Positions 1 to 64,000 are shown, numbered from the stretch's first letter. The stretch is 64,000 nucleotides of DNA from Planctomycetota bacterium (GCA_039821235.1 JBCBOO010000003.1:20169-84168); one strand, 5' to 3'. Program-made: numbers and translations. Notes: generated from the sequence alone by a model not told the origin.

Positions 1-717
1 GGAAAACGGCCGGTCATCGTGGTCGTACACGGTGGTGCCTGGGTGGCCGGTGACAAGTGGACGATGGACCAGCATGCCAGCAAGCTCGCCGAAGCCGGTT
101 ATGCCGCGGTCGCGATCAACTACCGCCACGCGCCGAAACACAAGTTTCCTTCCCAAGTTGACGATCTGCGTGTCGCATTGGTTTGGATTCACGACCATGC
201 TGAGCAATATGATTTTGATCTCGAACGCGTTGGACTCTATGGCTACTCCGCCGGGGGGCATTTGGTCTCGCTGATTGGCACGCTCGCCGATGAGTCTTGG
301 GAAAAGGTGCAGCCGACGACCAACTGGTCCCAAGATGATCCGCGTTGGGAAAAGATGCCCGATATCCGGGCGGTCTGCGCAGGCGGTCCCCCGACGGACT
401 TTCAAACCCTTCCGCCGGACAACACGTCGCTCGCCTTTTTCCTCGGTGGTTCACGCCGCGAGTGCCCCGAAAACTATCGCGCTGCTTCGCCCGTCTGTTT
501 TGTCTCCGCTTCGGATCCCCCGATTCAAATCGTTCATGGTGAAAGTGATGGCATCGTGCCAATCGCCGGCTCAAGAGCTTTTTTGAAGAAGCTCTCCGAC
601 GCGGGCACGAAAGCCTCCCTGTTCGTTGTGCCCAAGAAAGGACACATGCTGACGTTCATCAGCCCGCAGCTGACCGGAACGATGCTGGAATTTTTTCACC
701 AGCACCTACGCCGGTAG
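1..717 (+). CDS. alpha/beta-hydrolase (esterase/lipase-like), 5' end cut by window edge
   Basis: The reading frame is open from nt 1 (GKRPVIVVVHGGAW...). It has an HGG-type oxyanion motif, the nucleophile elbow GYSAGGH, and later VHGESDGIVP and KKGHML, consistent with a Ser-Asp-His triad. Confidence 0.75.
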   Translation, partial: GKRPVIVVVHGGAWVAGDKWTMDQHASKLAEAGYAAVAINYRHAPKHKFPSQVDDLRVALVWIHDHAEQYDFDLERVGLYGYSAGGHLVSLIGTLADESWEKVQPTTNWSQDDPRWEKMPDIRAVCAGGPPTDFQTLPPDNTSLAFFLGGSRRECPENYRAASPVCFVSASDPPIQIVHGESDGIVPIAGSRAFLKKLSDAGTKASLFVVPKKGHMLTFISPQLTGTMLEFFHQHLRR

Positions 718-1204
718 CGATCGATGGGATCCATCAGCATGAGGTCGGCCGCGTTTTGATCACGAGCATCCAGGAGAACGATTTCATGCGGAAACGCTGA
801 TAACGTTTTGCACGCCGATCGTGGCCTCGAAGCCGACCATCTTCGAGAGGAAACAAAAAACCGGCGGAGTTGCCACATCGTTGCCCCCGATGCAAAACAG
901 CTCGCCGGTTTTTTGGTGCCCCATACATCCCTGGACTTCTAAGGCCGCGATGACATTGGTTGTCGTCCCGCATCGTGCGTACTGGAACAACCCGCCAGAT
1001 CGTGGCCTCACGTTCATCCTTGAACATTCTGAATTTAGTAGTTTTACCCACGCCGAGAAACCCGGATTTATTTGGGAGCGCGAAAATTTGAAAAAATCTG
1101 TTTCGCGGATTGAAAGCATAGTCGGTCGAATCGGCCTGTGGAGCCTGCGGAAAGAAAGGCCCAATCAGCTTGGTTGAACCACTCAGCAGCGGTACATTGG
1201 TCGC

Positions 1205-3238
1205 ATGGACGTTCAACAAAAATCGCTACCAAAGATCCGTCAGCTTCCTCCGAACTTGATCAATCAAATCGCCGCCGGCGAAGTGATTGAACGCCCCGCA
1301 TCGGTCGTCAAAGAGCTCCTTGAGAACAGCATCGATGCAGGTTCCACGCGGATCGAAGTGACGATCCAAGGTGGCGGCACCGAACTGATCCGAATCAGTG
1401 ACAACGGTTGCGGGATGACGGCGGAACAACTGCCGCTCGCACTGGCCAGTCATGCCACGAGTAAGCTGCCGACCGACGAAGCACTTTTCCATGTGAAGAC
1501 GCTTGGGTTTCGCGGCGAGGCACTCGCGTCGATCGGCAGCGTTTCACACATGACGATTCGTAGTCGCACCCAGCACGATTCGGTGGGCTACGAGATTCAA
1601 GTGCGTGGCGGTTCGATCGAGGCGCCGCAACCTTGCGGGTGTCCTCCGGGCACGGTCATGGAGATTCGCAACCTGTTCTTCAACACGCCGGTGCGGCATC
1701 GTTTTTTGAAGACAGCGCAGACTGAGAAGGGTCACATCGTCGAAGCATTCACCCGGCTTGCACTGGCCAACCCGCGTGTCCATTTTGTGCTCACCAACAA
1801 CGACAAGGTCTTGCACGATCTGCCCGCGACGGAACGATTTGGCGATCGAGTCGCAGCGTTTTTTGGTGGAGAAATCGCCGAAACATTGATTCCGATCAAC
1901 AGCGATGACGCCCAGATTCGAGTCAGCGGCTATGTCTGCGATCCTTCGGTCAGTCGCGGCAACTCGCGGATGCAATATTTGTTTCTCAACGGGCGTTACA
2001 TTCGCGATCGCTCGTTGCAACACGCCCTCACGGAAGCCTACCGGGGGATGTTAATGGTGGGACGTCATCCGATTTGCTTTCTGCGAATGTCGATGGCGCC
2101 TGAGATGATCGATGTCAACGTGCATCCCACGAAACTGGAGGTTCGCTTTACCGATGGTGGGAGAGTCTACAGTCGTCTTTTGCAAACTCTTCGGCATCAC
2201 TTCCTTTCCACCGACATGACGCAGCGTGTCGGTCCGGCCAGTCGAGATTCCTCCGAGCCTTCGTCAAACGAACAGCTGGCCGGAAGGCCACAAAGCGAAC
2301 TTGGGATGCCGGTGCGGGTTGAGCAGGCACATCGTCAAGGCGTGATCGAGTGGGCGCGAACGGGCAACCAACCGTCGGACGTTTTCGTTTCACCGGCCAG
2401 CGGAGGTGAATCCGCAGCGGTCAGCCACGCCCCCGTTCGTCAGGAGCCGGCACCGACCAGCGACGTTGCGGCGGCAGGTCCGTCAGCCGCTCAAATGCCC
2501 GGACAAATTCCTCATTTTCAGCCCTATCCCGGGAATACGCCCGCCGCTCGTCCGCCGGCGATCGATTCGGCGCAGCCAACGACCGAGCCAGGCGAGGTGG
2601 CTCCTTGGGAATCAACCTCCGACGCGCCGAGCGACTCACCCAGCGTTTGCTACTTGGGTTTTCAAGTTCACAATCGATACTTGGTGACACAAGACGAAAA
2701 GGGCATGGTGGTGATTGACCAGCACGCGTTGCATGAGCGAGTGCTTTATGAACGTGTCAAACACAAGGTGCTCGAAAGCGGCCAGTCGCTCGAGTCGCAG
2801 GGCCTGTTGGTTCCCGAGCCGGTCACCATGACGCCTGCCGAGCGCACCAGTGTTTTGGAGCACCAGAAGACGTTGGCAAAGATCGGGATGGATGTGGAAG
2901 ATTTTGGCGGTGACTCGATCGTCATCCGTGCCTACCCGGCGATGTTGAAGAAGACACCGCCCGCCGAAATGCTGCGCACCTTGATGGATTCCGTTCTGGA
3001 TGGTGGAAAACAGCCCGAGCCGATTGAGTTGCTCAATCACTTGTTGTCCACGATCGCTTGTAAAGCGGCCGTCAAAGCCGGCGACCCACTTTCTTCCGAA
3101 GAGATCGAAGCGTTGCTTGAACAACGCGACCTTTATCACGACACGCACCATTGTCCTCATGGACGGCCGACGGCACTGTTCTTCAGCCGCGATGAACTGG
3201 ACCGCATGTTTGGACGTTTGGGGCCGCGATCCAGATGA
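1205..3238 (+). CDS. mutL: DNA mismatch repair protein MutL (endonuclease-type)
   Basis: The N-terminus carries the GHKL ATPase signature LPPNLINQIAAGEVIERPASVVKELLENSIDAG. The C-terminus carries the DQHA-x2-E-x4-E endonuclease motif (DQHALHERVLYE, nt 2717-2752) and CPHGRP. Confidence 0.95.
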   Translation: MDVQQKSLPKIRQLPPNLINQIAAGEVIERPASVVKELLENSIDAGSTRIEVTIQGGGTELIRISDNGCGMTAEQLPLALASHATSKLPTDEALFHVKTLGFRGEALASIGSVSHMTIRSRTQHDSVGYEIQVRGGSIEAPQPCGCPPGTVMEIRNLFFNTPVRHRFLKTAQTEKGHIVEAFTRLALANPRVHFVLTNNDKVLHDLPATERFGDRVAAFFGGEIAETLIPINSDDAQIRVSGYVCDPSVSRGNSRMQYLFLNGRYIRDRSLQHALTEAYRGMLMVGRHPICFLRMSMAPEMIDVNVHPTKLEVRFTDGGRVYSRLLQTLRHHFLSTDMTQRVGPASRDSSEPSSNEQLAGRPQSELGMPVRVEQAHRQGVIEWARTGNQPSDVFVSPASGGESAAVSHAPVRQEPAPTSDVAAAGPSAAQMPGQIPHFQPYPGNTPAARPPAIDSAQPTTEPGEVAPWESTSDAPSDSPSVCYLGFQVHNRYLVTQDEKGMVVIDQHALHERVLYERVKHKVLESGQSLESQGLLVPEPVTMTPAERTSVLEHQKTLAKIGMDVEDFGGDSIVIRAYPAMLKKTPPAEMLRTLMDSVLDGGKQPEPIELLNHLLSTIACKAAVKAGDPLSSEEIEALLEQRDLYHDTHHCPHGRPTALFFSRDELDRMFGRLGPRSR

Positions 3239-3978
3239 CGAGGCCTGTGACGCGCGGTACCGCTGCGAAACATTCGCCGACGAGTCCGTCGCATCGCTTG
3301 CGGGTCGATTTGGCGGAGAACGTGCTCGAGCTGTTTGCCGCTGGGGGTGTCTATGATCCGGCAACCGACTCATTGTTCGTCGCGGACTTGCATCTGGGAA
3401 AGGACAACACGTTCCGCCGAAACGGACTGGCGGTGCCACAGGGCTCGAATGAATCAACGCTCGATGCGATCTCCGACCTGGTGAGATGCACCCATCCGTC
3501 GCGATTGGTATTGCTGGGCGATTTGATTCACGAACCGTCATCGCTGTCGAGACAAGTGGTCGACTGTTTCGCGGATTTCTGCGCGCAGTTTTGCACACTC
3601 GACATCCATTTGGTCCGCGGCAATCATGATCGCGTCACGGCATTCCCTGCATCCTGGAGAATGACCGAGTGGGCTGCCGGAACACGACTCGGTGGGGTCG
3701 CCTTGTACCACGAACCCGTCGAGCCGCCCGCGGGCGAACTCGCGATTGCCGGCCACGTGCATCCTTCCTACCGCATGCAATCTCAGCAAGAAAGTCTCGG
3801 CCGGTTGCCTTGTTTTTGGTTTCACCGAAACTGTTTGGTTCTACCAGCTATTGGCCGGTTTACGGGCACCCACACGATCCGCCGGCGCGGGCACGATCGG
3901 GTTTGGGTGAACGCCGACGGAGTCCTCTTGGAAATTCCTTCCCGCGCGGTGCCTAATCGGAACGCCGGAAACTGTTAG
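3235..3978 (+). CDS. pdeM: metallophosphoesterase, ligase-associated DNA damage response endonuclease PdeM-like
   Basis: Motifs are LFVADLHLGKDNTFRRNGLAVPQG, LVLLGDLIH, VRGNHD, GHVHP and RLPCFWF...LVLPAIGRFTG, the pattern I associate with PdeM. The start overlaps the mutL stop (ATGA). Confidence 0.7.
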   Translation: MTRPVTRGTAAKHSPTSPSHRLRVDLAENVLELFAAGGVYDPATDSLFVADLHLGKDNTFRRNGLAVPQGSNESTLDAISDLVRCTHPSRLVLLGDLIHEPSSLSRQVVDCFADFCAQFCTLDIHLVRGNHDRVTAFPASWRMTEWAAGTRLGGVALYHEPVEPPAGELAIAGHVHPSYRMQSQQESLGRLPCFWFHRNCLVLPAIGRFTGTHTIRRRGHDRVWVNADGVLLEIPSRAVPNRNAGNC

Positions 3979-4060
3979 ACTCCGACAGGTCGATTGACTC
4001 CTTTCCGCCCGATTCGATTGACAGCGACAACGGTTTTGAACCGATCCCGCGTTAATCAAC

Positions 4061-5047
4061 ATGCAACAAGAACCGAACATTATTCTTTCGGGAACTGACC
4101 CGGACTTGCCACGAAAAGTTCCCCGCGATTTGGATCGCTACACGGGGATGCGAGAAATTGCGCGAGGCGGCAACGGGCTGCTTCGCGCGGCGTTTGATCC
4201 CGTCACGGGCCGACAGATCGCGATCAAGACGCTTCATCGCGAGCACTGCAACGTGCCAAACGAGAAACGCCGCCTGCTTCGCGAAGCCCGGGTGACGGCG
4301 CAGTTGCAGCATCCCAATACCGTCCCGGTGTACGACATTGGCACGGATTTGTTGCACGGCGTTTACTTCACCATGAAACTGATCTCGGGCGAGAACCTGT
4401 TTGAAGTGCTCAAGCGGATTGCCGGCGGAGACGAGCAGGCGACCAACCGGTACCCGACGCATCAGCGGATCGAAGCTCTCGCGGATGCGTGTCAGGCTCT
4501 TGCCTATGCCCATGCCCGCGGCGTGATTCATCGCGATGTCAAACCCGAGAACATTTGGCTCGGGAATTTTGGCGAGGTCTACTTGCTCGATTGGGGGACG
4601 GCCAAGGTTTGGGGATCGATCGACGACCAAACTCTGACACGCTATGACGCTTCGAAACTTAAAGAGGCGGAGGAGCAGCAGTTGCTCACACTGACGGGCG
4701 GTGGACAACGCCCGGGCACGCCGCTCTACATGTCGCCCGAACAGATTCAAGGAACGCGCAGCATCGATGAACGCAGTGACATCTTCAACGTCGGCGTTTG
4801 CATGTACGAACTGCTGGCGCTCCGCGAGCCCTTTCGTGGAAAGAATATCGATGAGACCTTTCGAAACATCATTTCCACGGATGTCCAAACACCGAGTCAG
4901 AGATCACCGGAACGTGGTATCCCACCCCAAGCAGACGAAGTCGTGATGCGAGCGATCGCCAAGAAACCCGTAGAGCGATTCCAAACGATGCGTGAACTGA
5001 TCGATTCGATCCGGCGCCTGTTGCCACTTCTGAGCCCGTCGGAGTAA
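4061..5047 (+). CDS. Ser/Thr protein kinase (kinase domain only)
   Basis: It has IAIKTL (VAIK-like), HRDVKPENIWL, DWG (DFG variant) and GTPLYMSPEQ (APE-type). Confidence 0.9.
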   Translation: MQQEPNIILSGTDPDLPRKVPRDLDRYTGMREIARGGNGLLRAAFDPVTGRQIAIKTLHREHCNVPNEKRRLLREARVTAQLQHPNTVPVYDIGTDLLHGVYFTMKLISGENLFEVLKRIAGGDEQATNRYPTHQRIEALADACQALAYAHARGVIHRDVKPENIWLGNFGEVYLLDWGTAKVWGSIDDQTLTRYDASKLKEAEEQQLLTLTGGGQRPGTPLYMSPEQIQGTRSIDERSDIFNVGVCMYELLALREPFRGKNIDETFRNIISTDVQTPSQRSPERGIPPQADEVVMRAIAKKPVERFQTMRELIDSIRRLLPLLSPSE

Positions 5048-5054
5048 CGTCGCG

Positions 5055-6965
5055 ATGTGTGGAATCACCGGCGCGGTCTGGCAAGAGGCCTCCAAGGCAA
5101 TCGATGCCGACCGTCTTAAACAAATGACCGATTCGCTGCATCATCGTGGGCCGGATGATGAGGGCCACTGGATACGCAACGAAAACATCGACGGCCAAGG
5201 GAGACGCTTCGGTGTTGCACTTGGGTTTCGGCGGCTTTCCATCATCGATCTCGAAGGCGCGGCTCAGCCGATGGCCAACGAAGATGGGACCGTGCAAATG
5301 GTCTTCAACGGCGAGATCTACAACTACCAAACGCTGCGACGTCGCCTCGAAGGTGCCGGCCACAAGTTGGCGACCGCTGGCGATGGTGAATCGATCCTTC
5401 ATCTTTACGAAGATCGCGGAACGGATTGCTTTGCGGAGCTCAACGGCATGTTTGCCGTCGGGTTGTGGGATGCCAAGCGATGCCGGCTGGTGCTCGCACG
5501 CGATCGAATCGGTCAGAAGCCACTTTATTACAGCTTGCAAGGAGGTCGGCTGGTCTTCGGCAGCGAACTCAAAAGCCTGGCGGCGGTTCCGGGCGTCTGC
5601 ACGCAGCTGGATCCGACGGCGATTGATGAATTCCTGACGTATCAGTACGTTCCACATCCGGCGACGATCTGGAAAGGCGTCTTCAAGCTACCACCGGGGC
5701 ACTTTGCAGTCTTTGAAAAAGGCGAGCTCACGGTGCAGCGGTACTGGGACTTTGATCCGTCCAAGGAAGTCGCTCTTTCGCACTCCGATGCAAAGGACCA
5801 GCTGACCGAGCTGTTGACGGACTCCGTTCGATTGAGGCTGCAGAGCGATGTTCCGCTTGGGTCGTTTCTTTCCGGCGGTATCGATTCATCGATTATTTCG
5901 GCACTCGCGCAGTCCTTGCGCTCCGATCCGATTCGGACTTTCAGTATCGGATTTCCGATCGCCGACTTTGATGAAACGAAGTATGCGGCTGAAGTCGCCA
6001 ATCATCTCGGAACGGACCACAAGCGATTCGAAGTGACGCCCAGCGGTGTGGAGGTCATTGACCAACTCGTCTGGCATTTTGACGAGCCTTTCGGTGATTC
6101 GTCTGCCGTCCCGACTTGGTATCTCTCGGAGCTGACCCGCCGCGAAGTCACGGTGGCACTCTCCGGTGATGGTGGCGACGAATTGTTTGCAGGGTACGAA
6201 CGCTATCGCGCCCTTTGGCTGAGCTGTCGACTTCGTCGGATGTTCCCCATTCATCGCACTCCCGGGATCGGTTTGGTGCAGCGTTTGCCCGATAGCAACA
6301 AGCAGTATTCGTTGCTTCGCCGGGCGAAACGGTTCTTCGAAGCCCTCGACCAGCCGGCAGCACGGCGCTATCTCAACTGGTTGCAGATCTTTCCCGAACG
6401 GATGCGGGCGGACCTCTACACCGATGACTTTGTTCAAACGTTACCGGGCGAGGATCCATTTGAGTTTCTCAATAGTGTTTGGCAGCGCAGCGAAGGACGT
6501 GATGTCGTCTCGCGCGCCTCGCTGTCGGACCTGCTCAGCTACTTGCCCTGCGACCTTTGTATGAAAGTCGATGGTGCTTCGATGGCGCACTCGTTGGAGG
6601 TTCGCCAACCGCTGCTGGATCATCGCGTGGTGGAATTCGCGGGCAGACTGCCTGTCGAGCACAAGTTCCGCGGCAAACGCGGCAAGCTCCTGTTGCAAGA
6701 CGCATTTGGTTCGCTGATCCCCAACTCCATCTTCAAGCGACGTAAGATGGGGTTTGGTATTCCGATCGGGGCTTGGTTTCGAGACGAGCTCAAACCGATG
6801 GTGCACGAGACGCTTCTCGCTGACGACGCGAGGATTGCACCGTACTTTCGTCGCGAAGCGGTCGAGAGGCTGGTGGGGCAGCACGAACGTATGGAAAATA
6901 ACCATGGTTACCGCCTTTGGAATTTATTGATCCTCGAGAAATGGCTCCGTCGCTGGACGGGTTGA
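5055..6965 (+). CDS. asnB: asparagine synthase (glutamine-hydrolysing)
   Basis: It has the N-terminal MCGITG nucleophile, the SGGIDSS PP-loop, and a length of 636 aa. Confidence 0.93.
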   Translation: MCGITGAVWQEASKAIDADRLKQMTDSLHHRGPDDEGHWIRNENIDGQGRRFGVALGFRRLSIIDLEGAAQPMANEDGTVQMVFNGEIYNYQTLRRRLEGAGHKLATAGDGESILHLYEDRGTDCFAELNGMFAVGLWDAKRCRLVLARDRIGQKPLYYSLQGGRLVFGSELKSLAAVPGVCTQLDPTAIDEFLTYQYVPHPATIWKGVFKLPPGHFAVFEKGELTVQRYWDFDPSKEVALSHSDAKDQLTELLTDSVRLRLQSDVPLGSFLSGGIDSSIISALAQSLRSDPIRTFSIGFPIADFDETKYAAEVANHLGTDHKRFEVTPSGVEVIDQLVWHFDEPFGDSSAVPTWYLSELTRREVTVALSGDGGDELFAGYERYRALWLSCRLRRMFPIHRTPGIGLVQRLPDSNKQYSLLRRAKRFFEALDQPAARRYLNWLQIFPERMRADLYTDDFVQTLPGEDPFEFLNSVWQRSEGRDVVSRASLSDLLSYLPCDLCMKVDGASMAHSLEVRQPLLDHRVVEFAGRLPVEHKFRGKRGKLLLQDAFGSLIPNSIFKRRKMGFGIPIGAWFRDELKPMVHETLLADDARIAPYFRREAVERLVGQHERMENNHGYRLWNLLILEKWLRRWTG

Positions 6966-6993
6966 AATTACTTTTGAATCGCAGGCAAGAAAC

Positions 6994-7725
6994 ATGAGAC
7001 GAACCCCAGTCACCCTGCCGGTACTCGGCAGCCTACTTCTGCTACTGATTGTGCCCTCGGTCGCGTTTGCAGAAGAATCCGTTCATCTGTTTGTGCTGTC
7101 CGGACAAAGCAACATGCAGGGACACCGTCCGGAGGAAGCATTCACGCCGGCTGTCGAAGCCGCCTTTGGGAAAGAAAACGTCCTTGTGATCCAGGATGCT
7201 CAGGGCGGGCAACCGATTTTGCGTTGGTTGAAAACGTGGCGGTCACCTGACGGGGAGCAACCCGAGAAGACGGGTGACTTGTATGACCGCCTGATGCGCA
7301 AAGTAAAGCCAGCCATCGAAGGAAAAGAGCTGGCTTCGGTCACGTTTATTTGGATGCAGGGCGAGCGTGATGCAAAGGAAAAATGGGGATCCGTCTATGA
7401 ATCCAGCCTGGTTGGACTGTTGAAACAGTTCAGTCAAGATATTGGGCGAGACGACGTGAATTTTGTCATCGGCCGGTTAAGTGACTTCGATATCGGCAAC
7501 AAACGTTACAAGGATTGGACTTTGGTGCGAAAGGCTCAGGTCAGCGCGGCCGAGTCCGACCCACGATTCGATTGGGTGAACACGGATGATCTGAACGACG
7601 GCCTGAATCGTCGTGGCAAATCGATTCAAGACGACCTGCACTATTCGGCCGAAGGCTACAAGACTCTTGGGAAACGTTTCGCCGAAAAAGCCATCGCGCT
7701 CATTCAACAGTCTGCGAATGAGTAA
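6994..7725 (+). CDS. secreted sialate O-acetylesterase-like (SASA/SGNH) carbohydrate esterase
   Basis: It has a signal peptide (LLLLLIVPSVAFA), the LSGQSNMQG motif and WMQGERD. Confidence 0.7.
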   Translation: MRRTPVTLPVLGSLLLLLIVPSVAFAEESVHLFVLSGQSNMQGHRPEEAFTPAVEAAFGKENVLVIQDAQGGQPILRWLKTWRSPDGEQPEKTGDLYDRLMRKVKPAIEGKELASVTFIWMQGERDAKEKWGSVYESSLVGLLKQFSQDIGRDDVNFVIGRLSDFDIGNKRYKDWTLVRKAQVSAAESDPRFDWVNTDDLNDGLNRRGKSIQDDLHYSAEGYKTLGKRFAEKAIALIQQSANE

Positions 7726-7742
7726 ACTAAGAGGAGTCTGCC

Positions 7743-8114
7743 TTGTCTGATACCAATGCCGCAACTCGTGAGTCGCTTTGTTCGACCAACTGTGTCCCTT
7801 GCGAAGGGGGCGTTCCCAAGCTGACGCGCGAGCAAGCCGGTCGCTACGCTTCTGCCGTTCCCGAGTGGACTCTCGCCGACGATGGGGGCAGCATTTCAAG
7901 GAAGCTCAATTGCGGGAACTTTGTCAAAGCGGTCCGCTGTTTGAATGGAATTAGTGAAATCGCCGAAGCCCAGCAGCACCATCCGGATCTGCATCTGACG
8001 GGCTATCGTCATTTGAAAGTGGTCCTGACGACGCACGCGATCGGGGGCTTGAGTGAAAACGATTTTATCGTCGCCGCTCATATCGATCGCGCCCTTGAAT
8101 CAAACGAAGCCTAA
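7743..8114 (+). CDS. phhB: 4a-hydroxytetrahydrobiopterin (pterin-4a-carbinolamine) dehydratase
   Basis: It has the family-typical size (123 aa) and the AEAQQHHPDL...V.L.TH core. The start codon is TTG. Confidence 0.8.
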   Translation: MSDTNAATRESLCSTNCVPCEGGVPKLTREQAGRYASAVPEWTLADDGGSISRKLNCGNFVKAVRCLNGISEIAEAQQHHPDLHLTGYRHLKVVLTTHAIGGLSENDFIVAAHIDRALESNEA

Positions 8115-8160
8115 GTCCGACGCCCGGTCATCGTTGCGATTCAATGTCGAATCACCTCGC

Positions 8161-9060
8161 TCAATCGTTGAGATACGAGGAGTTGGTGCCCGTGTTCCAG
8201 TTTGCGGCGGTAACCGCAGGATTCACAGGCGCTGCAGGATTCACGGGCGCTGCGGGGGCCGGCGTCGTCGTTGCCGAGGCAGGTGTCGGTGCCTTCAGGG
8301 TGGCGTCCGAGGAGGTGTCCCAACGAATTTCGCTTGGGCGTCGTTTTGCTAACGGAAACACCACATCATGTAGATTCCCCAAGATCACAACGCGAGTCAT
8401 TTCCGCCGTGCTGCGAACGTTCAGTCCGCGATAGGCTTTTTGTCGCTCGCGTTCGATCGTTTTCACGCTCACCTTCAATCGTGTCGCGATTTGTTTGTTG
8501 GGGGCACCTTCCACCACAAAGTTCACGATCTGTTGTTGGCGTTCAGGCAAGTCGTTGTACAGACGATGGCATCGCAGAACATCAAATTGATGCTCGACCA
8601 GGTTTTGGAGTGCCGAAGCGTCGCGAATGGTCTCCGTGATCTCGTGTGGTTCCATGCTGTTCATGGCGACCACGTGAGCGATTCGAGCGACGGCATCCGA
8701 AGCGGTAACGCCAGCCGTATCGTCCAGGACCAAGACGACGGGTGCCGCCACACCTTTGTCGAACAAGAGTTGCTCGATGCTGGCCCATTGTTGGATTCGT
8801 GGATCGTAGTCCAGCAGAATGCAAGCGACTTGTTCGCAGGCGGCCGCCTGTGTGACCAATGATGTGATCGAACTGGCGGTTTGCAAACGGCAGTTTTCCA
8901 TCTTTGCCGCCTGACCGACTTTGGCAAGCCAGGTTGCATCTTTGCTAGCCGCAAAGACAACGCGTTGTTGGACCGCAGCTGGAATGCCCGGCTGTGGATT
9001 CGCTTGCCCCGCGGGCGAGGCGAGCGAGGGTTCATTTCGTTGAATCATGAATCCATTCAC
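8161..9060 (-). CDS. LuxR-family HTH regulator with receiver-like N-domain and Pro/Ala-rich C-terminal tail
   Basis: The LuxR HTH reads LPERQQQIVNFVVEGAPNKQIATRLKVSVKTIERERQKAYRGLNV. The receiver-like region has ILLDYD. The tail contains APVNPAAPVNPA, encoded by an 18-nt x2 tandem repeat at 8216-8251. Confidence 0.7.
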   Translation of the reverse strand: MNGFMIQRNEPSLASPAGQANPQPGIPAAVQQRVVFAASKDATWLAKVGQAAKMENCRLQTASSITSLVTQAAACEQVACILLDYDPRIQQWASIEQLLFDKGVAAPVVLVLDDTAGVTASDAVARIAHVVAMNSMEPHEITETIRDASALQNLVEHQFDVLRCHRLYNDLPERQQQIVNFVVEGAPNKQIATRLKVSVKTIERERQKAYRGLNVRSTAEMTRVVILGNLHDVVFPLAKRRPSEIRWDTSSDATLKAPTPASATTTPAPAAPVNPAAPVNPAVTAANWNTGTNSSYLND

Positions 9061-9347
9061 TTCACGAGTTTTGAACGTCTGGCGGAACCTTCCACACCCG
9101 TATGCGGGGCCGCCGGTAACCAGTGCATCGGCTTGTATGAGTGTTCGCCCTCACCTGTCGCGAGAGCGTGTCTTACGCCTGTGTCCCGCACGCAGGCGCA
9201 CTTCACGTTGCGTGAATTACGCATGCGTGATCCACACTGAAGGAACTCCCTCACGCGAAATCTTTTGTAGACTGATACGCAGCAACGCTGGATGCCGCCC
9301 GAAGGCGTCGGCCTTTCGCTTGACTTGTCAAAGAGAGCAACTGAAAC

Positions 9348-10517
9348 GTGATGCAACGCAGTGCGGTCGTCGTGGGAACCGGATTCATTGGACCGATTCA
9401 TGTGGAAGCCCTTCGCCGTGCCGGTGTCCGCGTGGCCGGTGTCGTCGGGTCATCCCCCGAAAAGTCGCGACGTGCCGCCGAGCAGTTGGGCATTCCCGAC
9501 GGCATCGAAACCCTGGACGATGCTCTGTCGCGCGACGACGTGGACTGCGTTCATATTGCCTCGCCCAATCGACTTCATTTTTCGCAAGCCCTTGCGGTCT
9601 TGGAAGCGGGCAAACATGTGGTGTGTGAAAAACCACTCGCCATGAATTCCGACGAAACCGCAACACTCGTGTCGTTGGCCAAGTCACGGGGACTCTCCGC
9701 GGCGGTCGCCTACAATATTCGCTTCTACCCGCTCTGCCACGAAGCTGCCGCACGCGTTGCCAGCGGATCGATCGGGGAATTTCTGCACGTGCAGGGTTCT
9801 TACGTGCAGGACTGGTTGCTCCGCCGGTCCGACTTCAATTGGCGAGTCCTCGCAGCAGACGGCGGCGAACTTCGTGCCGTGGCGGACATTGGAACGCACT
9901 GGCTGGACCTGATCCAGTTTGTCACGGGAAAGAAGATTGTCTCCGTTTGCGCCGACCTGCGAACCGTCTATCCCGAGCGAGATCGGCCGGTCGGCAACGT
10001 CGAGACCTTTTCGAGTGGCTCCTCGTCCAAGTCGCCGACGGAGCCCATCAAAATTACCACGGAAGATTGTGGCGCCGTGATGTTGCGATTCGAAGGCGGA
10101 GCCAATGGAACGCTTTGGGTGTCGCAAACGACGGCCGGACGTAAGAACTGTCTCCGGTTCGAAGTCGCCGGAAGTGAGCAATCAATCTCGTTCGACAGTC
10201 AACAACCCAATTCTCTCGAGATCGGACATCGCGATCGCGCGAATCAAACGCTGCTTCGTGACCCTTCACTGATGGAACCTTCGGCCGCTTCGATTGCGAG
10301 TTATCCGGGTGGCCACAACGAAGGCTTCAATGACACGTTCAAGCAACTGTTCCGATCGTTCTATCGTTCGCTCGACCAAGCGGAATCGGCGTCCGGTGCG
10401 TTGTATCCGACCTTCGCCGATGGCCACCGCGAAGTCTTGCTCTGCGAGGCCATCCTGCAAAGTCACCGAGAACGACGTTGGGTCGACGTGCGGAATGAGG
10501 GTTCCGCGATCCGATGA
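9348..10517 (+). CDS. Gfo/Idh/MocA family oxidoreductase
   Basis: It has the N-terminal Rossmann fold [15 protein letters not shown] and the EKPLA motif ([10 protein letters not shown]). Confidence 0.85.
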
Positions 10518-11494
10518 CGGATTCCGATTCAGAACCAGTCTACTGCGGCGTGGACTTGGGCGGCACGTCCGCGAAACTGGTGTTGGGTGATGCCAGCGGA
10601 CGCATAATGACCGAAGCGGCGTTTCCTACCATGAATGACGGCGCGCCCGACAAAGTGCTTCCAGCCATTGTCGACACGGCTCGGCAGATGATGAAAACCG
10701 AGGGTGTCGCTCGGCTCACGGGATTGGGCATGGGGGTGCCAGGTTTAGTGGATGTGGATTCCGGCACGACCCGTTTCCTGCCAAACTTGCCGACGCACTG
10801 GCGCGATATCGAAGTCGGGTTGCAGCTTGAACAACAGCTCGAGTGCGATGTTCGGGTCATGAACGATGCACGCGCGGCGACGCTTGGGGAACTTCGATTC
10901 GGTTTTGGAAGGCAGTCGCCGAGAGCCAGTTTTGCATTTTTTACGATCGGTACCGGCATCGGTGGTGGGCTCGTTATCGATGGGGAATTGCGTTTGGGTG
11001 AGTTCGGCGCCGCGGGTGAACTGGGCCATCAGACGATTCTGCCGGACGGTCCAATGTGTGGTTGTGGCAACCGGGGTTGTTTGGAGGCCTTAGCGAGTGG
11101 ACCTTCCATCGCGGCAGAAGGAATGCGGCTGATGCGGATGGGACTCGCGCCAACACTCGCCAAGATTGTGGAGAACGACTTGGATCGTGTGACACCCGAA
11201 ACCATGAACGATGCATCCGCAGAAGATCCGCTGGTCGCCAAAGCACTCCGGCGCGCAGCGACTTACTTGGGCATCGCGGTCGCGAACGTGATCACGATTG
11301 TCCATCCCGAGGCGGTCATCCTGGGAGGCGGCGTTTCCAAATTGGGAACGTCTCTCTTGGAACCCATTCGCAAAGTCGTCCAACAACGAGTTGGAATGTT
11401 TCCGACCGACGAGGTCTTGATCGCGTGCTCTCGTTTGGAAGATCAAGCAGGCAGGTTCGGATCGCTCGCATTGGCCATGGACTCGCCCCCGTAG
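10514..11494 (+). CDS. ROK family sugar kinase (glucokinase-like)
   Basis: It has the GVDLGGT ATPase motif and the ROK zinc motif [22 protein letters not shown]. The start overlaps the upstream stop. Confidence 0.85.
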
Positions 11495-11548
11495 GACAGG
11501 CTTCCAGCCTGTCGAGTTAAGGGGTGACAGGCTGGAAGCCTGTCCTAC
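11491..11548. terminator. perfect 23-bp inverted repeat (12-nt loop) between convergent genes; bidirectional terminator or repeat element
   Basis: gtaggacaggcttccagcctgtc (11491-11513) is the exact reverse complement of gacaggctggaagcctgtcctac (11526-11548). Each arm is itself a small palindrome (gacaggc..gcctgtc). Confidence 0.6.
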
Positions 11549-11585
11549 GGATGAGAAACACCGTAATCAGATTGTCGGGAGTTGC

Positions 11586-11993
11586 TCACCCTTGGACGCG
11601 TTCGCGAAGATCATCGATGGCGTCGTGCCACGCTTCGTTACGCCCGCCTTCATCCCACAATTCGGGTAGCTCCGAGTCTGGGCCGAGGATTCGCCCGATG
11701 GCCGCGTCTGCAGAGGCCTTCAGGTCGGCGCTGATTTCAGTCGGATGGGCCTCGATCCATTCATCAAGCTCTTCGCTGTAGGCATTGCGCACGCCCCACT
11801 TGCCTTGCAGGCGTGCAATGACCTCGCAGGCAGCCAAGCAATCGCAGGCTTCGTCACTGTCGAGGTAACCATCCGTTTGCAACACCGCATCGATCGCGGT
11901 CTGGACGGCCGGCAATCCTGGATCCTCCAAGAAAGTGCCAACCCAATCACACGCACTGTCGTTTCCAAACGTATCTTCCGCCCAAGCTCCCAT
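11586..11993 (-). CDS. DUF4259-like protein
   Basis: The N-terminus MGAWAEDTFGNDSACDWV matches the GAW..G.F.ND.A.D pattern I associate with DUF4259. Confidence 0.6.
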   Translation of the reverse strand: MGAWAEDTFGNDSACDWVGTFLEDPGLPAVQTAIDAVLQTDGYLDSDEACDCLAACEVIARLQGKWGVRNAYSEELDEWIEAHPTEISADLKASADAAIGRILGPDSELPELWDEGGRNEAWHDAIDDLRERVQG

Positions 11994-12263
11994 GAAAGGT
12001 TCTCCAGTGTTACGTTCAATGATGACCGCGAAAGCACCAAACGCATCTTACCATGCGACCTGGGCTCATTCTTCGACAGAGTCTTCACCACAACGCCAAG
12101 AATGCTAGAAATAAAGACCCGCTGAAGGTTCAATCGCCACGGTAGAGACTCGCATTCAGGATCCCCAGCACGATCCCGCAGAGGAGGTGAGTACGGGTTT
12201 GTCATCGGGGCTTTGAGCAGTTGATTTGGTTGAACCGTTGTTCGGGGCAACCACAAGCGATCG

Positions 12264-12623
12264 CTATCCGCGCCATCCAAAATAGTAAAGATACATAAAC
12301 GCGTAGACGAGAAATGGAAACGCCAGTATCGACGCGAAGACGAAGACCTTTGCGAATGTTTTAAAAGATGAGTAAGTGTAGATGAATGTGATCCAGGTCA
12401 GGAGGTAGGCCCCCGCGATCAAGACGAACCTACTAAGCGATCCGCAGCACGTAGTCCACGGAATCGGCCACTCTCGCAATGTGCCATCCCAGCGAAGCTC
12501 AGGAGGCGGATCCCAAACGGCGACTTGTAGCAGCCAAACGACCGCCAACAATATCATTGGTGTCCATGGCATTAGCTGTTGAATCGGGGACGCGCGTTCA
12601 GTGTCCTCGTGTCGCTTCGTCAT
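12264..12623 (-). CDS. hypothetical multi-pass membrane protein (start uncertain: 12716, 12623 or 12572)
   Basis: It has hydrophobic segments MILLAVVWLLQVAV, FVLIAGAYLLTWITFIY and VFVFASILAFPFLVYAF. The longest ORF overlaps the upstream gene, so an internal start is likely. Confidence 0.4.
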   Translation of the reverse strand: MTKRHEDTERASPIQQLMPWTPMILLAVVWLLQVAVWDPPPELRWDGTLREWPIPWTTCCGSLSRFVLIAGAYLLTWITFIYTYSSFKTFAKVFVFASILAFPFLVYAFMYLYYFGWRG

Positions 12624-13134
12624 TACTCGACAGTTCCCGTTGGAGTTGGTCGATATAACGGGCGGCGCCTTCTCGATGCGGTATCTCACGAGCCGCTGCA
12701 AGTTTTTCCTTGGCACCGTCGCGGTCGTTTTGTCTGATTGCGACGGCGGCCAGCGTCGCGACCAGCACGCACCGATCGTTTGAGGTTCGGACTCCCAAGT
12801 CCAACGCCGTCTGAAGGTGTTGTTCCGCCGACTTTAACTTGTCGTCGTGCCGGGAATCCAGCACCCCGTGAATCCAGTTCAGGTATGCTCGTGATTGCGA
12901 GTTGAGCAGGTGAGGAAAGCGGATGGTCGAGATCAATTGCTCCGCGCGCTCCACCTCACCTTGCTGAAGTGCCATGAATGCTGGGCGAATCGGTCCGTAT
13001 CGAAAATGGCCGAACACAAAGAGACCGCCAGCGGAGATCACCAGAAATCCGCTGCGATTCCCAATGCTCAGAAGGTACGCGCCATAGGCCAACGTGACCA
13101 AAACCAGGAGCATACGAATGGGCGGAGTGAACAT
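12598..13134 (-). CDS. hypothetical membrane protein with helical-repeat C-terminal half
   Basis: It has two N-terminal TM segments (MLLVLVTLAYGAYLL, FLVISAGGLFVFG). No family was recognised. Confidence 0.45.
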   Translation of the reverse strand: MFTPPIRMLLVLVTLAYGAYLLSIGNRSGFLVISAGGLFVFGHFRYGPIRPAFMALQQGEVERAEQLISTIRFPHLLNSQSRAYLNWIHGVLDSRHDDKLKSAEQHLQTALDLGVRTSNDRCVLVATLAAVAIRQNDRDGAKEKLAAAREIPHREGAARYIDQLQRELSSNDEATRGH

Positions 13135-13246
13135 CTCAGTGACGGTTTAGGCGATTCTGCAGGAGCGAAGAACGGATAAAGCCTGGACTCCAACGTCGAA
13201 AGTAGGAGACTCTTCCTTCGTAGTCTTCGTGCCACGATTGACCTTG

Positions 13247-14668
13247 CTAGGTCTTGGTGGGTTTTCGCCTGGCGACTCCGGTTTCAATGGCGGTTCGGCC
13301 GACGGCTTCGGCGACGAGGCCCGCGACTCGGCGATCAAAGACGCTGGGAATGATGTAATCGTTGGTTAGGTTTTCGGGCGGGATCACCGAAGCGATCGCT
13401 TCCGCTGCTGCAAGCTTCATCGCGTTATTGATCGAGCGGGCGCGGACATCCAAGACGCCTCGAAAGAGACCCGGAAAACACAGCACGTTGTTGATCTGGT
13501 TCGGATAGTCGCTTCGTCCGGTCGCCACAATTTGAGCATGCTGGTCGGCCAAGTGGGGCGGAATCTCTGGGGTCGGATTCGCGAGCGCGTAAACGATCGC
13601 TCCGTCGGCCATCGTTTTCACGTCGTCTTCGGTGAGAGCACCGGCAACACTGACGCCGATGAAAACGTCTTTGTCTTGGATGACGTCAGAAAGCTTGCCC
13701 GACTCGACTTGTTTGTTGGTGTGCTCGGCGAGCCAAATTTTGATTTGGTTGTCTCCAAGATCCTGACGATGACTACCGACGGCGCCGCGGCTGTCGCAAA
13801 CAACAATGTGTTCGGCGCCGGCTTCCATCAGCAACTTGGCGATGGCGGTTCCCGCGGCTCCCGAACCGTTGATCACGATTCGGATTTCGGGCAACTTCTT
13901 CTTCACGATTCGCAAGGCATTCATAAGTCCCGCGAGCACCACGATGGCGGTTCCGTGTTGGTCATCATGAAAGACCGGGATTTCAAGGGAAGACTCCAGT
14001 CGCTGTTCGATCTCGATGCAGCGTGGCGCGGAGATGTCTTCCAAATTCACTCCGCCGAACGACGGAGCCAAACGCGCGACGGTCTCGATGATTTCTTCGG
14101 TGTCTTGTGTTTCGAGACAAATCGGAAACGCATCCACACCCGCGAATTCCTTGAACAGCATCGCTTTGCCCTCCATCACCGGCATTGCGGCGCGTGGGCC
14201 AATGTTTCCCAGCCCGAGGACGGCACTGCCATCGCTGATGACCGCGACGGTGTTTTTTCGGATGGTCAACGCGAACGATGAATCCGGGTCTTCGGCGATC
14301 GCTTGGCAAACGCGCGCGACACCCGGCGTGTAGGCCATCGACAGGTCGTCGCGGGTTTTGATCGGGGCTTTCGAGTTGACTTCGATCTTGCCGCCCAAGT
14401 GCATCAAGAACACGCGGTCGGAAACATTGACGACTTCAATTTCGTCAATCTGCTTCAGCAGTGCCACAATGGCTTGGCCATGATCGACATCGGTGCTGTT
14501 GACGGTAATGTCACGTGAGATCAAACCGTCGGTGACGCCGACGATGTCCACCGCACCGATGAACCCGTTTGCTTCGCCGATCGCGGTCGTGATTTTGCCA
14601 AGCAAGCCCGGGCGATCTCGGTACCGAAGACGAATCGTGATGGCGTACGAAGGACTGTTGTGAAGCAT
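13247..14668 (-). CDS. NAD(P)-dependent malic enzyme with N-terminal ACT domain
   Basis: It has an ACT-like start (ITIRLRYRDRPGLLGKITTAIGEANG), malic enzyme motifs (YTPGVA, FGGVNLEDISAPRC, VFHDDQHGTA) and the Rossmann motif NGSGAAGTA. I chose the internal ATG at 14668 because the longer ORF overlaps the upstream gene. Confidence 0.88.
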   Translation of the reverse strand: MLHNSPSYAITIRLRYRDRPGLLGKITTAIGEANGFIGAVDIVGVTDGLISRDITVNSTDVDHGQAIVALLKQIDEIEVVNVSDRVFLMHLGGKIEVNSKAPIKTRDDLSMAYTPGVARVCQAIAEDPDSSFALTIRKNTVAVISDGSAVLGLGNIGPRAAMPVMEGKAMLFKEFAGVDAFPICLETQDTEEIIETVARLAPSFGGVNLEDISAPRCIEIEQRLESSLEIPVFHDDQHGTAIVVLAGLMNALRIVKKKLPEIRIVINGSGAAGTAIAKLLMEAGAEHIVVCDSRGAVGSHRQDLGDNQIKIWLAEHTNKQVESGKLSDVIQDKDVFIGVSVAGALTEDDVKTMADGAIVYALANPTPEIPPHLADQHAQIVATGRSDYPNQINNVLCFPGLFRGVLDVRARSINNAMKLAAAEAIASVIPPENLTNDYIIPSVFDRRVAGLVAEAVGRTAIETGVARRKPTKT

Positions 14669-14696
14669 GCGAGTTCGTTTCGACTTCGATTCTGGA

Positions 14697-16004
14697 TCAA
14701 GCCGTCCAGCGACGAATTCGAATCGCACTGGCTTGACCTTGAGGGGTGATGTTGAGGTTAATGAATTGATCCCCGGCGGGAACGTCGTCGGCCGTGACGG
14801 CATTGATTGGGCAGTCGTCGCTGACGGTTTCGAGATTGCGGATCGGAAAGAGGTTGCCGCCGAGCGATTTCAGGCTGGCAATGGTTTCGACCATCCCGCC
14901 GCCCGCACCCAAGTTGCCGAAGTGACCTTTTGCCGTCGTCACCGGTGGCTGTGAATTTGCATCGCCAAAGACAGAGAGAATCGCAGCGGCTTCTTGACGA
15001 TCGCATTCCTGTGTCGACAAGCCGTGCGCGTGGACATGCCCGATCTGTCCGGCGTCTTCATCACCCAATGCGGAACGAAGCACATTGGTGATGGCGGTTT
15101 GAAAAAAGTCGCTTTTCGTTGCGCCGACGGCGCTGCTGCCGTACCCGACGACTTCGCCCAAGATGGTCGCCTTTCGAGACGTCGCATGTTCCAGTGTTTC
15201 GCAGACCAACGCGCCGGCGCCTTCGCCGAGGACACTGCCGTCACGAGTCGCCGAAAAGGGCCGACTCATGGTCGACGGATCGTCTTGCCCGGATGCCAAG
15301 GTCTCCTGCATGTCCGCGTGCAAGGATCGCAGCGGGTGAATGCGCGAACCGGTGGAGCCGACGACCAGCACATCGGCGTGGCCGCGCGAGATCGTCGAGT
15401 AAGCTTCCGCGAGTGCCGCACCCGCCGACGCTTCGCGGACGGTGATCGAATTATTGGGGCCACGTAAATCGTTGTAGATCGCGACGTGACTGGCTGGCAT
15501 GTTGGGCAGATACTTGAGCAACCACAGAGGATTGACTTCCGGCTTCCCGTGTTCGCCCCATTTCTTGAAATCGAATTCGCCGTCGACCAAGCACTTCTCG
15601 ATGCCTTTTGCGAATTCATGAGGCAACGACATGATGTAATCGCAGCCATAGACGACACCGGTTCGTTCCGGATCGCGGCTCTCGACGTCCAGCTTGGCAT
15701 CGACCAGGGCAAGCTGCGCGACGGCGACGCCCATTTCGATTTCACGGCACATGACTTTGCTGCCCTTGCGAATGGTTCGCTGCAGCTTTTTATCCATCGG
15801 ACCATAGTCGTCGATCGAGCCCGAGAAGTCCCACGCTTGCGCGCCATGATTGATCGATAAAATATCCGACGGGATTTGATCGAGAAGCTTGATCCCCGTT
15901 TGTCGCGTGCGAAGGGAGTCGACGAGTTGGTCGGGGTCATTGCCGAGTGGACTGACCACGCCAAGACCGGTAATCACGACGCGTCGCGATGAAGCACTAT
16001 CCAT
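14697..16004 (-). CDS. beta-ketoacyl-ACP synthase (FabF/KAS II-like) with catalytic Cys replaced by Glu
   Basis: It has RRVVITGLGVVSPLG, HAHGLST and TAKGHFGNLGAGGG (both His motifs present). The active-site segment reads LRGPNNSITVREASAG where FabF has [15 protein letters not shown]. Confidence 0.8.
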   Translation of the reverse strand: MDSASSRRVVITGLGVVSPLGNDPDQLVDSLRTRQTGIKLLDQIPSDILSINHGAQAWDFSGSIDDYGPMDKKLQRTIRKGSKVMCREIEMGVAVAQLALVDAKLDVESRDPERTGVVYGCDYIMSLPHEFAKGIEKCLVDGEFDFKKWGEHGKPEVNPLWLLKYLPNMPASHVAIYNDLRGPNNSITVREASAGAALAEAYSTISRGHADVLVVGSTGSRIHPLRSLHADMQETLASGQDDPSTMSRPFSATRDGSVLGEGAGALVCETLEHATSRKATILGEVVGYGSSAVGATKSDFFQTAITNVLRSALGDEDAGQIGHVHAHGLSTQECDRQEAAAILSVFGDANSQPPVTTAKGHFGNLGAGGGMVETIASLKSLGGNLFPIRNLETVSDDCPINAVTADDVPAGDQFINLNITPQGQASAIRIRRWTA

Positions 16005-16288
16005 GGATCATCAAGGGGAGGCGGGATGGAGCGTTTGCGAAAGAAAACGCATTTTAGGGTCTGCGCGCCTTGGCAAAGAGGGGGCGCCCGTAAAGTCCTC
16101 TCGCTGCGCTTTTGGCAAGCGACGTGGGCTGGAAATGGGAAGTGTTGGCCGCCTTGTTTGAATCAGCAGTGTTTCTACTGCATGGCCGAGCCCCGAGGGG
16201 GGCGGTAGCACGTTGCCGGTGGGCTCGCCCACAGGTGGCTTACGGGCCTTTCCCGTCATTTACTTTTGGGCCTAAATCCACCATCTCG

Positions 16289-17089
16289 TTAATATCGGCC
16301 TCGGTTGGGGGCTCCCAGTCCGGATGAAATCTGTGGCACCATCGGTGTCGTTGTGAGATTCTCGGAGGCACGTCCGCGAAACTCGATGAACATCAACGCG
16401 TCGGCGCGTCCGGCCGTCGTGCCGGTGATCATTTCGAGATTCAAAAGTGGCATCGCCGCTTGGGGTCGCTCGGGGCTGGCGATCACGCCACAGGAGAGCA
16501 GCAGCACCATGTCCGATGGCCAGCGAAACCGTTCATGCAGTCGCCAGCTGACGACTTGGGGAACATCAATTTTGGTGCGGTGAACTTGAGCGTTCGGTAG
16601 CGGCAAGTCCAACTCGACGGCTTTCAGTTTATCGACTTGATCGATCTCGGCTTTGATGACGCAGTCGATCGCGGTTCCGTCAACGCTGAGCAGCGGGCTG
16701 ATTTCCAGCTTGTAGCCTTCTTGGATCTCGCCGGTCTCGGGTTCATACGGCGGCCAGCCGGTGGCGGCAGGTTTGACGTTTCGCACGTAGTTCCGCCCAC
16801 GGGTGCTGGCGAGTTTTTGGGTTTGACCGTTGTTGGTGATCAGATCGAGCGCTTGGACTTGTCGCGTGTCGGTCCGTTGGCGAAGCATGTTCAGTACGAG
16901 CGCGGCGTTCTCTTTGCTCAATAACCAGGCTTGAACGCCCGCCGAGTCCACGTTCACATGCTGCATTAACAAGTGGGCTCGGCTTCGCCAGTTCGGATTG
17001 CCAACCGTCATCACGCGAAGCGACATGACCTGGGGTTCTTTTTCGCCCGCAACGAATCGATCCACCATTCCGTTGACGACGCCGTGCAT
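16289..17089 (-). CDS. secretin-like C-terminal fragment or hypothetical protein (possibly the 3' part of a frameshifted gene)
   Basis: It weakly resembles a secretin domain (LDLITNNGQTQKLAS..., GYKLEISPLLSVDGTAIDCVIKAEI, VHRTKIDVPQVVSWRL...MVLLLSCGVI, MPLLNLEMITG). The ATG lies 9 nt after the upstream stop, in a different frame. Confidence 0.35.
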   Translation of the reverse strand: MHGVVNGMVDRFVAGEKEPQVMSLRVMTVGNPNWRSRAHLLMQHVNVDSAGVQAWLLSKENAALVLNMLRQRTDTRQVQALDLITNNGQTQKLASTRGRNYVRNVKPAATGWPPYEPETGEIQEGYKLEISPLLSVDGTAIDCVIKAEIDQVDKLKAVELDLPLPNAQVHRTKIDVPQVVSWRLHERFRWPSDMVLLLSCGVIASPERPQAAMPLLNLEMITGTTAGRADALMFIEFRGRASENLTTTPMVPQISSGLGAPNRGRY

Positions 17090-17097
17090 CTCCGCAG

Positions 17098-17601
17098 TTA
17101 AACCGACAGCTTGTCTCGATTTGCATTGAGTACGCCAAACGGTGCGGTGAACCAAACATCCGTTCCGGTTTCACGTAGGACCCAGTCGACAATAGCTTGC
17201 TCGGGATGGTCGTGCTGCTGCAAGTAGCCGGTGTAGGGCCGAAGGTCGTAGTCGACCCAGTACTGACCGGCCTCTTGCGGCAGCGTCCCACTGTTTCTCG
17301 GCTGGTTCCCGCCGGCAGTGAAACCTCGATTGTCGGGAGCATTCTCGAGGGCGCGGGGGGTGAATTGTGAGGGGGGGGCGACCGCCGCCGATGCGTTTGC
17401 TGCCGGTTGGGTGTTGGGCAACGCCGAGAGGGCGCGTCCTGGGGCGGGTTGTCCAGGCTGGCTGCCTTGGCCGGCCGGGAATGACATTCCAGGTTTTGCG
17501 GATCCCTGGCCCCATACGGCTGCCGGAGAAACCGCCAAACCCGCACCCATCACCGCCGTTGCCGTCAAAGAAGCTAGGAATCGGATCGGTCGATCATGCA
17601 T
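17098..17601 (-). CDS. secreted hypothetical protein (possibly the 5' part of the same frameshifted gene)
   Basis: It has a signal peptide (MHDRPIRFLASLTATAVMGAGLAVSPAAVWGQ) and a low-complexity Pro/Gln/Ala region. Confidence 0.4.
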   Translation of the reverse strand: MHDRPIRFLASLTATAVMGAGLAVSPAAVWGQGSAKPGMSFPAGQGSQPGQPAPGRALSALPNTQPAANASAAVAPPSQFTPRALENAPDNRGFTAGGNQPRNSGTLPQEAGQYWVDYDLRPYTGYLQQHDHPEQAIVDWVLRETGTDVWFTAPFGVLNANRDKLSV

Positions 17602-17718
17602 TGTGGGCCATTCCTGATAAGATGTGCGCGGCCGTCGCAGTCCATCGCGCCGGTTCATCTCGGCTATACCTGGCTGAGTTGTCTCGCATCAAGGTGACTT
17701 TGGATTCGGAACCCGAGC

Positions 17719-19227
17719 GTGGATCCCAAAAACGAATCATCCGACGCCTCACCGGACGGCGAATCCACCGCGAATCGCGAGAGCGGAGCCGAGCGAGACT
17801 CGGTAAGCGAGCGATTGCGAGTGCTGCGTTTGGAGCTGGAGAAAACGCGCAGTGAAGCGGTCGCGGCTCGATTGGAAGCTCGGGCGAAAGAACTGGAGTT
17901 ACAGATTGCCAGACTCGATCGGGGTGAGACGCTCGACGACGAACCGTTGGCGCCTCTGCCAGAGAAGATGCGTTACGACGGCGAACACAAACGGTCCTCG
18001 CGTCGGCCGCACGTCGATTGCTCTTCGCCGGCGGGCGATCCCGATCTGGTCAAGCCGCGAGATGCCACGAAGGGAGCGATGGATTCCTGGACGGACATCG
18101 CGGAGGTTTTAGCGGCGGGTTCCGTCAGCCCCGATGCGATTCATTCGACGGATTCACTTGCCGGTGACAGCAGTGAAACGACGTTGAGTCGATCGGTCGT
18201 TCAAGCTCCGGTGCTGCCGAAGCCTCAGATTGTGACGGAGGCTACAACGCAACCGTCCGCTCCATTGCTAGGAAAGTCGCAAGAGGAGTTGGAAGCGCTC
18301 GATTGCCAAGAAGAAGACGTGGTGGGCCGGCGAGCCAAGCCGACGGTCTGGATGGCAAGCGCCGTGTTTCACGCGATCGTCTTTTTGATTCTTGCATTCT
18401 GGACGATCTCGAGCCGCCAGCCGCTCGATCAAGTCGCGATCGCCGGTTCGTTTGAAGCGACCGACGAAGTGCAAATCGAGAATTTGGAAATCCAAACCGA
18501 AACACTCGAGGCGGAGCCGGAAACCGTCCAGCCGTCGGCAATTCAGGACACCATCTCCGAGCTGGGTGAGATCGCCGTCAGTGATGTCATCGCCGATGTG
18601 CCAGGTCCGCCCGCTCCGGTTGTGGACGCACAATCGTTCAGCCGCGAGATGGCCGCGATGTCGATGAAGTCTGACTCAGATTCAAAGATGCAGTTCTGTG
18701 GCGTTGAAGGAGGCGGCAATCACTTTGTGTACTTGGTCGATAGCAGCGGCAGCATGGGCGATGCCTTTGAATCGGCCCGCACAGAGTTGCTGCGCAGCAT
18801 TCAAGCTCTCACTCCGGAACAACGTTTCTACGTCATCTTCTTTGACGCCGAGTCGGATTACATGCGGATTAGCGATCCGTCCGAAGACGAGTCCCGGAGT
18901 GTTTACGCGACGCCGGAGAACAAGCAGCGACTGGCTCGCTGGGCGATGACGGTTTCGATGGATCGCGGCAAGGCCCCCTACGAAGCAATTCCCTTTGCAC
19001 TCGACCTCAGTCCGGACGTGATCTTTTTGTTGTCCGACGGGGAGTTCCCGCAACGCATCGAAGACATGCTCAAGGATATCAACCGCGTCGACAATCTCTT
19101 TGGCGACGATGGCCCGATCAGCATCATCCACACCATCGGGTATCACAGTCGCGAGGGTGAAACTCGCATGCGACGCATCGCGGAACAGAACGGCGGCAAG
19201 TATCGCTACGTGCCTGAACCGGGCTGA
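17719..19227 (+). CDS. membrane-anchored von Willebrand factor A (VWA) domain protein
   Basis: It has an N-terminal coiled-coil-like region, a TM segment (VWMASAVFHAIVFLILAFWTI) and a VWA MIDAS motif (FVYLVDSSGSMGD). The start codon is GTG. Confidence 0.75.
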   Translation: MDPKNESSDASPDGESTANRESGAERDSVSERLRVLRLELEKTRSEAVAARLEARAKELELQIARLDRGETLDDEPLAPLPEKMRYDGEHKRSSRRPHVDCSSPAGDPDLVKPRDATKGAMDSWTDIAEVLAAGSVSPDAIHSTDSLAGDSSETTLSRSVVQAPVLPKPQIVTEATTQPSAPLLGKSQEELEALDCQEEDVVGRRAKPTVWMASAVFHAIVFLILAFWTISSRQPLDQVAIAGSFEATDEVQIENLEIQTETLEAEPETVQPSAIQDTISELGEIAVSDVIADVPGPPAPVVDAQSFSREMAAMSMKSDSDSKMQFCGVEGGGNHFVYLVDSSGSMGDAFESARTELLRSIQALTPEQRFYVIFFDAESDYMRISDPSEDESRSVYATPENKQRLARWAMTVSMDRGKAPYEAIPFALDLSPDVIFLLSDGEFPQRIEDMLKDINRVDNLFGDDGPISIIHTIGYHSREGETRMRRIAEQNGGKYRYVPEPG

Positions 19228-19320
19228 CTGGCTGACTCTCGCCAAGCCCGCGAGATGCGATAGACTCCGGTTTCACGCGATGCTCGCGTGCCGTCTTTTC
19301 TTTCGCAGAGGGTTGGATCG

Positions 19321-19794
19321 ATGAAAGGTCTTATCGAAGAGTTTCGCAAGTTTGCCATGAAAGGCAGCGTGGTCGACTTGGCCGTGGGAGTTGTCATTGG
19401 GACGGCATTCGGCAAGATCGTCAGTTCGTTCGTGGCGAACATCATTATGCCGCCGCTGAACTTGATCACCGCCAAGTACGGCGTGAACTTCAGCAGTCTT
19501 GCACTCAAAATTAAAACGGAGTCGCCCAAGCTCGACGACAAAGGTCAGATCCTCAAAGACGCGGAAGGCAATCCGGAGATGATTTTCCAGGATTATCCGG
19601 TGCTCAATTACGGGCCCTTTATTCAAACGATCGTGGATTTCCTGCTGATCGCCATCGCGATTTTCGTTGCGATCAAAGTGATGAATAAAGCAAAAGAACG
19701 CTTTGAGAAAGAAGAGGAAGAAGCACCGAAAGAGCCCAGCGAAGACATCAAGTTGCTGCGTGAAATCCGCGATTCGTTGCAAAAGTCATCCTGA
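19321..19794 (+). CDS. mscL: large-conductance mechanosensitive channel
   Basis: MKGLIEEFRKFAMKGSVVDLAVGVVIGTAFGKIVSSFVANIIMPPL is the classic MscL N-terminus. A second TM and a charged C-terminal helix follow. Confidence 0.92.
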   Translation: MKGLIEEFRKFAMKGSVVDLAVGVVIGTAFGKIVSSFVANIIMPPLNLITAKYGVNFSSLALKIKTESPKLDDKGQILKDAEGNPEMIFQDYPVLNYGPFIQTIVDFLLIAIAIFVAIKVMNKAKERFEKEEEEAPKEPSEDIKLLREIRDSLQKSS

Positions 19795-19984
19795 TCGTAC
19801 TGACTGGTTGCACCCAGCCCGTGGGGGTCATTCACGTGACCTTCGCATTGGAAATTGGTCTGGCGGGCATTTCAACTGGGATGTGAAAATATGCCGGTTG
19901 TATTGGATATCGGTGCCCTTTCTTGCCGATGAAGCTCAGCGATGAAGGATTCGCCGATTCACGTGCGCATGGAGGCGCACCGAG

Positions 19985-20905
19985 ATGGTTCTATTTTCAA
20001 TCAAGATCTTTAACAACCTGCGCAAGGCAATCGCGGGGCGGCGTTACCCCGCGCAGCTCGCCGGCGGACTCGCGCTTGGGGTGCTGTTGGGCGTGATTCC
20101 CCACGGCAACTTTCTTGCACTGGTCGTCTTGATGGGCGTGCTGTGTTTCCAGGTGAACCATGCGTTCTTGGCCGTGGTCGCGATTGCCACCGCGTTTTGC
20201 GCCACGCACCTTGACCCTTATTCACACGAAGTCGGCAACTATTTGCTAACGCATCCGACCGGCTACGCGATCGCCAAGCAGGCGTGGACGTATCCGATGG
20301 TGCCGTGGATGGAAATCAACAACACCGTCGTGCTGGGCAGTTTCGTCATCGGCCTCGCGGCCGTATTGCCGCTGTTCATGCTGACGTACCCGTTCTTCAA
20401 GTTGTTTGTTCCCGCCGAACCGGTGAGCGACGATGCGGAAGCCGTTTCGTTGGTGGCGGAAGAGAAAACCGAGACGGCAACCAAACCGCGACGCATGATC
20501 CAACCGGTAGTGAACGACGAAACCACGGAGTCGCGCCCGCTGCGTGCTCCGAGGCCAGCGGACTTTCGCTCGCCCCGAGGAACTGCGCCCGCCGTTGCCG
20601 CGACATCCGAACCGGTTTCGATTCCGGTCGATCAAGTGCTTGGCAGCGAACCGGACTTCATGCCCATTGATGGGCCTTCGGTTCCCGCCGACCATCCGAA
20701 CAACCAGTTGCCAACTCGAGAGCAAATGGTTTCCGTTGACACGCGAATCGACGTCATTCGGATGAATGACTATCGCGAAGACAACGGCGAGAACGTGGAG
20801 GGTGAAGGCTCGTCTCAAGAGCCGCCACAAAATATGGACGAAGCGCTCGCATTCTTGCTTCAACAACTGCGTCAAACTCAGAAACAACGGAAGGCGGCAG
20901 GATGA
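19985..20905 (+). CDS. TIGR03546-like (DUF2062-like) membrane protein with long disordered C-terminal extension
   Basis: The N-terminus LRKAIAGRRYPAQLAGGLALGVLLGVIPHGNFLALVVLMGVLCFQVN matches my recollection of the TIGR03546 family. It is paired with the next gene. Confidence 0.55.
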   Translation: MVLFSIKIFNNLRKAIAGRRYPAQLAGGLALGVLLGVIPHGNFLALVVLMGVLCFQVNHAFLAVVAIATAFCATHLDPYSHEVGNYLLTHPTGYAIAKQAWTYPMVPWMEINNTVVLGSFVIGLAAVLPLFMLTYPFFKLFVPAEPVSDDAEAVSLVAEEKTETATKPRRMIQPVVNDETTESRPLRAPRPADFRSPRGTAPAVAATSEPVSIPVDQVLGSEPDFMPIDGPSVPADHPNNQLPTREQMVSVDTRIDVIRMNDYREDNGENVEGEGSSQEPPQNMDEALAFLLQQLRQTQKQRKAAG

Positions 20906-22662
20906 TTCGCTGGCGATACCTAGTCACACGACTGATCTTGATCCTGGCGGTCCTGGTACTGCTGCGTCTCGGGCTTGGACCGGCGGCGCGTTACGTCACG
21001 GTCAAAGGTCTGCAGAGCGCAACGGGTTCCAAAGTCGACATCGGTGCCGCCGATGTTGGTTTGTTCCCACCACGGATTCGCTACCAAGACTTTCAAGTCG
21101 CGGACCCACGCGATGGCAAAGAGATGCGTGATGCGTTTCGTGCCGCAACGATCGAATTGGAACTTGACGGTCAGGCAATGTTGCACCGTCGATGGGTCGC
21201 CAGCAACGGACGAATCTCCGGTTTGCAAATCGGCAGCCGCCGTGATGAAAGCGGACACTTCGAGCCAGTCGACGAAGACGAGGAAGCCTACAGCTTGTCC
21301 GATAAACCCGGGCAACTGAGTGGAATGCTCTCGGGAATCACCGACCGCGTCGAAGAACAACTTGAACAAACGGCCGAAGGCTTGGAAACGGTCCGTCGAA
21401 GTCGCGAGATCAAGACGCGTTGGGAACGCGAGTACGAGCGGCTCGTCAAACAGGCGAAATCGCTCGAGCAGAAAATCCGTGAGTCGAAAGACTCCGCCAA
21501 GACGATCGAAAACCCACTCCGCGATTGGGACAATATCGGACGCACGATCAGCTTGGCGAACGAAAGTCGCACGGAGCTGCAGGCCGTGCTCACCGCCATC
21601 GAATCGATCCCGGGGCAGTTCCGCGCGGACTTGATGACGCTCAAGACAGCCAAACAAGCTGACTTGGACAAGGTCGACGCTTACATTCCCGGTGATTTGT
21701 CGCAGTCACAGAACATGGGTGTCGACTTGGTTGCTGATGCCGTTCAAAAACAGATTGCAACGATTCGGGAGTACTGGGAAGGCGGCCGAACGATCGCCGG
21801 ATACACCGTCGTCGCGCCGGAAAACGAACGCAAACGTGGCATCGACATCGACTTGGTCGGCGACGCCAAACGACCCGACGTGCTCGTTCGTCGCTGCGAA
21901 GTCCAGGGACTGATGCGAGCCGGTGGCGATGCGTACTCGCTGACTGGAACGGTCGAGAACCTTACACCGTCACCCGAACGACTCGATCAGCCCTTGCGAG
22001 CCCAGCTCACACTGGATGGTCCCAAAATCGTCCGTGTCGATTACGTGCGCGATCGACGAGGCGGCAGCGATATCGACCGGCTGACATTGCATTGGCCCCA
22101 GTCCGATGCCGAAGACATGGATCTGGGTGACGACGGAAACACGCGTCTGTCCATCAGCGGTGGAAAGCGTGAAATCTGGGTTCAGATGCGAAGCGAAGGC
22201 GACCAAGTCCAAGGCCGCTTTGTCAGCAAGCAAACTGGAGTCCGTATCGGGTTGGATGTGAATTCTCAGTTCGCCGACCTGCCCGCGACGCGTACGCTAC
22301 GCAATCGTCTTTCAGAAGTCGACGGCATCACGATCGATGCAGGTTTTCAAGGAACTTGGGATGATCTGTCAATGAACTTGAACAGCAATCTTGGCAAGTT
22401 GCTAAAGGATGCGACTCGCGAAGCCTTGGATGAGCAGATCGCAGTTTCGAAAGCCAAGATGCGTCGCAAAGTCGAAGACACGTTCGCAACGGAGCACGCC
22501 AAGCTACTGACATGGTTCAACGAGCAGACCTCCGAAGTTGAATCACTGACGGCGAAAGCTGATGAAGTGCTTCAAGGAATGGGCCGCAAGCTGATCGACG
22601 GAGTGCCGTCGTCCGAAGTGACCATTGGCAGGATGAACAAGTTCCTGAATGGTCGTTTCTAA
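20902..22662 (+). CDS. TIGR03545-like (AsmA-like) membrane-anchored protein
   Basis: It has the N-terminal anchor MIRWRYLVTRLILILAVLVLL followed by GSKVDIGAADVGLFPPRIRYQDFQVADP. The ATGA overlap with the upstream gene fits the canonical TIGR03546/03545 pairing as I recall it. Confidence 0.5.
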   Translation: MIRWRYLVTRLILILAVLVLLRLGLGPAARYVTVKGLQSATGSKVDIGAADVGLFPPRIRYQDFQVADPRDGKEMRDAFRAATIELELDGQAMLHRRWVASNGRISGLQIGSRRDESGHFEPVDEDEEAYSLSDKPGQLSGMLSGITDRVEEQLEQTAEGLETVRRSREIKTRWEREYERLVKQAKSLEQKIRESKDSAKTIENPLRDWDNIGRTISLANESRTELQAVLTAIESIPGQFRADLMTLKTAKQADLDKVDAYIPGDLSQSQNMGVDLVADAVQKQIATIREYWEGGRTIAGYTVVAPENERKRGIDIDLVGDAKRPDVLVRRCEVQGLMRAGGDAYSLTGTVENLTPSPERLDQPLRAQLTLDGPKIVRVDYVRDRRGGSDIDRLTLHWPQSDAEDMDLGDDGNTRLSISGGKREIWVQMRSEGDQVQGRFVSKQTGVRIGLDVNSQFADLPATRTLRNRLSEVDGITIDAGFQGTWDDLSMNLNSNLGKLLKDATREALDEQIAVSKAKMRRKVEDTFATEHAKLLTWFNEQTSEVESLTAKADEVLQGMGRKLIDGVPSSEVTIGRMNKFLNGRF

Positions 22663-22972
22663 GCAACCAGTGCTTTGTCGCCAGAACTAAGCCGCGGTTG
22701 TTTGTACAAGGCCGGGGCTATCGCCGGCGAGTCAAAGCCAGCCACAGAAAAGTCGCCCATCGGTTCCACCCGATGGAAACGTGTTTCAATCGATCGGACG
22801 GAGCCGATCGGCGACAATCTTTGGTCAGCCGTTTTCAACGGCATGCTGGAACGGACGGGAAGTTTCGTCGGTTCAACTCGGCCGCGCCTCATCTGCTAGC
22901 AGCTTGCCAATTGTAAACGTCTCCACCGACTTCCATAGATCACGCGGGCGCAGGGCAAGAATTGACGTTGCG

Positions 22973-23953
22973 TTAGCTTCGGATCATCACGTTGATTGCG
23001 GTGATGTAACGTTCGATCGTTTCCTGATCGGTGTCGCGCCAACCGGCGGTCTTGTGTCGCAAGATGGCGAGCTTCATTGACTCAACGGCATCCGAGAGAT
23101 CATCGGGCAGCGCCGGAAGTCCCAGGAAGGGTTGGACCGGTGTCGCATCGCTCTGCTCCGAGTCTGCCACTGCGGCCGGTGCGCCACTTTCACCGGCACC
23201 AAGCGTTTGCAGTTCTTCTTCGTCACCGAAATCGGGGCCTTCAAACGTTGGCCCAGCCGCAACGCCGCTGCCATCTTGGTCGTACTCGCGTGCCTTGCCA
23301 TCACCCTGTGCCGGCAGTGCCATGTCTTCATCGGTGTCGACTTCGATGATCTGGCTCGCGGTGGGACGCTGGCTGTCGACGGCTCCTTCGGCCTGCCAGC
23401 GTTTTTCTCGCATTGCCGAGATGCTCCATTTTTCACCCGACGCTCCCTCCAGCCACATCGGAGCGTCTTCCCAATCGAGTGCCGCCAGGAAGTGACTCCA
23501 ATAAAGCCCTTCGTAGGTTGGATAAGTCTCTCCGAACTTTTCAAACACCCTTCGGAGCCGGCCGACATGCGGCGCGGTGACTCCGCCCACACGCCGCGAC
23601 CACGCTTCATCGGAGTAGTGCGTGGCGTCGACTCCCGACTCGATCAAACTGGCACGCCACTGGCTGATGATGCGGCCTTTCTCCCAGTTGGTCGTGCTGA
23701 TCAGCGTGTTCCACCTGCCGACGTAGGGCTCGGCGAGTTCGGACGCGGTCTCCAGTTCTCCGTCCGATACAACGGATCCGTTGTCCTCAGGCATGTCCTC
23801 GGACACATCTTCCCAAGCCGCCTTGGCTGCTTCGATGTCTGGATCCGATGAGACGGACCTGTCGGTAGGCGAATCGACCGTGGAGGGATCTTCCGTGGTT
23901 TGAGAATCGGACACGTTGTGGTCTTGAGCAGAGGAGATTTCTTCCTGAGGCAT
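22973..23953 (-). CDS. hypothetical acidic protein
   Basis: It is a long ORF with acidic, disordered N- and C-terminal flanks around a Trp-rich core (WNTLISTTNWEKGRIISQWR...). The internal ATG at 23953 is preferred. No family was recognised. Confidence 0.5.
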   Translation of the reverse strand: MPQEEISSAQDHNVSDSQTTEDPSTVDSPTDRSVSSDPDIEAAKAAWEDVSEDMPEDNGSVVSDGELETASELAEPYVGRWNTLISTTNWEKGRIISQWRASLIESGVDATHYSDEAWSRRVGGVTAPHVGRLRRVFEKFGETYPTYEGLYWSHFLAALDWEDAPMWLEGASGEKWSISAMREKRWQAEGAVDSQRPTASQIIEVDTDEDMALPAQGDGKAREYDQDGSGVAAGPTFEGPDFGDEEELQTLGAGESGAPAAVADSEQSDATPVQPFLGLPALPDDLSDAVESMKLAILRHKTAGWRDTDQETIERYITAINVMIRS

Positions 23954-24156
23954 CTGCAAATGGGGATCGAGGCGCGGCGGACAAGATGAAGCTTGCGTGA
24001 ACAAACTCACGCTGGGCGTACGCTACCGGATGGCCGGGTAGTCGTGAAATAGCCGGCTTGAGAAACGGTGTTGGACACGCGATTTTCGGAGCCGAACGGC
24101 GCACCTAGGTAAACTTTAACTGTGGAAAGGTTGTCGGCGACAAGAGACGTCGTCGA

Positions 24157-26238
<2,082 letters not shown>

Positions 26239-26305
26239 TCAAAACGTGGCCAATGAGTCATTCAATGACATCTCGCATAGTTTAACGCCCGCGACCGTCG
26301 TTCGA

Positions 26306-28285
26306 CTATGCCGGAGGCGGAGGCATCGTGTCCGGCATCGACTTGTGATGACGCAGGATCTGTTTCGCTTGTTGGTGCAATTCGCGTCTTGTTCGATTGA
26401 TCGCAAGCTTCAGGTCGGCGTCCGTCCAATCGAGTTTCTTGGCAGCTTGGCTGAGCAGTTTTTTCTCAGGTGCCGAAACCTTCCCGTCGACAAGAGCCGC
26501 CCGCAGGAGATGGTCCATGAAAACGTTGGCTTTGTCAGGGTCGTCGGGCAATTCGATTTCCGTGTCACGCGCCACGGCCGAAGAAAAAATCTTCTTGAGT
26601 TGTTCATTACTTAGTCCTCGTTTCTTACCCATGTCGATGATCAGCTCGCGTTCCTTGACGTGAAGCTCTCCGTCGGCGGCCACGAGACGACAAAGCGAAA
26701 TGAGCAATTCGGGTTCGTTCAAGAATCGGTCCGCTTCCAGTCTTTCCGTGCCTCCAGCAATCTCGACGCGCTCATCCTGTTTGTCTTCGCGGATCAATTC
26801 GGAAACGAGTTTGTGGTCCAGAACATCTTCGAGCACCCAGTCGGCGTTGCCGTCATTGATTGCACTGTTGCAGAACCCACACGCGTCCTCCGTCCCGATC
26901 TCGATGGGGGCGCCGCAGCCCGTGCAACTGAATGATGCGAACGCCATTTCCGCTTTGCTGTTCACGCCCGCCTTTCGCTTGAGGACCATGACGTGCGAAT
27001 AAATGCGTTGATGGCCGAAGAGTTCCGGTGAACGATGTTCGCCTTGTGCCGGCGTAGCGGACCATCGGATCAAGACAAAGATACGATCGAACGCGTCTTC
27101 TTTGGCGGGCTTGCATGCGACGACTTCGACGACACCGACCGCGGGGGTTTTCCAAAACCAGCCCTTGCCGCGGTTCCAACGTTTTGGGATTTCGGAGACA
27201 TCGCGGTGCAGGACCGGCTGGGCGAGTTTTGGATCACTGAAGTAAGTCGACATCATGCAACGCCAATAAACCACCGAGGCGCGGTCTTCGAGGTGTTGGA
27301 AATTCAATCCTGCATCACCTTGTTGCAGTTCATCCCAACCCGCAACGGAGTGTTGCGCCGGAGGAATGACCCATTCCTCGACTTGGGTGATTTCGGACAG
27401 CACCCAATCATGCTGACCGGAACTGACGATCGTCTTGCACTGGGGGCAACGTGCTTTGTCAACGATATCAATGGGTCCTGAGCAATTAGGGCAGCGGCCT
27501 TCCATCACGGAGGCTTGCGGGTTGGTGGTCACGCCGGGCCGCCGGCTGAATGACCAGACCTCGCTGAACCGAGTGGGGGTTTTGTCGCTGTTGCCGGAAA
27601 CACGTCGACCGGAATCCAAGTCTTCGTTGAAGCTGATCGCGGATGCCGTGATCATCACGTGGATCGTGTCAAAGTGTTTGTCCGCGGTGACACAAACGAT
27701 CTCCGAAGACTCGATCGTGACGTTACGCATTCGGTTACGAAGGTTCTCCGCCTTTTGCATCGCGATGTAGAGTTCAAACCGCTCGTGCACACCATCGGAG
27801 ATAAAGGCGCGGCACGGCCGGAGATCTTGTTCGCTCCAGGCGTCTTGCGTGACCAAGAAAGCGTTTTGAAGACGTTTGATAAAAACGTCGAGAGAGAATT
27901 CCGGATCTCGTTGTTGGATCTGTTGAAGGGCGGCCATTCTCAGGTCCGCCTCTTGGACCTTTCGTCCACGCCGAATCGTTCGTGTGATGCGGTAGTCGTT
28001 GCCGGTTTTGGATCCGTAGTAGAAGAAAGCCGCAACCGCGATCCAAATCGGAATCGAAAAATAGGGGTACGCGAATGTCAGACGGATGAGCAGCACGATC
28101 AGCTCGCCGCCGCCGTCTCCTCCACCTCCGCCGCCGCTGAAACCACCGCCGCCGCTAAAACCGCCGCCACCTCCTCCTCCGCCCCCGAAATTGCCGCCTC
28201 CTCCGGCCTGAGCTAACAGATTTTCAAACATCAACAAGCTTGCTTCGTGCACCGATTTGCCGTGGGGTTGAAATTCGCTAAACAC
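26306..28285 (-). CDS. multidomain protein: Gly-rich N-terminus, TM, two Tim44-like modules each with a CxxC...CxxC ribbon, TerB-like C-terminus
   Basis: It has the GGGNFGGGGGGGGGFSGGGGFSGGGGGG tract (nt 28105-28207) and TM segments (ELIVLLIRLTF..., IPIWIAVAAFFYY). The ribbons are CPNCSGPI...CPQC and CTGCGAPI...CGFC. The TerB-like repeats are AADGELHVKERELIIDMG and LVDGKVSAPEKKLLSQAA. An alternative start is at 28231. Confidence 0.6.
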   Translation of the reverse strand: MFSEFQPHGKSVHEASLLMFENLLAQAGGGGNFGGGGGGGGGFSGGGGFSGGGGGGDGGGELIVLLIRLTFAYPYFSIPIWIAVAAFFYYGSKTGNDYRITRTIRRGRKVQEADLRMAALQQIQQRDPEFSLDVFIKRLQNAFLVTQDAWSEQDLRPCRAFISDGVHERFELYIAMQKAENLRNRMRNVTIESSEIVCVTADKHFDTIHVMITASAISFNEDLDSGRRVSGNSDKTPTRFSEVWSFSRRPGVTTNPQASVMEGRCPNCSGPIDIVDKARCPQCKTIVSSGQHDWVLSEITQVEEWVIPPAQHSVAGWDELQQGDAGLNFQHLEDRASVVYWRCMMSTYFSDPKLAQPVLHRDVSEIPKRWNRGKGWFWKTPAVGVVEVVACKPAKEDAFDRIFVLIRWSATPAQGEHRSPELFGHQRIYSHVMVLKRKAGVNSKAEMAFASFSCTGCGAPIEIGTEDACGFCNSAINDGNADWVLEDVLDHKLVSELIREDKQDERVEIAGGTERLEADRFLNEPELLISLCRLVAADGELHVKERELIIDMGKKRGLSNEQLKKIFSSAVARDTEIELPDDPDKANVFMDHLLRAALVDGKVSAPEKKLLSQAAKKLDWTDADLKLAINRTRRELHQQAKQILRHHKSMPDTMPPPPA

Positions 28286-28431
28286 CGTTGTTCCTGTGAG
28301 GCCCGAAAACGGCCCCGCAAGGTCGGAATGTCGCTCGAAACGGGCTCATTTTATTCGCGGCTCGAGCAACAAGAGTAAGTTGTACCCGTTCCGTTTGGAG
28401 TTCGTTCCCCGGCTACCACTTTTAAACCACC

Positions 28432-29859
28432 ATGATGTATTCGTTCTTTCCGAAATGCCGTGCCCGTTACTTTCTCATCACGGCTTCATTGGCGATGCTG
28501 CTACTGGGAATGCTCGCGACCCCCGGAATGTCGGTCGGCGCGGATTGGGCGATCGCGATCCATGGTGGCGCGGGCAGTGATCCCACGATCGCCAGCGAGG
28601 AGACTCGCAAAGCGAGACGCAGCGGTATTGAGAAGGCGCTCCAAACGGGGAAGGATATCTTGGCCAATGGAGGCTCTTCACTGGATGCCGTCGAGGCGGT
28701 CATTCGGTTGCTGGAAGACGACGCCGCATTCAACTCAGGTCGTGGTGCGGTTCTCAATTCGGATGGGAAAGCTGAGTTGGACGCGTCCATCATGGACGGT
28801 GCCACACGGCGTTGCGGAGCGATTGCGGGTGTCACGCGGGTTAAAAATCCGATCACTCTGGCCCGACGTGTGATGACGGAAACCAAGCATGTGCTGCTGG
28901 GTGCCGAGGGCGCGGACCGATTCGCTGTCGAGCAAGGTGTGACTTTGGTGCCTCCGGATTACTTCCTCAGCTATCGCGAACGCCGGGAAGGAAAGCGACC
29001 GGCAGTACTGCCGCCGGAGGGCGTTCACGATCAAGACGAAATTCACTACGGAACCGTCGGCTGCGTCGCGCTGGATACCCAAGGTCACTTGGCGGCGGGA
29101 ACCAGCACCGGCGGGACGGCAAATAAGTTACCCGGTCGAATCGGCGATTCGCCGATCGTGGGCGCGGGCACATTTGCCGATGACGACACGGTCGCCGTTT
29201 CCGGAACCGGTGTCGGTGAAGAGTACATTCGCAACGCAGTCGCCTACGACGTATCCGCTCAAATGAAGTATGCCGGACGCCGGCTAAGCGATGCCGTCAC
29301 GGAGATCATGACCGAGCGGCTCAAGCCCGGAATCGGGGGCCTGATCTGTGTCTCCAAGGACGGCGAAGTCGTCATGCAGCACAATACGCCGGGCATGACC
29401 TGTGGCGTTGCCGACAGTAACGGTCGATTTGAAACCTACTTGAAGCTCGAGAATGGCGGCCAATCCGAGTCCGATGAAACGAGCGGTGACGAAGCGACCA
29501 TCAAGGCGATGATCCTCCAGCAGTCCGAAGATTGGAATGCCGGGGATCTGGATGGCTTTATGAGCGTTTACTGGAAAAGCGATGCATTGACGTTTAGTTC
29601 CGGCGGGCAGACCACGCGTGGTTGGGATGCGACGATGAAGCGTTACCGCCGCCGCTACCCCGACAAGGCCACGATGGGAAATACCCAATTCAGCGAACTG
29701 GAATTCACGCGTCTCGATGAGAATGCGATGAAGGTACTCGGTCGTTGGGAACTGACCCGGGACGAAGATCCGATCGGAGGTCGCTTCACGCTGATCTTCC
29801 AGAAAATCGAAGGCCAGTGGAAGATCATTCACGATCACACGTCGGCACGCAGTGATTGA
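28432..29859 (+). CDS. secreted isoaspartyl peptidase/L-asparaginase (Ntn hydrolase) fused to a C-terminal SnoaL/DUF4440-like domain
   Basis: It has a signal peptide, HGGAGS, the autoprocessing site HYGTVGCVALD and GTG.GEE. The last ~130 aa (IKAMILQQSEDWNAGDLDGFMSVYW...FQKIEGQWKIIHDHTS) look NTF2/SnoaL-like. Confidence 0.82.
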   Translation: MMYSFFPKCRARYFLITASLAMLLLGMLATPGMSVGADWAIAIHGGAGSDPTIASEETRKARRSGIEKALQTGKDILANGGSSLDAVEAVIRLLEDDAAFNSGRGAVLNSDGKAELDASIMDGATRRCGAIAGVTRVKNPITLARRVMTETKHVLLGAEGADRFAVEQGVTLVPPDYFLSYRERREGKRPAVLPPEGVHDQDEIHYGTVGCVALDTQGHLAAGTSTGGTANKLPGRIGDSPIVGAGTFADDDTVAVSGTGVGEEYIRNAVAYDVSAQMKYAGRRLSDAVTEIMTERLKPGIGGLICVSKDGEVVMQHNTPGMTCGVADSNGRFETYLKLENGGQSESDETSGDEATIKAMILQQSEDWNAGDLDGFMSVYWKSDALTFSSGGQTTRGWDATMKRYRRRYPDKATMGNTQFSELEFTRLDENAMKVLGRWELTRDEDPIGGRFTLIFQKIEGQWKIIHDHTSARSD

Positions 29860-30027
29860 TCGACATCAAGTGATCGGATGTGATTGACTCATCCGCGTTT
29901 GACTCTGACTTGAGGGCGGTTTCCTTGGAGCCTCCTCGGAGTCTATTCTTTCGGTGGGCCGCGTATCCGCTTCGACGTTGCCGGCCCCGTATTCCTTCCC
30001 AAAAAATCTACGAAGAGCAATCGGACG

Positions 30028-30339
30028 ATGGCACGACTTGCACACCACGTTTTCTTTACGTTGAAAGACAGCAGCCCCGAAGCCACCGACAGTTTGATTG
30101 CGGACTGCCAGACTTACTTGGATGATCACGACGGCCTGGTGGACTTTTCCGTCGGAAGACGCGACCCCGAGTTGAACCGGCCTGTGAATTTGACGTTCGA
30201 CGTTTCACTGCATGTGATTTTCAAAGACCGAGCCGCGCATGACGTCTACCAGACTGCGCCGCGCCATCTCGAGTTTATCGAACGTCAAAAAGAAAACTGG
30301 GCGCAGGTGCAGGTGTGCGACAGCGTCCTGGAAGACTAA
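30028..30339 (+). CDS. Dabb (stress-responsive alpha/beta-barrel) family protein
   Basis: It is 103 aa. HHVFFTLKDSSPEATDSLIADCQTYL and VSLHVIFKDRAAHDVYQTAPRHLEF are typical of the Dabb fold. Confidence 0.75.
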   Translation: MARLAHHVFFTLKDSSPEATDSLIADCQTYLDDHDGLVDFSVGRRDPELNRPVNLTFDVSLHVIFKDRAAHDVYQTAPRHLEFIERQKENWAQVQVCDSVLED

Positions 30340-30382
30340 GTGCTTCGTCAATTTTTTAAAATTACGGTCGGCTTTTTAGTAG

Positions 30383-30420
30383 CACGGCTCTCCGAGCCGT
30401 GAGGACTCGGCTCGGAGAGC
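30383..30420 (+). terminator. GC-rich nested palindrome downstream of the Dabb gene
   Basis: The hairpin is cacggctc-tcc-gagccgtg (30383-30401). It is followed by ggctcggagagcc (30408-30420), the inverted copy of ggctctccgagcc. No clear T-run is present. Confidence 0.4.
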
Positions 30421-30518
30421 CAGGGCAACTTTCTTTGCGACCCCAAAATTAAATTGAGACGCAGCACTAGCTCGCGCGACGGTGGTCTGTTGCGTGACGA
30501 GTTGACGACGCCGGGCGA

Positions 30519-33497
30519 ATGTTGCGGCTATACTCACGGGGTTGTGGCATTCCCCGCCTCCCCCACCTCCCGCTTGCCATGTCGCTCCATTCCTGTCCTC
30601 TTCCCGAGCGAAAGACAACCTCTGTCGTCCAAACGTCTGTCTTCAGCGAAAGTTCACGTGATGACCGATTATGTGCATCGGTTGTCCCACGTTGGCCCAT
30701 CTTTCGATTGGGATTCGCCGCCTGGTTGTTGCTGAGTGCACTGTCGTACGACGCGGTTGCTGGCGAAACCGGTTCCTTGGATTACGCGTCCGAGATCTAC
30801 CCGATCTTGGAAACGTACTGTGTCGCCTGTCACACAGAGGACGATCCGGAGGGCGGACTGGTGATGACCGATTTCAGTTCGCTGATGCGTGGTGGCGATA
30901 CGGGATTGGCGATCACGGCCGGTAATGCCGGAAGCAGTCGACTGTATTTGATGGCGTCTGGCAAACTCGATCCCGTGATGCCGCCCGATGACGCCGAGCC
31001 GCCCACGGACGCCGAACTCGAGTTGCTCGCCCGCTGGATCGATCAAGGCGCCATCGGTCCGACCGGCTCGCCGCCGATCAAGCACAAGCTCCGCACCCCC
31101 AAGATTCCTCCCGCGCGTGATGTTTCGCGACCGTTGACCGCGATCGCGATGTCGAGCTCCGGTGACATGACTGCTCAGGCGAGTTTCGGTCGCATCGAAT
31201 TGTTGCCGCCGACTGGTGAACCCACCGTGATCGATGACTTGGAAATTGGCAAAGTCAATTCGCTCGCGTTTTCACCAAGCGGTAACATCCTCGCGGCAGC
31301 AGGTGGTTTGACCGGCGCTTCTGGACGGATTGCTCTCTTCGATGTTGCGACGGGGATGCCATCCGGCGAATTCGTCACACGGGGTGACGCGTTTTACGCC
31401 GTCGCATTTCATCCTTCGGAGCCACTGATCGCGGCGGCGGGCTATGACCGTGTGATCCGTGTTTGGAACACGGGGACGAATGAGCTGGCTCGCGAATTCC
31501 GCGGGCACAACGGCGCGATCTTCGATCTGGCGTTTTCACCCGAAGGAAGCGTGCTGGCCAGTGCCTGTGCCGATGAAACTGTCAAGCTATGGAGCGTTTC
31601 TACGGGCGAACGACTCGATACGCTCGGTCAGCCGGAGGGCGAAGTCAACGCGGTCGCCTTTTCGCCGGATGGACGACAAGTCATCGCGGCGAGCGCCGAC
31701 AACCGTCTTCGTGTCTGGTCACTTCGATCCAGAGATCGCTCCGCGATCAACCCTCTGGTCGCCACTCGATTCATTGACGAAACGCCACTCGTGAATTTTG
31801 CGATCACTCCCAGCGGCAAACACTTGGTCACGCTTGCAAGTTCGGGCAACCTGAAAGTGCTGCAGACATCGGACTGGCAGTCAATCGCAACCCTTCCGCC
31901 TCTTCGAGAGAGCGGCACGGATCTGTTTGTTTCCAGGGACAATCAAACCGTCGTCGTCGCAATGATGAATGGTGAACGGGCCACGAGAACGTTGCCGGTT
32001 GCCAATCACGCGAACGAGATGGAACCTGTATCGTCCGATGGTCTGGCATCGACCCGGCGCGTTTGGCTGGACCTTGGCGAACCGAACAAGTTAGACGAGT
32101 CCAAACTGGAGTCCTCCGGCGGCCTTGCCAATCAGGTTGAACGCCACGTGATGATTGATGGAACGATTGCCGAGCCCGGCGAGATTGATCGCTACAAGTG
32201 GTCTGCAAGAAAAGGAGAGTTTTGGGCGATCGATGTGGATGCGGCTGCCGGCAGTGATATCGATCCCTTTGTGTCCGTCACCGATGCAAAGGGGGAGCCG
32301 ATCGTACAAGTTCGCCTTCAAGCGGTACGCGACTCGTACTTCACCTTTCGAGGGAAGAACAGCGATCAAGTCAATGACTTTCGAGTCTTCAACTGGCAAG
32401 AAATGAAGCTCGGTGAATACTTCTACGCGGCTGGCGAAGTCACTCGTCTGCAACGACACCCACGCGGCCCCGATTCGGGATTCAACATGTATCCGGGGCA
32501 GGGCAAACGATGGACTTACTTTGGCACCAGTGGCACGACACACGCGTTGGGCGAACCAGCGTATATCGTTCGTGCCTTGCCGCCAGGAACGAAACCGCTC
32601 TCCAACGGCTTGCCGGTTTTCGACATTCCTTACGAAAATGATGATGACCCAATGCGGATGGCGGGCAAGAACGCGAGGCTGTTGTTTACCGCACCCGCCG
32701 AGGGTGACTACTTGGCATGCGTTTCCGACACACGCGGTGAAGGAGGCGCGGGGTTCCGCTATCAACTCCGTCTTCGACCCGCGGCGCCGAGCTTTCAAGC
32801 CAGCACCGCAAAAATCAAAGCTCCTCTACGCTCGGCCGTCGGCCGCGAGTTCCAGCTGACCGTCAATCGGATCGATGGCTTTGATGGACCCGTGACTTTC
32901 GACATCCAAGAGCTGCCTCCTGGTCTGGTTCACAACTTTCCCGTGACCGTCGAAGCCGGTCAGCGTCACGCGATGGGAATGATCTGGGCATCTCCGGATC
33001 AACCTGAATGGACGTCACCCTTGGAGCCACGATTGACGGCGCGGGCGAAGATCGGCCAACGAATCGTTGAACGCTCCGCGGGCACGATCGGAAAGTTGAC
33101 CTTTGATCCCAAGCCGACCAATGCGATCGTCCAAATTCTGCCCCGCGGTGAAAATCTCAATGGCAGTCAGAATTGGACCCTACGCCTTCGGCCGGGACAG
33201 ACCGTTTCAGCGGTCGTCGCGATTGAGCGGCAAGCGTCTTTCACGAAAGAAGTCTCCTTCGGCAAAGAAGACGCCGGCCGTAACGCGAGTCAGGGCGTCT
33301 ATGTTGACAACATCGGCCTGAATGGACTGTTGATCCTGGCGGGTGCTGACGAGCGTGAGTTCTTTATCACGGCCGATGAAACCGCGAAGCCGAGCCGAAG
33401 GTCGTTTTTCTTGAAGGCGAATTTGGATGGCGGAATTACCTCTCACCCGATTACCGTAGAGGTTATCGGGTCGAATGAAATCGCTCAAACGGAATGA
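30519..33497 (+). CDS. planctomycete cytochrome-c domain (PSCyt1) / WD40 repeat / C-terminal beta-rich protein
   Basis: It has the CxxCH-containing motif ILETYCVACHTEDDPEGGLVM and LELLARWIDQGA. Multiple WD40 blades follow (AFSPSGNILAAAG, FHPSEPLIAAAGYDRVIRVWN, GHNGAIFDLAFSPEGSVLASACADETVKLWS, RLRVWS). The start is uncertain (30519 or 30579). Confidence 0.8.
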   Translation: MLRLYSRGCGIPRLPHLPLAMSLHSCPLPERKTTSVVQTSVFSESSRDDRLCASVVPRWPIFRLGFAAWLLLSALSYDAVAGETGSLDYASEIYPILETYCVACHTEDDPEGGLVMTDFSSLMRGGDTGLAITAGNAGSSRLYLMASGKLDPVMPPDDAEPPTDAELELLARWIDQGAIGPTGSPPIKHKLRTPKIPPARDVSRPLTAIAMSSSGDMTAQASFGRIELLPPTGEPTVIDDLEIGKVNSLAFSPSGNILAAAGGLTGASGRIALFDVATGMPSGEFVTRGDAFYAVAFHPSEPLIAAAGYDRVIRVWNTGTNELAREFRGHNGAIFDLAFSPEGSVLASACADETVKLWSVSTGERLDTLGQPEGEVNAVAFSPDGRQVIAASADNRLRVWSLRSRDRSAINPLVATRFIDETPLVNFAITPSGKHLVTLASSGNLKVLQTSDWQSIATLPPLRESGTDLFVSRDNQTVVVAMMNGERATRTLPVANHANEMEPVSSDGLASTRRVWLDLGEPNKLDESKLESSGGLANQVERHVMIDGTIAEPGEIDRYKWSARKGEFWAIDVDAAAGSDIDPFVSVTDAKGEPIVQVRLQAVRDSYFTFRGKNSDQVNDFRVFNWQEMKLGEYFYAAGEVTRLQRHPRGPDSGFNMYPGQGKRWTYFGTSGTTHALGEPAYIVRALPPGTKPLSNGLPVFDIPYENDDDPMRMAGKNARLLFTAPAEGDYLACVSDTRGEGGAGFRYQLRLRPAAPSFQASTAKIKAPLRSAVGREFQLTVNRIDGFDGPVTFDIQELPPGLVHNFPVTVEAGQRHAMGMIWASPDQPEWTSPLEPRLTARAKIGQRIVERSAGTIGKLTFDPKPTNAIVQILPRGENLNGSQNWTLRLRPGQTVSAVVAIERQASFTKEVSFGKEDAGRNASQGVYVDNIGLNGLLILAGADEREFFITADETAKPSRRSFFLKANLDGGITSHPITVEVIGSNEIAQTE

Positions 33498-33740
33498 ACC
33501 GCCTCAATAGCATGAGTCCACCGCCGGGCCGGTCGTAAACCGCTGGATTGAGTGGAAAGAGGCAGTTCCGACTTGTACACTGTCGCGGCGGCAACCTGTC
33601 GTTTTAGCGTGGGCGTGAACGGAGCCGTTGCCAAAAATGCGAAGCACTTTTCGGGCCACATGGTTTTGGGACCTGACCCTTTTTCGCTCGACTCCCCCGT
33701 TTGAATCCGGCAACCTTTTAGCATCGAGACCGAGCCGAAC

Positions 33741-35093
33741 ATGCCGATCAAGGCCAAAAGCCACGCGATCACGTTACTCAGCAATGTCACTTGTCCGCAT
33801 TGCTGGCACGAATATGCGCCGGAGGACTCGCTTTGGATTTCAGAGCATCCTGACTTGATCGGCGACGCCAAACTCGGCTTTCAACACGCGAAACGGTTTC
33901 TTCCCAGTCGCTTCAATCCGCAAGGCGATGCCATTGATGAAATGGGGCAAGACGCGACGCGTATGGCGTGTCCGAAATGCCACCTTCATGTTCCCCGATC
34001 GATGAACCAGGTTCCCAGCCTGTTCTTCAGTATCTTTGGTGCTCCGGCGTGCGGCAAGAGCTACTTTCTCACGTCCATGTCTTGGATGCTCCGCCAGACG
34101 CTGCCCAAGCGTTTCGCGGTTTCGCTCAGCGACGTCGACGCGGAGACCAATTCACGGATCCATGAATACGAAGAACTGCAGTTCATGAATCCGGACTTGG
34201 ATTCGCCCGTTGCACTGGCCAAGACGGAGGAACAAGGTGACCTCTACGACACCGTGGATATGGGAGACCACAGTGTGTCGTTCCCGCGTCCATTCATGTT
34301 CAACTTGCAACCGCTGTCCAGTCATCCGCGCTACAAACGCAATCGCGAAATTTCAAAACTGATTTGTCTGTACGACAATGCTGGCGAAAGTTTCTTTCCT
34401 GGCGCGGACAAAACGATCAACCCCGTGACGCGTCACCTGGCTTGTTCAAAGTGTTTGTTTTTCTGTTTTGATCCCACGCAGGATACACGTTTTCGCCGTG
34501 CGTGCGAGGGAAAATCCGAAGACCCGCAAATGGTGTCGCGTACCGCCAGGCTCGCGCGCGAGGCAACGATCCGGCAGGACACCATCCTGTTGGAGGCAAT
34601 TCAACGCGTCCGTCGGCACGCTGGGCTTCGCGACGATGAACTGCACCAACGCCCGTTGGTCATCATTGTGACCAAGTGGGACTCGTGGAAAGAACTGCTC
34701 CCGGACGTTCCCACGGATGAACCCTATTTGCCCATCGAGGGTTCGAAGTTTTGCACGCTTGATTCCGCTCGTATCAAACACGCGTCCGATCGTGTGGGTG
34801 AGTTGATGAGCGACATTTGTCCGGAGATCGTTGCCGCAGCAGAAGGTTTTTCGACCAGCCTGACCTTTATCCCCGTTAGTGCCACGGGCAGTAGTCCGGT
34901 GGTCGATTCCGAATCGGGTTCGTTGGGCATCCGGCCGCGTGACATGCAACCGTACTGGGTCGAGATTCCCATGTTGATGGCACTGCACAACTGGGCGGGC
35001 GGTTTGGTGGGAGCGACAGACCAATTGGGTGGATCCGATTCCGGCATGTCGCTGGAAGACGGTAGATGGATGGCCGAGAAACTGGGCAGCTGA
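33741..35093 (+). CDS. P-loop GTPase with N-terminal 4-Cys zinc ribbon (system gene 1)
   Basis: The ribbon is CPHC (aa 18-21) plus CPKC (aa 77-80). G1 is GAPACGKS (nt 34038-34061). G3 is LICLYDNAGE (nt 34374-34388). G4 is VIIVTKWD (nt 34671-34682). The G5-like motif is PVSATG. Confidence 0.7.
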   Translation: MPIKAKSHAITLLSNVTCPHCWHEYAPEDSLWISEHPDLIGDAKLGFQHAKRFLPSRFNPQGDAIDEMGQDATRMACPKCHLHVPRSMNQVPSLFFSIFGAPACGKSYFLTSMSWMLRQTLPKRFAVSLSDVDAETNSRIHEYEELQFMNPDLDSPVALAKTEEQGDLYDTVDMGDHSVSFPRPFMFNLQPLSSHPRYKRNREISKLICLYDNAGESFFPGADKTINPVTRHLACSKCLFFCFDPTQDTRFRRACEGKSEDPQMVSRTARLAREATIRQDTILLEAIQRVRRHAGLRDDELHQRPLVIIVTKWDSWKELLPDVPTDEPYLPIEGSKFCTLDSARIKHASDRVGELMSDICPEIVAAAEGFSTSLTFIPVSATGSSPVVDSESGSLGIRPRDMQPYWVEIPMLMALHNWAGGLVGATDQLGGSDSGMSLEDGRWMAEKLGS

Positions 35094-37171
35094 TTGATAC
35101 AAGTACCTTGAGCAGCGAACTCCTCTACACATCGGCACCGCAGGGCCTGCGTCATGGCAGTCGCGGTTTTTGCACCGTGCTGACCACGGCGGGCATGCCG
35201 ATCAATGTGATCAGCAAGCTCGAGGCAATTTCCGGTTATCGGCATCTCTTTCAAGCCGGCGGTGGATCTGGACAGAACCCAACCACCTACGCTCATCAGA
35301 TCGTCTCCCTCGGTGGTTTACGACAATCCGTTGTGTCACGGATCGCAGACTATGGCAGCGACTACAGTGGTCGAAGCAACAAGATCGCGCATCATGTTCT
35401 GTTGGAGCCCACTGAAAAACCCGCCGCCGGACCGGCATGGCTTCTGCAGCAACGATCCGTCGTTCGCAGTGAATGGCTGGGCAACTGCGAAACACCGGGG
35501 ACCGGTCCCAAGATTCCTTCGGCGGACCAGACGGCACGCATTTGCACGACTTGGAAAAACGTGACCGGCGACGCGGGCTGGGGTGGCGTGATCGCCGAAG
35601 CGATCGCGTCAGGTGATCCCGAGCCTCTCTGGGTCGTTTTTCCGCTTGCGCATCACGCGCAGCTTTTGGAACTAATGGACGAGGCCATTGCGCTGTTGCC
35701 GCAAGCCAAACGATGGACCGCCACCTTCAATACATTTGCCGCAAACATTCCTCCGGACGCTCACTGCAAAATTCGATTCGTGCCGGCAGGCAGTGAGGAA
35801 GCACGCTTTGCGTCGGGATCGAAGTCTTCCATTGATTTGACGAAGCAGCCCTCGATCACCTCGGCGTCCAACTGGGTGCAGCGGGCGCGCGGACAAGTCA
35901 GACCGCATCTCAGTCACACATCGGCGTCCACCTCCGCCGGTTCCTTTAGCGCTGTTCAGTCCGCCGAGGAAGTCGAGTCGGCGGCATCTTCGTGGGCGAT
36001 CGCAGAAGAAAACCCCGGGCCACCGCCGACCCCTGAGCCGCCCGAGTTGCCTCCCGAGTTGCTGCAGCCAAAAAGCCGGATGCCTTTGTTGATTGCAGGC
36101 GGTCTCGCAGCGGCACTGATCTTGTTGAGTACGACCTGGGTTGTCGCGCGAACGATGGCCGGCCTACCACTGCTGCCCGGTGAAGTGCAGAAACCGCCCG
36201 AGCAGATTTCGCTGCCAAAGCAAGAACCCGCGCCGACGCAAACGCCGGCTCCGCCACCCCTTCCGGCGGAGCCACTTGAATTCAAGATTTACTTGGATCA
36301 AAAACAGCTGCTCGCTTGGGCACTCGAACATCCCGTTGAAGACACCGCGTTTCCCAACCCGATCGAAATTCGGGGTGGGTTGCGGCTGCCGTCGATCATC
36401 GCCGCCGACATCGACGCGGCGGCGGCCCGTGACGATGCGTCTTCGAGTGGCGATGAAGACGTTACCGAACCGAAGCCCGCCGCACCGGAATCGTCGGCCA
36501 CCCTGTACGCTTGGGGCGGAGATGCGAGGTCGTTTGCGGACGCCGAGTCACTGACGGTGCTGACCACACGATTGAGCAACGGTCAGCAGACGGTTTCCGC
36601 CCAGGCGATGCCCGACGTACCCGATGATTTAGCTGGTTCGGTTTACTGGAACCGCGAGCGAGGCGACCTCTACTTTGTGGCGACCCACGACTGGTCCGAA
36701 CCATCGGAGGACTCGTTGGCGGGCGCCTATCGGTCCTTTGCACGTTCAATAGGACGCGTCACCGGGCTGATGTTGTCGATCAGAGAACATCAGGCGGAGT
36801 TGCCAGCGACGTTCCAAAATCTTGCCGAACCTCTGGTCTCCCGAACGCTCCGTGGCGAAGAATCGATGATGCGCGTCTTGATGCGTTCTCCGGAGGCGGC
36901 CAGCTCCATGGCCGAGATTGCTGCGACACTGAGTGATCGCTTGCAGGAGCGCGTCGAGGCGACAACCAAAGCACTCAAGAAACCACAACAGACGCGACTC
37001 GTGCGTCTGGTGGCCGAGTGCGGACAGCTCGTGCAGGCCGCCTCGGATTTGCGCGACGCTTTCGAGCTGCTCAAGCAAGGCCGTTCCATCGAGGTTCCGG
37101 AACTGCAGTTTTTAAATCAGCGCGGGCGAGTGCTCCGTCGTGTTCCCCTTCGCTTTCAACTTTCGTTCTAG
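35066..37171 (+). CDS. GAP1-like (GTPase-associated protein 1 N-domain-like) single-pass membrane protein (system gene 2)
   Basis: The N-terminus is ELLYTSAPQGLRHGSRGFCTVLTTAGMP...LEAISGYRH. Pro-rich linkers flank one TM segment (MPLLIAGGLAAALILLSTTWVVA, nt ~36080-36148). The start is either ATG 35066 (28-nt overlap with gene 1) or TTG 35108. Confidence 0.5.
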   Translation: MDGRETGQLIDTSTLSSELLYTSAPQGLRHGSRGFCTVLTTAGMPINVISKLEAISGYRHLFQAGGGSGQNPTTYAHQIVSLGGLRQSVVSRIADYGSDYSGRSNKIAHHVLLEPTEKPAAGPAWLLQQRSVVRSEWLGNCETPGTGPKIPSADQTARICTTWKNVTGDAGWGGVIAEAIASGDPEPLWVVFPLAHHAQLLELMDEAIALLPQAKRWTATFNTFAANIPPDAHCKIRFVPAGSEEARFASGSKSSIDLTKQPSITSASNWVQRARGQVRPHLSHTSASTSAGSFSAVQSAEEVESAASSWAIAEENPGPPPTPEPPELPPELLQPKSRMPLLIAGGLAAALILLSTTWVVARTMAGLPLLPGEVQKPPEQISLPKQEPAPTQTPAPPPLPAEPLEFKIYLDQKQLLAWALEHPVEDTAFPNPIEIRGGLRLPSIIAADIDAAAARDDASSSGDEDVTEPKPAAPESSATLYAWGGDARSFADAESLTVLTTRLSNGQQTVSAQAMPDVPDDLAGSVYWNRERGDLYFVATHDWSEPSEDSLAGAYRSFARSIGRVTGLMLSIREHQAELPATFQNLAEPLVSRTLRGEESMMRVLMRSPEAASSMAEIAATLSDRLQERVEATTKALKKPQQTRLVRLVAECGQLVQAASDLRDAFELLKQGRSIEVPELQFLNQRGRVLRRVPLRFQLSF

Positions 37172-37180
37172 TCCAACATC

Positions 37181-40090
37181 ATGGCCACGACCGTCGACAA
37201 AATCCGCCGCGCTCTCGAAAAACGAGATGGCATCGCCGAAGAGGAGATGAAACCGCTTGCGGAGGCGTATCGAAAAGAAGTTCAAACCGTCAATCAACGC
37301 TTGGACGACGCGATCATGTTGCTGCGCAAGGGCCTGCGCAGCGAGGCCATTCAACGGGTCGAACTGACTCCCAATGCGCTCGACGCCGCAGCCGAACTGG
37401 AGTTTCCCGAGTGGGACGAGTGGAACGATCTCTTGCAGTTCATGGGCATCCCACTGCCGCCGAAACTCAATCAGGACGACGTCGCGCAAATCAACGAAGC
37501 GATCATTGAGTCTCTACCGCTCGATGCCTTGTTGAAACGGCATCGACGGTTGGCGATCGCGAAAGCTCCCCTGAGCGCCCGGCTTCGCACGCTCCGACAG
37601 ATCGCGCGTGTCGATAGCAACAACGCGGTTTGGATGGACGACATCGAAATCTGGGAGAAAGCCCGCCTCGGCCAGATTGATGCGGAGCTCAAACGAGCGC
37701 TCGACAACGAAGACGCTCGCGTCTTGCAGCAGCTGCACCAGGAACTGACGGGGACGGCGTGGCGAATCCAACCGCCCGGACGGTTGATTGAGCAAACGTC
37801 ATTTGCCGCGGAAACGCATCGACGACAACGTCAGGAATCCGAGCTGTCCGAGCTGGTGCCCGCGATCCAGCAGGCGTTCGAAATCAAAGACGAGGCGACG
37901 GCGCGTTCGCTCCGAACGCAGTGGCAAGAAACCCGCGCCCGCTATGGCGTGGATGTGGCGGGTGGATTGAATGTTCAAGTCGCGACAGCGTTCCAGTGGC
38001 TGGAAGACTTGGATCGCCAAGCGATTATGGAAAGCGAACGCGAGATGGCGGTCGCCAACTTGCAAACCACGTTGCAGTCGGGTGCCTCCAGTGAAGAGGT
38101 CCACGCGGCACTCGATCAAGCCTCGCGATTTGGCCACCCCGTTCCGGACGACTTAGCCGCCCAAGCCGCCGCCCTCGCGGAAGCGCCCGCGAAAAAGGCC
38201 AAGCAAAAGAAGCTACTCTTGGCCGCCGGTGCCGGGGTGGTCGTCATTGGTGCCGCGATCGGCGGCGTGATGCTCATGCTCTCCGCGGGTGCCGAAGCGA
38301 AACGCGAGGAGACGATCACGCAAATGACGCAGTTCGTCAATAACGAACAGTACACCGAAGCGGCGCGATTCTATCAGTCCGTCCAGGCCAACGATCCAGA
38401 AACTGCTTCGTCGCCGAAGATGGTGGCGCTTCAAGCAACGGCTCGAAAGGCCCAGAACGACGAAGCGTACCGGCGAGATCGGTTTGACGAACTACTGGCA
38501 CAGGCGACCAGTGAAGACCCCGCCTTGATCGACCAAGTACTCTTCCCGCAACTGGATGAACTCGCCGCCACCGATGGCGAACGCGCTCGTGTGAACGATC
38601 TGCGAAGACGAAAGTCGCAGTACGTGGAAGGCGAGTCGCTGCGGCAGAGCGACAAGCTGATTGAAAAGATCGGCCAGCTCCGAACGACATTCGAATCGCT
38701 GCGTTCACGCGGCACATCGGACAGCAATCTGGAAGCGATCCGGCAGTTGTTAACTTCCGTGACCCGGTTGCCCAAACAGTTTCCACTTGCCACCGATGAC
38801 GCGGTCAGCAAACAGGAGACACTGCGTTCTTTGGCGAGCGAGACGCTCAGCGAAATGCGTGACGCGAATCGAATGTCACAGCAACGAGAGGAAGCGATTG
38901 ATTCCCTGGTCAACTCGCGTTCGATCGAAGTCTTCTCCGATCGCATGAGAGAATTTGCAACTCGTTCGATTGCCCAGACCGGGTTCGCCGAGTTTTCGAC
39001 GGTGTTGAACGAAGAAGACCATTGGTTGGCGATCGATCGAACGAACGCATGGCTGACGTTGTTACAGCAAAAGCTGGCCAACGGAGTCACCGCCGGGGAA
39101 GCAGCGAGTCTGATCGAGTCACGGAATCTACTGGCGTCAGAGGTTTATCCCAATCCGGCACTCGCCGCCATGCCCACGTTTGTGGACGCGATGGAAGAAA
39201 TTCAGGGTCGTCGCGCCATTCTTGACGAGACATTTAACCGGATCGCACGGCACCCAATCGCACGCGCGGTGACGCTGCCCATTCGCGAATCCGGTACGAG
39301 GACGGGTTATCTGATCTACAAGACCTACGCGGAAGAAAATGCGTCACGATTGAAGCAACAGAACAGCATTGGCATCTCGATTTTGTCCGATGAATTGGGG
39401 GGCGTCAGGAATCGCGGTTTTCAGGGCCCCCTTCCCGAAATCGTCAACGAGCCCTTGGACACCATTCGTGATGCGATCAACAACAAAGCCAAAAAGGCCA
39501 TTGAATTCGACCAGCAATGGGAGATTACATTTCTAGTCGAAGTCAGCCAGGTGATGCGTCGACCGAATCTTTCGGGCGTCCATAAGGAGTGGTTGATCTA
39601 CCAACTGTTGGACGCAGCCACACAGGGCAGTGAGTCATTGCGTGCGATGATCCCGCAAACTCTGCAGGTCCTTCAGCGGCGTGCAAGCGTTCGCGACAAA
39701 TGGTTCGAACCACGCGAATTCGACGACGCGTTGAATTCAGAACTGGAACGTACGCTTCGAACCGAACTCAACCTCGCCTACAAACGGTTCCAGAGCCCGC
39801 TTGCCGAATTCCAGGGAGTCGCCGATTCGGAGATCCAGTGGATCGGATTCCTGGCTCGAACGACCGGTGGCGAAATCGAGTACCATCCGCGAGGCCAGTT
39901 GCCAGAACGTAACGGAAAACTCTTTGTCTCCGGGCCACCTCGCGAGGGTGCCAGTTCGTCTTCCATTCTTACGATTGGAGAGTTGCGGGACGGTCACGTG
40001 GTTTTGGATCCCAACCCCATCTTTCAAGTTCCCGGACGACCGGTTTTTTGGTTTCCCGACCAAACCTCTGACTCCGACAGCTCGCCTTAA
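37181..40090 (+). CDS. 969-aa predominantly helical single-pass membrane protein (system gene 3)
   Basis: It starts 9 nt after the gene 2 stop. It has a long charged helical N-half, a Lys-rich stop-transfer (AKKAKQKK) plus TM (LLLAAGAGVVVIGAAIGGVMLMLSAGA, nt ~38213-38290), and ~600 aa after the TM. No catalytic motif was seen. Confidence 0.5.
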   Translation: MATTVDKIRRALEKRDGIAEEEMKPLAEAYRKEVQTVNQRLDDAIMLLRKGLRSEAIQRVELTPNALDAAAELEFPEWDEWNDLLQFMGIPLPPKLNQDDVAQINEAIIESLPLDALLKRHRRLAIAKAPLSARLRTLRQIARVDSNNAVWMDDIEIWEKARLGQIDAELKRALDNEDARVLQQLHQELTGTAWRIQPPGRLIEQTSFAAETHRRQRQESELSELVPAIQQAFEIKDEATARSLRTQWQETRARYGVDVAGGLNVQVATAFQWLEDLDRQAIMESEREMAVANLQTTLQSGASSEEVHAALDQASRFGHPVPDDLAAQAAALAEAPAKKAKQKKLLLAAGAGVVVIGAAIGGVMLMLSAGAEAKREETITQMTQFVNNEQYTEAARFYQSVQANDPETASSPKMVALQATARKAQNDEAYRRDRFDELLAQATSEDPALIDQVLFPQLDELAATDGERARVNDLRRRKSQYVEGESLRQSDKLIEKIGQLRTTFESLRSRGTSDSNLEAIRQLLTSVTRLPKQFPLATDDAVSKQETLRSLASETLSEMRDANRMSQQREEAIDSLVNSRSIEVFSDRMREFATRSIAQTGFAEFSTVLNEEDHWLAIDRTNAWLTLLQQKLANGVTAGEAASLIESRNLLASEVYPNPALAAMPTFVDAMEEIQGRRAILDETFNRIARHPIARAVTLPIRESGTRTGYLIYKTYAEENASRLKQQNSIGISILSDELGGVRNRGFQGPLPEIVNEPLDTIRDAINNKAKKAIEFDQQWEITFLVEVSQVMRRPNLSGVHKEWLIYQLLDAATQGSESLRAMIPQTLQVLQRRASVRDKWFEPREFDDALNSELERTLRTELNLAYKRFQSPLAEFQGVADSEIQWIGFLARTTGGEIEYHPRGQLPERNGKLFVSGPPREGASSSSILTIGELRDGHVVLDPNPIFQVPGRPVFWFPDQTSDSDSSP

Positions 40091-40139
40091 AGTCGTCTCG
40101 TCTAAGGCTCTCCTCTTCCATCCGACAAGCAACAATCGC

Positions 40140-41060
40140 ATGCCCGAGTTTGAACGCGTTTTTGTTCGTTTCCGTGGCCGCACCATCGGCCCCTTCACGC
40201 CCGACAAGATCACGGACATGGTGCGCCGCGGCCAAGTCACGCGGATGCACGAACTGTCCGGCGACGGTCTGAGCTGGATGAAGGCGGATGAATTTGGCAA
40301 CTTCTTTCCCAAGGCGGCTCCGGCGGGAAGTGTCGCCGGTGACATGGCGGCATCAGCCTCCTCCATCCCGCCCGGGGCAGACGGTGGCACCGCTCCGATT
40401 GCCAACGAGAATGCAACGGCGCAGTGGTACGCCCACGTTAACGGTGAGAAGCAGGGGCCCGTTTCGATGGACCAGATGCGACTTTATTGCGAAGCGAACA
40501 TTTTGAAGAAGGATTCGCTGGTTTGGAAAAGTGGCATGGAGGCTTGGAAGCCCGCCGCAGAAACGTTGCCCGAGTTGTTCGGTACGCCGGCCGCCGCACC
40601 GGGAGGAACTGACACTGCGACACCCGCCGCTGCGACCGCCGAGGCCACCACGGGCGGCGAAGCTGCTGGGACGCTAACTGCCGAGATCTCCAAGTACCAC
40701 GCGTTGGTTCTCGCATTCGGAATCGGGTTGCTGGTGCTTTCGGCGATGTTGGTGATTGCACAAATCCTGATCCTGAATCAGGGTGGGCGACAGCTCAAGT
40801 CCACGCCGATGGCCGCCGCCGTCAAAATCTCGCTCGCCGGTGCATTGGCCGTGTCCGGCATTATGGCAGTGCAAGCGGCAAGCAAACTGAAGTCGGCGCT
40901 CGAGTCGGGTTCGGCGATCCAATCGCTGACGGCCGTTCGATCACTGAATCAATTTTGGCTTTACGCTTCTATCTCCCTGCTCGTTTGGATCGCGATTCTC
41001 ATCCTGGTGGGGATCTCCGCTGTCGCGATGAATGTACCGGTTTTGAAGGTCATTACTTAG
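40140..41060 (+). CDS. double GYF_2 (DUF4339)-domain protein with 3-4 C-terminal TM helices (system gene 4)
   Basis: It has two GYF_2-like modules (FVRFRGRTIGPFTPDKITDMVRRGQVTRMHELSGDGLSWMKADEF; WYAHVNGEKQGPVSMDQMRLYCEANILKKDSLVWKSGMEAWKPAAE). TM segments follow (LVLAFGIGLLVLSAMLVIAQILIL etc.). The internal ATG was chosen because the longer ORF overlaps gene 3. Confidence 0.7.
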   Translation: MPEFERVFVRFRGRTIGPFTPDKITDMVRRGQVTRMHELSGDGLSWMKADEFGNFFPKAAPAGSVAGDMAASASSIPPGADGGTAPIANENATAQWYAHVNGEKQGPVSMDQMRLYCEANILKKDSLVWKSGMEAWKPAAETLPELFGTPAAAPGGTDTATPAAATAEATTGGEAAGTLTAEISKYHALVLAFGIGLLVLSAMLVIAQILILNQGGRQLKSTPMAAAVKISLAGALAVSGIMAVQAASKLKSALESGSAIQSLTAVRSLNQFWLYASISLLVWIAILILVGISAVAMNVPVLKVIT

Positions 41061-41380
41061 ACAACGGCACTTGCGTTGGCACAAGTGTCACGGCCGTTGC
41101 AGGCGGACGGATGGACGTCCAGGAATTCAGGAAATGGTGAGGAAGAGAGTGGAGAGAGGCGGGGCTGGGTCGATAGCCGTCTCTACGCAGGAAACGGTTG
41201 TCCAATGGCAACGTTGCCTGCGCAGCTCATTCGGTGAAATGAACGGTCGTGTCGGTGAGTGTTGAAATCAACATCGCGAAATGATCGAGCGAGTGCTCTC
41301 CGGCACAAGTCACCTCCAACGCGGCATCAGCGAATGAGTGCTGGCAACAACCCTTCCAATAAAATCCATGGAGACTCACG

Positions 41381-41977
41381 ATGCGTCGTGTAATCATTCC
41401 AGCCCTGTTGGCCGTCGCAATGGTCGCAGGCACTTCGTCGAACGTTCAAGCGTTCGGCCTCTTCGGCAAATTCTGTAAGAGCAGCTGCGACACCGGTTGT
41501 GCTGTCGAGCCTGCTTGCGGCTGCGAAGTCGCAATGGAACCTGCTTGTGGCTGCGAAGTCGCAATGGCTCCCGCTTGCGGATGCGAAATGGCTCCCGCAC
41601 CTTGCTGCGACAGCGGCTGTGGAGCTCCTCGTGGCGGACTGCTCGCCAAGTTGTTCGGCAAGCGTGGCGGCGGCTGCGACAGCGGTTGTGCTGCACCGGC
41701 TTGCGGTTGCGAAATCGTCGAGCCCGCTTGCGGTTGCGAAGTCGCAATGGAGCCTGCTTGTGGCTGCGAAGTTGCAATGGCTCCCGCATGCGGATGCGAA
41801 GTCGCTGCTCCTTGCTGCGACAGCCCTTGCAAGAAAAAGCCATTCGGTCTCCTTCGCAAGCTGTTCAGCTGCAAGAGCTCGTGCGACAGCGGATGCGCTG
41901 TTGAGCCCGCTTGTGGATGCGAAATGGTCGCTCCGTCATGCGGAATGGAAGCTGCACCCGCTTGTGGCTGCCACTGA
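41381..41977 (+). CDS. secreted cysteine-rich PACGCE-repeat protein
   Basis: GGAG lies 8 nt upstream of the ATG. The signal peptide is MRRVIIPALLAVAMVAGTSSNVQA. The mature part has 33 Cys in 198 aa, 8x PACGCE plus a terminal PACGCH, and three modules starting FG(L)L..K(L)F..C.SGC. Confidence 0.7.
   Translation: MRRVIIPALLAVAMVAGTSSNVQAFGLFGKFCKSSCDTGCAVEPACGCEVAMEPACGCEVAMAPACGCEMAPAPCCDSGCGAPRGGLLAKLFGKRGGGCDSGCAAPACGCEIVEPACGCEVAMEPACGCEVAMAPACGCEVAAPCCDSPCKKKPFGLLRKLFSCKSSCDSGCAVEPACGCEMVAPSCGMEAAPACGCH
41507..41800 (+). repeat. intragenic duplication: 81-nt block (41507-41587) repeated at 41720-41800
   Basis: Both blocks encode EPACGCEVAMEPACGCEVAMAPACGCE with only a few synonymous or near-synonymous differences. 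Each block is itself built of ~30-nt subrepeats. Confidence 0.85.
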
Positions 41978-42221
41978 TCTCAGCTCACGCTGAAGGAAGC
42001 TCATCAGAGCTTCACCAAACGGATTATTGCTGTTCGGCGCCGATGGACCGAACGGTAAGCCTGGTCTCGCTCGCAAACACAAGTCGACATTCCTCACGGA
42101 GTTCCCGCCTCGCGGATTCTCAGGAACCGATAGCATGACTTGCCTGTCTCCCTAGCAACTGATGCTCGGCCCACCGCGCCGACTCCGAGTCTTCCTGACT
42201 CGCAAGCGTTTCCAACCACGA

Positions 42222-42255
42222 AGCCCCGATGGTCACTGACCCTCGGGGCTTTTTT
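42222..42255 (+). terminator. rho-independent terminator
   Basis: The 8-bp stem is agccccga (42222-42229) / tcggggct (43-50), with a 13-nt loop, followed by a T-run (tttttt). Confidence 0.65.
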
Positions 42256-42353
42256 CGTTGGAAGGATCCAGGCGTGTCTCACACTGGACGGTTCCGTAGG
42301 ATAGTAGCGATACAGGTCTCGTTTTTCTCTGCACGCAATAGGACATTCACCCG

Positions 42354-42827
42354 ATGGCAGACTGGCTTGAGCCCGGCAGCAAGGCACCCGCATTCACCCT
42401 GAAAGATGATCGGGGAAACTCCGTCAAGTTAAGTGACTTGAAGGGCAATCCCGTTGTGCTTTACTTCTACCCTCGTGACGACACACCGGGTTGCACGAAG
42501 GAAGCGTGTGCGTTTCGAGATCGCTACGACGAAATGACCGAACGCAACGCACAGCTGTTTGGCGTCAGCGCCGATTCCGCGGAAAGCCACGTGAAATTCC
42601 GTGACAAGTACTCGTTGCCGTTTCCCCTGTTGGTCGACGAGAAGCACGCCATGCTCGAAAAGTACGGAGCGTGGAGGGAGAAGAACATGTATGGGAAGAA
42701 GTCGATGGGGATCCAACGCAGTACTTACCTGATTGACGCCGAAGGAAAGGTCGCCAAGGTATGGAAACGCGTCAAAGTCGACGGCCACGACCAGCAAGTC
42801 ATCGATGCCCTGGACGACCTCACGTAG
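42354..42827 (+). CDS. bcp: thiol peroxidase / peroxiredoxin Bcp
   Basis: It has [23 protein letters not shown], a length of 157 aa, and the typical Bcp C-terminus. Confidence 0.92.
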
Positions 42828-42868
42828 GTCCACCTGTCGCGAAGACATCATGCTCACCCCGCCACCCG

Positions 42869-43055
42869 TCGCCGCCCACTCCGTGGGCGATTTTCTCTTC
42901 CGCCCACGGAGTGTGCGGCAACGGGTGCGAGCCGTGAAGTCATTCCGCCCCACGGAGTGTGCGGCAACGGGTGTGAGCCGTGAAGTCATTCCGCCCCACG
43001 GAGTGTGCGGCAACGGGTGTGAGACGTGAGGTCATTCCGCCCACGGAGTGGGCAG
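42869..43055. repeat. REP-like array (hairpin plus 3.5 tandem 45-46-nt units) on the 3' side of the RAYT gene
   Basis: The hairpin is cgcccac-tcc-gtgggcg (42873-42889). Units ccgcc(c)cacggagtgtgcggcaacgggtg(t/c)gag(c/a)cgtga(a/g)gtcatt lie at 42900-42944, 42945-42990 and 42991-43036. A partial unit follows, ending in the perfect hairpin cgcccac-gga-gtgggc. Confidence 0.85.
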
Positions 43056-43086
43056 CAGTGAAGGATTTCGGTCCACGGGTGCGGCC

Positions 43087-43755
43087 TCAGAACTTTCGTT
43101 CGGATCTTCGGTAAAGGTATTCTCCGGGACGCAACTTTGCCTTAACTGGATTTTCTGCGATGTAGCGGCGCAGGTAGTCAAGTTGCGATTCACTTCGTAC
43201 GAGATGATCGAACGGTTCTTCTTGCCAAAAGTCCCCGCGGCGACCGAGGAGACGATTGATCTTGGTTGCGGTGAACCGTGTCCACGACGTGCATTGTCGT
43301 CGCATCGAAACCGAGTCCGGAAAAACCACCAAGCAGTGAGCATGGTTTGGCATCACGACGTAGTCACCCATCAAGTAGCGGTCGTCATCAAAGAAGCGAA
43401 ACGCGTCCGAGACGATTTGAGCGAGTTCCGGACGCCGCAGCGGACATTCCCCGTGACAACGGTCGAGTTCGATTTCCTTGAGCCGCCGAAATCGGCGATC
43501 AAAGGCGTGCCGCTGCTGTCTTGATAGCTGACGGACTCCGTCCAGCCAATGTTCGCTGTAGAGACCGATGGAGTGGAGGTATGCTAGCCGTTCGCGATCC
43601 CACGCCTCCAGCACGTCCTTCGGGAGCGAATCTGCAAGACGGATTGTCAGGAACACAATCGCTCCGTCTTGCATCCAATGCGGACGCATGCCTTCGGCGA
43701 TGTTGACTTCGGATTGACGATCAAGGAATAGGCCCTGTTCGGCTTCATCCGCCAT
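43087..43755 (-). CDS. REP-associated tyrosine transposase (RAYT; IS200/IS605 Y1 HUH family)
   Basis: The HUH motif is YVVMPNHAHCLVVF. The C-terminal Tyr motif is SQLDYLRRYIAENPVKA. The gene is flanked on both sides by the same REP-like repeats. Internal ATG 43755 was chosen. Confidence 0.85.
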   Translation of the reverse strand: MADEAEQGLFLDRQSEVNIAEGMRPHWMQDGAIVFLTIRLADSLPKDVLEAWDRERLAYLHSIGLYSEHWLDGVRQLSRQQRHAFDRRFRRLKEIELDRCHGECPLRRPELAQIVSDAFRFFDDDRYLMGDYVVMPNHAHCLVVFPDSVSMRRQCTSWTRFTATKINRLLGRRGDFWQEEPFDHLVRSESQLDYLRRYIAENPVKAKLRPGEYLYRRSERKF

Positions 43756-43815
43756 TCCAGTGCTCTTCTCTAAATTCCGTTTCAAGTGTGTGTCGCTGCC
43801 GCGAAGATATCGTAC

Positions 43816-43985
43816 CTGTCGCCGCCCACTCCGTGGGCGATCTGTGATGACCGCCAATTTTCGCCGCTAACTGTCGCCGCCCACTCCGTGTGCGGCAACG
43901 GGTGTGAGACGTGAGGTCATTCCGCCCACGGAGTGTGCGGCGACGGGTGTGAGCCGTGAAGTCATTCCGCCCAGGGAGTGGGCGG
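43816..43985. repeat. REP-like array on the 5' side of the RAYT gene
   Basis: ctgtcgccgcccactccgtgggcga lies at 43816-43840. The second copy runs into a unit at 43871-43921. A further unit lies at 43922-43966, with a terminal hairpin ccgcccagggagtgggcgg at 43967-43985. Orientation matches the 42869-43055 array. Confidence 0.85.
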
Positions 43986-44011
43986 TATCTAGACGGCGTC
44001 ATTGTGGTGAC

Positions 44012-46387
44012 TTAGGTCAGGCGGTTGTTGCCTCCGTTTTCGTCTTGGTGCAACGTGACCGGCCAGGCGGGGAATTCGTTCTCTGGCTTGCCGTCGGTTA
44101 CATCGATCAAGAATCGATACGAATGAATTTCATAGGTCTTTGCTTCCGTGTCAATCAACACAAATCCGAATCCGCTGCCCTTTTGGTGCGCTTTCTCGTA
44201 GCGGTTCTTCTTGGTGCCGACTTCCGGGTTTCCGATCGTGTACACGTAAACCAAATTGCCGAGTCCGTCACGATATTCGCCGGTATGCTCGAGGCCATGT
44301 TCGGGTCGATTGGTATGTTCCATCCCCACTTCATCCGCTCGCCACCAGCGGGGATAGCCCGCCGCGATCGCGGGTGTGCAGAACGACCAGAAACTGTCTC
44401 GCTGTTTTTCCACGCCGTACTGAGCCAGCGACGTGAGATGCTGATCGCCATTGATGTGCAACGGTTTCGCCGCACGAGCAATTTTGATCGCGGTGTTTCG
44501 CTCGGTCTGAGGCCAACCGCCGCAATCGAGGTCCGCGACGAGGTAGCCGTTGTAACCCCCGTGGTGGGTCGCCACCCCGGCGAACACGGTTTGACTGAGC
44601 AGGACTTTCATGGAGTGACCACGCCAATCATCCGCCCATTGCTCCAAGAAAGCCTTTTGACGCTCTCCCAGCAAAACCAAGCCCGGTTGATCCAGCTTTA
44701 GCGGATCGATCTCGGGATCGCGCAAGTGATCGGCGCGACCGGATCCGGTGTCGACTTTGTTGGGGCCGCTCTTCCACTGACGATCCGCGATGATTGCGAA
44801 CCCGACTCCGCCGTAGACCATGTCGCCATAGTACACGCTAATGTCTTGTTTGACGGGTGTTGGGTCTGCAACGTCGGGGTGGTGTGCACAATTGGTTCGG
44901 TGGACCGCATTCACCATCCGTGCCGGTTCGATGTAGCCGCCGTTGGAGGACGCACCGCCCGCATCGATATCCATTGGCGCTCCGGCTTCGCCCCAAATAT
45001 TGCCTTGGAAGACATCATGATCATCCGGAAGGCACAGTGTCGGGCGATCCTTCATGGCGTCGCGAAACGACCAACCGAATTGGTAGTACTTGCGCAGATA
45101 GTTGAGGATGGCGCGGTCGGCCGGTCGCCGAATGATCCCGTACCCGCCGTGGCCTTCATAAATCTGATCCCCGGAGAAATACAGCAAGTCAGGATCCAGC
45201 TTGGCAACATTGGTCGCGACCGGTTCATAGGGAAACCCGTAGTCGTTTTGGCACGTCAACGCGCCGAGACGCAGTGGTCTTCCCTTTGGATCTGCCTTGA
45301 TCGTTCCGCCCCAAGTGGACTCCACCGTTCGACCGCTTGGACGGGTTTCCTGGTAGACGACTTTGTATTCGATGTCTTCGCTGGCATCCCACTTGGCTAT
45401 CCGGAACGTCGCCGTCCATGCATCGGTATCCAGTGTTGCCGTCCCGAGTGATTCCCAAGACTCCCCACGTTTGACTCTCAATTCGACATCATGGTTATCT
45501 TGCGGACCGAGCGGGCCGGTCAGGGCGGACAGTTTCATCACATGCCCTTGGTCCGTTCGCGAATCGCTCAGCGAATACATGGTCCAAAGAATCGGACCAA
45601 AGGTCCGCGACGGATCGACTTGGAATGCGTCGCCGCTGACGTGCCAATCTTGGAATCGAAAGGACGCTCCTTGTCCGCGTTTGACTTTGGGATCGAAGTT
45701 ATTGACGATTGCGATGTTGCCCGTGACGGCTTTGGGAGGCACGGTCACGGATAGTTCGCCGTGCTGCTTTCCCTCCTTGTCCAACGCCGTGAGGGTGAGT
45801 TTGACCTGGCCGTTTTCCGGGGTGCCGGTCAGAATCAACTTGGCTTCGTCAGGCGATCTCAGTTCTGGGACGTCGATTGACTTTCGCTGCAACGACAAGC
45901 GACCATCGATCAAGCCAGCGCGTACACCCGACTTTGCGAAACAGTTGCTGCGGTATTCATTCAACTCGCTCTTGATTCCGATTTTGAAGCCGGCGCCTTC
46001 GTCGGCATTCCCAACCGAGGTCTGCGAGAGCGTCACGGCGGCGCGAAACGTCTTTGACGGATCCGTCAGTTGGTGAGTAATGAGATGCACATTTCGGTCG
46101 CCGCCGGTTGACGTGCACTCGGCGGCACCGTCACGAATCACCCAATCTTCCATCGGGTTGGCCCAGCAATTTCCAGAAAGCCAGACTCGATCATGCGTGT
46201 CCGCCCAGTCAACGACGGACGAATCGTCTTGGGCAGCGGATGACTCATCGGCTGCCGCCGGCGGGGCCTCCGAAGTGGCACCGAGTCCGATGAGGGCGCC
46301 GCCTGCACCGAGCGTCTGAATGGCCTGCCGACGTGGAAGAGATTTCGTTGGGCGATCAGAGTTGGGGCGGGGAAGAGACTTCGACAT
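44012..46387 (-). CDS. Tat-exported PhoD-like metallophosphatase
   Basis: It has a twin-arginine signal (LPRRQAIQTLGAGGALIGLGA). Metallophosphatase motifs are CQNDYGFPY, FSGDQIYE, LPDDHDVFQGNIWGE and INGDQH. Confidence 0.65.
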   Translation of the reverse strand: MSKSLPRPNSDRPTKSLPRRQAIQTLGAGGALIGLGATSEAPPAAADESSAAQDDSSVVDWADTHDRVWLSGNCWANPMEDWVIRDGAAECTSTGGDRNVHLITHQLTDPSKTFRAAVTLSQTSVGNADEGAGFKIGIKSELNEYRSNCFAKSGVRAGLIDGRLSLQRKSIDVPELRSPDEAKLILTGTPENGQVKLTLTALDKEGKQHGELSVTVPPKAVTGNIAIVNNFDPKVKRGQGASFRFQDWHVSGDAFQVDPSRTFGPILWTMYSLSDSRTDQGHVMKLSALTGPLGPQDNHDVELRVKRGESWESLGTATLDTDAWTATFRIAKWDASEDIEYKVVYQETRPSGRTVESTWGGTIKADPKGRPLRLGALTCQNDYGFPYEPVATNVAKLDPDLLYFSGDQIYEGHGGYGIIRRPADRAILNYLRKYYQFGWSFRDAMKDRPTLCLPDDHDVFQGNIWGEAGAPMDIDAGGASSNGGYIEPARMVNAVHRTNCAHHPDVADPTPVKQDISVYYGDMVYGGVGFAIIADRQWKSGPNKVDTGSGRADHLRDPEIDPLKLDQPGLVLLGERQKAFLEQWADDWRGHSMKVLLSQTVFAGVATHHGGYNGYLVADLDCGGWPQTERNTAIKIARAAKPLHINGDQHLTSLAQYGVEKQRDSFWSFCTPAIAAGYPRWWRADEVGMEHTNRPEHGLEHTGEYRDGLGNLVYVYTIGNPEVGTKKNRYEKAHQKGSGFGFVLIDTEAKTYEIHSYRFLIDVTDGKPENEFPAWPVTLHQDENGGNNRLT

Positions 46388-46479
46388 GGTGCGGATCCGG
46401 AGGTGGGAGGATGGGGGAAGAGCAGCCTCCGGATTGTAGCCGACCGATTCGCCTCTTTCAGAAAGCGATCAACGCGTGC

Positions 46480-47118
46480 TTAATTGCCGATTCGCATCCC
46501 CTGAGGACGAACGACTCGGCCGGGTGGGAGTGACTGGGGTGAGGTCGCCCGTCGTCCGGGAGTCAACAGGCTCGGTGGAACAGACCCGCTCGGTGTTGCC
46601 GCGGGTTCGGCAAGCGTCCAACGTTTGCCATTGAGTCCCGTCGATGGTTTCCAGGCCAAATTGGGCACGAACAGAATCGACTGAATGCTTTGGCCGTTGA
46701 TTTGGGCGGTTCCCCATTCCGTCTCCACGGTCAGCACCTTGAGCTCGGTGGCTCCGGTGATCGAGTCACCGTTGAGCATGACCACGGTGGTGGAAGCATC
46801 GTTTTCGGAGGGAAAGCGAAATCCGGCCACTTCCGAAAGCGGAATATCGACCGTTCCAAACGAGGTCTTCATGTCCAGGCTGGTCTGGTTCATCAGCGTC
46901 CCGGTCAGCTTGGTTTTGCCGTCGACCAATTCGACGGTCACGCTGAGCGGGCGGATCGAGACTTCGTTCGCCTTTGCGGCCGGCGGCGAAGCCGGCTTGG
47001 GGGCGTCGGCGACAACGGGACGAGCGGTTGGGATCGCCTCGGGAGGCTGGGCGAGGGCGGGCGCCGCAAAAAGACCAATGAGTGCCAGCAGCACGAGCGT
47101 GGGGAGGGAACGTTTCAT
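46480..47118 (-). CDS. secreted hypothetical protein
   Basis: It has a signal peptide MKRSLPTLVLLALIGLFAAPALAQ, a Pro/Ala linker and a beta-rich domain. No family was recognised. Confidence 0.5.
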   Translation of the reverse strand: MKRSLPTLVLLALIGLFAAPALAQPPEAIPTARPVVADAPKPASPPAAKANEVSIRPLSVTVELVDGKTKLTGTLMNQTSLDMKTSFGTVDIPLSEVAGFRFPSENDASTTVVMLNGDSITGATELKVLTVETEWGTAQINGQSIQSILFVPNLAWKPSTGLNGKRWTLAEPAATPSGSVPPSLLTPGRRATSPQSLPPGRVVRPQGMRIGN

Positions 47119-47192
47119 CGAGATTAACGAGAGGTTCGTGGAAGGAATCCTGAGGCCGAAACCCAGGCTAATTCCTTCCCGACCGCCGAGCA

Positions 47193-47711
47193 CTAAATGT
47201 TCTCGAAATCCTCGAAATCTTCGAGTTCCACGTCATCTTCTTTGTCATCGGTGCCCGTGCTGAGGCCAAATTCGTCGCTGATTTCGTCGTCGATTTCAAT
47301 TTCATAATCGTCGTCGAGCTCCTCCTCGAAGTCATCGTCGAAGTCGTCATCGAAGTCTTCTTCGTCGATGTCATCGAAATCGTCGAGGTCATCGTCGTCA
47401 TCGAGGCCGTCGTTGAATCCGTCGTCGACCTCTTCGGTGCCGCCCTCTTCAAAAAGATCGTCTTCCTCGTCGTCCCCATCATCATCGTCGTCGTCGTCTT
47501 CCTCGTCATCATCCGCGGCGAGGGGTGCCGGGGGCGTTGAATTCGGATTGGGGCGAGAGACTTCCGACTGCGGCGTCACGTCGACACATGGAACGGCGGT
47601 AACCGGCGAGTCGGTGAGAGCGACACTCATACGTAAAACCGAACGGGGAGACAGGGGGAACTGAGGCACGAATGGTGTGGAATTACGCCCGTGACGACTC
47701 ATCTGAGACAA
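47193..47711 (-). CDS. hyper-acidic (Asp/Glu-rich) protein
   Basis: The C-terminal ~105 aa are almost entirely D/E with spaced hydrophobics (DDDEEDDDDDDDGDDEEDDLFEE...DDFDDIDEEDFDDDFDDDFEEELDDDYEIEIDDEI). The start is uncertain (47711 or 47630). Confidence 0.45.
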   Translation of the reverse strand: MSQMSRHGRNSTPFVPQFPLSPRSVLRMSVALTDSPVTAVPCVDVTPQSEVSRPNPNSTPPAPLAADDDEEDDDDDDDGDDEEDDLFEEGGTEEVDDGFNDGLDDDDDLDDFDDIDEEDFDDDFDDDFEEELDDDYEIEIDDEISDEFGLSTGTDDKEDDVELEDFEDFENI

Positions 47712-47907
47712 GCATACGAGCCGATAATCCCACTTAGTCCGCTAAGTGACGTCGGTTCGACCCTTCGGTTTAGGGCGATTCCTCTGGCTCAGCGGATGCA
47801 CATTTTGATACCTCGGCGTGTGTGGGCAAGTGACCCTCGCTGATTTTTCTCGCTCCGGAGCGGTTTTTGGGACACCCGAAGCCCGGCTTTTGTGCGATCA
47901 CCGCGAA

Positions 47908-48645
47908 ATGACTGCAACCATGAACTCGGTTCCAACACAGCCTTTCCCCCGGCGAAGTGCCGCTTCAATCTGGATCATGGTCCCCTTGTTGGTTTTACCG
48001 TGGGTGGCCGGGTGCGCGTCCAAACAGTACGCCCATATCCTTGCAAATAACGACAAAGATTTGGTCGGAAGCCACGCCGCCGGGGCAGCGACCTGGAACC
48101 CGCTGGTGGAAGAGTCGGTTGCCAAATTGCTGTCTCGTTGTCCGCCCGACGTGCGTCCCGTCTCGTATCACATGGAAGGTTCGCAGCCGATTGTGGAAGG
48201 TCCGTCGACGATTTGCTTCGCCGGAATCGAAAACAAGAGCGCCGAGGAGCTCGGCGACTTTAAAGACCAACTATTCGAACAAATCGACTCCCAGATCAAT
48301 TCGGGTTCGTCGTTCCGCGGGATCAGCCGACGGGTCGTCCAGGCCGCGCTTTTGGAAACACGCCTCCGGCCAGATTCGTTGTTCCTTCCGGGCAATCGAG
48401 ACGTCTTCGCTGCGGCCCTCGGCAAGGCAGGGTCCCCAGTCGACTACCTGCTGTTTGCGACCATCACCAGCGGAACCACCGACCGCAACAAATCCAGCCA
48501 ACGCGACTACACCCTGACGCTGGAAATGGTGAATGTGCACTCGGGTGACTTCGTCAAAGAGTCGGCCAAAATACGCAAGGGCTATTCGAAATCTCGCACC
48601 GGCAAATGGTGGAACTACGGCATCTTCGATCAGGCGGACGGTTGA
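47908..48645 (+). CDS. LpoB-like (COG3417-like) lipoprotein
   Basis: It has a lipobox LPWVAGC. ICFAGIENKSAEELGDFKDQLFEQIDSQINSGSSFRGISRRVV resembles the penicillin-binding-protein activator LpoB fold signature. Confidence 0.55.
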   Translation: MTATMNSVPTQPFPRRSAASIWIMVPLLVLPWVAGCASKQYAHILANNDKDLVGSHAAGAATWNPLVEESVAKLLSRCPPDVRPVSYHMEGSQPIVEGPSTICFAGIENKSAEELGDFKDQLFEQIDSQINSGSSFRGISRRVVQAALLETRLRPDSLFLPGNRDVFAAALGKAGSPVDYLLFATITSGTTDRNKSSQRDYTLTLEMVNVHSGDFVKESAKIRKGYSKSRTGKWWNYGIFDQADG

Positions 48646-49994
48646 TTCTGCCGCCGGTCATTCGGCGGTTCGTCGCGCTTTCGTGTGCGTTCCTGTCGAT
48701 CGTCTGCTCCATCGGCTGCCGATCAAACCAAGTCTCCCTGCCGATGGCTCACCAAGCCTTCGCCAAGGGTGATTTGGAGACCGCGACGGGTGTGCTGAAT
48801 GAACTTGCCGACGGATCGCAAACGTTACGATATCCCAGCGAGTTGGATTTGGCCGTTGTGGAACTCGCCTCCGGCAAGGCCCCGGAAGCCGAGACGCGGC
48901 TCCGTCAGTTACGCGAACATTTCGACGCCGTGGCAGCGGTGAGCGTAAAGGACGCCGCGTCCATGGTGACGGACGACCGAACCAGGGACTTTGCACTGGC
49001 GGACTATGAAGACGTCATGTTGCGAACGCTCTTGGCGGTCTGTTCACTCTCCAGCGGCAGCGGTGATGCGACCGCCTATCTGCTGCAGGCCCAGTCGCGT
49101 CAAGAAGAGCTGGCGGAGCGTTTGGCGAAGGCGGACGACGGGCCACGCTACAATCTACAAGTCGCGCTTGCACCTTATCTGCACGGAGCGATTCGCGAGG
49201 CATCTCATCAAGATTACGACGATGCCGAAAGAGCCTTTCGTTTAGTCAGCCAAATCCAGCCCGGCTTCCTGCCGGCCGCAGAAGACATCGCGCGTGCCTC
49301 CACCGGAACACACAGTCCAAAGGGTCACGGCGTGGTTTACGTGGTCTCGCTCGTCGGTGAAGGCCCGCAGCGTGTCGAGGAGGTCGCCGCCACGACCACG
49401 GCCTCGCTGCAAATCGCATCGTCGATCCTGAAGACCGTTCGCAACGAAGCCGATGATCGCGACGAACCGGTGCTGCCGAACATCGCCAGTGTGAAAGTAC
49501 CGACGGTGGTGGTGCCTGAGAGCCCGATTGCGGCGGTTGGCGTTCGAACTGCGTTGGGATTCTTGGGCGCGACGCAAACCGTGACCGATGTCGGCACACT
49601 GGCTCGCGAGCAATGCGATGCCGAGATGCCATGGACAATCGCTCGTGCGGTCGCGCGACGCGTGCTGAAAGAAACCAGCGTTGCGGCGGTCTCCGATTCG
49701 ATCGGGCTAAGCGGAAATGCAGCCTCCGTGCTGGAGTTCGCGGCATCGAGCGTGTGGAGCGGCGCGGAAAAAGCCGACACGAGGTGTTGGAGTTTGCTGC
49801 CACGCGAATTTCAGGTGCTCCGAGCCGCCTTGCCCGCCGGCCCCCAAACCTTGGAGTTCGTGCCCCTGGGGCACGGCGGCCAACCGATCGCAGCACCGAT
49901 CAACCACTCGTTAACGATGGAGAACGGACGAAACCACTACGTCTTCGTTTTCGCCCCCGGTCAAATCGTCTCCATCGTTGACTCCGCCCCTTAG
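48606..49994 (+). CDS. hypothetical lipoprotein (alternative TTG start at 48642 overlapping the upstream TGA)
   Basis: It has the signal/lipobox RRFVALSCAFLSIVCSIGC and a helical-repeat N-half. No family was recognised. Confidence 0.5.
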   Translation: MVELRHLRSGGRLILPPVIRRFVALSCAFLSIVCSIGCRSNQVSLPMAHQAFAKGDLETATGVLNELADGSQTLRYPSELDLAVVELASGKAPEAETRLRQLREHFDAVAAVSVKDAASMVTDDRTRDFALADYEDVMLRTLLAVCSLSSGSGDATAYLLQAQSRQEELAERLAKADDGPRYNLQVALAPYLHGAIREASHQDYDDAERAFRLVSQIQPGFLPAAEDIARASTGTHSPKGHGVVYVVSLVGEGPQRVEEVAATTTASLQIASSILKTVRNEADDRDEPVLPNIASVKVPTVVVPESPIAAVGVRTALGFLGATQTVTDVGTLAREQCDAEMPWTIARAVARRVLKETSVAAVSDSIGLSGNAASVLEFAASSVWSGAEKADTRCWSLLPREFQVLRAALPAGPQTLEFVPLGHGGQPIAAPINHSLTMENGRNHYVFVFAPGQIVSIVDSAP

Positions 49995-50110
49995 CTGGAG
50001 TCCATGCTACTGGATGCACTTCAGCCCGCGAACGAACTTGATCTCACATTGCCGAATCGCGTACCGTTCGTTCAGATCCGGTTCGAGGACTACATTCTTG
50101 GGGCACAGGG

Positions 50111-50908
50111 ATGAATCGACGACGCGTTGCGGTGATGCAGCCGTATTTCTTTCCGTACATCGGCTACTTTCAGCTGATGGACGCGGCTGATGTGTTCGTC
50201 CTCTACGACAATCTCAAGTACACCAAGAAAGGTTGGATCAACCGAAATCGCTTTCTTGAGCAGGGCATGGATCGGCGGTTTTCGATCCCGATCGCCAGTG
50301 CGTCAGACTCGCTTCACATCAACGAGCGCCGAATCGCTGATTCATTCGACACCGCCAAGTTACTTCGTCGGATTCGCGCGGCTTACCTCCGTGCACCTCA
50401 CTTCGATGCCGCCTTTGATTTGTTTCAACAGGCCGTCACCTGCACGGAGCGTTGCCTCTACGCGTTTCTCGAAAACTCGATTCGACTCCTCGCTGAGCAA
50501 CTGGTTCCACCGGTCAAGCTGATTCGATCTTCGACGATCGACATTGATCACGGCCTGGCTGGCCAAAGCAAGGTCTTGGCAATCTGCAAGGCGCTTGAGG
50601 CGACCGAATATGTCAACGCGATTGGCGGACGAGAACTCTACGATCCCGACGTGTTCGATCGGCGGGGCGTCCCGATTCGGTTCATTCAGTCGTCCATGCT
50701 GGAGTACGTTCAGTTCAACGTTCCTTTCATTCCTTGGTTGTCCATCTTGGATGTGATGATGTTCAACTCGATGGAACGAACGCGAGAGATGATCAGTGGT
50801 GGCTACGAATTAATTGAAGGCGAACGTTCTCGGGATGCGATCGCGTCAGGCTCTGTCTCGGCGGCGTTTCCTACTGCAACGTCTTCTTCGACGGATGCCC
50901 TGTCATGA
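50111..50908 (+). CDS. WbqC family protein
   Basis: VAVMQPYFFPYIGYFQLMDAADVFVLYDNLKYTKKGWINRN is the characteristic WbqC-like N-terminus. Confidence 0.8.
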   Translation: MNRRRVAVMQPYFFPYIGYFQLMDAADVFVLYDNLKYTKKGWINRNRFLEQGMDRRFSIPIASASDSLHINERRIADSFDTAKLLRRIRAAYLRAPHFDAAFDLFQQAVTCTERCLYAFLENSIRLLAEQLVPPVKLIRSSTIDIDHGLAGQSKVLAICKALEATEYVNAIGGRELYDPDVFDRRGVPIRFIQSSMLEYVQFNVPFIPWLSILDVMMFNSMERTREMISGGYELIEGERSRDAIASGSVSAAFPTATSSSTDALS

Positions 50909-51897
50909 TCGCCGCCCAGACCAGTCGGCGGCGCTACCAATGGCGGAAACTCGGCCGCGTCTTTGATCCGACCGACTACGCGCAGCGGCACGAAAGCTGG
51001 ATGAGCGAATTCGCTCAAGCTCCCAGTGTGATCGTCTTTGATGACTACCTAAGAGTCTTTTTTTCGTGTCGACCCAAACCCGATCCAAGGGGACAGTACA
51101 AAAGTTATTGCACGTACTTGGATGTCGATCGTGAGGATCCGACTCGCGTGATTCGGGTCGCCGACCATCCGATTTTGCCGCTCGGGGAATTAGGGATGTT
51201 CGATGAGTTCGGGACCTATCCGATCTCGGTGATTCGCTTGGGAAACACCCTGCGGGGCTACTATGCCGGTTGGACTCGCTGTGAGTCCGTTCCGTTCAAC
51301 ACGGCGATTGGAGTTGCAGAGAGTAGCGACAAGGGAACGTCTTTTGAAAAACTCGGTCCCGGACCGGTCATTCCCTACACTGTCGATGAACCGTTCGTGA
51401 TCAGTGGTCCCAAGATTCGAAGTTTCAACGGGCGTTTCTATCTGTACTACATCGCCGGAAGACAATGGATCTTGGATCGCGGACGTCCCGAACCGGTTTA
51501 CAAGATTCGCCTCGCCACCTCCGACGACGGTTTGAACTGGGAGAAACTGGGGCGCGACCTGATTGCGGACCAGCGTGGAACCGAAGAGGCGCAGGCCAGT
51601 CCCGATGTCGTCTATTCCGGAGGTCGCTACCACATGTTCTTTTGCCACCGTAGTGGCAGAGACTATCGCAATCAAACCGGTGGTTATCGCATCGGCTACG
51701 CTTGGTCGGAGGACGCGATCCGTTGGCACCGCGATGATCGTCGGGCCGGCTTGGAGACGTCCGATGCGGGATGGGATCACCAGATGGTCAGTTATCCACA
51801 CGTGGTGATCGTCGACGGTAAGACGTATCTGTTCTATCTCGGCAACGACGTGGGTAAACAGGGTTTTGGCGTTGCCGAATTGGAGGGAGAGCTGTGA
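50905..51897 (+). CDS. predicted five-bladed beta-propeller (GH43/32/130-like fold) protein, paralog 1
   Basis: It has repeated blade-like motifs (FDEFGTYPISVI, YKIRLATSDDGLNWEK, YHMFFCHRS...YRIGYAWSEDAIRWHR, GKTYLFYLGN). It is clearly paralogous to the N-terminal 340 aa of the next gene. It has an ATGA overlap with the upstream gene. Confidence 0.45.
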   Translation: MIAAQTSRRRYQWRKLGRVFDPTDYAQRHESWMSEFAQAPSVIVFDDYLRVFFSCRPKPDPRGQYKSYCTYLDVDREDPTRVIRVADHPILPLGELGMFDEFGTYPISVIRLGNTLRGYYAGWTRCESVPFNTAIGVAESSDKGTSFEKLGPGPVIPYTVDEPFVISGPKIRSFNGRFYLYYIAGRQWILDRGRPEPVYKIRLATSDDGLNWEKLGRDLIADQRGTEEAQASPDVVYSGGRYHMFFCHRSGRDYRNQTGGYRIGYAWSEDAIRWHRDDRRAGLETSDAGWDHQMVSYPHVVIVDGKTYLFYLGNDVGKQGFGVAELEGEL

Positions 51898-53432
51898 GTG
51901 TGCTCCACGCTTCGTCATCCGCTACGCAAACGGCTGTCGGGATCCGCTGGGAAAAACGTGGGCTGATTTTTCGGCCAAGTGATCACGCTCTCCCGTTTGA
52001 TCATTGCGAATTCGCGCAGTCACCCCAAGCCGTTTCGCTTGATGACCGCGTTCGGATCTTTTTCTCCACGCGCACGCGCGATTCGTCCGTCGGGAAATTC
52101 GTGAGCCATATCTGCTATGTTGATTTCGATCATGATCTGCAACGCGTTCTTGGTGTATCGAAACAGCCGGTCATCGACCAAGGCGGACTCGGGTGCTTCG
52201 ATGAGCACGGCATCTTTCCACTCAGCCCGTTGCGGATGGGCGATCAAATCTACGGCTACACCTGTGGTTGGAGTCGTAGGGTCTCCGTTTCGGTGGAAAC
52301 GGGGATCGGACTGGCCATCAGCGAGAACAACGGTCGTTCTTTTCGGCGAATCGGAACCGGGCCCATTCTGTCTGCAACACTGAACGAACCGTGTTTGGTT
52401 GGAGACGCTTTTGTGCTCCATTGCGAAGGCAAGTTCGTCATGTGGTACATCTACGGGCGGCCGTGGCAACGTTTTTCCGCGGGTGCACCTCCCGACCGCA
52501 TTTACAAGATCGCGATGGCGACATCCGACGACGGTATCCGTTGGACCAAGCGAAACGAACAACCGCTGGTCGAAGATATGCTCGGGCCGACCGAGTGTCA
52601 GGCCTTGCCAACGGTCATGCAGGTCGGAGGTCGCTATCACCTCTACTTTTGTTTTCGACATGCGAGTGACTTTCGTGATCACCCCGACCGCGGATACCGA
52701 CTCGGATACGCATGGTCGGAAAACCTGACGCAATGGCATCGCAACGATGCAGCCGTGGGCATCCAGCGATCCGAAGAAACGACGGCTTGGGATTGTCAGA
52801 TGATGTGCTACCCCAATGTCTTCCAACATCGCGGACGCACCTTCTTGCTTTACAACGGGAACCACTTCGGTCGCGAAGGTTTCGGGGTCGCCGTCGGCAC
52901 GATGGAAGGATCAGACATCGTGATCAGGGTGAATGAAGCGTCCCAGCAAGCGATCGCGAGTCACTTGAACGCTTGCGATCAGGATTTTTCGACACGGTTG
53001 AGCGAACGAGTCGACGTATCCGCGTACGCGAAAAAGCTGAACGAGCAAGCGACGACAATCGAAGCCTGGCGAGGCGACCGACTTATCGGACTCCTCGCCG
53101 CCTACGTGGAAACGCAAACGCTTGAAAGTCCCATTTCGCGCACCGCAAAGTCATTCATTAGCAATGTGAGCGTGCTGCGTGAAAGCCGCCGACGTGGTGT
53201 GGCAAAACGGTTGATGGCTCGCCTCCTGCGCGAGCTTGATCGACGGTTGGCGGGTTCGGACGTTCAGACTTGCGAAATCGAGCTCGAAGTCGCACGCGAC
53301 TCTCCGTCCGCACTGGGATTGTATGCTCAATGCGGCTTCCACGTCATTGATGACAACCAAACCACGATTCGAATGCGACGATCGACCCAGGTAGCACCGT
53401 CCGTCTCCGATCACAATACGAAACGATCATGA
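51894..53432 (+). CDS. beta-propeller paralog 2 fused to a C-terminal GNAT acetyltransferase domain
   Basis: The N-terminal 340 aa are collinear with the previous gene (FDEHGIFPLSPL, YKIAMATSDDGIRWTK, YHLYFCFRH...YRLGYAWSENLTQWHR, GRTFLLYNGN). The C-terminus has GNAT motif A (VLRESRRRGVAKRLMARLL) and LGLYAQCGF. Confidence 0.55.
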   Translation: MSVLHASSSATQTAVGIRWEKRGLIFRPSDHALPFDHCEFAQSPQAVSLDDRVRIFFSTRTRDSSVGKFVSHICYVDFDHDLQRVLGVSKQPVIDQGGLGCFDEHGIFPLSPLRMGDQIYGYTCGWSRRVSVSVETGIGLAISENNGRSFRRIGTGPILSATLNEPCLVGDAFVLHCEGKFVMWYIYGRPWQRFSAGAPPDRIYKIAMATSDDGIRWTKRNEQPLVEDMLGPTECQALPTVMQVGGRYHLYFCFRHASDFRDHPDRGYRLGYAWSENLTQWHRNDAAVGIQRSEETTAWDCQMMCYPNVFQHRGRTFLLYNGNHFGREGFGVAVGTMEGSDIVIRVNEASQQAIASHLNACDQDFSTRLSERVDVSAYAKKLNEQATTIEAWRGDRLIGLLAAYVETQTLESPISRTAKSFISNVSVLRESRRRGVAKRLMARLLRELDRRLAGSDVQTCEIELEVARDSPSALGLYAQCGFHVIDDNQTTIRMRRSTQVAPSVSDHNTKRS

Positions 53433-54220
53433 GCCTTGGAACCGAAAGTGAATCGCAAGGAACTCCGCGTCCCGTTGCACGTGACTACGATCAAGAGTTG
53501 CGAGATACCGCCGACCATCAGTACGCGTATCACTTTGATCTGGATGTAATTCATCCGATGGTACTGCGAGCCATGACGCCCTTTTTTCAGGATGGAGACT
53601 GCTTGGAACTGGGCAGCTACCTCGGGGACTTTACGGAGCGCTTACTCGAACACTTTTCACGTGTCACGTGTGTGGATGCTTCCGGAAAAGCGATTGCCGG
53701 TCTGCGTCAGCGACTCGGGCAGCGGGTGGATGCGATCCACGAACCGTTCGAGACATTGACGCTCTCCAAGGCGTTTCCCAACATCATTTTGATGCATGTC
53801 TTGGAGCATCTCGATGATCCGGTTTCGGTTCTGCGGCGGATCAACGAAGAATGGCTCTCGCCGGGAGGCAGATTGATGCTCGTTTGCCCCAACGCGAATG
53901 CGCCGTCGCGTCAAATCGCGGTCAAGATGGGCTTGATCGAACACAACGCGGCGATCACACCGGCCGAGCGTCAGCACGGTCATCGCGCAACATACTCACT
54001 GGATACATTGGAGAGGGATGCGCGTGCGGCGGGTTTGAACGTCATGCATCGCACCGGGGTCTTCTTCAAGGCACTCGCCAACTTCCAGTGGGATCGTTTG
54101 CTGGAGACCGATATCATCTCAGACGAGTACCTTGAGGGTTGTTATCAACTCGGCCAACACTACCCGGATCTCTGCTCCAGTATCTTCCTGGTTTGCGAGC
54201 GACCAAGCGACGCTCGCTAA
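53429..54220 (+). CDS. class I SAM-dependent methyltransferase
   Basis: It has motif I DCLELGSYLGDFT and post-I/II motifs (ILMHVLEHLDDP, GGRLMLVCPN). Confidence 0.8.
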   Translation: MSLGTESESQGTPRPVARDYDQELRDTADHQYAYHFDLDVIHPMVLRAMTPFFQDGDCLELGSYLGDFTERLLEHFSRVTCVDASGKAIAGLRQRLGQRVDAIHEPFETLTLSKAFPNIILMHVLEHLDDPVSVLRRINEEWLSPGGRLMLVCPNANAPSRQIAVKMGLIEHNAAITPAERQHGHRATYSLDTLERDARAAGLNVMHRTGVFFKALANFQWDRLLETDIISDEYLEGCYQLGQHYPDLCSSIFLVCERPSDAR

Positions 54221-54244
54221 ACCGACTGAATCGGCAGTGCGACA

Positions 54245-54616
54245 TCAGTTCTTTTGGCAGAGTTCGATCCAGTGCCCGTCGGGATCGCAGACGAACAATT
54301 GTTGTGCGCCATCAGGACGTGTTCGCCGAGGCAAGTGTTCCGCACCGAGTTCGGTGATCACGGATTCCCAAGCGTCGAGATCGGTGACTTGGAGCGCAAA
54401 ATGGGTTCCCCGAGAGTTGGAATGCACTGGTAGGTCACGATCGCCGATCAGGTGAAGTTCCTGGCCGGGGCCGAGCGCGAACCAGGCTCCGGGGAAATCG
54501 AATGCGGGGCGGGGTAAGGGCCGCAGTCCCATCACGTCACGGTAGAACGCCTCGCTCACGGCGACCTCTCGGACGTGAATCGCGACGTGATCAAGTTGGA
54601 TGACGGGGCGTTCCAT
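54245..54616 (-). CDS. VOC (glyoxalase/bleomycin-resistance/dioxygenase) family protein
   Basis: It has LDHVAIHVREVAVSEAFY, HFALQV and DPDGHWIEL. Confidence 0.8.
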   Translation of the reverse strand: MERPVIQLDHVAIHVREVAVSEAFYRDVMGLRPLPRPAFDFPGAWFALGPGQELHLIGDRDLPVHSNSRGTHFALQVTDLDAWESVITELGAEHLPRRTRPDGAQQLFVCDPDGHWIELCQKN

Positions 54617-54622
54617 CGACGC

Positions 54623-55414
54623 TTATTCCGGTGCCTTGAAGGATTGGAGATAGGCGACGACTTCACGGTTCCCTTTCTGTCTCGCGAAGTCCAACGCGTT
54701 TTCGCCGTCGTCATCGACCATCGTCTGATCTGCACCACGCGCCAGCAGCAGTTTGACCACCTCCAGTTGATTTTCCGCGGACGCCATCATCAGGGGCGTG
54801 TAGTTTTCAGCCCCTCCCACAGCATTGATCTCCGCTCCGGCATCCAGGAGTGTTGCGACCACGTTAGGGGCAGGTCCGCTTGCCGCATGAAAGAGCGGCG
54901 TCATTTTTTCACGATCGCGTGCATCCACTTTCGCACCCGCGCGGAGTAGCACTTTGACGATATCATTGTGTCCTCCATACGCGGCCATCGCCAACGCAGA
55001 AAAACCCTCCGCGCCGATTTCGTTGACGTCCATTCCGCTTTTCAAGCAGCGTTCAACCACCCGCAACTTTCCCTTGAGCGCCGCGTCACGAAAGGCCTCC
55101 GGGCTGTACATCTGAGGCGGTAACGGTGCCTTGGTTGTCTCGGGTTGATCGGCGAAGACCGTGTCGTCCTGATCAGCCGAGTTGGGGGCAGCAGCGTTCG
55201 GTTCCCCCGAGTCCTCTTCGGAACTCGGTTGAGTGCCCCGCGTGTCGGTGGATGCGTCTTCCGTCCCGGCTTCGCCGGTGACAGTCGAAGTCATCCCGTC
55301 ACCTTTCATGCTCTCGTCGACGGTTTCGGGCGATTCGGAGCACCCCAAACAGGCGAGCATCAACAGTGCCATGCAAAAAGCGTGATGCATGGGAGAAAAT
55401 GGTTTCCGAAGCAT
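54623..55414 (-). CDS. ankyrin-repeat lipoprotein
   Basis: It has a lipobox LLMLACLGC, an acidic linker, and then 4 ankyrin repeats (GFSALAMAAYGGHNDIVKVLLRAGAKVDA, MTPLFHAAS..., YTPLMMASAENQLEVVKLLLARGAD, ENALDFARQKGNREVV). Confidence 0.85.
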   Translation of the reverse strand: MLRKPFSPMHHAFCMALLMLACLGCSESPETVDESMKGDGMTSTVTGEAGTEDASTDTRGTQPSSEEDSGEPNAAAPNSADQDDTVFADQPETTKAPLPPQMYSPEAFRDAALKGKLRVVERCLKSGMDVNEIGAEGFSALAMAAYGGHNDIVKVLLRAGAKVDARDREKMTPLFHAASGPAPNVVATLLDAGAEINAVGGAENYTPLMMASAENQLEVVKLLLARGADQTMVDDDGENALDFARQKGNREVVAYLQSFKAPE

Positions 55415-55563
55415 GCGAAGCGACTTTCACGAAGAGGAAAAACGGGGGGAAGAGATCGGGTGACCAGCTGTGTCAGGGGAGCCGCGATCCTTTCAATGTC
55501 GAGGCAACGAATGGTTGTCGCCTCCCCAGTAGTGTGACAGTTTTATCAAGGAAGAGCGATCCA

Positions 55564-55950
55564 ATGGCAAAGTTTTACGTTCAGTGTGGTTGGGAAAATC
55601 TCGTTTTGGCGACCGATGTTGCCGAATCAGCTGCCCTCTGCATCATCGACCGCATTCTTGCACCGCACCTTTGGATCTACGATGACCCGGACTTGAGCGA
55701 ATTGGACTGCCATCGGCATTTGATGCTCGAAGCCCTCCTTCATCTTCCGACGGAGATTGCCGTCAGCGAGAAGGGGCTTGATCGGGAAGATGCCGAGCGT
55801 TTTTCGGTGCCGGAGATGATCGTTCGGTGGCACAAGCTAATGATCGGAATGCGTCGCTTGTTTGCAGAAGCCGGTATTCAGCGGACCGTTGCGGTTCTCG
55901 CGGGCGCTCAGGCGATCGAGGACGCCACTCTCACGAACAAGCCTCGGTGA
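55564..55950 (+). CDS. hypothetical protein
   Basis: It is an ORF with a plausible internal ATG (MAKFYVQCGW...). No family was recognised. Confidence 0.35.
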   Translation: MAKFYVQCGWENLVLATDVAESAALCIIDRILAPHLWIYDDPDLSELDCHRHLMLEALLHLPTEIAVSEKGLDREDAERFSVPEMIVRWHKLMIGMRRLFAEAGIQRTVAVLAGAQAIEDATLTNKPR

Positions 55951-56061
55951 CCCCCCTGGCAGGTCGTCAAACGCTTTCTCGACTGCTACCGTTTAGTCAA
56001 AGGAAGCGTCTAATTTGCGGTCTGCGTTTGTGTGATCAACCTTTTTCAGGGAGCCGTTCCG

Positions 56062-56277
56062 ATGCAACAAGTCAAGATTTTCAAGGCGACGGATACTGAA
56101 ATCGGTGACATGGAAAAGCAGATCAACCGGTTTATTCGCAAGAACAGCATTCGTGTGCTTTCCATTTCCGGAAACCACTCGATGGCCAGCGGAGCCAGCG
56201 CCGGTCCGATGAATACGTTTGCCGGTGGTGATGTGACCGTGATCATGCTCTATGAAATTGACCGGCCACAGGATTAG
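56062..56277 (+). CDS. small hypothetical protein
   Basis: It is a 71-aa ORF (MQQVKIFKATDTEIGDMEKQINRFI...). No family was recognised. Confidence 0.3.
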   Translation: MQQVKIFKATDTEIGDMEKQINRFIRKNSIRVLSISGNHSMASGASAGPMNTFAGGDVTVIMLYEIDRPQD

Positions 56278-56509
56278 TGCTTCGTCCGGACTCAACTTTG
56301 GGTTTGCGTTTGATGAGCGGGCGCTGGCAACGATGCATGTCCAATTCCCGAGGTTGACTCCTTTGTTGGATTTCATCCGTGTCTATACTACGGCGGTCAA
56401 AGTCCAAGGATGGTCATTTCAACGAATTCAGGCCGCCGATATGCCGTAAAGCGAAGTTCGGCTTGAGCCTCGTCCCGCCAGTCTGTACCCCCCGAATGAG
56501 AGTTTACGC

Positions 56510-57631
56510 ATGAAACGCCTTGCGTTAATCGCGATTTGTTGTGTCGCTGCCGCTGTCCTGATCCCAAGAGCGGCGGAAGCCGAACCCACGTTGGGGATTG
56601 GCTCCAAAGCACCTTCGCTCGATATCGAGTACTACTTTGAATCGGACGATCCCAAGGTCACCAAGTTCGAGAAGGGACAGGTCTACGTCGTTGAATTTTG
56701 GGCGACATGGTGTGGACCCTGTATCGCCAGCATGCCTCACTTGGCGGATCTGCAGAACGAGTTTCGTGAGTCGGGCGTCAAGATCATCAGCATCTCGGAT
56801 GAGGATCTTGAAACAGTTCAGGCAACGATGGAAAAGCCTTATCCTGGACAGGAGGCAACGTTCGCCAAAGTCACGTCGCCCTACATCTTGACGACCGACC
56901 CCGATCGATCGGTCTACACCGATTACATGGTTGCCGCGGAGCAGAATGGCATCCCAACGTCATTCATCGTTGGCAAGTCAGGGCTCATCGAATGGATCGG
57001 TCACCCGGCTGAACTGGACGAGCCTTTGGCGTCCGTGGTTGGCGACAGTTGGGATCGCGAAGCATTTAAAGCCGAAATGGAAGAGCAGCAGCAATTCCAA
57101 TCGATCCTGCAGGAGTTCGCGCAGCTTGCCGGAAGTGAGAAGTACGACGAAGCGGGCAAGATTCTGGAAGAGCAAATCACCAATACGAAGAGCGAAGAGC
57201 TAAAAGAACGTTGGGTGATGATCCGGCACCAGTTCAATCTGATGAGCGGTCGCATTACCGACGCCGACATCACGTTCTATCGCGGGCAATTGACGGAGCA
57301 AAAGGGGACGCCGCAAGCGATCTATCAAACAGCGATGATGCTTTACTCGGCCACACAAAACGGTGGCAAGATTGGTCCCCTCGCGGGCGAAGCCATCAAG
57401 GCTCTTGAGGCGGAAGTGGATGGAATCGAGGAAGATGGAAACAAAGCCGCCGTCCTCGAAGCGATCGCCCGACTCCACACCCTTGGCGGTGACCTTGACA
57501 AAGCCGTCGCGTCCCAAGAGAAAGCCGTTGCGATGACCAAGGATCTTCCGCGTGCACAACAAAAACGCATGCAGCTCTACCTGGAGGATCTCAAGGATCA
57601 ATTGAAGAAGAAAGCTGACGACAAGAAGTAG
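56510..57631 (+). CDS. secreted TlpA/ResA-like thioredoxin-fold oxidoreductase with helical C-terminal domain
   Basis: It has a signal peptide, VVEFWATWCGPCIASMPHL (WCGPC active site) and GIPTSFIV (cis-Pro loop). Confidence 0.8.
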   Translation: MKRLALIAICCVAAAVLIPRAAEAEPTLGIGSKAPSLDIEYYFESDDPKVTKFEKGQVYVVEFWATWCGPCIASMPHLADLQNEFRESGVKIISISDEDLETVQATMEKPYPGQEATFAKVTSPYILTTDPDRSVYTDYMVAAEQNGIPTSFIVGKSGLIEWIGHPAELDEPLASVVGDSWDREAFKAEMEEQQQFQSILQEFAQLAGSEKYDEAGKILEEQITNTKSEELKERWVMIRHQFNLMSGRITDADITFYRGQLTEQKGTPQAIYQTAMMLYSATQNGGKIGPLAGEAIKALEAEVDGIEEDGNKAAVLEAIARLHTLGGDLDKAVASQEKAVAMTKDLPRAQQKRMQLYLEDLKDQLKKKADDKK

Positions 57632-57656
57632 TTCGCTTTCATCACCCCAGTGAGAA

Positions 57657-58673
57657 ATGAAATTGGCTAAGTCCACCAAGGCATCCGGCGATCTTTCCGC
57701 AGAGACAACGGCGGAACCCGCTGCGACGGGTGCTTTGGCATGGATGCAGCTCGTGCGTTTGCCAAACGTCTTTACTGTCTTGGCCGATGTTTCAGCGGCA
57801 TTCCTGTTGGTTGCGGGCTCACCCGAGCCGACGGGACGACTGGCCGTTGCGCTTGCAGCGGGAGTTTGCCTGTACTGGGCTGGAATGATTCTCAACGACG
57901 TCTTCGATGTCGAAAAGGACCGCGCCGAACGCAGCTCGCGCCCACTCGCCAGCGGTGCGATTTCGCTCCGGTCGGCTTCTTTGGCCGGTTGGCTTTTGCT
58001 GTTGATCGGAACGCTCTTGGGTTCCGCGAGCGGGTTCGTCCCCAATGCGGAAGGCACCGTAACGGTCGTGCCGATCGGCGTTTCCATTGCTTTGGCATTG
58101 ATGATTTTGGGGTACAACGGTCCATTCAAGCAGACGCCGCTGGCGCCCGCGGCGATGGGATTGTGTCGTTCACTCAGCTTCTTGCTGGGCGCGACGCCGG
58201 TGCTGTCCGTCGCGGTCGGCGAACCCGTCATCCCGCGGTACCTTTTGGGACTGGCGTTTGCGATAGGTGTCTATGTAATGGGCATCACCCTTTTGGCACG
58301 CAATGAGGCGACCGGGAACCGAACGATCAACCTTCGGACGGGTTTCGTCGTGTTGCTCGTCGGCGCTCTGCTGCTAGCCTTCGCACCGGGACTCGGCCGA
58401 CCGGCCGATCGAGCGGACTGGGTGGTTCAGCCTGGCGGTCAATTCGTATTCCTGATCTGGCTGATTGTGCTACCCGTTGCGGTGCGAGCGTTTCGTGTTC
58501 AATTCGATCCGGATCCGGTGGCGATCGGTCATACGATTCGAGCGGGGGTCCTCACGATCATCCCGCTTTCGGCCGCATTCGCGTTCCTGGGGGCTGGTCA
58601 GTCCGCGGGACTAGCCGTCTTTGCTTTGATCATTCCCGCAATTCTTTTGGCGTTGCGGCTGCGAGTGACGTGA
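57657..58673 (+). CDS. UbiA-family prenyltransferase
   Basis: It has a multi-TM profile, the first Asp-rich motif MILNDVFDVEKDRAER, and further TM-rich regions. Confidence 0.78.
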   Translation: MKLAKSTKASGDLSAETTAEPAATGALAWMQLVRLPNVFTVLADVSAAFLLVAGSPEPTGRLAVALAAGVCLYWAGMILNDVFDVEKDRAERSSRPLASGAISLRSASLAGWLLLLIGTLLGSASGFVPNAEGTVTVVPIGVSIALALMILGYNGPFKQTPLAPAAMGLCRSLSFLLGATPVLSVAVGEPVIPRYLLGLAFAIGVYVMGITLLARNEATGNRTINLRTGFVVLLVGALLLAFAPGLGRPADRADWVVQPGGQFVFLIWLIVLPVAVRAFRVQFDPDPVAIGHTIRAGVLTIIPLSAAFAFLGAGQSAGLAVFALIIPAILLALRLRVT

Positions 58674-58676
58674 GCC

Positions 58677-59516
58677 ATGGTTCCCGGATTCCACAGCAGC
58701 AGCCTGGGCTTTCATGACATCGCGACGGTGGTCGGGAAACTATCTGAGATGGGATTTGGCGCGATCGCGGTGCGGCCGCAGCGCGGCATCTGGGATCATG
58801 ATCGGCCCTGGTTCGATGACTACACCTCCGCGTTCACTTCGGCCGCAAAGGAGCACAGTGTCGAGTTGGTCGTCGACTTGGATGCGCCGTTTTATCAGTC
58901 CCCCGATCGCTATCATCCGGACTCATTGGTTTCAAGTGATCCAAACGTACGAGCCGCCGCGTTCGAGTATTTGAAGTCGTGGATCGAACGAGCGAGTGTC
59001 TTTCAGCCCAGCGTGGTTTCCTTTTCCAGCGGGCTCATTCCACCGGACCAGATCGTGACGCCTTCCGATCAGGAGTCGATGCTGGAGTGTCTCGCGGAGA
59101 CGATTGACCCGCTCAGCGCACTTGCGCACGACGCGGGAATCCAACTCGCACTTCGTCCCGTTGCGGGACATGCGATTGCGACGGTCGCTCATTTCGAGCG
59201 GTTCGGCCAATGGCTCGCTGGTGAGGCCAAATTGGGATTGGCAGCGGACGTGGGCGAAATGTTGCAGGCGGGCGAGTTCCCGATTGGCGCCCGGTTGGCC
59301 CGGCTGAAGCACCGTTTGGCTTGCGTCTACCTTTGCGAGCCCGATTTGGAGCACGCTCGTGACCAACGATTTGGTTTCGGCGACATCGATTTGGGACGTG
59401 TTTGGGAAGTGATGACTGAGAGCGGCTTTGCGGGACCCGCGATCTTTCGCGCCTGTGGACACGAGCATTTGGGTTTGGAATTGGCTCGCGAGGCGATCGC
59501 GCTGACAACGTCATAG
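58677..59516 (+). CDS. xylose-isomerase-like TIM-barrel (sugar phosphate isomerase/epimerase family) protein
   Basis: It has an N-terminal pattern typical of the family (IATVVGKLSEMGFGAIAV) and LALRPVAGH. This is a weak, motif-level call only. Confidence 0.45.
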   Translation: MVPGFHSSSLGFHDIATVVGKLSEMGFGAIAVRPQRGIWDHDRPWFDDYTSAFTSAAKEHSVELVVDLDAPFYQSPDRYHPDSLVSSDPNVRAAAFEYLKSWIERASVFQPSVVSFSSGLIPPDQIVTPSDQESMLECLAETIDPLSALAHDAGIQLALRPVAGHAIATVAHFERFGQWLAGEAKLGLAADVGEMLQAGEFPIGARLARLKHRLACVYLCEPDLEHARDQRFGFGDIDLGRVWEVMTESGFAGPAIFRACGHEHLGLELAREAIALTTS

Positions 59517-60503
59517 GCGACTTGCGTGGTCGAGCATTCGTTTCAACATGGAATTCTCGTCATCGGCAACGACCGGTGTGATCTCGGAGAACGATCGGAA
59601 CCACGTTTCCTGTCGTCGTGCGAGTTGTCGCGTGTGAGCGGAGACACTTTCGATGAGCGCGTCCATCGACAGCGAGGGTTCGTCCAGCCAGTCGAGCAAC
59701 TCGCGATATCCCACCGCTTGTCGCGCCGTTCGCGAGAGTCCTTTGAATTTGGTTTGTAAACCGCGAACTTCGTCGATCAACCCGCGATCGAACATGTCAC
59801 GGACTCTTGCATTGATGCGAGTGTGCAAGACACTGCGTTCCCGTTGAACGGAAAAGACACGGCAAGCATCGGCGGCGACGGAATGATCGAATTGCAATTG
59901 ACGGTGGCTGAGCGGAACGCCGGTGAGCTTTGCCACTTCCAGGGCTCGAATCATTCGTCGCTTGTCATTCGGATCGATCCGTGATGCGCTCAGTGGGTCG
60001 ACTTGCTGCAAACGCCGGTAAAGGGCTGCGATGCCGTGCGACTGGACATCCCGTTCGACTGCTTCGCGGAACTCCCAGTCCGGTGGTGGTCCCGGGTCGA
60101 AGCCACGAACGATGGCTTTCAGATACATCGGTGTGCCGCCGACGAAGATCGGCGTGCGTCCTCGGTCGATCACCTCGGCCACCAGCTGGTGGGCAGCTTG
60201 CAAGTACATTGCCACGCTGAAGTCGTCGCAGGGATCCGCGAGATCAATGAGGTGATGTGGTACTCGTGCCTGGTCGTCGGGTGTCGGTTTCGCCGTACCG
60301 ATATCCATGCCCCGGTACACGGCAATCGAATCGAGCGAGAGGATTTCGCCGTCGATCGATTCTGCCAAACGAATGCCCAGTGAGCTCTTTCCGGAGGCAG
60401 TGGCTCCGGTAATGATCACGGCCCGATCGACGAGTGGCGAGTAAATCGGAGGAGAATCGTGATGCAGCATCCGACCCATCGGGCACGAGCTCATTTGTTG
60501 CAA
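59511..60503 (-). CDS. miaA: tRNA dimethylallyltransferase
   Basis: It has the P-loop ITGATASGKSSLGIRLAE, LDSIAVYRGMDIGTAKP, and the family-typical length and order. Confidence 0.9.
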   Translation of the reverse strand: MQQMSSCPMGRMLHHDSPPIYSPLVDRAVIITGATASGKSSLGIRLAESIDGEILSLDSIAVYRGMDIGTAKPTPDDQARVPHHLIDLADPCDDFSVAMYLQAAHQLVAEVIDRGRTPIFVGGTPMYLKAIVRGFDPGPPPDWEFREAVERDVQSHGIAALYRRLQQVDPLSASRIDPNDKRRMIRALEVAKLTGVPLSHRQLQFDHSVAADACRVFSVQRERSVLHTRINARVRDMFDRGLIDEVRGLQTKFKGLSRTARQAVGYRELLDWLDEPSLSMDALIESVSAHTRQLARRQETWFRSFSEITPVVADDENSMLKRMLDHASRL

Positions 60504-60737
60504 AGGAATACGGACGCTGCAGTCTAGCGAGGCCGGCTACTGCTCGTCGCCTGGGCATCATGGATTGTCAAAGCGGAACAATCGGGAAAGTTGCCGGAGT
60601 TTACAAGACGGTTCGCATCAAACGCCTTTCGAAAACTGGGCCGCGACGTGGCCGGGTGTTAGGATAATGCATCCACTGAGGGGCATCGTTTTTCGCCGCT
60701 CGATTCCGTTTCGTTTGCACCCGCGAGCGGCCGTCCG

Positions 60738-61295
60738 ATGGGAATGACCTACTTCAAGCGCTATCGAATGGAATTCGATTTGAGTGGCTGGTACGAAGAC
60801 AACTTGGACGTACCACCCAACTATCAGCTCTTGCCGTTCTCGTCTGAGCTGCTCCGCGAGCACGCGAATGCAAAATTCAATAGCTTTCGCAAAGAACTGG
60901 ATGCAAACGTCTTTCCATGCTTGGCTCGCCGTGACGGTTGTCTCCGATTGATGCGAGACATTTCCGGCCGTCAGGATTTTGTTGCCGGAGCCACTTGGTT
61001 GATACGATACCAAGGCGGTGACCAACCGCTGGCGGTTGGTACCATCCAGGGACTGGCGATCGACGGTTGGGGAGCGATTCAGAATCTGGGCATCGATCCC
61101 GACCACCGCGGGCGTGGCCTTGGGTCGGTGCTCGTGTCAAAAGCGGCCGGCGGATTTCGCGCCGCCGGGCTTTCACGAATGCACCTGGAAGTCACCACGG
61201 AAAACACAGGTGCGGTGCGTCTGTACGAACGCCTTGGATTTAAAAAGGCGAACGTGGTTTACAAAGCCGCCGAAGTCGCCGGTGCCGATCGCTAG
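60738..61295 (+). CDS. GNAT family N-acetyltransferase
   Basis: It has motif A IQNLGIDPDHRGRGLGSVLV and RLYERLGF. Confidence 0.8.
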   Translation: MGMTYFKRYRMEFDLSGWYEDNLDVPPNYQLLPFSSELLREHANAKFNSFRKELDANVFPCLARRDGCLRLMRDISGRQDFVAGATWLIRYQGGDQPLAVGTIQGLAIDGWGAIQNLGIDPDHRGRGLGSVLVSKAAGGFRAAGLSRMHLEVTTENTGAVRLYERLGFKKANVVYKAAEVAGADR

Positions 61296-61330
61296 GCATT
61301 CGCGATCGCGATGCGACCCCTGTTGGGTTT

Positions 61331-62047
61331 CTAACCTTCGTGGCAACCGATACAGTTGTGTGCGAGTTTGGCCGTTGGTTTTGCCTTGAGCCATTCAGCA
61401 GCCCGCACGGCGTACTCGGTCTCCGGCATTTCCTTGACGACTGCTTCCAGTTGCTCTTTGGACTTGTCTGCTTCGCCCAACAGGCGATAGACGTCGGCCA
61501 GTCCCATGCGCAACTCTCCGCGGGGGTGTTCACCGAGCTGGTCGAAGATCTTTTGCTGCTTCTCGTAAGTGCTTTCGAAGTCCTTTTTGACCGATTCCAG
61601 CACGGGGCGTCCCATGATTTCCGGTGCGCTTCGGCCCGCATTGATCATCACGGCCGCACGAGGAATCATCACGCCAAGGTTATCGGGTTCGAGTTTCTTT
61701 GCACGATTCATTTCGTGCAGACCGTCCATCCAGTATTTCATTCCGTTGGCGCTATCTCCTGAGCCGAACGCCTGTCCAGACTTGAAGACCTTCGCGGCGC
61801 CACGCCAGACCAGCGCCTCGGCATGATCGGGATTCTTTTCGAGGGCTTGGTCGCATTTCTTAATGCCCCGCTCAAGCGACTCCATGTCACCACTGAAGCC
61901 GGCAAAGATGTCCTCTCTCACTTCCAGATCAAAACGGTCGGTGTACGTGTCTGCTTCCTTGTCGTCGTCTGCCGGAGCCGCCGTTGCAGGGATCACACAG
62001 GCGGCGAGCAAAAGGCAGGCAATGGAACGGTGCAAACGGAAAGTCAT
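61331..62047 (-). CDS. secreted helical-repeat protein ending in a CxxCH motif
   Basis: It has a signal peptide (IACLLLAACVIPATAAP) and a TPR-like helical body. The extreme C-terminus is HNCIGCHEG-stop (CIGCH at nt 61340-61354). Confidence 0.5.
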   Translation of the reverse strand: MTFRLHRSIACLLLAACVIPATAAPADDDKEADTYTDRFDLEVREDIFAGFSGDMESLERGIKKCDQALEKNPDHAEALVWRGAAKVFKSGQAFGSGDSANGMKYWMDGLHEMNRAKKLEPDNLGVMIPRAAVMINAGRSAPEIMGRPVLESVKKDFESTYEKQQKIFDQLGEHPRGELRMGLADVYRLLGEADKSKEQLEAVVKEMPETEYAVRAAEWLKAKPTAKLAHNCIGCHEG

Positions 62048-62164
62048 GACGAAATTTCTCTTGGCATAGAGGAATCGAAGTGGGTTTGGGTAGCGCGTAG
62101 CAAGTTCCGCCTTACACCCCGTTGGGTGTAACCGTTTCGGTTCTCACGTCGCAATCTTGGTTTT

Positions 62165-62977
62165 CTATTTCGCCAATTCGATGCTTTTTTCAGCCGACGC
62201 CTTCACGGCACTGATCAACGCGGATCGAAGCCCGCCTTTCTCTAACTCGTGAAGTGCCGCGATGGTCGTACCGCCCGGACTGGCCACGGCGTCCTTCAGC
62301 TCGCCTGGATGCTTGCCGGAGTCCAGCACCATCTTCGCCGTTCCCAGTACCGTCTGAGCGGCCAGCTGCATGGCAAGCTTGCGAGGCAGACCCGCCAGGA
62401 CACCCCCATCGGCCAAAGCTTCGATGACCAGACAAATGTATGCCGGACCGGAACCGCTTAGTCCCGTCACGCCAACCAACTGAGGCTCGGTGACGCGTGC
62501 GACGATGCCCACCCCCGCCAGCAGAGTCTCGACGGTGTCACAGTCTTCCGGTTGCACGTCGTCGGCGACGCAGTACGCGCTCGCCCCCGCCCCGACAAGG
62601 CTGGGCGTGTTGGGCATGACTCGGATGACGCGTTCATGCCCCGATGCCTTGCAAAGATCTGCCAACTGAATGCCGGCTGCAACGGAAATGACCAGACGTG
62701 GCGTAGACGTCAGCTCAAAGACCTCACTCGCGATCTGGCAGGTTGCATGCGGTTTGACGGCCAGCAACACGATTTCCGCAGATTCGCATGCCGCCGCTGT
62801 CAAACTCGCGTGCGTTTGCACCGCCGCATGGTGCTCGTTCCACCAGTCGCGGCTTTGCGCATTTCGGTCGATCACCTGCACGTTTTCGGGTGACAAACCG
62901 CCACCGTCCAGGATGCCGCCGACCAAGGCACGTCCCATTTGACCGCCGCCGATGAGCAATAGCCGTGTATTTTTCAT
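62165..62977 (-). CDS. proC: pyrroline-5-carboxylate reductase
   Basis: It has the Rossmann motif LLLIGGGQMGRAL, RVMPNTP, SGSGPAY and the C-terminal GGTT motif. The internal ATG at 62977 gives the normal ~270 aa length. Confidence 0.9.
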   Translation of the reverse strand: MKNTRLLLIGGGQMGRALVGGILDGGGLSPENVQVIDRNAQSRDWWNEHHAAVQTHASLTAAACESAEIVLLAVKPHATCQIASEVFELTSTPRLVISVAAGIQLADLCKASGHERVIRVMPNTPSLVGAGASAYCVADDVQPEDCDTVETLLAGVGIVARVTEPQLVGVTGLSGSGPAYICLVIEALADGGVLAGLPRKLAMQLAAQTVLGTAKMVLDSGKHPGELKDAVASPGGTTIAALHELEKGGLRSALISAVKASAEKSIELAK

Positions 62978-63100
62978 TTCCTGTTGCACTTCCATCGGTC
63001 CGCGCGAGTCGGGGTGTTTTTTGATTTTGTTGGCAACTCCTTGGGGGAGCGAACGAAAACAGCTCCAAAGTGCATCATCCACTCCCGTCAGCCAACCGAA

Positions 63101-63952
63101 ATGATCAAGCCAAGCGTCCCGAAACGAGACGGTGATGTCAACGTCTACAACCTCTCCGAGTCGACGATCTACGAGCCGGTCATCCACTATGTGAACGGAA
63201 TTCGAGTTCCCGGGATCGACCACGCGATGATCGCGTCCCTTCTGTCATTGCTGACCGAACGCCCGATCACGGGGATCTATAACAAAACCAACGGGGCGCT
63301 GGTTGACTTGGGCCAGTGTGTGCTTGATTACCTGCAAAATGCAACGGCCCGACTCAGTTCGCATCAAAACCAAGATCGTGCGGCAATCCCCGAAAGTCAA
63401 ATACCGGGGCTACTCCAAAGAACGATGGACAATTCCATTGTCTGGAACACGGCCACGGCAAAACTGTTCCAGTCCCTGGTGATCAATCGTCATCGAAAGC
63501 AGATGATCGTCGCTCACAGCCAAGGCAACTTGATCACCGCCAATGCCTTGTTTGTGCTCGAGGACATGCTGGGAGCACGCATCTTGCGCAATATCCGTGT
63601 GTATTCACTTGCATCTCCCGCCCCGGCTTGGCCGCTTGGGATTCGCCGCACCAACGGCGGGGGCGGACGTCAAGAAAATGCGTTCATGAATGACTTGGTC
63701 ATGCTCCTCCGGCCGCATAACTTTGCGGCAAAGGTAGGCGTTTCGCGCTTCCAAAATGAAGGCGACTTCCGAACCCACCCGGGCGGCGGTGTCGTCGGCA
63801 TTGCGGCACACGACACCAAGCTGAACATGGCTCTCAATTTTCTAAAGAGCATTCGCGGAGACTTGGGGCTCTCGAAGGATCTTCCCGACGACTTCTTGGA
63901 GCAGTGTGCAAACAAAGCTGCCGAAGCCTTTGCGGACTTGGATGTGGAGTAA
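63101..63952 (+). CDS. predicted alpha/beta-hydrolase (lipase-like) protein without signal peptide
   Basis: It has IHYVNGIRVPG...ITGIYNKTNG and a nucleophile elbow-like IVAHSQGNLI. The start was chosen at the internal ATG 63101. No confident family assignment was made. Confidence 0.35.
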   Translation: MIKPSVPKRDGDVNVYNLSESTIYEPVIHYVNGIRVPGIDHAMIASLLSLLTERPITGIYNKTNGALVDLGQCVLDYLQNATARLSSHQNQDRAAIPESQIPGLLQRTMDNSIVWNTATAKLFQSLVINRHRKQMIVAHSQGNLITANALFVLEDMLGARILRNIRVYSLASPAPAWPLGIRRTNGGGGRQENAFMNDLVMLLRPHNFAAKVGVSRFQNEGDFRTHPGGGVVGIAAHDTKLNMALNFLKSIRGDLGLSKDLPDDFLEQCANKAAEAFADLDVE

Positions 63953-64000
63953 GAACGGCTCGCGGAACCTTAGAACCGTGTCGCGGCGAAATCGAGAAAG

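Follow-up and report, generated by a model that had tools for sequence, protein, structure and literature searches.

The window analysed here, a 64,000-nt stretch of DNA from a Planctomycetota bacterium, contains four co-directional genes (g1 to g4), which had been predicted from the sequence to form an operon of a possibly uncharacterised, GTPase-centred type. The question arises whether these genes belong together, whether the system is new, and what it may do for the cell. The open reading frames, their coordinates and their junctions were all found as originally predicted, including the gap in front of the first gene.

33498..33740, + strand: upstream intergenic region, a 243-nt gap before g1; the promoter is presumed to lie inside
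33741-35093, + strand: g1, ORF, 450 aa, cytoplasmic zinc-ribbon plus TRAFAC-type GTPase of the DO-GTPase kind (putative)
35108..37171 (TTG start; alternative ATG 35066), + strand: g2, bitopic GAP1 protein, 701 aa in the ATG form
37181-40090, + strand: g3, ORF, 969-aa bitopic helical protein
40140-41060 (ATG 40140), + strand: g4, 306 aa, two GYF_2 domains on the cytoplasmic side and a polytopic membrane region

The junctions are tight. If g2 starts at ATG 35066 it overlaps g1 by 28 nt, and if it starts at TTG 35108 it begins 15 nt past the g1 stop codon. The TTG is the probable start, because homologues open with 'MSxELLYTSAP' and the model of the ATG form has pLDDT values below 50 over residues 1-14; residue numbers of g2 follow the 701-aa ATG 35066 form throughout, and a protein identical to g2 is on record (P0174). 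The spacing is 9 nt between g2 and g3 and 49 nt between g3 and g4, whose reading frame is open from 39801, ATG 40140 being the earliest start codon past the g3 stop. No sigma-70-type consensus was detected upstream of g1 (33498..33740), and no + strand terminators beyond chance expectation were detected inside the operon. The hairpin predicted to follow g4 (41062-41099) is not evidence of a terminator, since its stability does not exceed that of shuffled sequence (z = -0.65) and it lacks a T-run. The order g1-g2-g3-g4 is kept in all 22 related loci that are long enough to hold the four genes, while the flanks vary, and g1 to g4 thus represent a genuine four-gene operon encoding a predicted membrane-anchored GTPase switch.

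This operon is a member of the known DO-GTPase/GAP1-N2 family, found here in the Pirellulaceae, and not a new system. GTPase-centric systems, including a planctomycete form, were predicted computationally by Kaur, Burroughs, Iyer and Aravind (eLife 2020; PMC7159879), and the GAP1-N2 family already possesses Pfam models and the UniRef name 'GAP1-N2 domain-containing protein'. A literature search revealed no experimental study of any family member, in agreement with the original prediction. The prediction had also listed four deviations from the family, namely a single GTPase gene, two large single-pass membrane partners, a GYF protein with transmembrane segments, and the absence of a classical effector. 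These mostly describe the published GAP1-N2 subtype: two GTPases occur in only 38% of the GTPase-centric systems and a single one in 62%, C-terminal transmembrane fusions are frequent on GAP1, and in planctomycete GAP1-N2 systems the variable components include a pair of GYF domains joined to a TM-rich region (PMC7159879). Because the listed deviations match these statements, the locus is essentially the described planctomycete subtype, and g3 is its genuine departure.

The first gene carries the following features.

33792..33980, + strand: split zinc ribbon of g1, a single 4-Cys site, C18-x2-C21 ... C77-x2-C80 (CPHC at 18, CPKC at 77)
34038..34061, + strand: G1/P-loop motif GAPACGKS, residues 100-107
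34359..34388, + strand: G3/Walker B motif LICLYDNAGE, residues 207-216, with the family-typical E216
34671..34682, + strand: G4 motif TKWD, residues 311-314, the guanine-specificity motif

The zinc ribbon and the G1, G3 and G4 motifs of g1 had been recognised correctly, and SAT is found in addition at residue 380. In 58 relatives with 34-61% identity, residues C18, C21, C77, C80, G100, G105, K106, D212, G215, K312 and D314 are invariant, and E216, the Walker-B glutamate that is a hallmark of the DO-GTPase family (PMC7159879), is kept in at least 90%. A second conserved Cys/His cluster was not found among these relatives, nor a transmembrane segment in g1 by hydropathy. N-terminal zinc ribbons are usual in the GTPases of GAP1-N2 systems ('usually two'), and the one zinc site of g1 is admissible because 60% of the DO-GTPases carry one or two (PMC7159879). 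The profile similarity expected for g1 was recovered in part. The protein itself remained below the Pfam cut-off of 27 (DO-GTPase1, PF19975, 13.4 bits; DO-GTPase2, PF19993, 11.5 bits), but at E ≤ 1e-3 DO-GTPase2 was matched by 37 of the 58 relatives (best 5.7e-10) and DO-GTPase1 by 5, and for some close homologues a precomputed match to PF19975 exists. The nearest solved sequences were those of EngA/Der, a weak match (3e-4) covering the P-loop and NKxD regions. Orthologues with 59-90% identity occur in many Pirellulaceae genera, and g1 is located directly upstream of the GAP1 gene here and in every related locus. Judged from its sequence, g1 is a putative GTPase of the DO-GTPase kind, with Pfam DO-GTPase2 reached only via its relatives.

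The second gene encodes a protein with two cytoplasmic domains, a membrane anchor and a periplasmic part.

35114..35470, + strand: GAP1-N2 domain of g2, residues 17-135, beta-rich, cytoplasmic (Pfam, AF2 model)
35549..35809, + strand: GAP1-M domain, residues 162-248, alpha/beta, cytoplasmic (Pfam, AF2 model)
36014..36055, + strand: proline-rich motif PGPPPTPEPPELPP, residues 317-330, candidate GYF ligand (alignment)
36080..36160, + strand: transmembrane helix, residues 339-365 (hydropathy, 342-360; AF2 helix, 339-365)
36161..37168, + strand: periplasmic domain, residues 366-701, beta sheets and a long helical bundle (AF2 model)

By its Pfam matches, g2 is a clear GAP1-N2 plus GAP1-M protein (PF20013, 80.2 bits, cut-off 24, E 1.9e-22; PF20014, 48 bits, cut-off 24, E 1.5e-12), as had been suspected from its N-terminal sequence. 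Neither GAP1-C nor any other further Pfam match was found on g2 at E ≤ 1; in the AF2 model, GAP1-M is followed by a disordered linker, the transmembrane helix and the periplasmic domain, which has no Pfam or PDB sequence match. Homologues of g2 range from 457 to 1220 aa, with a variable C-terminal part. The motif PGPPPTPEPPELPP lies in the disordered cytoplasmic linker about 10 residues ahead of the transmembrane helix (pLDDT below 50 at residues 286-318 and 332-337, mean about 53 at 321-330), and P320, P326 and P329 are kept in at least 90% of the homologues. Binding of a proline-rich sequence by a bacterial GYF domain is known from GltJ and AglZ (PMC11135422), and the juxtamembrane motif of g2 could likewise bind the GYF domains of g4.

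When the whole g2 model was compared with Foldseek, TagF, a post-translational regulator of the T6SS, was on top (PDB 9t0n, E 1e-3, probability 1.0, 311 columns; 6iz8, E 1.8e-2). This best structural match is borderline (E 1e-3, TM 0.38, rmsd 8 Å) and, because of its length, is assigned to the N2-M head of the modelled protein. TagF is a cytoplasmic regulator that acts at an inner-membrane machine, and the head of g2 may do likewise. However, g2 has no sequence similarity to TagF (no match to Pfam TagF) and, unlike this soluble protein, is anchored in the membrane and carries a large periplasmic domain. No T6SS genes were found in the window or the related loci.

The predicted double-GYF membrane protein g4 was confirmed by Pfam (GYF_2, 5.5e-20, two stretches) and hydropathy.

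40158..40304, + strand: first GYF_2 domain of g4, about residues 7-55 (Pfam stretch; approximate limits, read off the sequence)
40425..40562, + strand: second GYF_2 domain, residues 96-141 (top-scoring Pfam stretch)
40686..41027, + strand: TM-rich region, residues 183-296, three or more helices (hydropathy)

The alignment of g4 orthologues begins at residue 1 for close loci and at residue 3-5 for distant ones. The NCBIfam model of GltJ matches the GYF region alone (1.6e-6; 27.5 bits, cut-off 450), so by sequence g4 shares the GYF domain with GltJ but is not an orthologue of it.

The real departure of the locus from the published system is g3, which occurs where an FNIII-repeat protein is expected.

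37181..38212, + strand: cytoplasmic all-helical domain, residues 1-344, the best-conserved part of g3
38213..38293, + strand: transmembrane segment, residues 345-371 (hydropathy, 345-363; low pLDDT at 346-370)
38294..40087, + strand: periplasmic region (AF2 model: long helices 372-695, then a mixed alpha/beta C-terminal domain 696-960)

The AF2 model of g3 has a mean pLDDT of 86.3, and the length of the protein is steady (957-986 aa) down to 24% identity. Most invariant columns fall in residues 1-344 (N38, G51, L52, R53, E55, H121, R122 and further R134, D145, W151, D154, R162, E188, W194). A KKAKQKK run just before the transmembrane segment indicates by the positive-inside rule that the N-terminus of g3 is inside, and g2 and g3 both show an N-in single-pass topology according to hydropathy and AF2 models. 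No match of g3 was obtained in Pfam (none at E ≤ 1), NCBIfam or PADLOC, and Foldseek of the model against the PDB gave nothing at E ≤ 1e-3. A single nominal match to a viral structure (1.8e-4) is meaningless in view of its TM-score of about 0.1 and rmsd of 82 Å. An identity of g3 with GASH, which the original prediction had proposed to check, was rejected: neither g3 nor 37 members of its family gave a convincing profile match to GASH (E ≤ 0.05), fn3 or another family, and GASH belongs to GAP1-N1 and not to GAP1-N2 systems (PMC7159879). An FNIII-repeat protein was likewise rejected, with no fn3 match in g1-g4 or the 37 g3 relatives and a helical model.

Compared with the DO-GTPase/GAP1-N2 systems (PF19975/PF19993, PF20013, PF20014), the locus thus shares the zinc-ribbon TRAFAC GTPase with Walker-B glutamate followed by GAP1-N2 plus GAP1-M, the C-terminal transmembrane segment of GAP1, the single GTPase gene, the GYF pair with a TM-rich partner, the membrane-proximal setting and the occurrence in planctomycetes. 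It differs in g3 replacing the FNIII-repeat protein, in the one 4-Cys zinc site and sub-threshold Pfam scores of g1, and in the transmembrane and periplasmic domains of g2 instead of GAP1-C.

A pattern that is new here is that the cytoplasmic parts of the system are conserved, whereas the periplasmic parts diverge fast. Identities to close and distant orthologues are 89% and 58% for the GTPase, 70% and 55% for GAP1-N2, 69% and 37% for the cytoplasmic domain of g3 and 77% and 38% for the GYF domains of g4. The respective values are 33% and 13% for the periplasmic domain of g2, about 50% and 20% for the periplasmic parts of g3 (residues 372-695, 51% and 19%; residues 696-960, 47% and 23%), and 48% and 15% for the TM region of g4.

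In sister Pirellulaceae loci, g4 is followed by a MotA_ExbB gene, two ExbD/TolR-like genes and a vWA gene (8-gene type; MotA_ExbB in 10 loci, VWA called in the four Pfam-annotated loci), an extension missing from the text of PMC7159879. The two ExbD-like proteins (c9, c11) did not match Pfam ExbD; they are called ExbD-like because of their position, their topology and a single invariant TM-proximal Asp. The 4-gene type of the window is one clade nested within the 8-gene type, and the motor and vWA genes have been lost from its lineage or are no longer linked to the module. Neither a MotA/ExbB homologue nor the vWA extension was found in the 64-kb window, and therefore the motor link may not hold for this locus. 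The MotA-like protein of the sister loci (285 aa) showed weak ZorA matches (3.8e-6) in the generic channel region alone; MotAB-like stators are known from a defence system as well. By analogy with the anti-phage defence system Zorya (ZorAB), these loci place a MotA/ExbB-type channel beside non-flagellar partners, but the long ZorA tail and equivalents of ZorC/D/E are absent, g1-g4 have no PADLOC match, and the window lacks the channel gene.

A likeness in outline is offered by the Myxococcus Agl-Glt gliding machinery (MglA, GltJ, AglZ; Attia et al., Sci Adv 2024), which also combines a GTPase switch, a zinc ribbon, a membrane-protein GYF domain with a proline-rich partner (here a candidate), bitopic proteins with long periplasmic parts and, as in the sister loci, one TolQ/ExbB-like and two TolR/ExbD-like stator genes. 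However, g1 is a 450-aa DO-GTPase and MglA a small Ras-like protein, the zinc ribbon is located on the GTPase here and not on the GYF protein, and the remaining Glt proteins are not evident at the locus. No Pfam match to Ras or Roadblock was found on g1-g4, and MglB/roadblock and AglZ homologues were not detected. The analogy is one of design and not of membership, and to our knowledge gliding of the Agl-Glt kind is not known in the Pirellulaceae.

With moderate confidence, the most likely function of the operon is that of a GTPase-gated trans-envelope sensing complex in envelope physiology. In this complex, g1 would be the cytoplasmic switch, with GTP hydrolysis expected from its motifs. It would dock onto the conserved cytoplasmic N2-M head of single-pass g2 (a TagF-like fold by a borderline match), as suggested by the strict gene linkage and the co-evolution reported for the family, whose definition is the GTPase-GAP1 linkage (PMC7159879). 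The cytoplasmic helical domain of g3 may join the same platform, and the two GYF domains of g4 would be recruited too, probably via the proline-rich motif of g2 before the membrane. On the periplasmic side, the big and rapidly diverging domains of g2 and g3 might perceive or touch some feature of the envelope, and the envelope state would be signalled through the membrane to the GTPase platform, or the signal would run in the opposite direction.

It is also possible, if rather doubtful, that the operon is a conflict or abortive-infection system, in which the periplasmic parts of g2 and g3 recognise an invader, the GTPase and GAP1 set the threshold, and the TM-rich part of g4, which might for instance make the membrane permeable or depolarise it, is the effector. 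Such a role was proposed for the whole DO-GTPase/GAP1 family, with the GYF-pair/TM-rich protein among its variable components (PMC7159879). The constant cytoplasmic core beside fast-diverging extracytoplasmic parts, the varying length and C-terminus of the g2 homologues, the flanks that vary by lineage and the weak ZorA matches in the sister loci also fit this reading. The same applies to Stieleria bergensis, which possesses two paralogous systems, one of them disrupted by an IS, and this suggests dispensability. However, Pfam and PADLOC revealed no classical effector (toxin, nuclease, protease, TIR, SLATT) in g1-g4, as originally noted, PADLOC-DB v2 gave zero matches at E ≤ 1, and the TM region of g4 is unlike known pore-forming effectors. 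A search with tblastn against 72,556 plasmids and 50,697 phages gave no matches. The predicted accessory neighbourhood was borne out weakly: a RAYT/REP element and a repeat-protein gene are present downstream, but the RAYT is 2 kb away with two other genes between, and the flanking genes are ordinary chromosomal housekeeping genes (ligA, bcp, an asparaginase gene and a PhoD-like one). The position of the operon is syntenic and stable across Stieleria species, although flanks differ between lineages, and the Crateriforma copy adjoins ribosomal-protein genes. The conservation of g1, its spread and its stable inheritance exceed those of typical defence islands, and together these observations are evidence against a mobile immune island.

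It is unlikely that the operon is a transmembrane signalling module in which the GTPase and GAP1 serve as the input/output device of an upstream ECF sigma factor and a Ser/Thr kinase-TPR protein. Genes for both lie immediately upstream in Stieleria and Roseiconus. Among the 4-gene-type loci, the majority (eight of the ten numbered L002-L011, and also L027) have an ECF sigma gene and an approximately 1000-aa Pkinase-TPR gene in front of g1 and in its direction, and a kinase/phosphatase theme is described for actinobacterial GAP1-N2 systems (PMC7159879). However, upstream of the operon the window contains a gene for a PSCyt1/WD40 protein and no kinase or sigma gene, its sole kinase-like match being about 29 kb away, and both genes are missing from the 8-gene-type loci. 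ECF sigma-kinase pairs are very common in planctomycete genomes, and their adjacency could therefore be a coincidence.

That four unrelated genes are adjacent by chance is hardly credible: the promoter and terminator searches found none, but all 22 informative loci, which span g1 identities of 57-90% and have changing flanks, keep the same order, and this effectively refutes it. The tight junctions and the linkage that defines the family (PMC7159879) speak against it as well.

An envelope-related, non-suicidal role of the sensing complex is somewhat more likely than abortive infection. In sister Pirellulaceae, the ancestral form of the module is kept and is followed by genes for a MotA/ExbB-type proton channel, a pair of ExbD/TolR-like proteins and a vWA protein. 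Because these motor and vWA genes continue it, the module may be the part that senses and regulates in a trans-envelope machine gated by the GTPase and coupled to the proton-motive force, with the motor as the other half. The borderline TagF-like head of GAP1, its proline-rich juxtamembrane motif and the MotA/ExbB-ExbD-like-vWA extension in sister lineages are new here.

The four genes g1 to g4 were recovered as open reading frames at the positions of the original prediction, and their junctions were as described there:

33741-35093, plus strand: g1, zinc-ribbon GTPase, 450 aa
35066-37171, plus strand: g2, GAP1 protein, 701 aa from the ATG
37181-40090, plus strand: g3, helical protein, 969 aa
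40140 (ATG)-41060, plus strand: g4, GYF_2/TM protein, 306 aa

A gap of 243 nt precedes g1, 9 nt separate g2 from g3, and 49 nt separate g3 from g4. For g2, TTG 35108 is a better start than ATG 35066, because homologues open with MSxELLYTSAP and residues 1-14 of the protein read from the ATG are modelled as disordered; the public record of an identical 701-aa GAP1 protein uses the ATG, and this form is used for residue numbers here. For g4, no start codon lies between the g3 stop and ATG 40140, and alignments of orthologues open at residue 1 in close loci and at residues 3-5 in distant loci. In a consensus scan, neither a sigma-70-type promoter nor more terminator-like sites than expected were seen, and the imperfect hairpin proposed downstream of g4 does not differ significantly in stability from shuffled sequence (z = -0.65). 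Thus, the transcript ends are not set by the sequence.

Proteins identical to g2 and g3 are on record for a marine Planctomycetota MAG (AAFV88_00900 and AAFV88_00905, 86-kb contig), and the closest named genera are Stieleria, Roseiconus and Rhodopirellula, all belonging to the Pirellulaceae. Related loci came from a scan in which each species was represented by one genome (23 loci) and from look-ups of exact proteins (five more). The order and orientation of g1-g2-g3-g4 were the same in 22 of the 22 loci long enough to show all four genes, and shorter contigs agreed with this order. None of the genes flanking the operon in the window recurs in any related locus. The constant order together with the changing flanks indicates that the four genes travel together independently of their surroundings. 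Judged from gene order, they form a unit and the operon is real, so that the predicted four-gene operon stood up to comparison across the Pirellulaceae.

The surroundings of the operon in the window showed some features of their own. The upstream neighbour (30519-33497, co-directional with the operon) encodes a 992-aa protein with PSCyt1 (planctomycete cytochrome c) and WD40 domains, and is not kept beside the operon in any relative. Between ligA and an asparaginase gene, a 659-aa protein with the unusual pairing of a Tim44-like domain and a weak TerB match is encoded (26306-28285, minus strand). Downstream, the product of the gene at 41381-41977 (198 aa) begins with what resembles a signal peptide and is built of 10-residue Cys-rich repeats (EPACGCEVAM; 30-nt period in the DNA); neither a Pfam or NCBIfam family nor a homologue in the related loci was found for it. 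Further downstream lies a gene for a REP-associated tyrosine transposase (43087-43857, minus strand; NCBIfam 2e-15, under the cut-off of the model), with an array of palindromic REP units of about 46 nt on either side (42863-43056 and 43814-43986).

The GTPase g1, in which no TM segment was found, carries the cysteine motifs CPHC at residue 18 and CPKC at residue 77, a P-loop (GAPACGKS, 100-107), a Walker B/G3 motif (DNAGE, 212-216), a G4 motif (TKWD, 311-314) and SAT at 380. In an alignment of 58 proteins (g1 of the window and 57 relatives with 34-61% identity), C18, C21, C77, C80, G100, G105, K106, D212, G215, K312 and D314 were among the invariant columns, and E216, T162 and S380 were kept in at least 90%. 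The invariant columns point to one four-cysteine zinc site and a complete set of G motifs, in line with the motif set originally predicted behind the zinc ribbon. The Walker-B glutamate, a hallmark of the DO-GTPases (Kaur et al., PMC7159879), is present in g1. The window protein itself scores under the Pfam thresholds of both DO-GTPase1 and DO-GTPase2; among the aligned proteins, 37 of 58 matched DO-GTPase2 and 5 of 58 DO-GTPase1. The only solved relatives found by sequence profile were EngA/Der, with weak matches. The family comprises 1,134 clusters at 50% identity (E<=1e-3), and tblastn with g1 gave no match in plasmid and phage collections, in which planctomycete replicons are probably scarce.

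By its domain profiles, g2 is unambiguously a GAP1 protein, as had been proposed: GAP1-N2 (80.2 bits) and GAP1-M (48 bits) were both well above the Pfam cut-off of 24. The AlphaFold model (mean pLDDT 84.3) suggests the following arrangement:

Residues 17-135: N2 domain, beta-rich
Residues about 160-275: M domain, alpha/beta
Residues 286-337: disordered linker
Residues 339-365: TM helix
Residues 404-701: periplasmic domain of beta sheets and a long helical bundle

The top structural matches of this model were to TagF (9t0n, E 1e-3, probability 1.0, 311 columns; 6iz8, 1.8e-2), a post-translational regulator of type VI secretion (9t0n, 6iz8). A TagF-like fold of the GAP1 head may be considered a borderline lead; the comparison of g2 with the PDB by sequence yielded noise alone. 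A description of TagF as longin/DENN-like found no confirmation in the literature and is not relied on here. The linker contains the proline-rich motif PGPPPTPEPPELPP (residues 317-330, about 10 residues before the TM helix), whose residues P320, P326 and P329 were kept in at least 90% of 47 relatives. This motif is a candidate GYF ligand.

A possible binding partner is encoded by g4, in which at least three TM helices come after two GYF_2 domains (Pfam 5.5e-20). The model of Myxococcus GltJ is matched in its GYF part by the second of these GYF regions (1.6e-6). In GltJ itself, the GYF domain binds a proline-rich sequence of AglZ with micromolar affinity, in the setting of a GTPase-controlled envelope machine with a TolQR-type motor (PMC11135422), and thereby provides an experimental precedent in bacteria for such a GYF domain.

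The helical protein g3 had no match in Pfam, NCBIfam or PADLOC, and the 37 members of its family showed no convincing match to GASH, fn3 or any other family. The structure model (mean pLDDT 86.3) predicts four parts:

Residues 1-344: cytoplasmic domain, all-helical
Residues 345-371: TM segment
Residues 372-695: long periplasmic helices
Residues 696-960: C-terminal part, mixed alpha/beta

Foldseek gave nothing at E<=1e-3 against the PDB and a single nominal match (1.8e-4) against viral structures; in both sets every match was to a generic protein of helical or solenoid type (TM-score about 0.1 or a little higher). The profile search against PDB sequences gave coiled-coil noise alone. In view of the missing Pfam match for g3 and 37 relatives and the helical model, identification of g3 as a GASH or FNIII-repeat protein was ruled out. 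The length of g3 is kept within 957-986 aa down to 24% identity, and the majority of its invariant residues lie in the cytoplasmic domain.

Comparison of the domains with those of the relatives revealed a marked gradient between cytoplasm and periplasm.

Average identity to the window proteins in close loci (Stieleria group) and in distant Pirellulaceae
Part; location; close; distant
GTPase; cytoplasm; 89%; 58%
GAP1-N2; cytoplasm; 70%; 55%
GAP1-M; cytoplasm; 63%; 48%
g3 cytoplasmic domain; cytoplasm; 69%; 37%
GYF copies; cytoplasm; 77-78%; 29-38%
g2 periplasmic domain; periplasm; 33%; 13%
g3 periplasmic parts; periplasm; 47-51%; 19-23%
g4 TM region; membrane; 48%; 15%

The GAP1 homologues span 457-1220 aa, which is due to their C-terminal parts. 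Both observations argue for a constant cytoplasmic core with variable extracytoplasmic arms.

Beside the four-gene form, an eight-gene form was detected in Crateriforma conspicua, Novipirellula galeiformis, Allorhodopirellula and several MAGs. There, g4 is followed, tightly and co-directionally, by a channel gene of the MotA/ExbB/TolQ family (PF01618, 4e-12), and then by two genes, c9 and c11, whose products (about 275 and 300 aa) both consist of a single TM helix at the N-terminus, a coiled coil and a domain at the C-terminus. The set closes with a vWA gene, called in the four loci with Pfam annotation. In five related loci these genes follow the four-gene block at:

L014, 18022-20589: channel, two single-TM genes and vWA
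L024, 16126-19693: the same set
L025, 16500-20193: the same set
L028, 17789-21314: the same set
L029, 17996-21350: the same set

Both small proteins share an invariant S..F.D......G motif in the TM helix; the Asp of this motif lies where the helix begins, as is characteristic of stator B-subunits. Neither matched Pfam ExbD, and assignment to that family was dropped; they are ExbD/TolR-like only by position, topology and this invariant Asp.

The four-gene form, found in the window, Stieleria and Roseiconus, is without the channel, ExbD-like and vWA genes. Most of these loci carry co-directional genes for an ECF sigma factor and a Ser/Thr kinase-TPR protein of about 1000 aa directly upstream of g1 (L003, 5789-9819; equivalent positions in L002-L009, L011 and L027), and downstream of g4 come two unknown genes, of about 880 and 440 aa. 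The former (c5, in Stieleria) was rejected as a paralogue of g3 for lack of similarity. The operon in the window adjoins none of these partners, and a search of the window for a second copy of the system or for motor, kinase or vWA genes gave only an unrelated kinase-like match (4139-4846). In a neighbour-joining tree of g1, the four-gene form is one clade nested within the eight-gene form, which indicates that loss or unlinking of the motor and vWA genes took place in the lineage of the window. Stieleria bergensis possesses both forms: an intact four-gene copy (L027) and an eight-gene copy, in which an IS3-type element with two minus-strand ORFs interrupts the gene for the GTPase (L023, 8668-10486), leaving only its C-terminal 182 aa.

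The DO-GTPase/GAP1 systems were defined by Kaur, Burroughs, Iyer and Aravind (eLife 2020, PMC7159879). According to these authors, only 38% of the systems have two GTPases; GASH goes with GAP1-N1 and an FNIII-repeat protein with GAP1-N2; zinc ribbons are usual at the N-terminus of GAP1-N2 GTPases; C-terminal TM segments are often fused to GAP1; planctomycetes are among the hosts of GAP1-N2 systems; and the effector domains common to GAP1-N1 occur in only a few GAP1-N2 systems (PMC7159879). It follows that three of the four features originally regarded as deviations, i.e. the single GTPase, the TM partners and the GYF_2/TM gene, belong to a published GAP1-N2 subtype. The fourth, the missing classical effector, is correct as an absence (neither a toxin-like domain nor a PADLOC match), but agrees with the same paper, in which only a few GAP1-N2 systems share such domains with GAP1-N1. 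The real difference is the presence of g3 in the place of the FNIII protein.

Comparative genomics, so far the only source of knowledge on the family, had already described this class, including its planctomycete GYF variant, and the locus, a compact, well-conserved four-gene version, is no surprise within this large family and of moderate interest. Its value for annotation is ordinary, the proteins being already labelled 'GAP1-N2 domain-containing protein'. MotA, ExbB and TolQ are not mentioned in the text of PMC7159879, the available part of its supplement has no GYF, MotA or ExbB entries, and a literature search found no later paper studying any DO-GTPase/GAP1 member. Added here are confident models of GAP1 and g3, the borderline TagF-like fold, the candidate GYF ligand, the contrast of cytoplasmic conservation and periplasmic divergence, and the derivation of the four-gene form from one with stator-like and vWA genes.

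Starting from what was directly observed, namely domain content, topology, conservation pattern, synteny and the content of the sister operons, g1 would cycle between GTP and GDP on a membrane platform made of the N2-M head of GAP1 and the cytoplasmic domain of g3. The GYF domains of g4 would dock on the proline-rich motif of GAP1, and the periplasmic arms of g2 and g3 would couple the switch to the envelope. The ancestral partner would have been a pmf-driven stator of the ExbB/ExbD type with a vWA protein. As a whole, we lean slightly towards this role of the module in envelope physiology, because g1 keeps 59-90% identity over many genera, synteny of the locus is stable within Stieleria, its neighbours are housekeeping genes (ligA, asparaginase and bcp in the window; ribosomal-protein genes in Crateriforma), and toxin-like domains, PADLOC matches and plasmid or phage homologues were not found. 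That the module is instead a conflict system is a less likely but viable reading; the diversifying extracytoplasmic parts, the paralogues with one IS-killed copy and the use of MotAB-type stators in Zorya defence would fit it. Assignment to a known defence system was rejected on the PADLOC search, which matched none of the four proteins.

A more far-reaching form of the envelope reading is put forward only tentatively. The module would then be no immune system, but would supply the switch in the cytoplasm and the arm in the periplasm for a pmf-driven trans-envelope machine that had so far gone unrecognised, comprising the GTPase, a TagF-like GAP1, the new 965-aa bitopic protein, the GYF membrane protein, an ExbB-like channel, two ExbD-like proteins and the vWA protein. 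Its design logic would be that of the MglA-GltJ-AglRQS focal-adhesion motor of Myxococcus, and the window would represent a paralogous lineage that shed the motor. If true, the link to stators in the sister operons would tie the family to pmf-driven envelope machines, and would bear on the question whether the widespread DO-GTPase/GAP1 systems are immune devices or machinery of the cell envelope.
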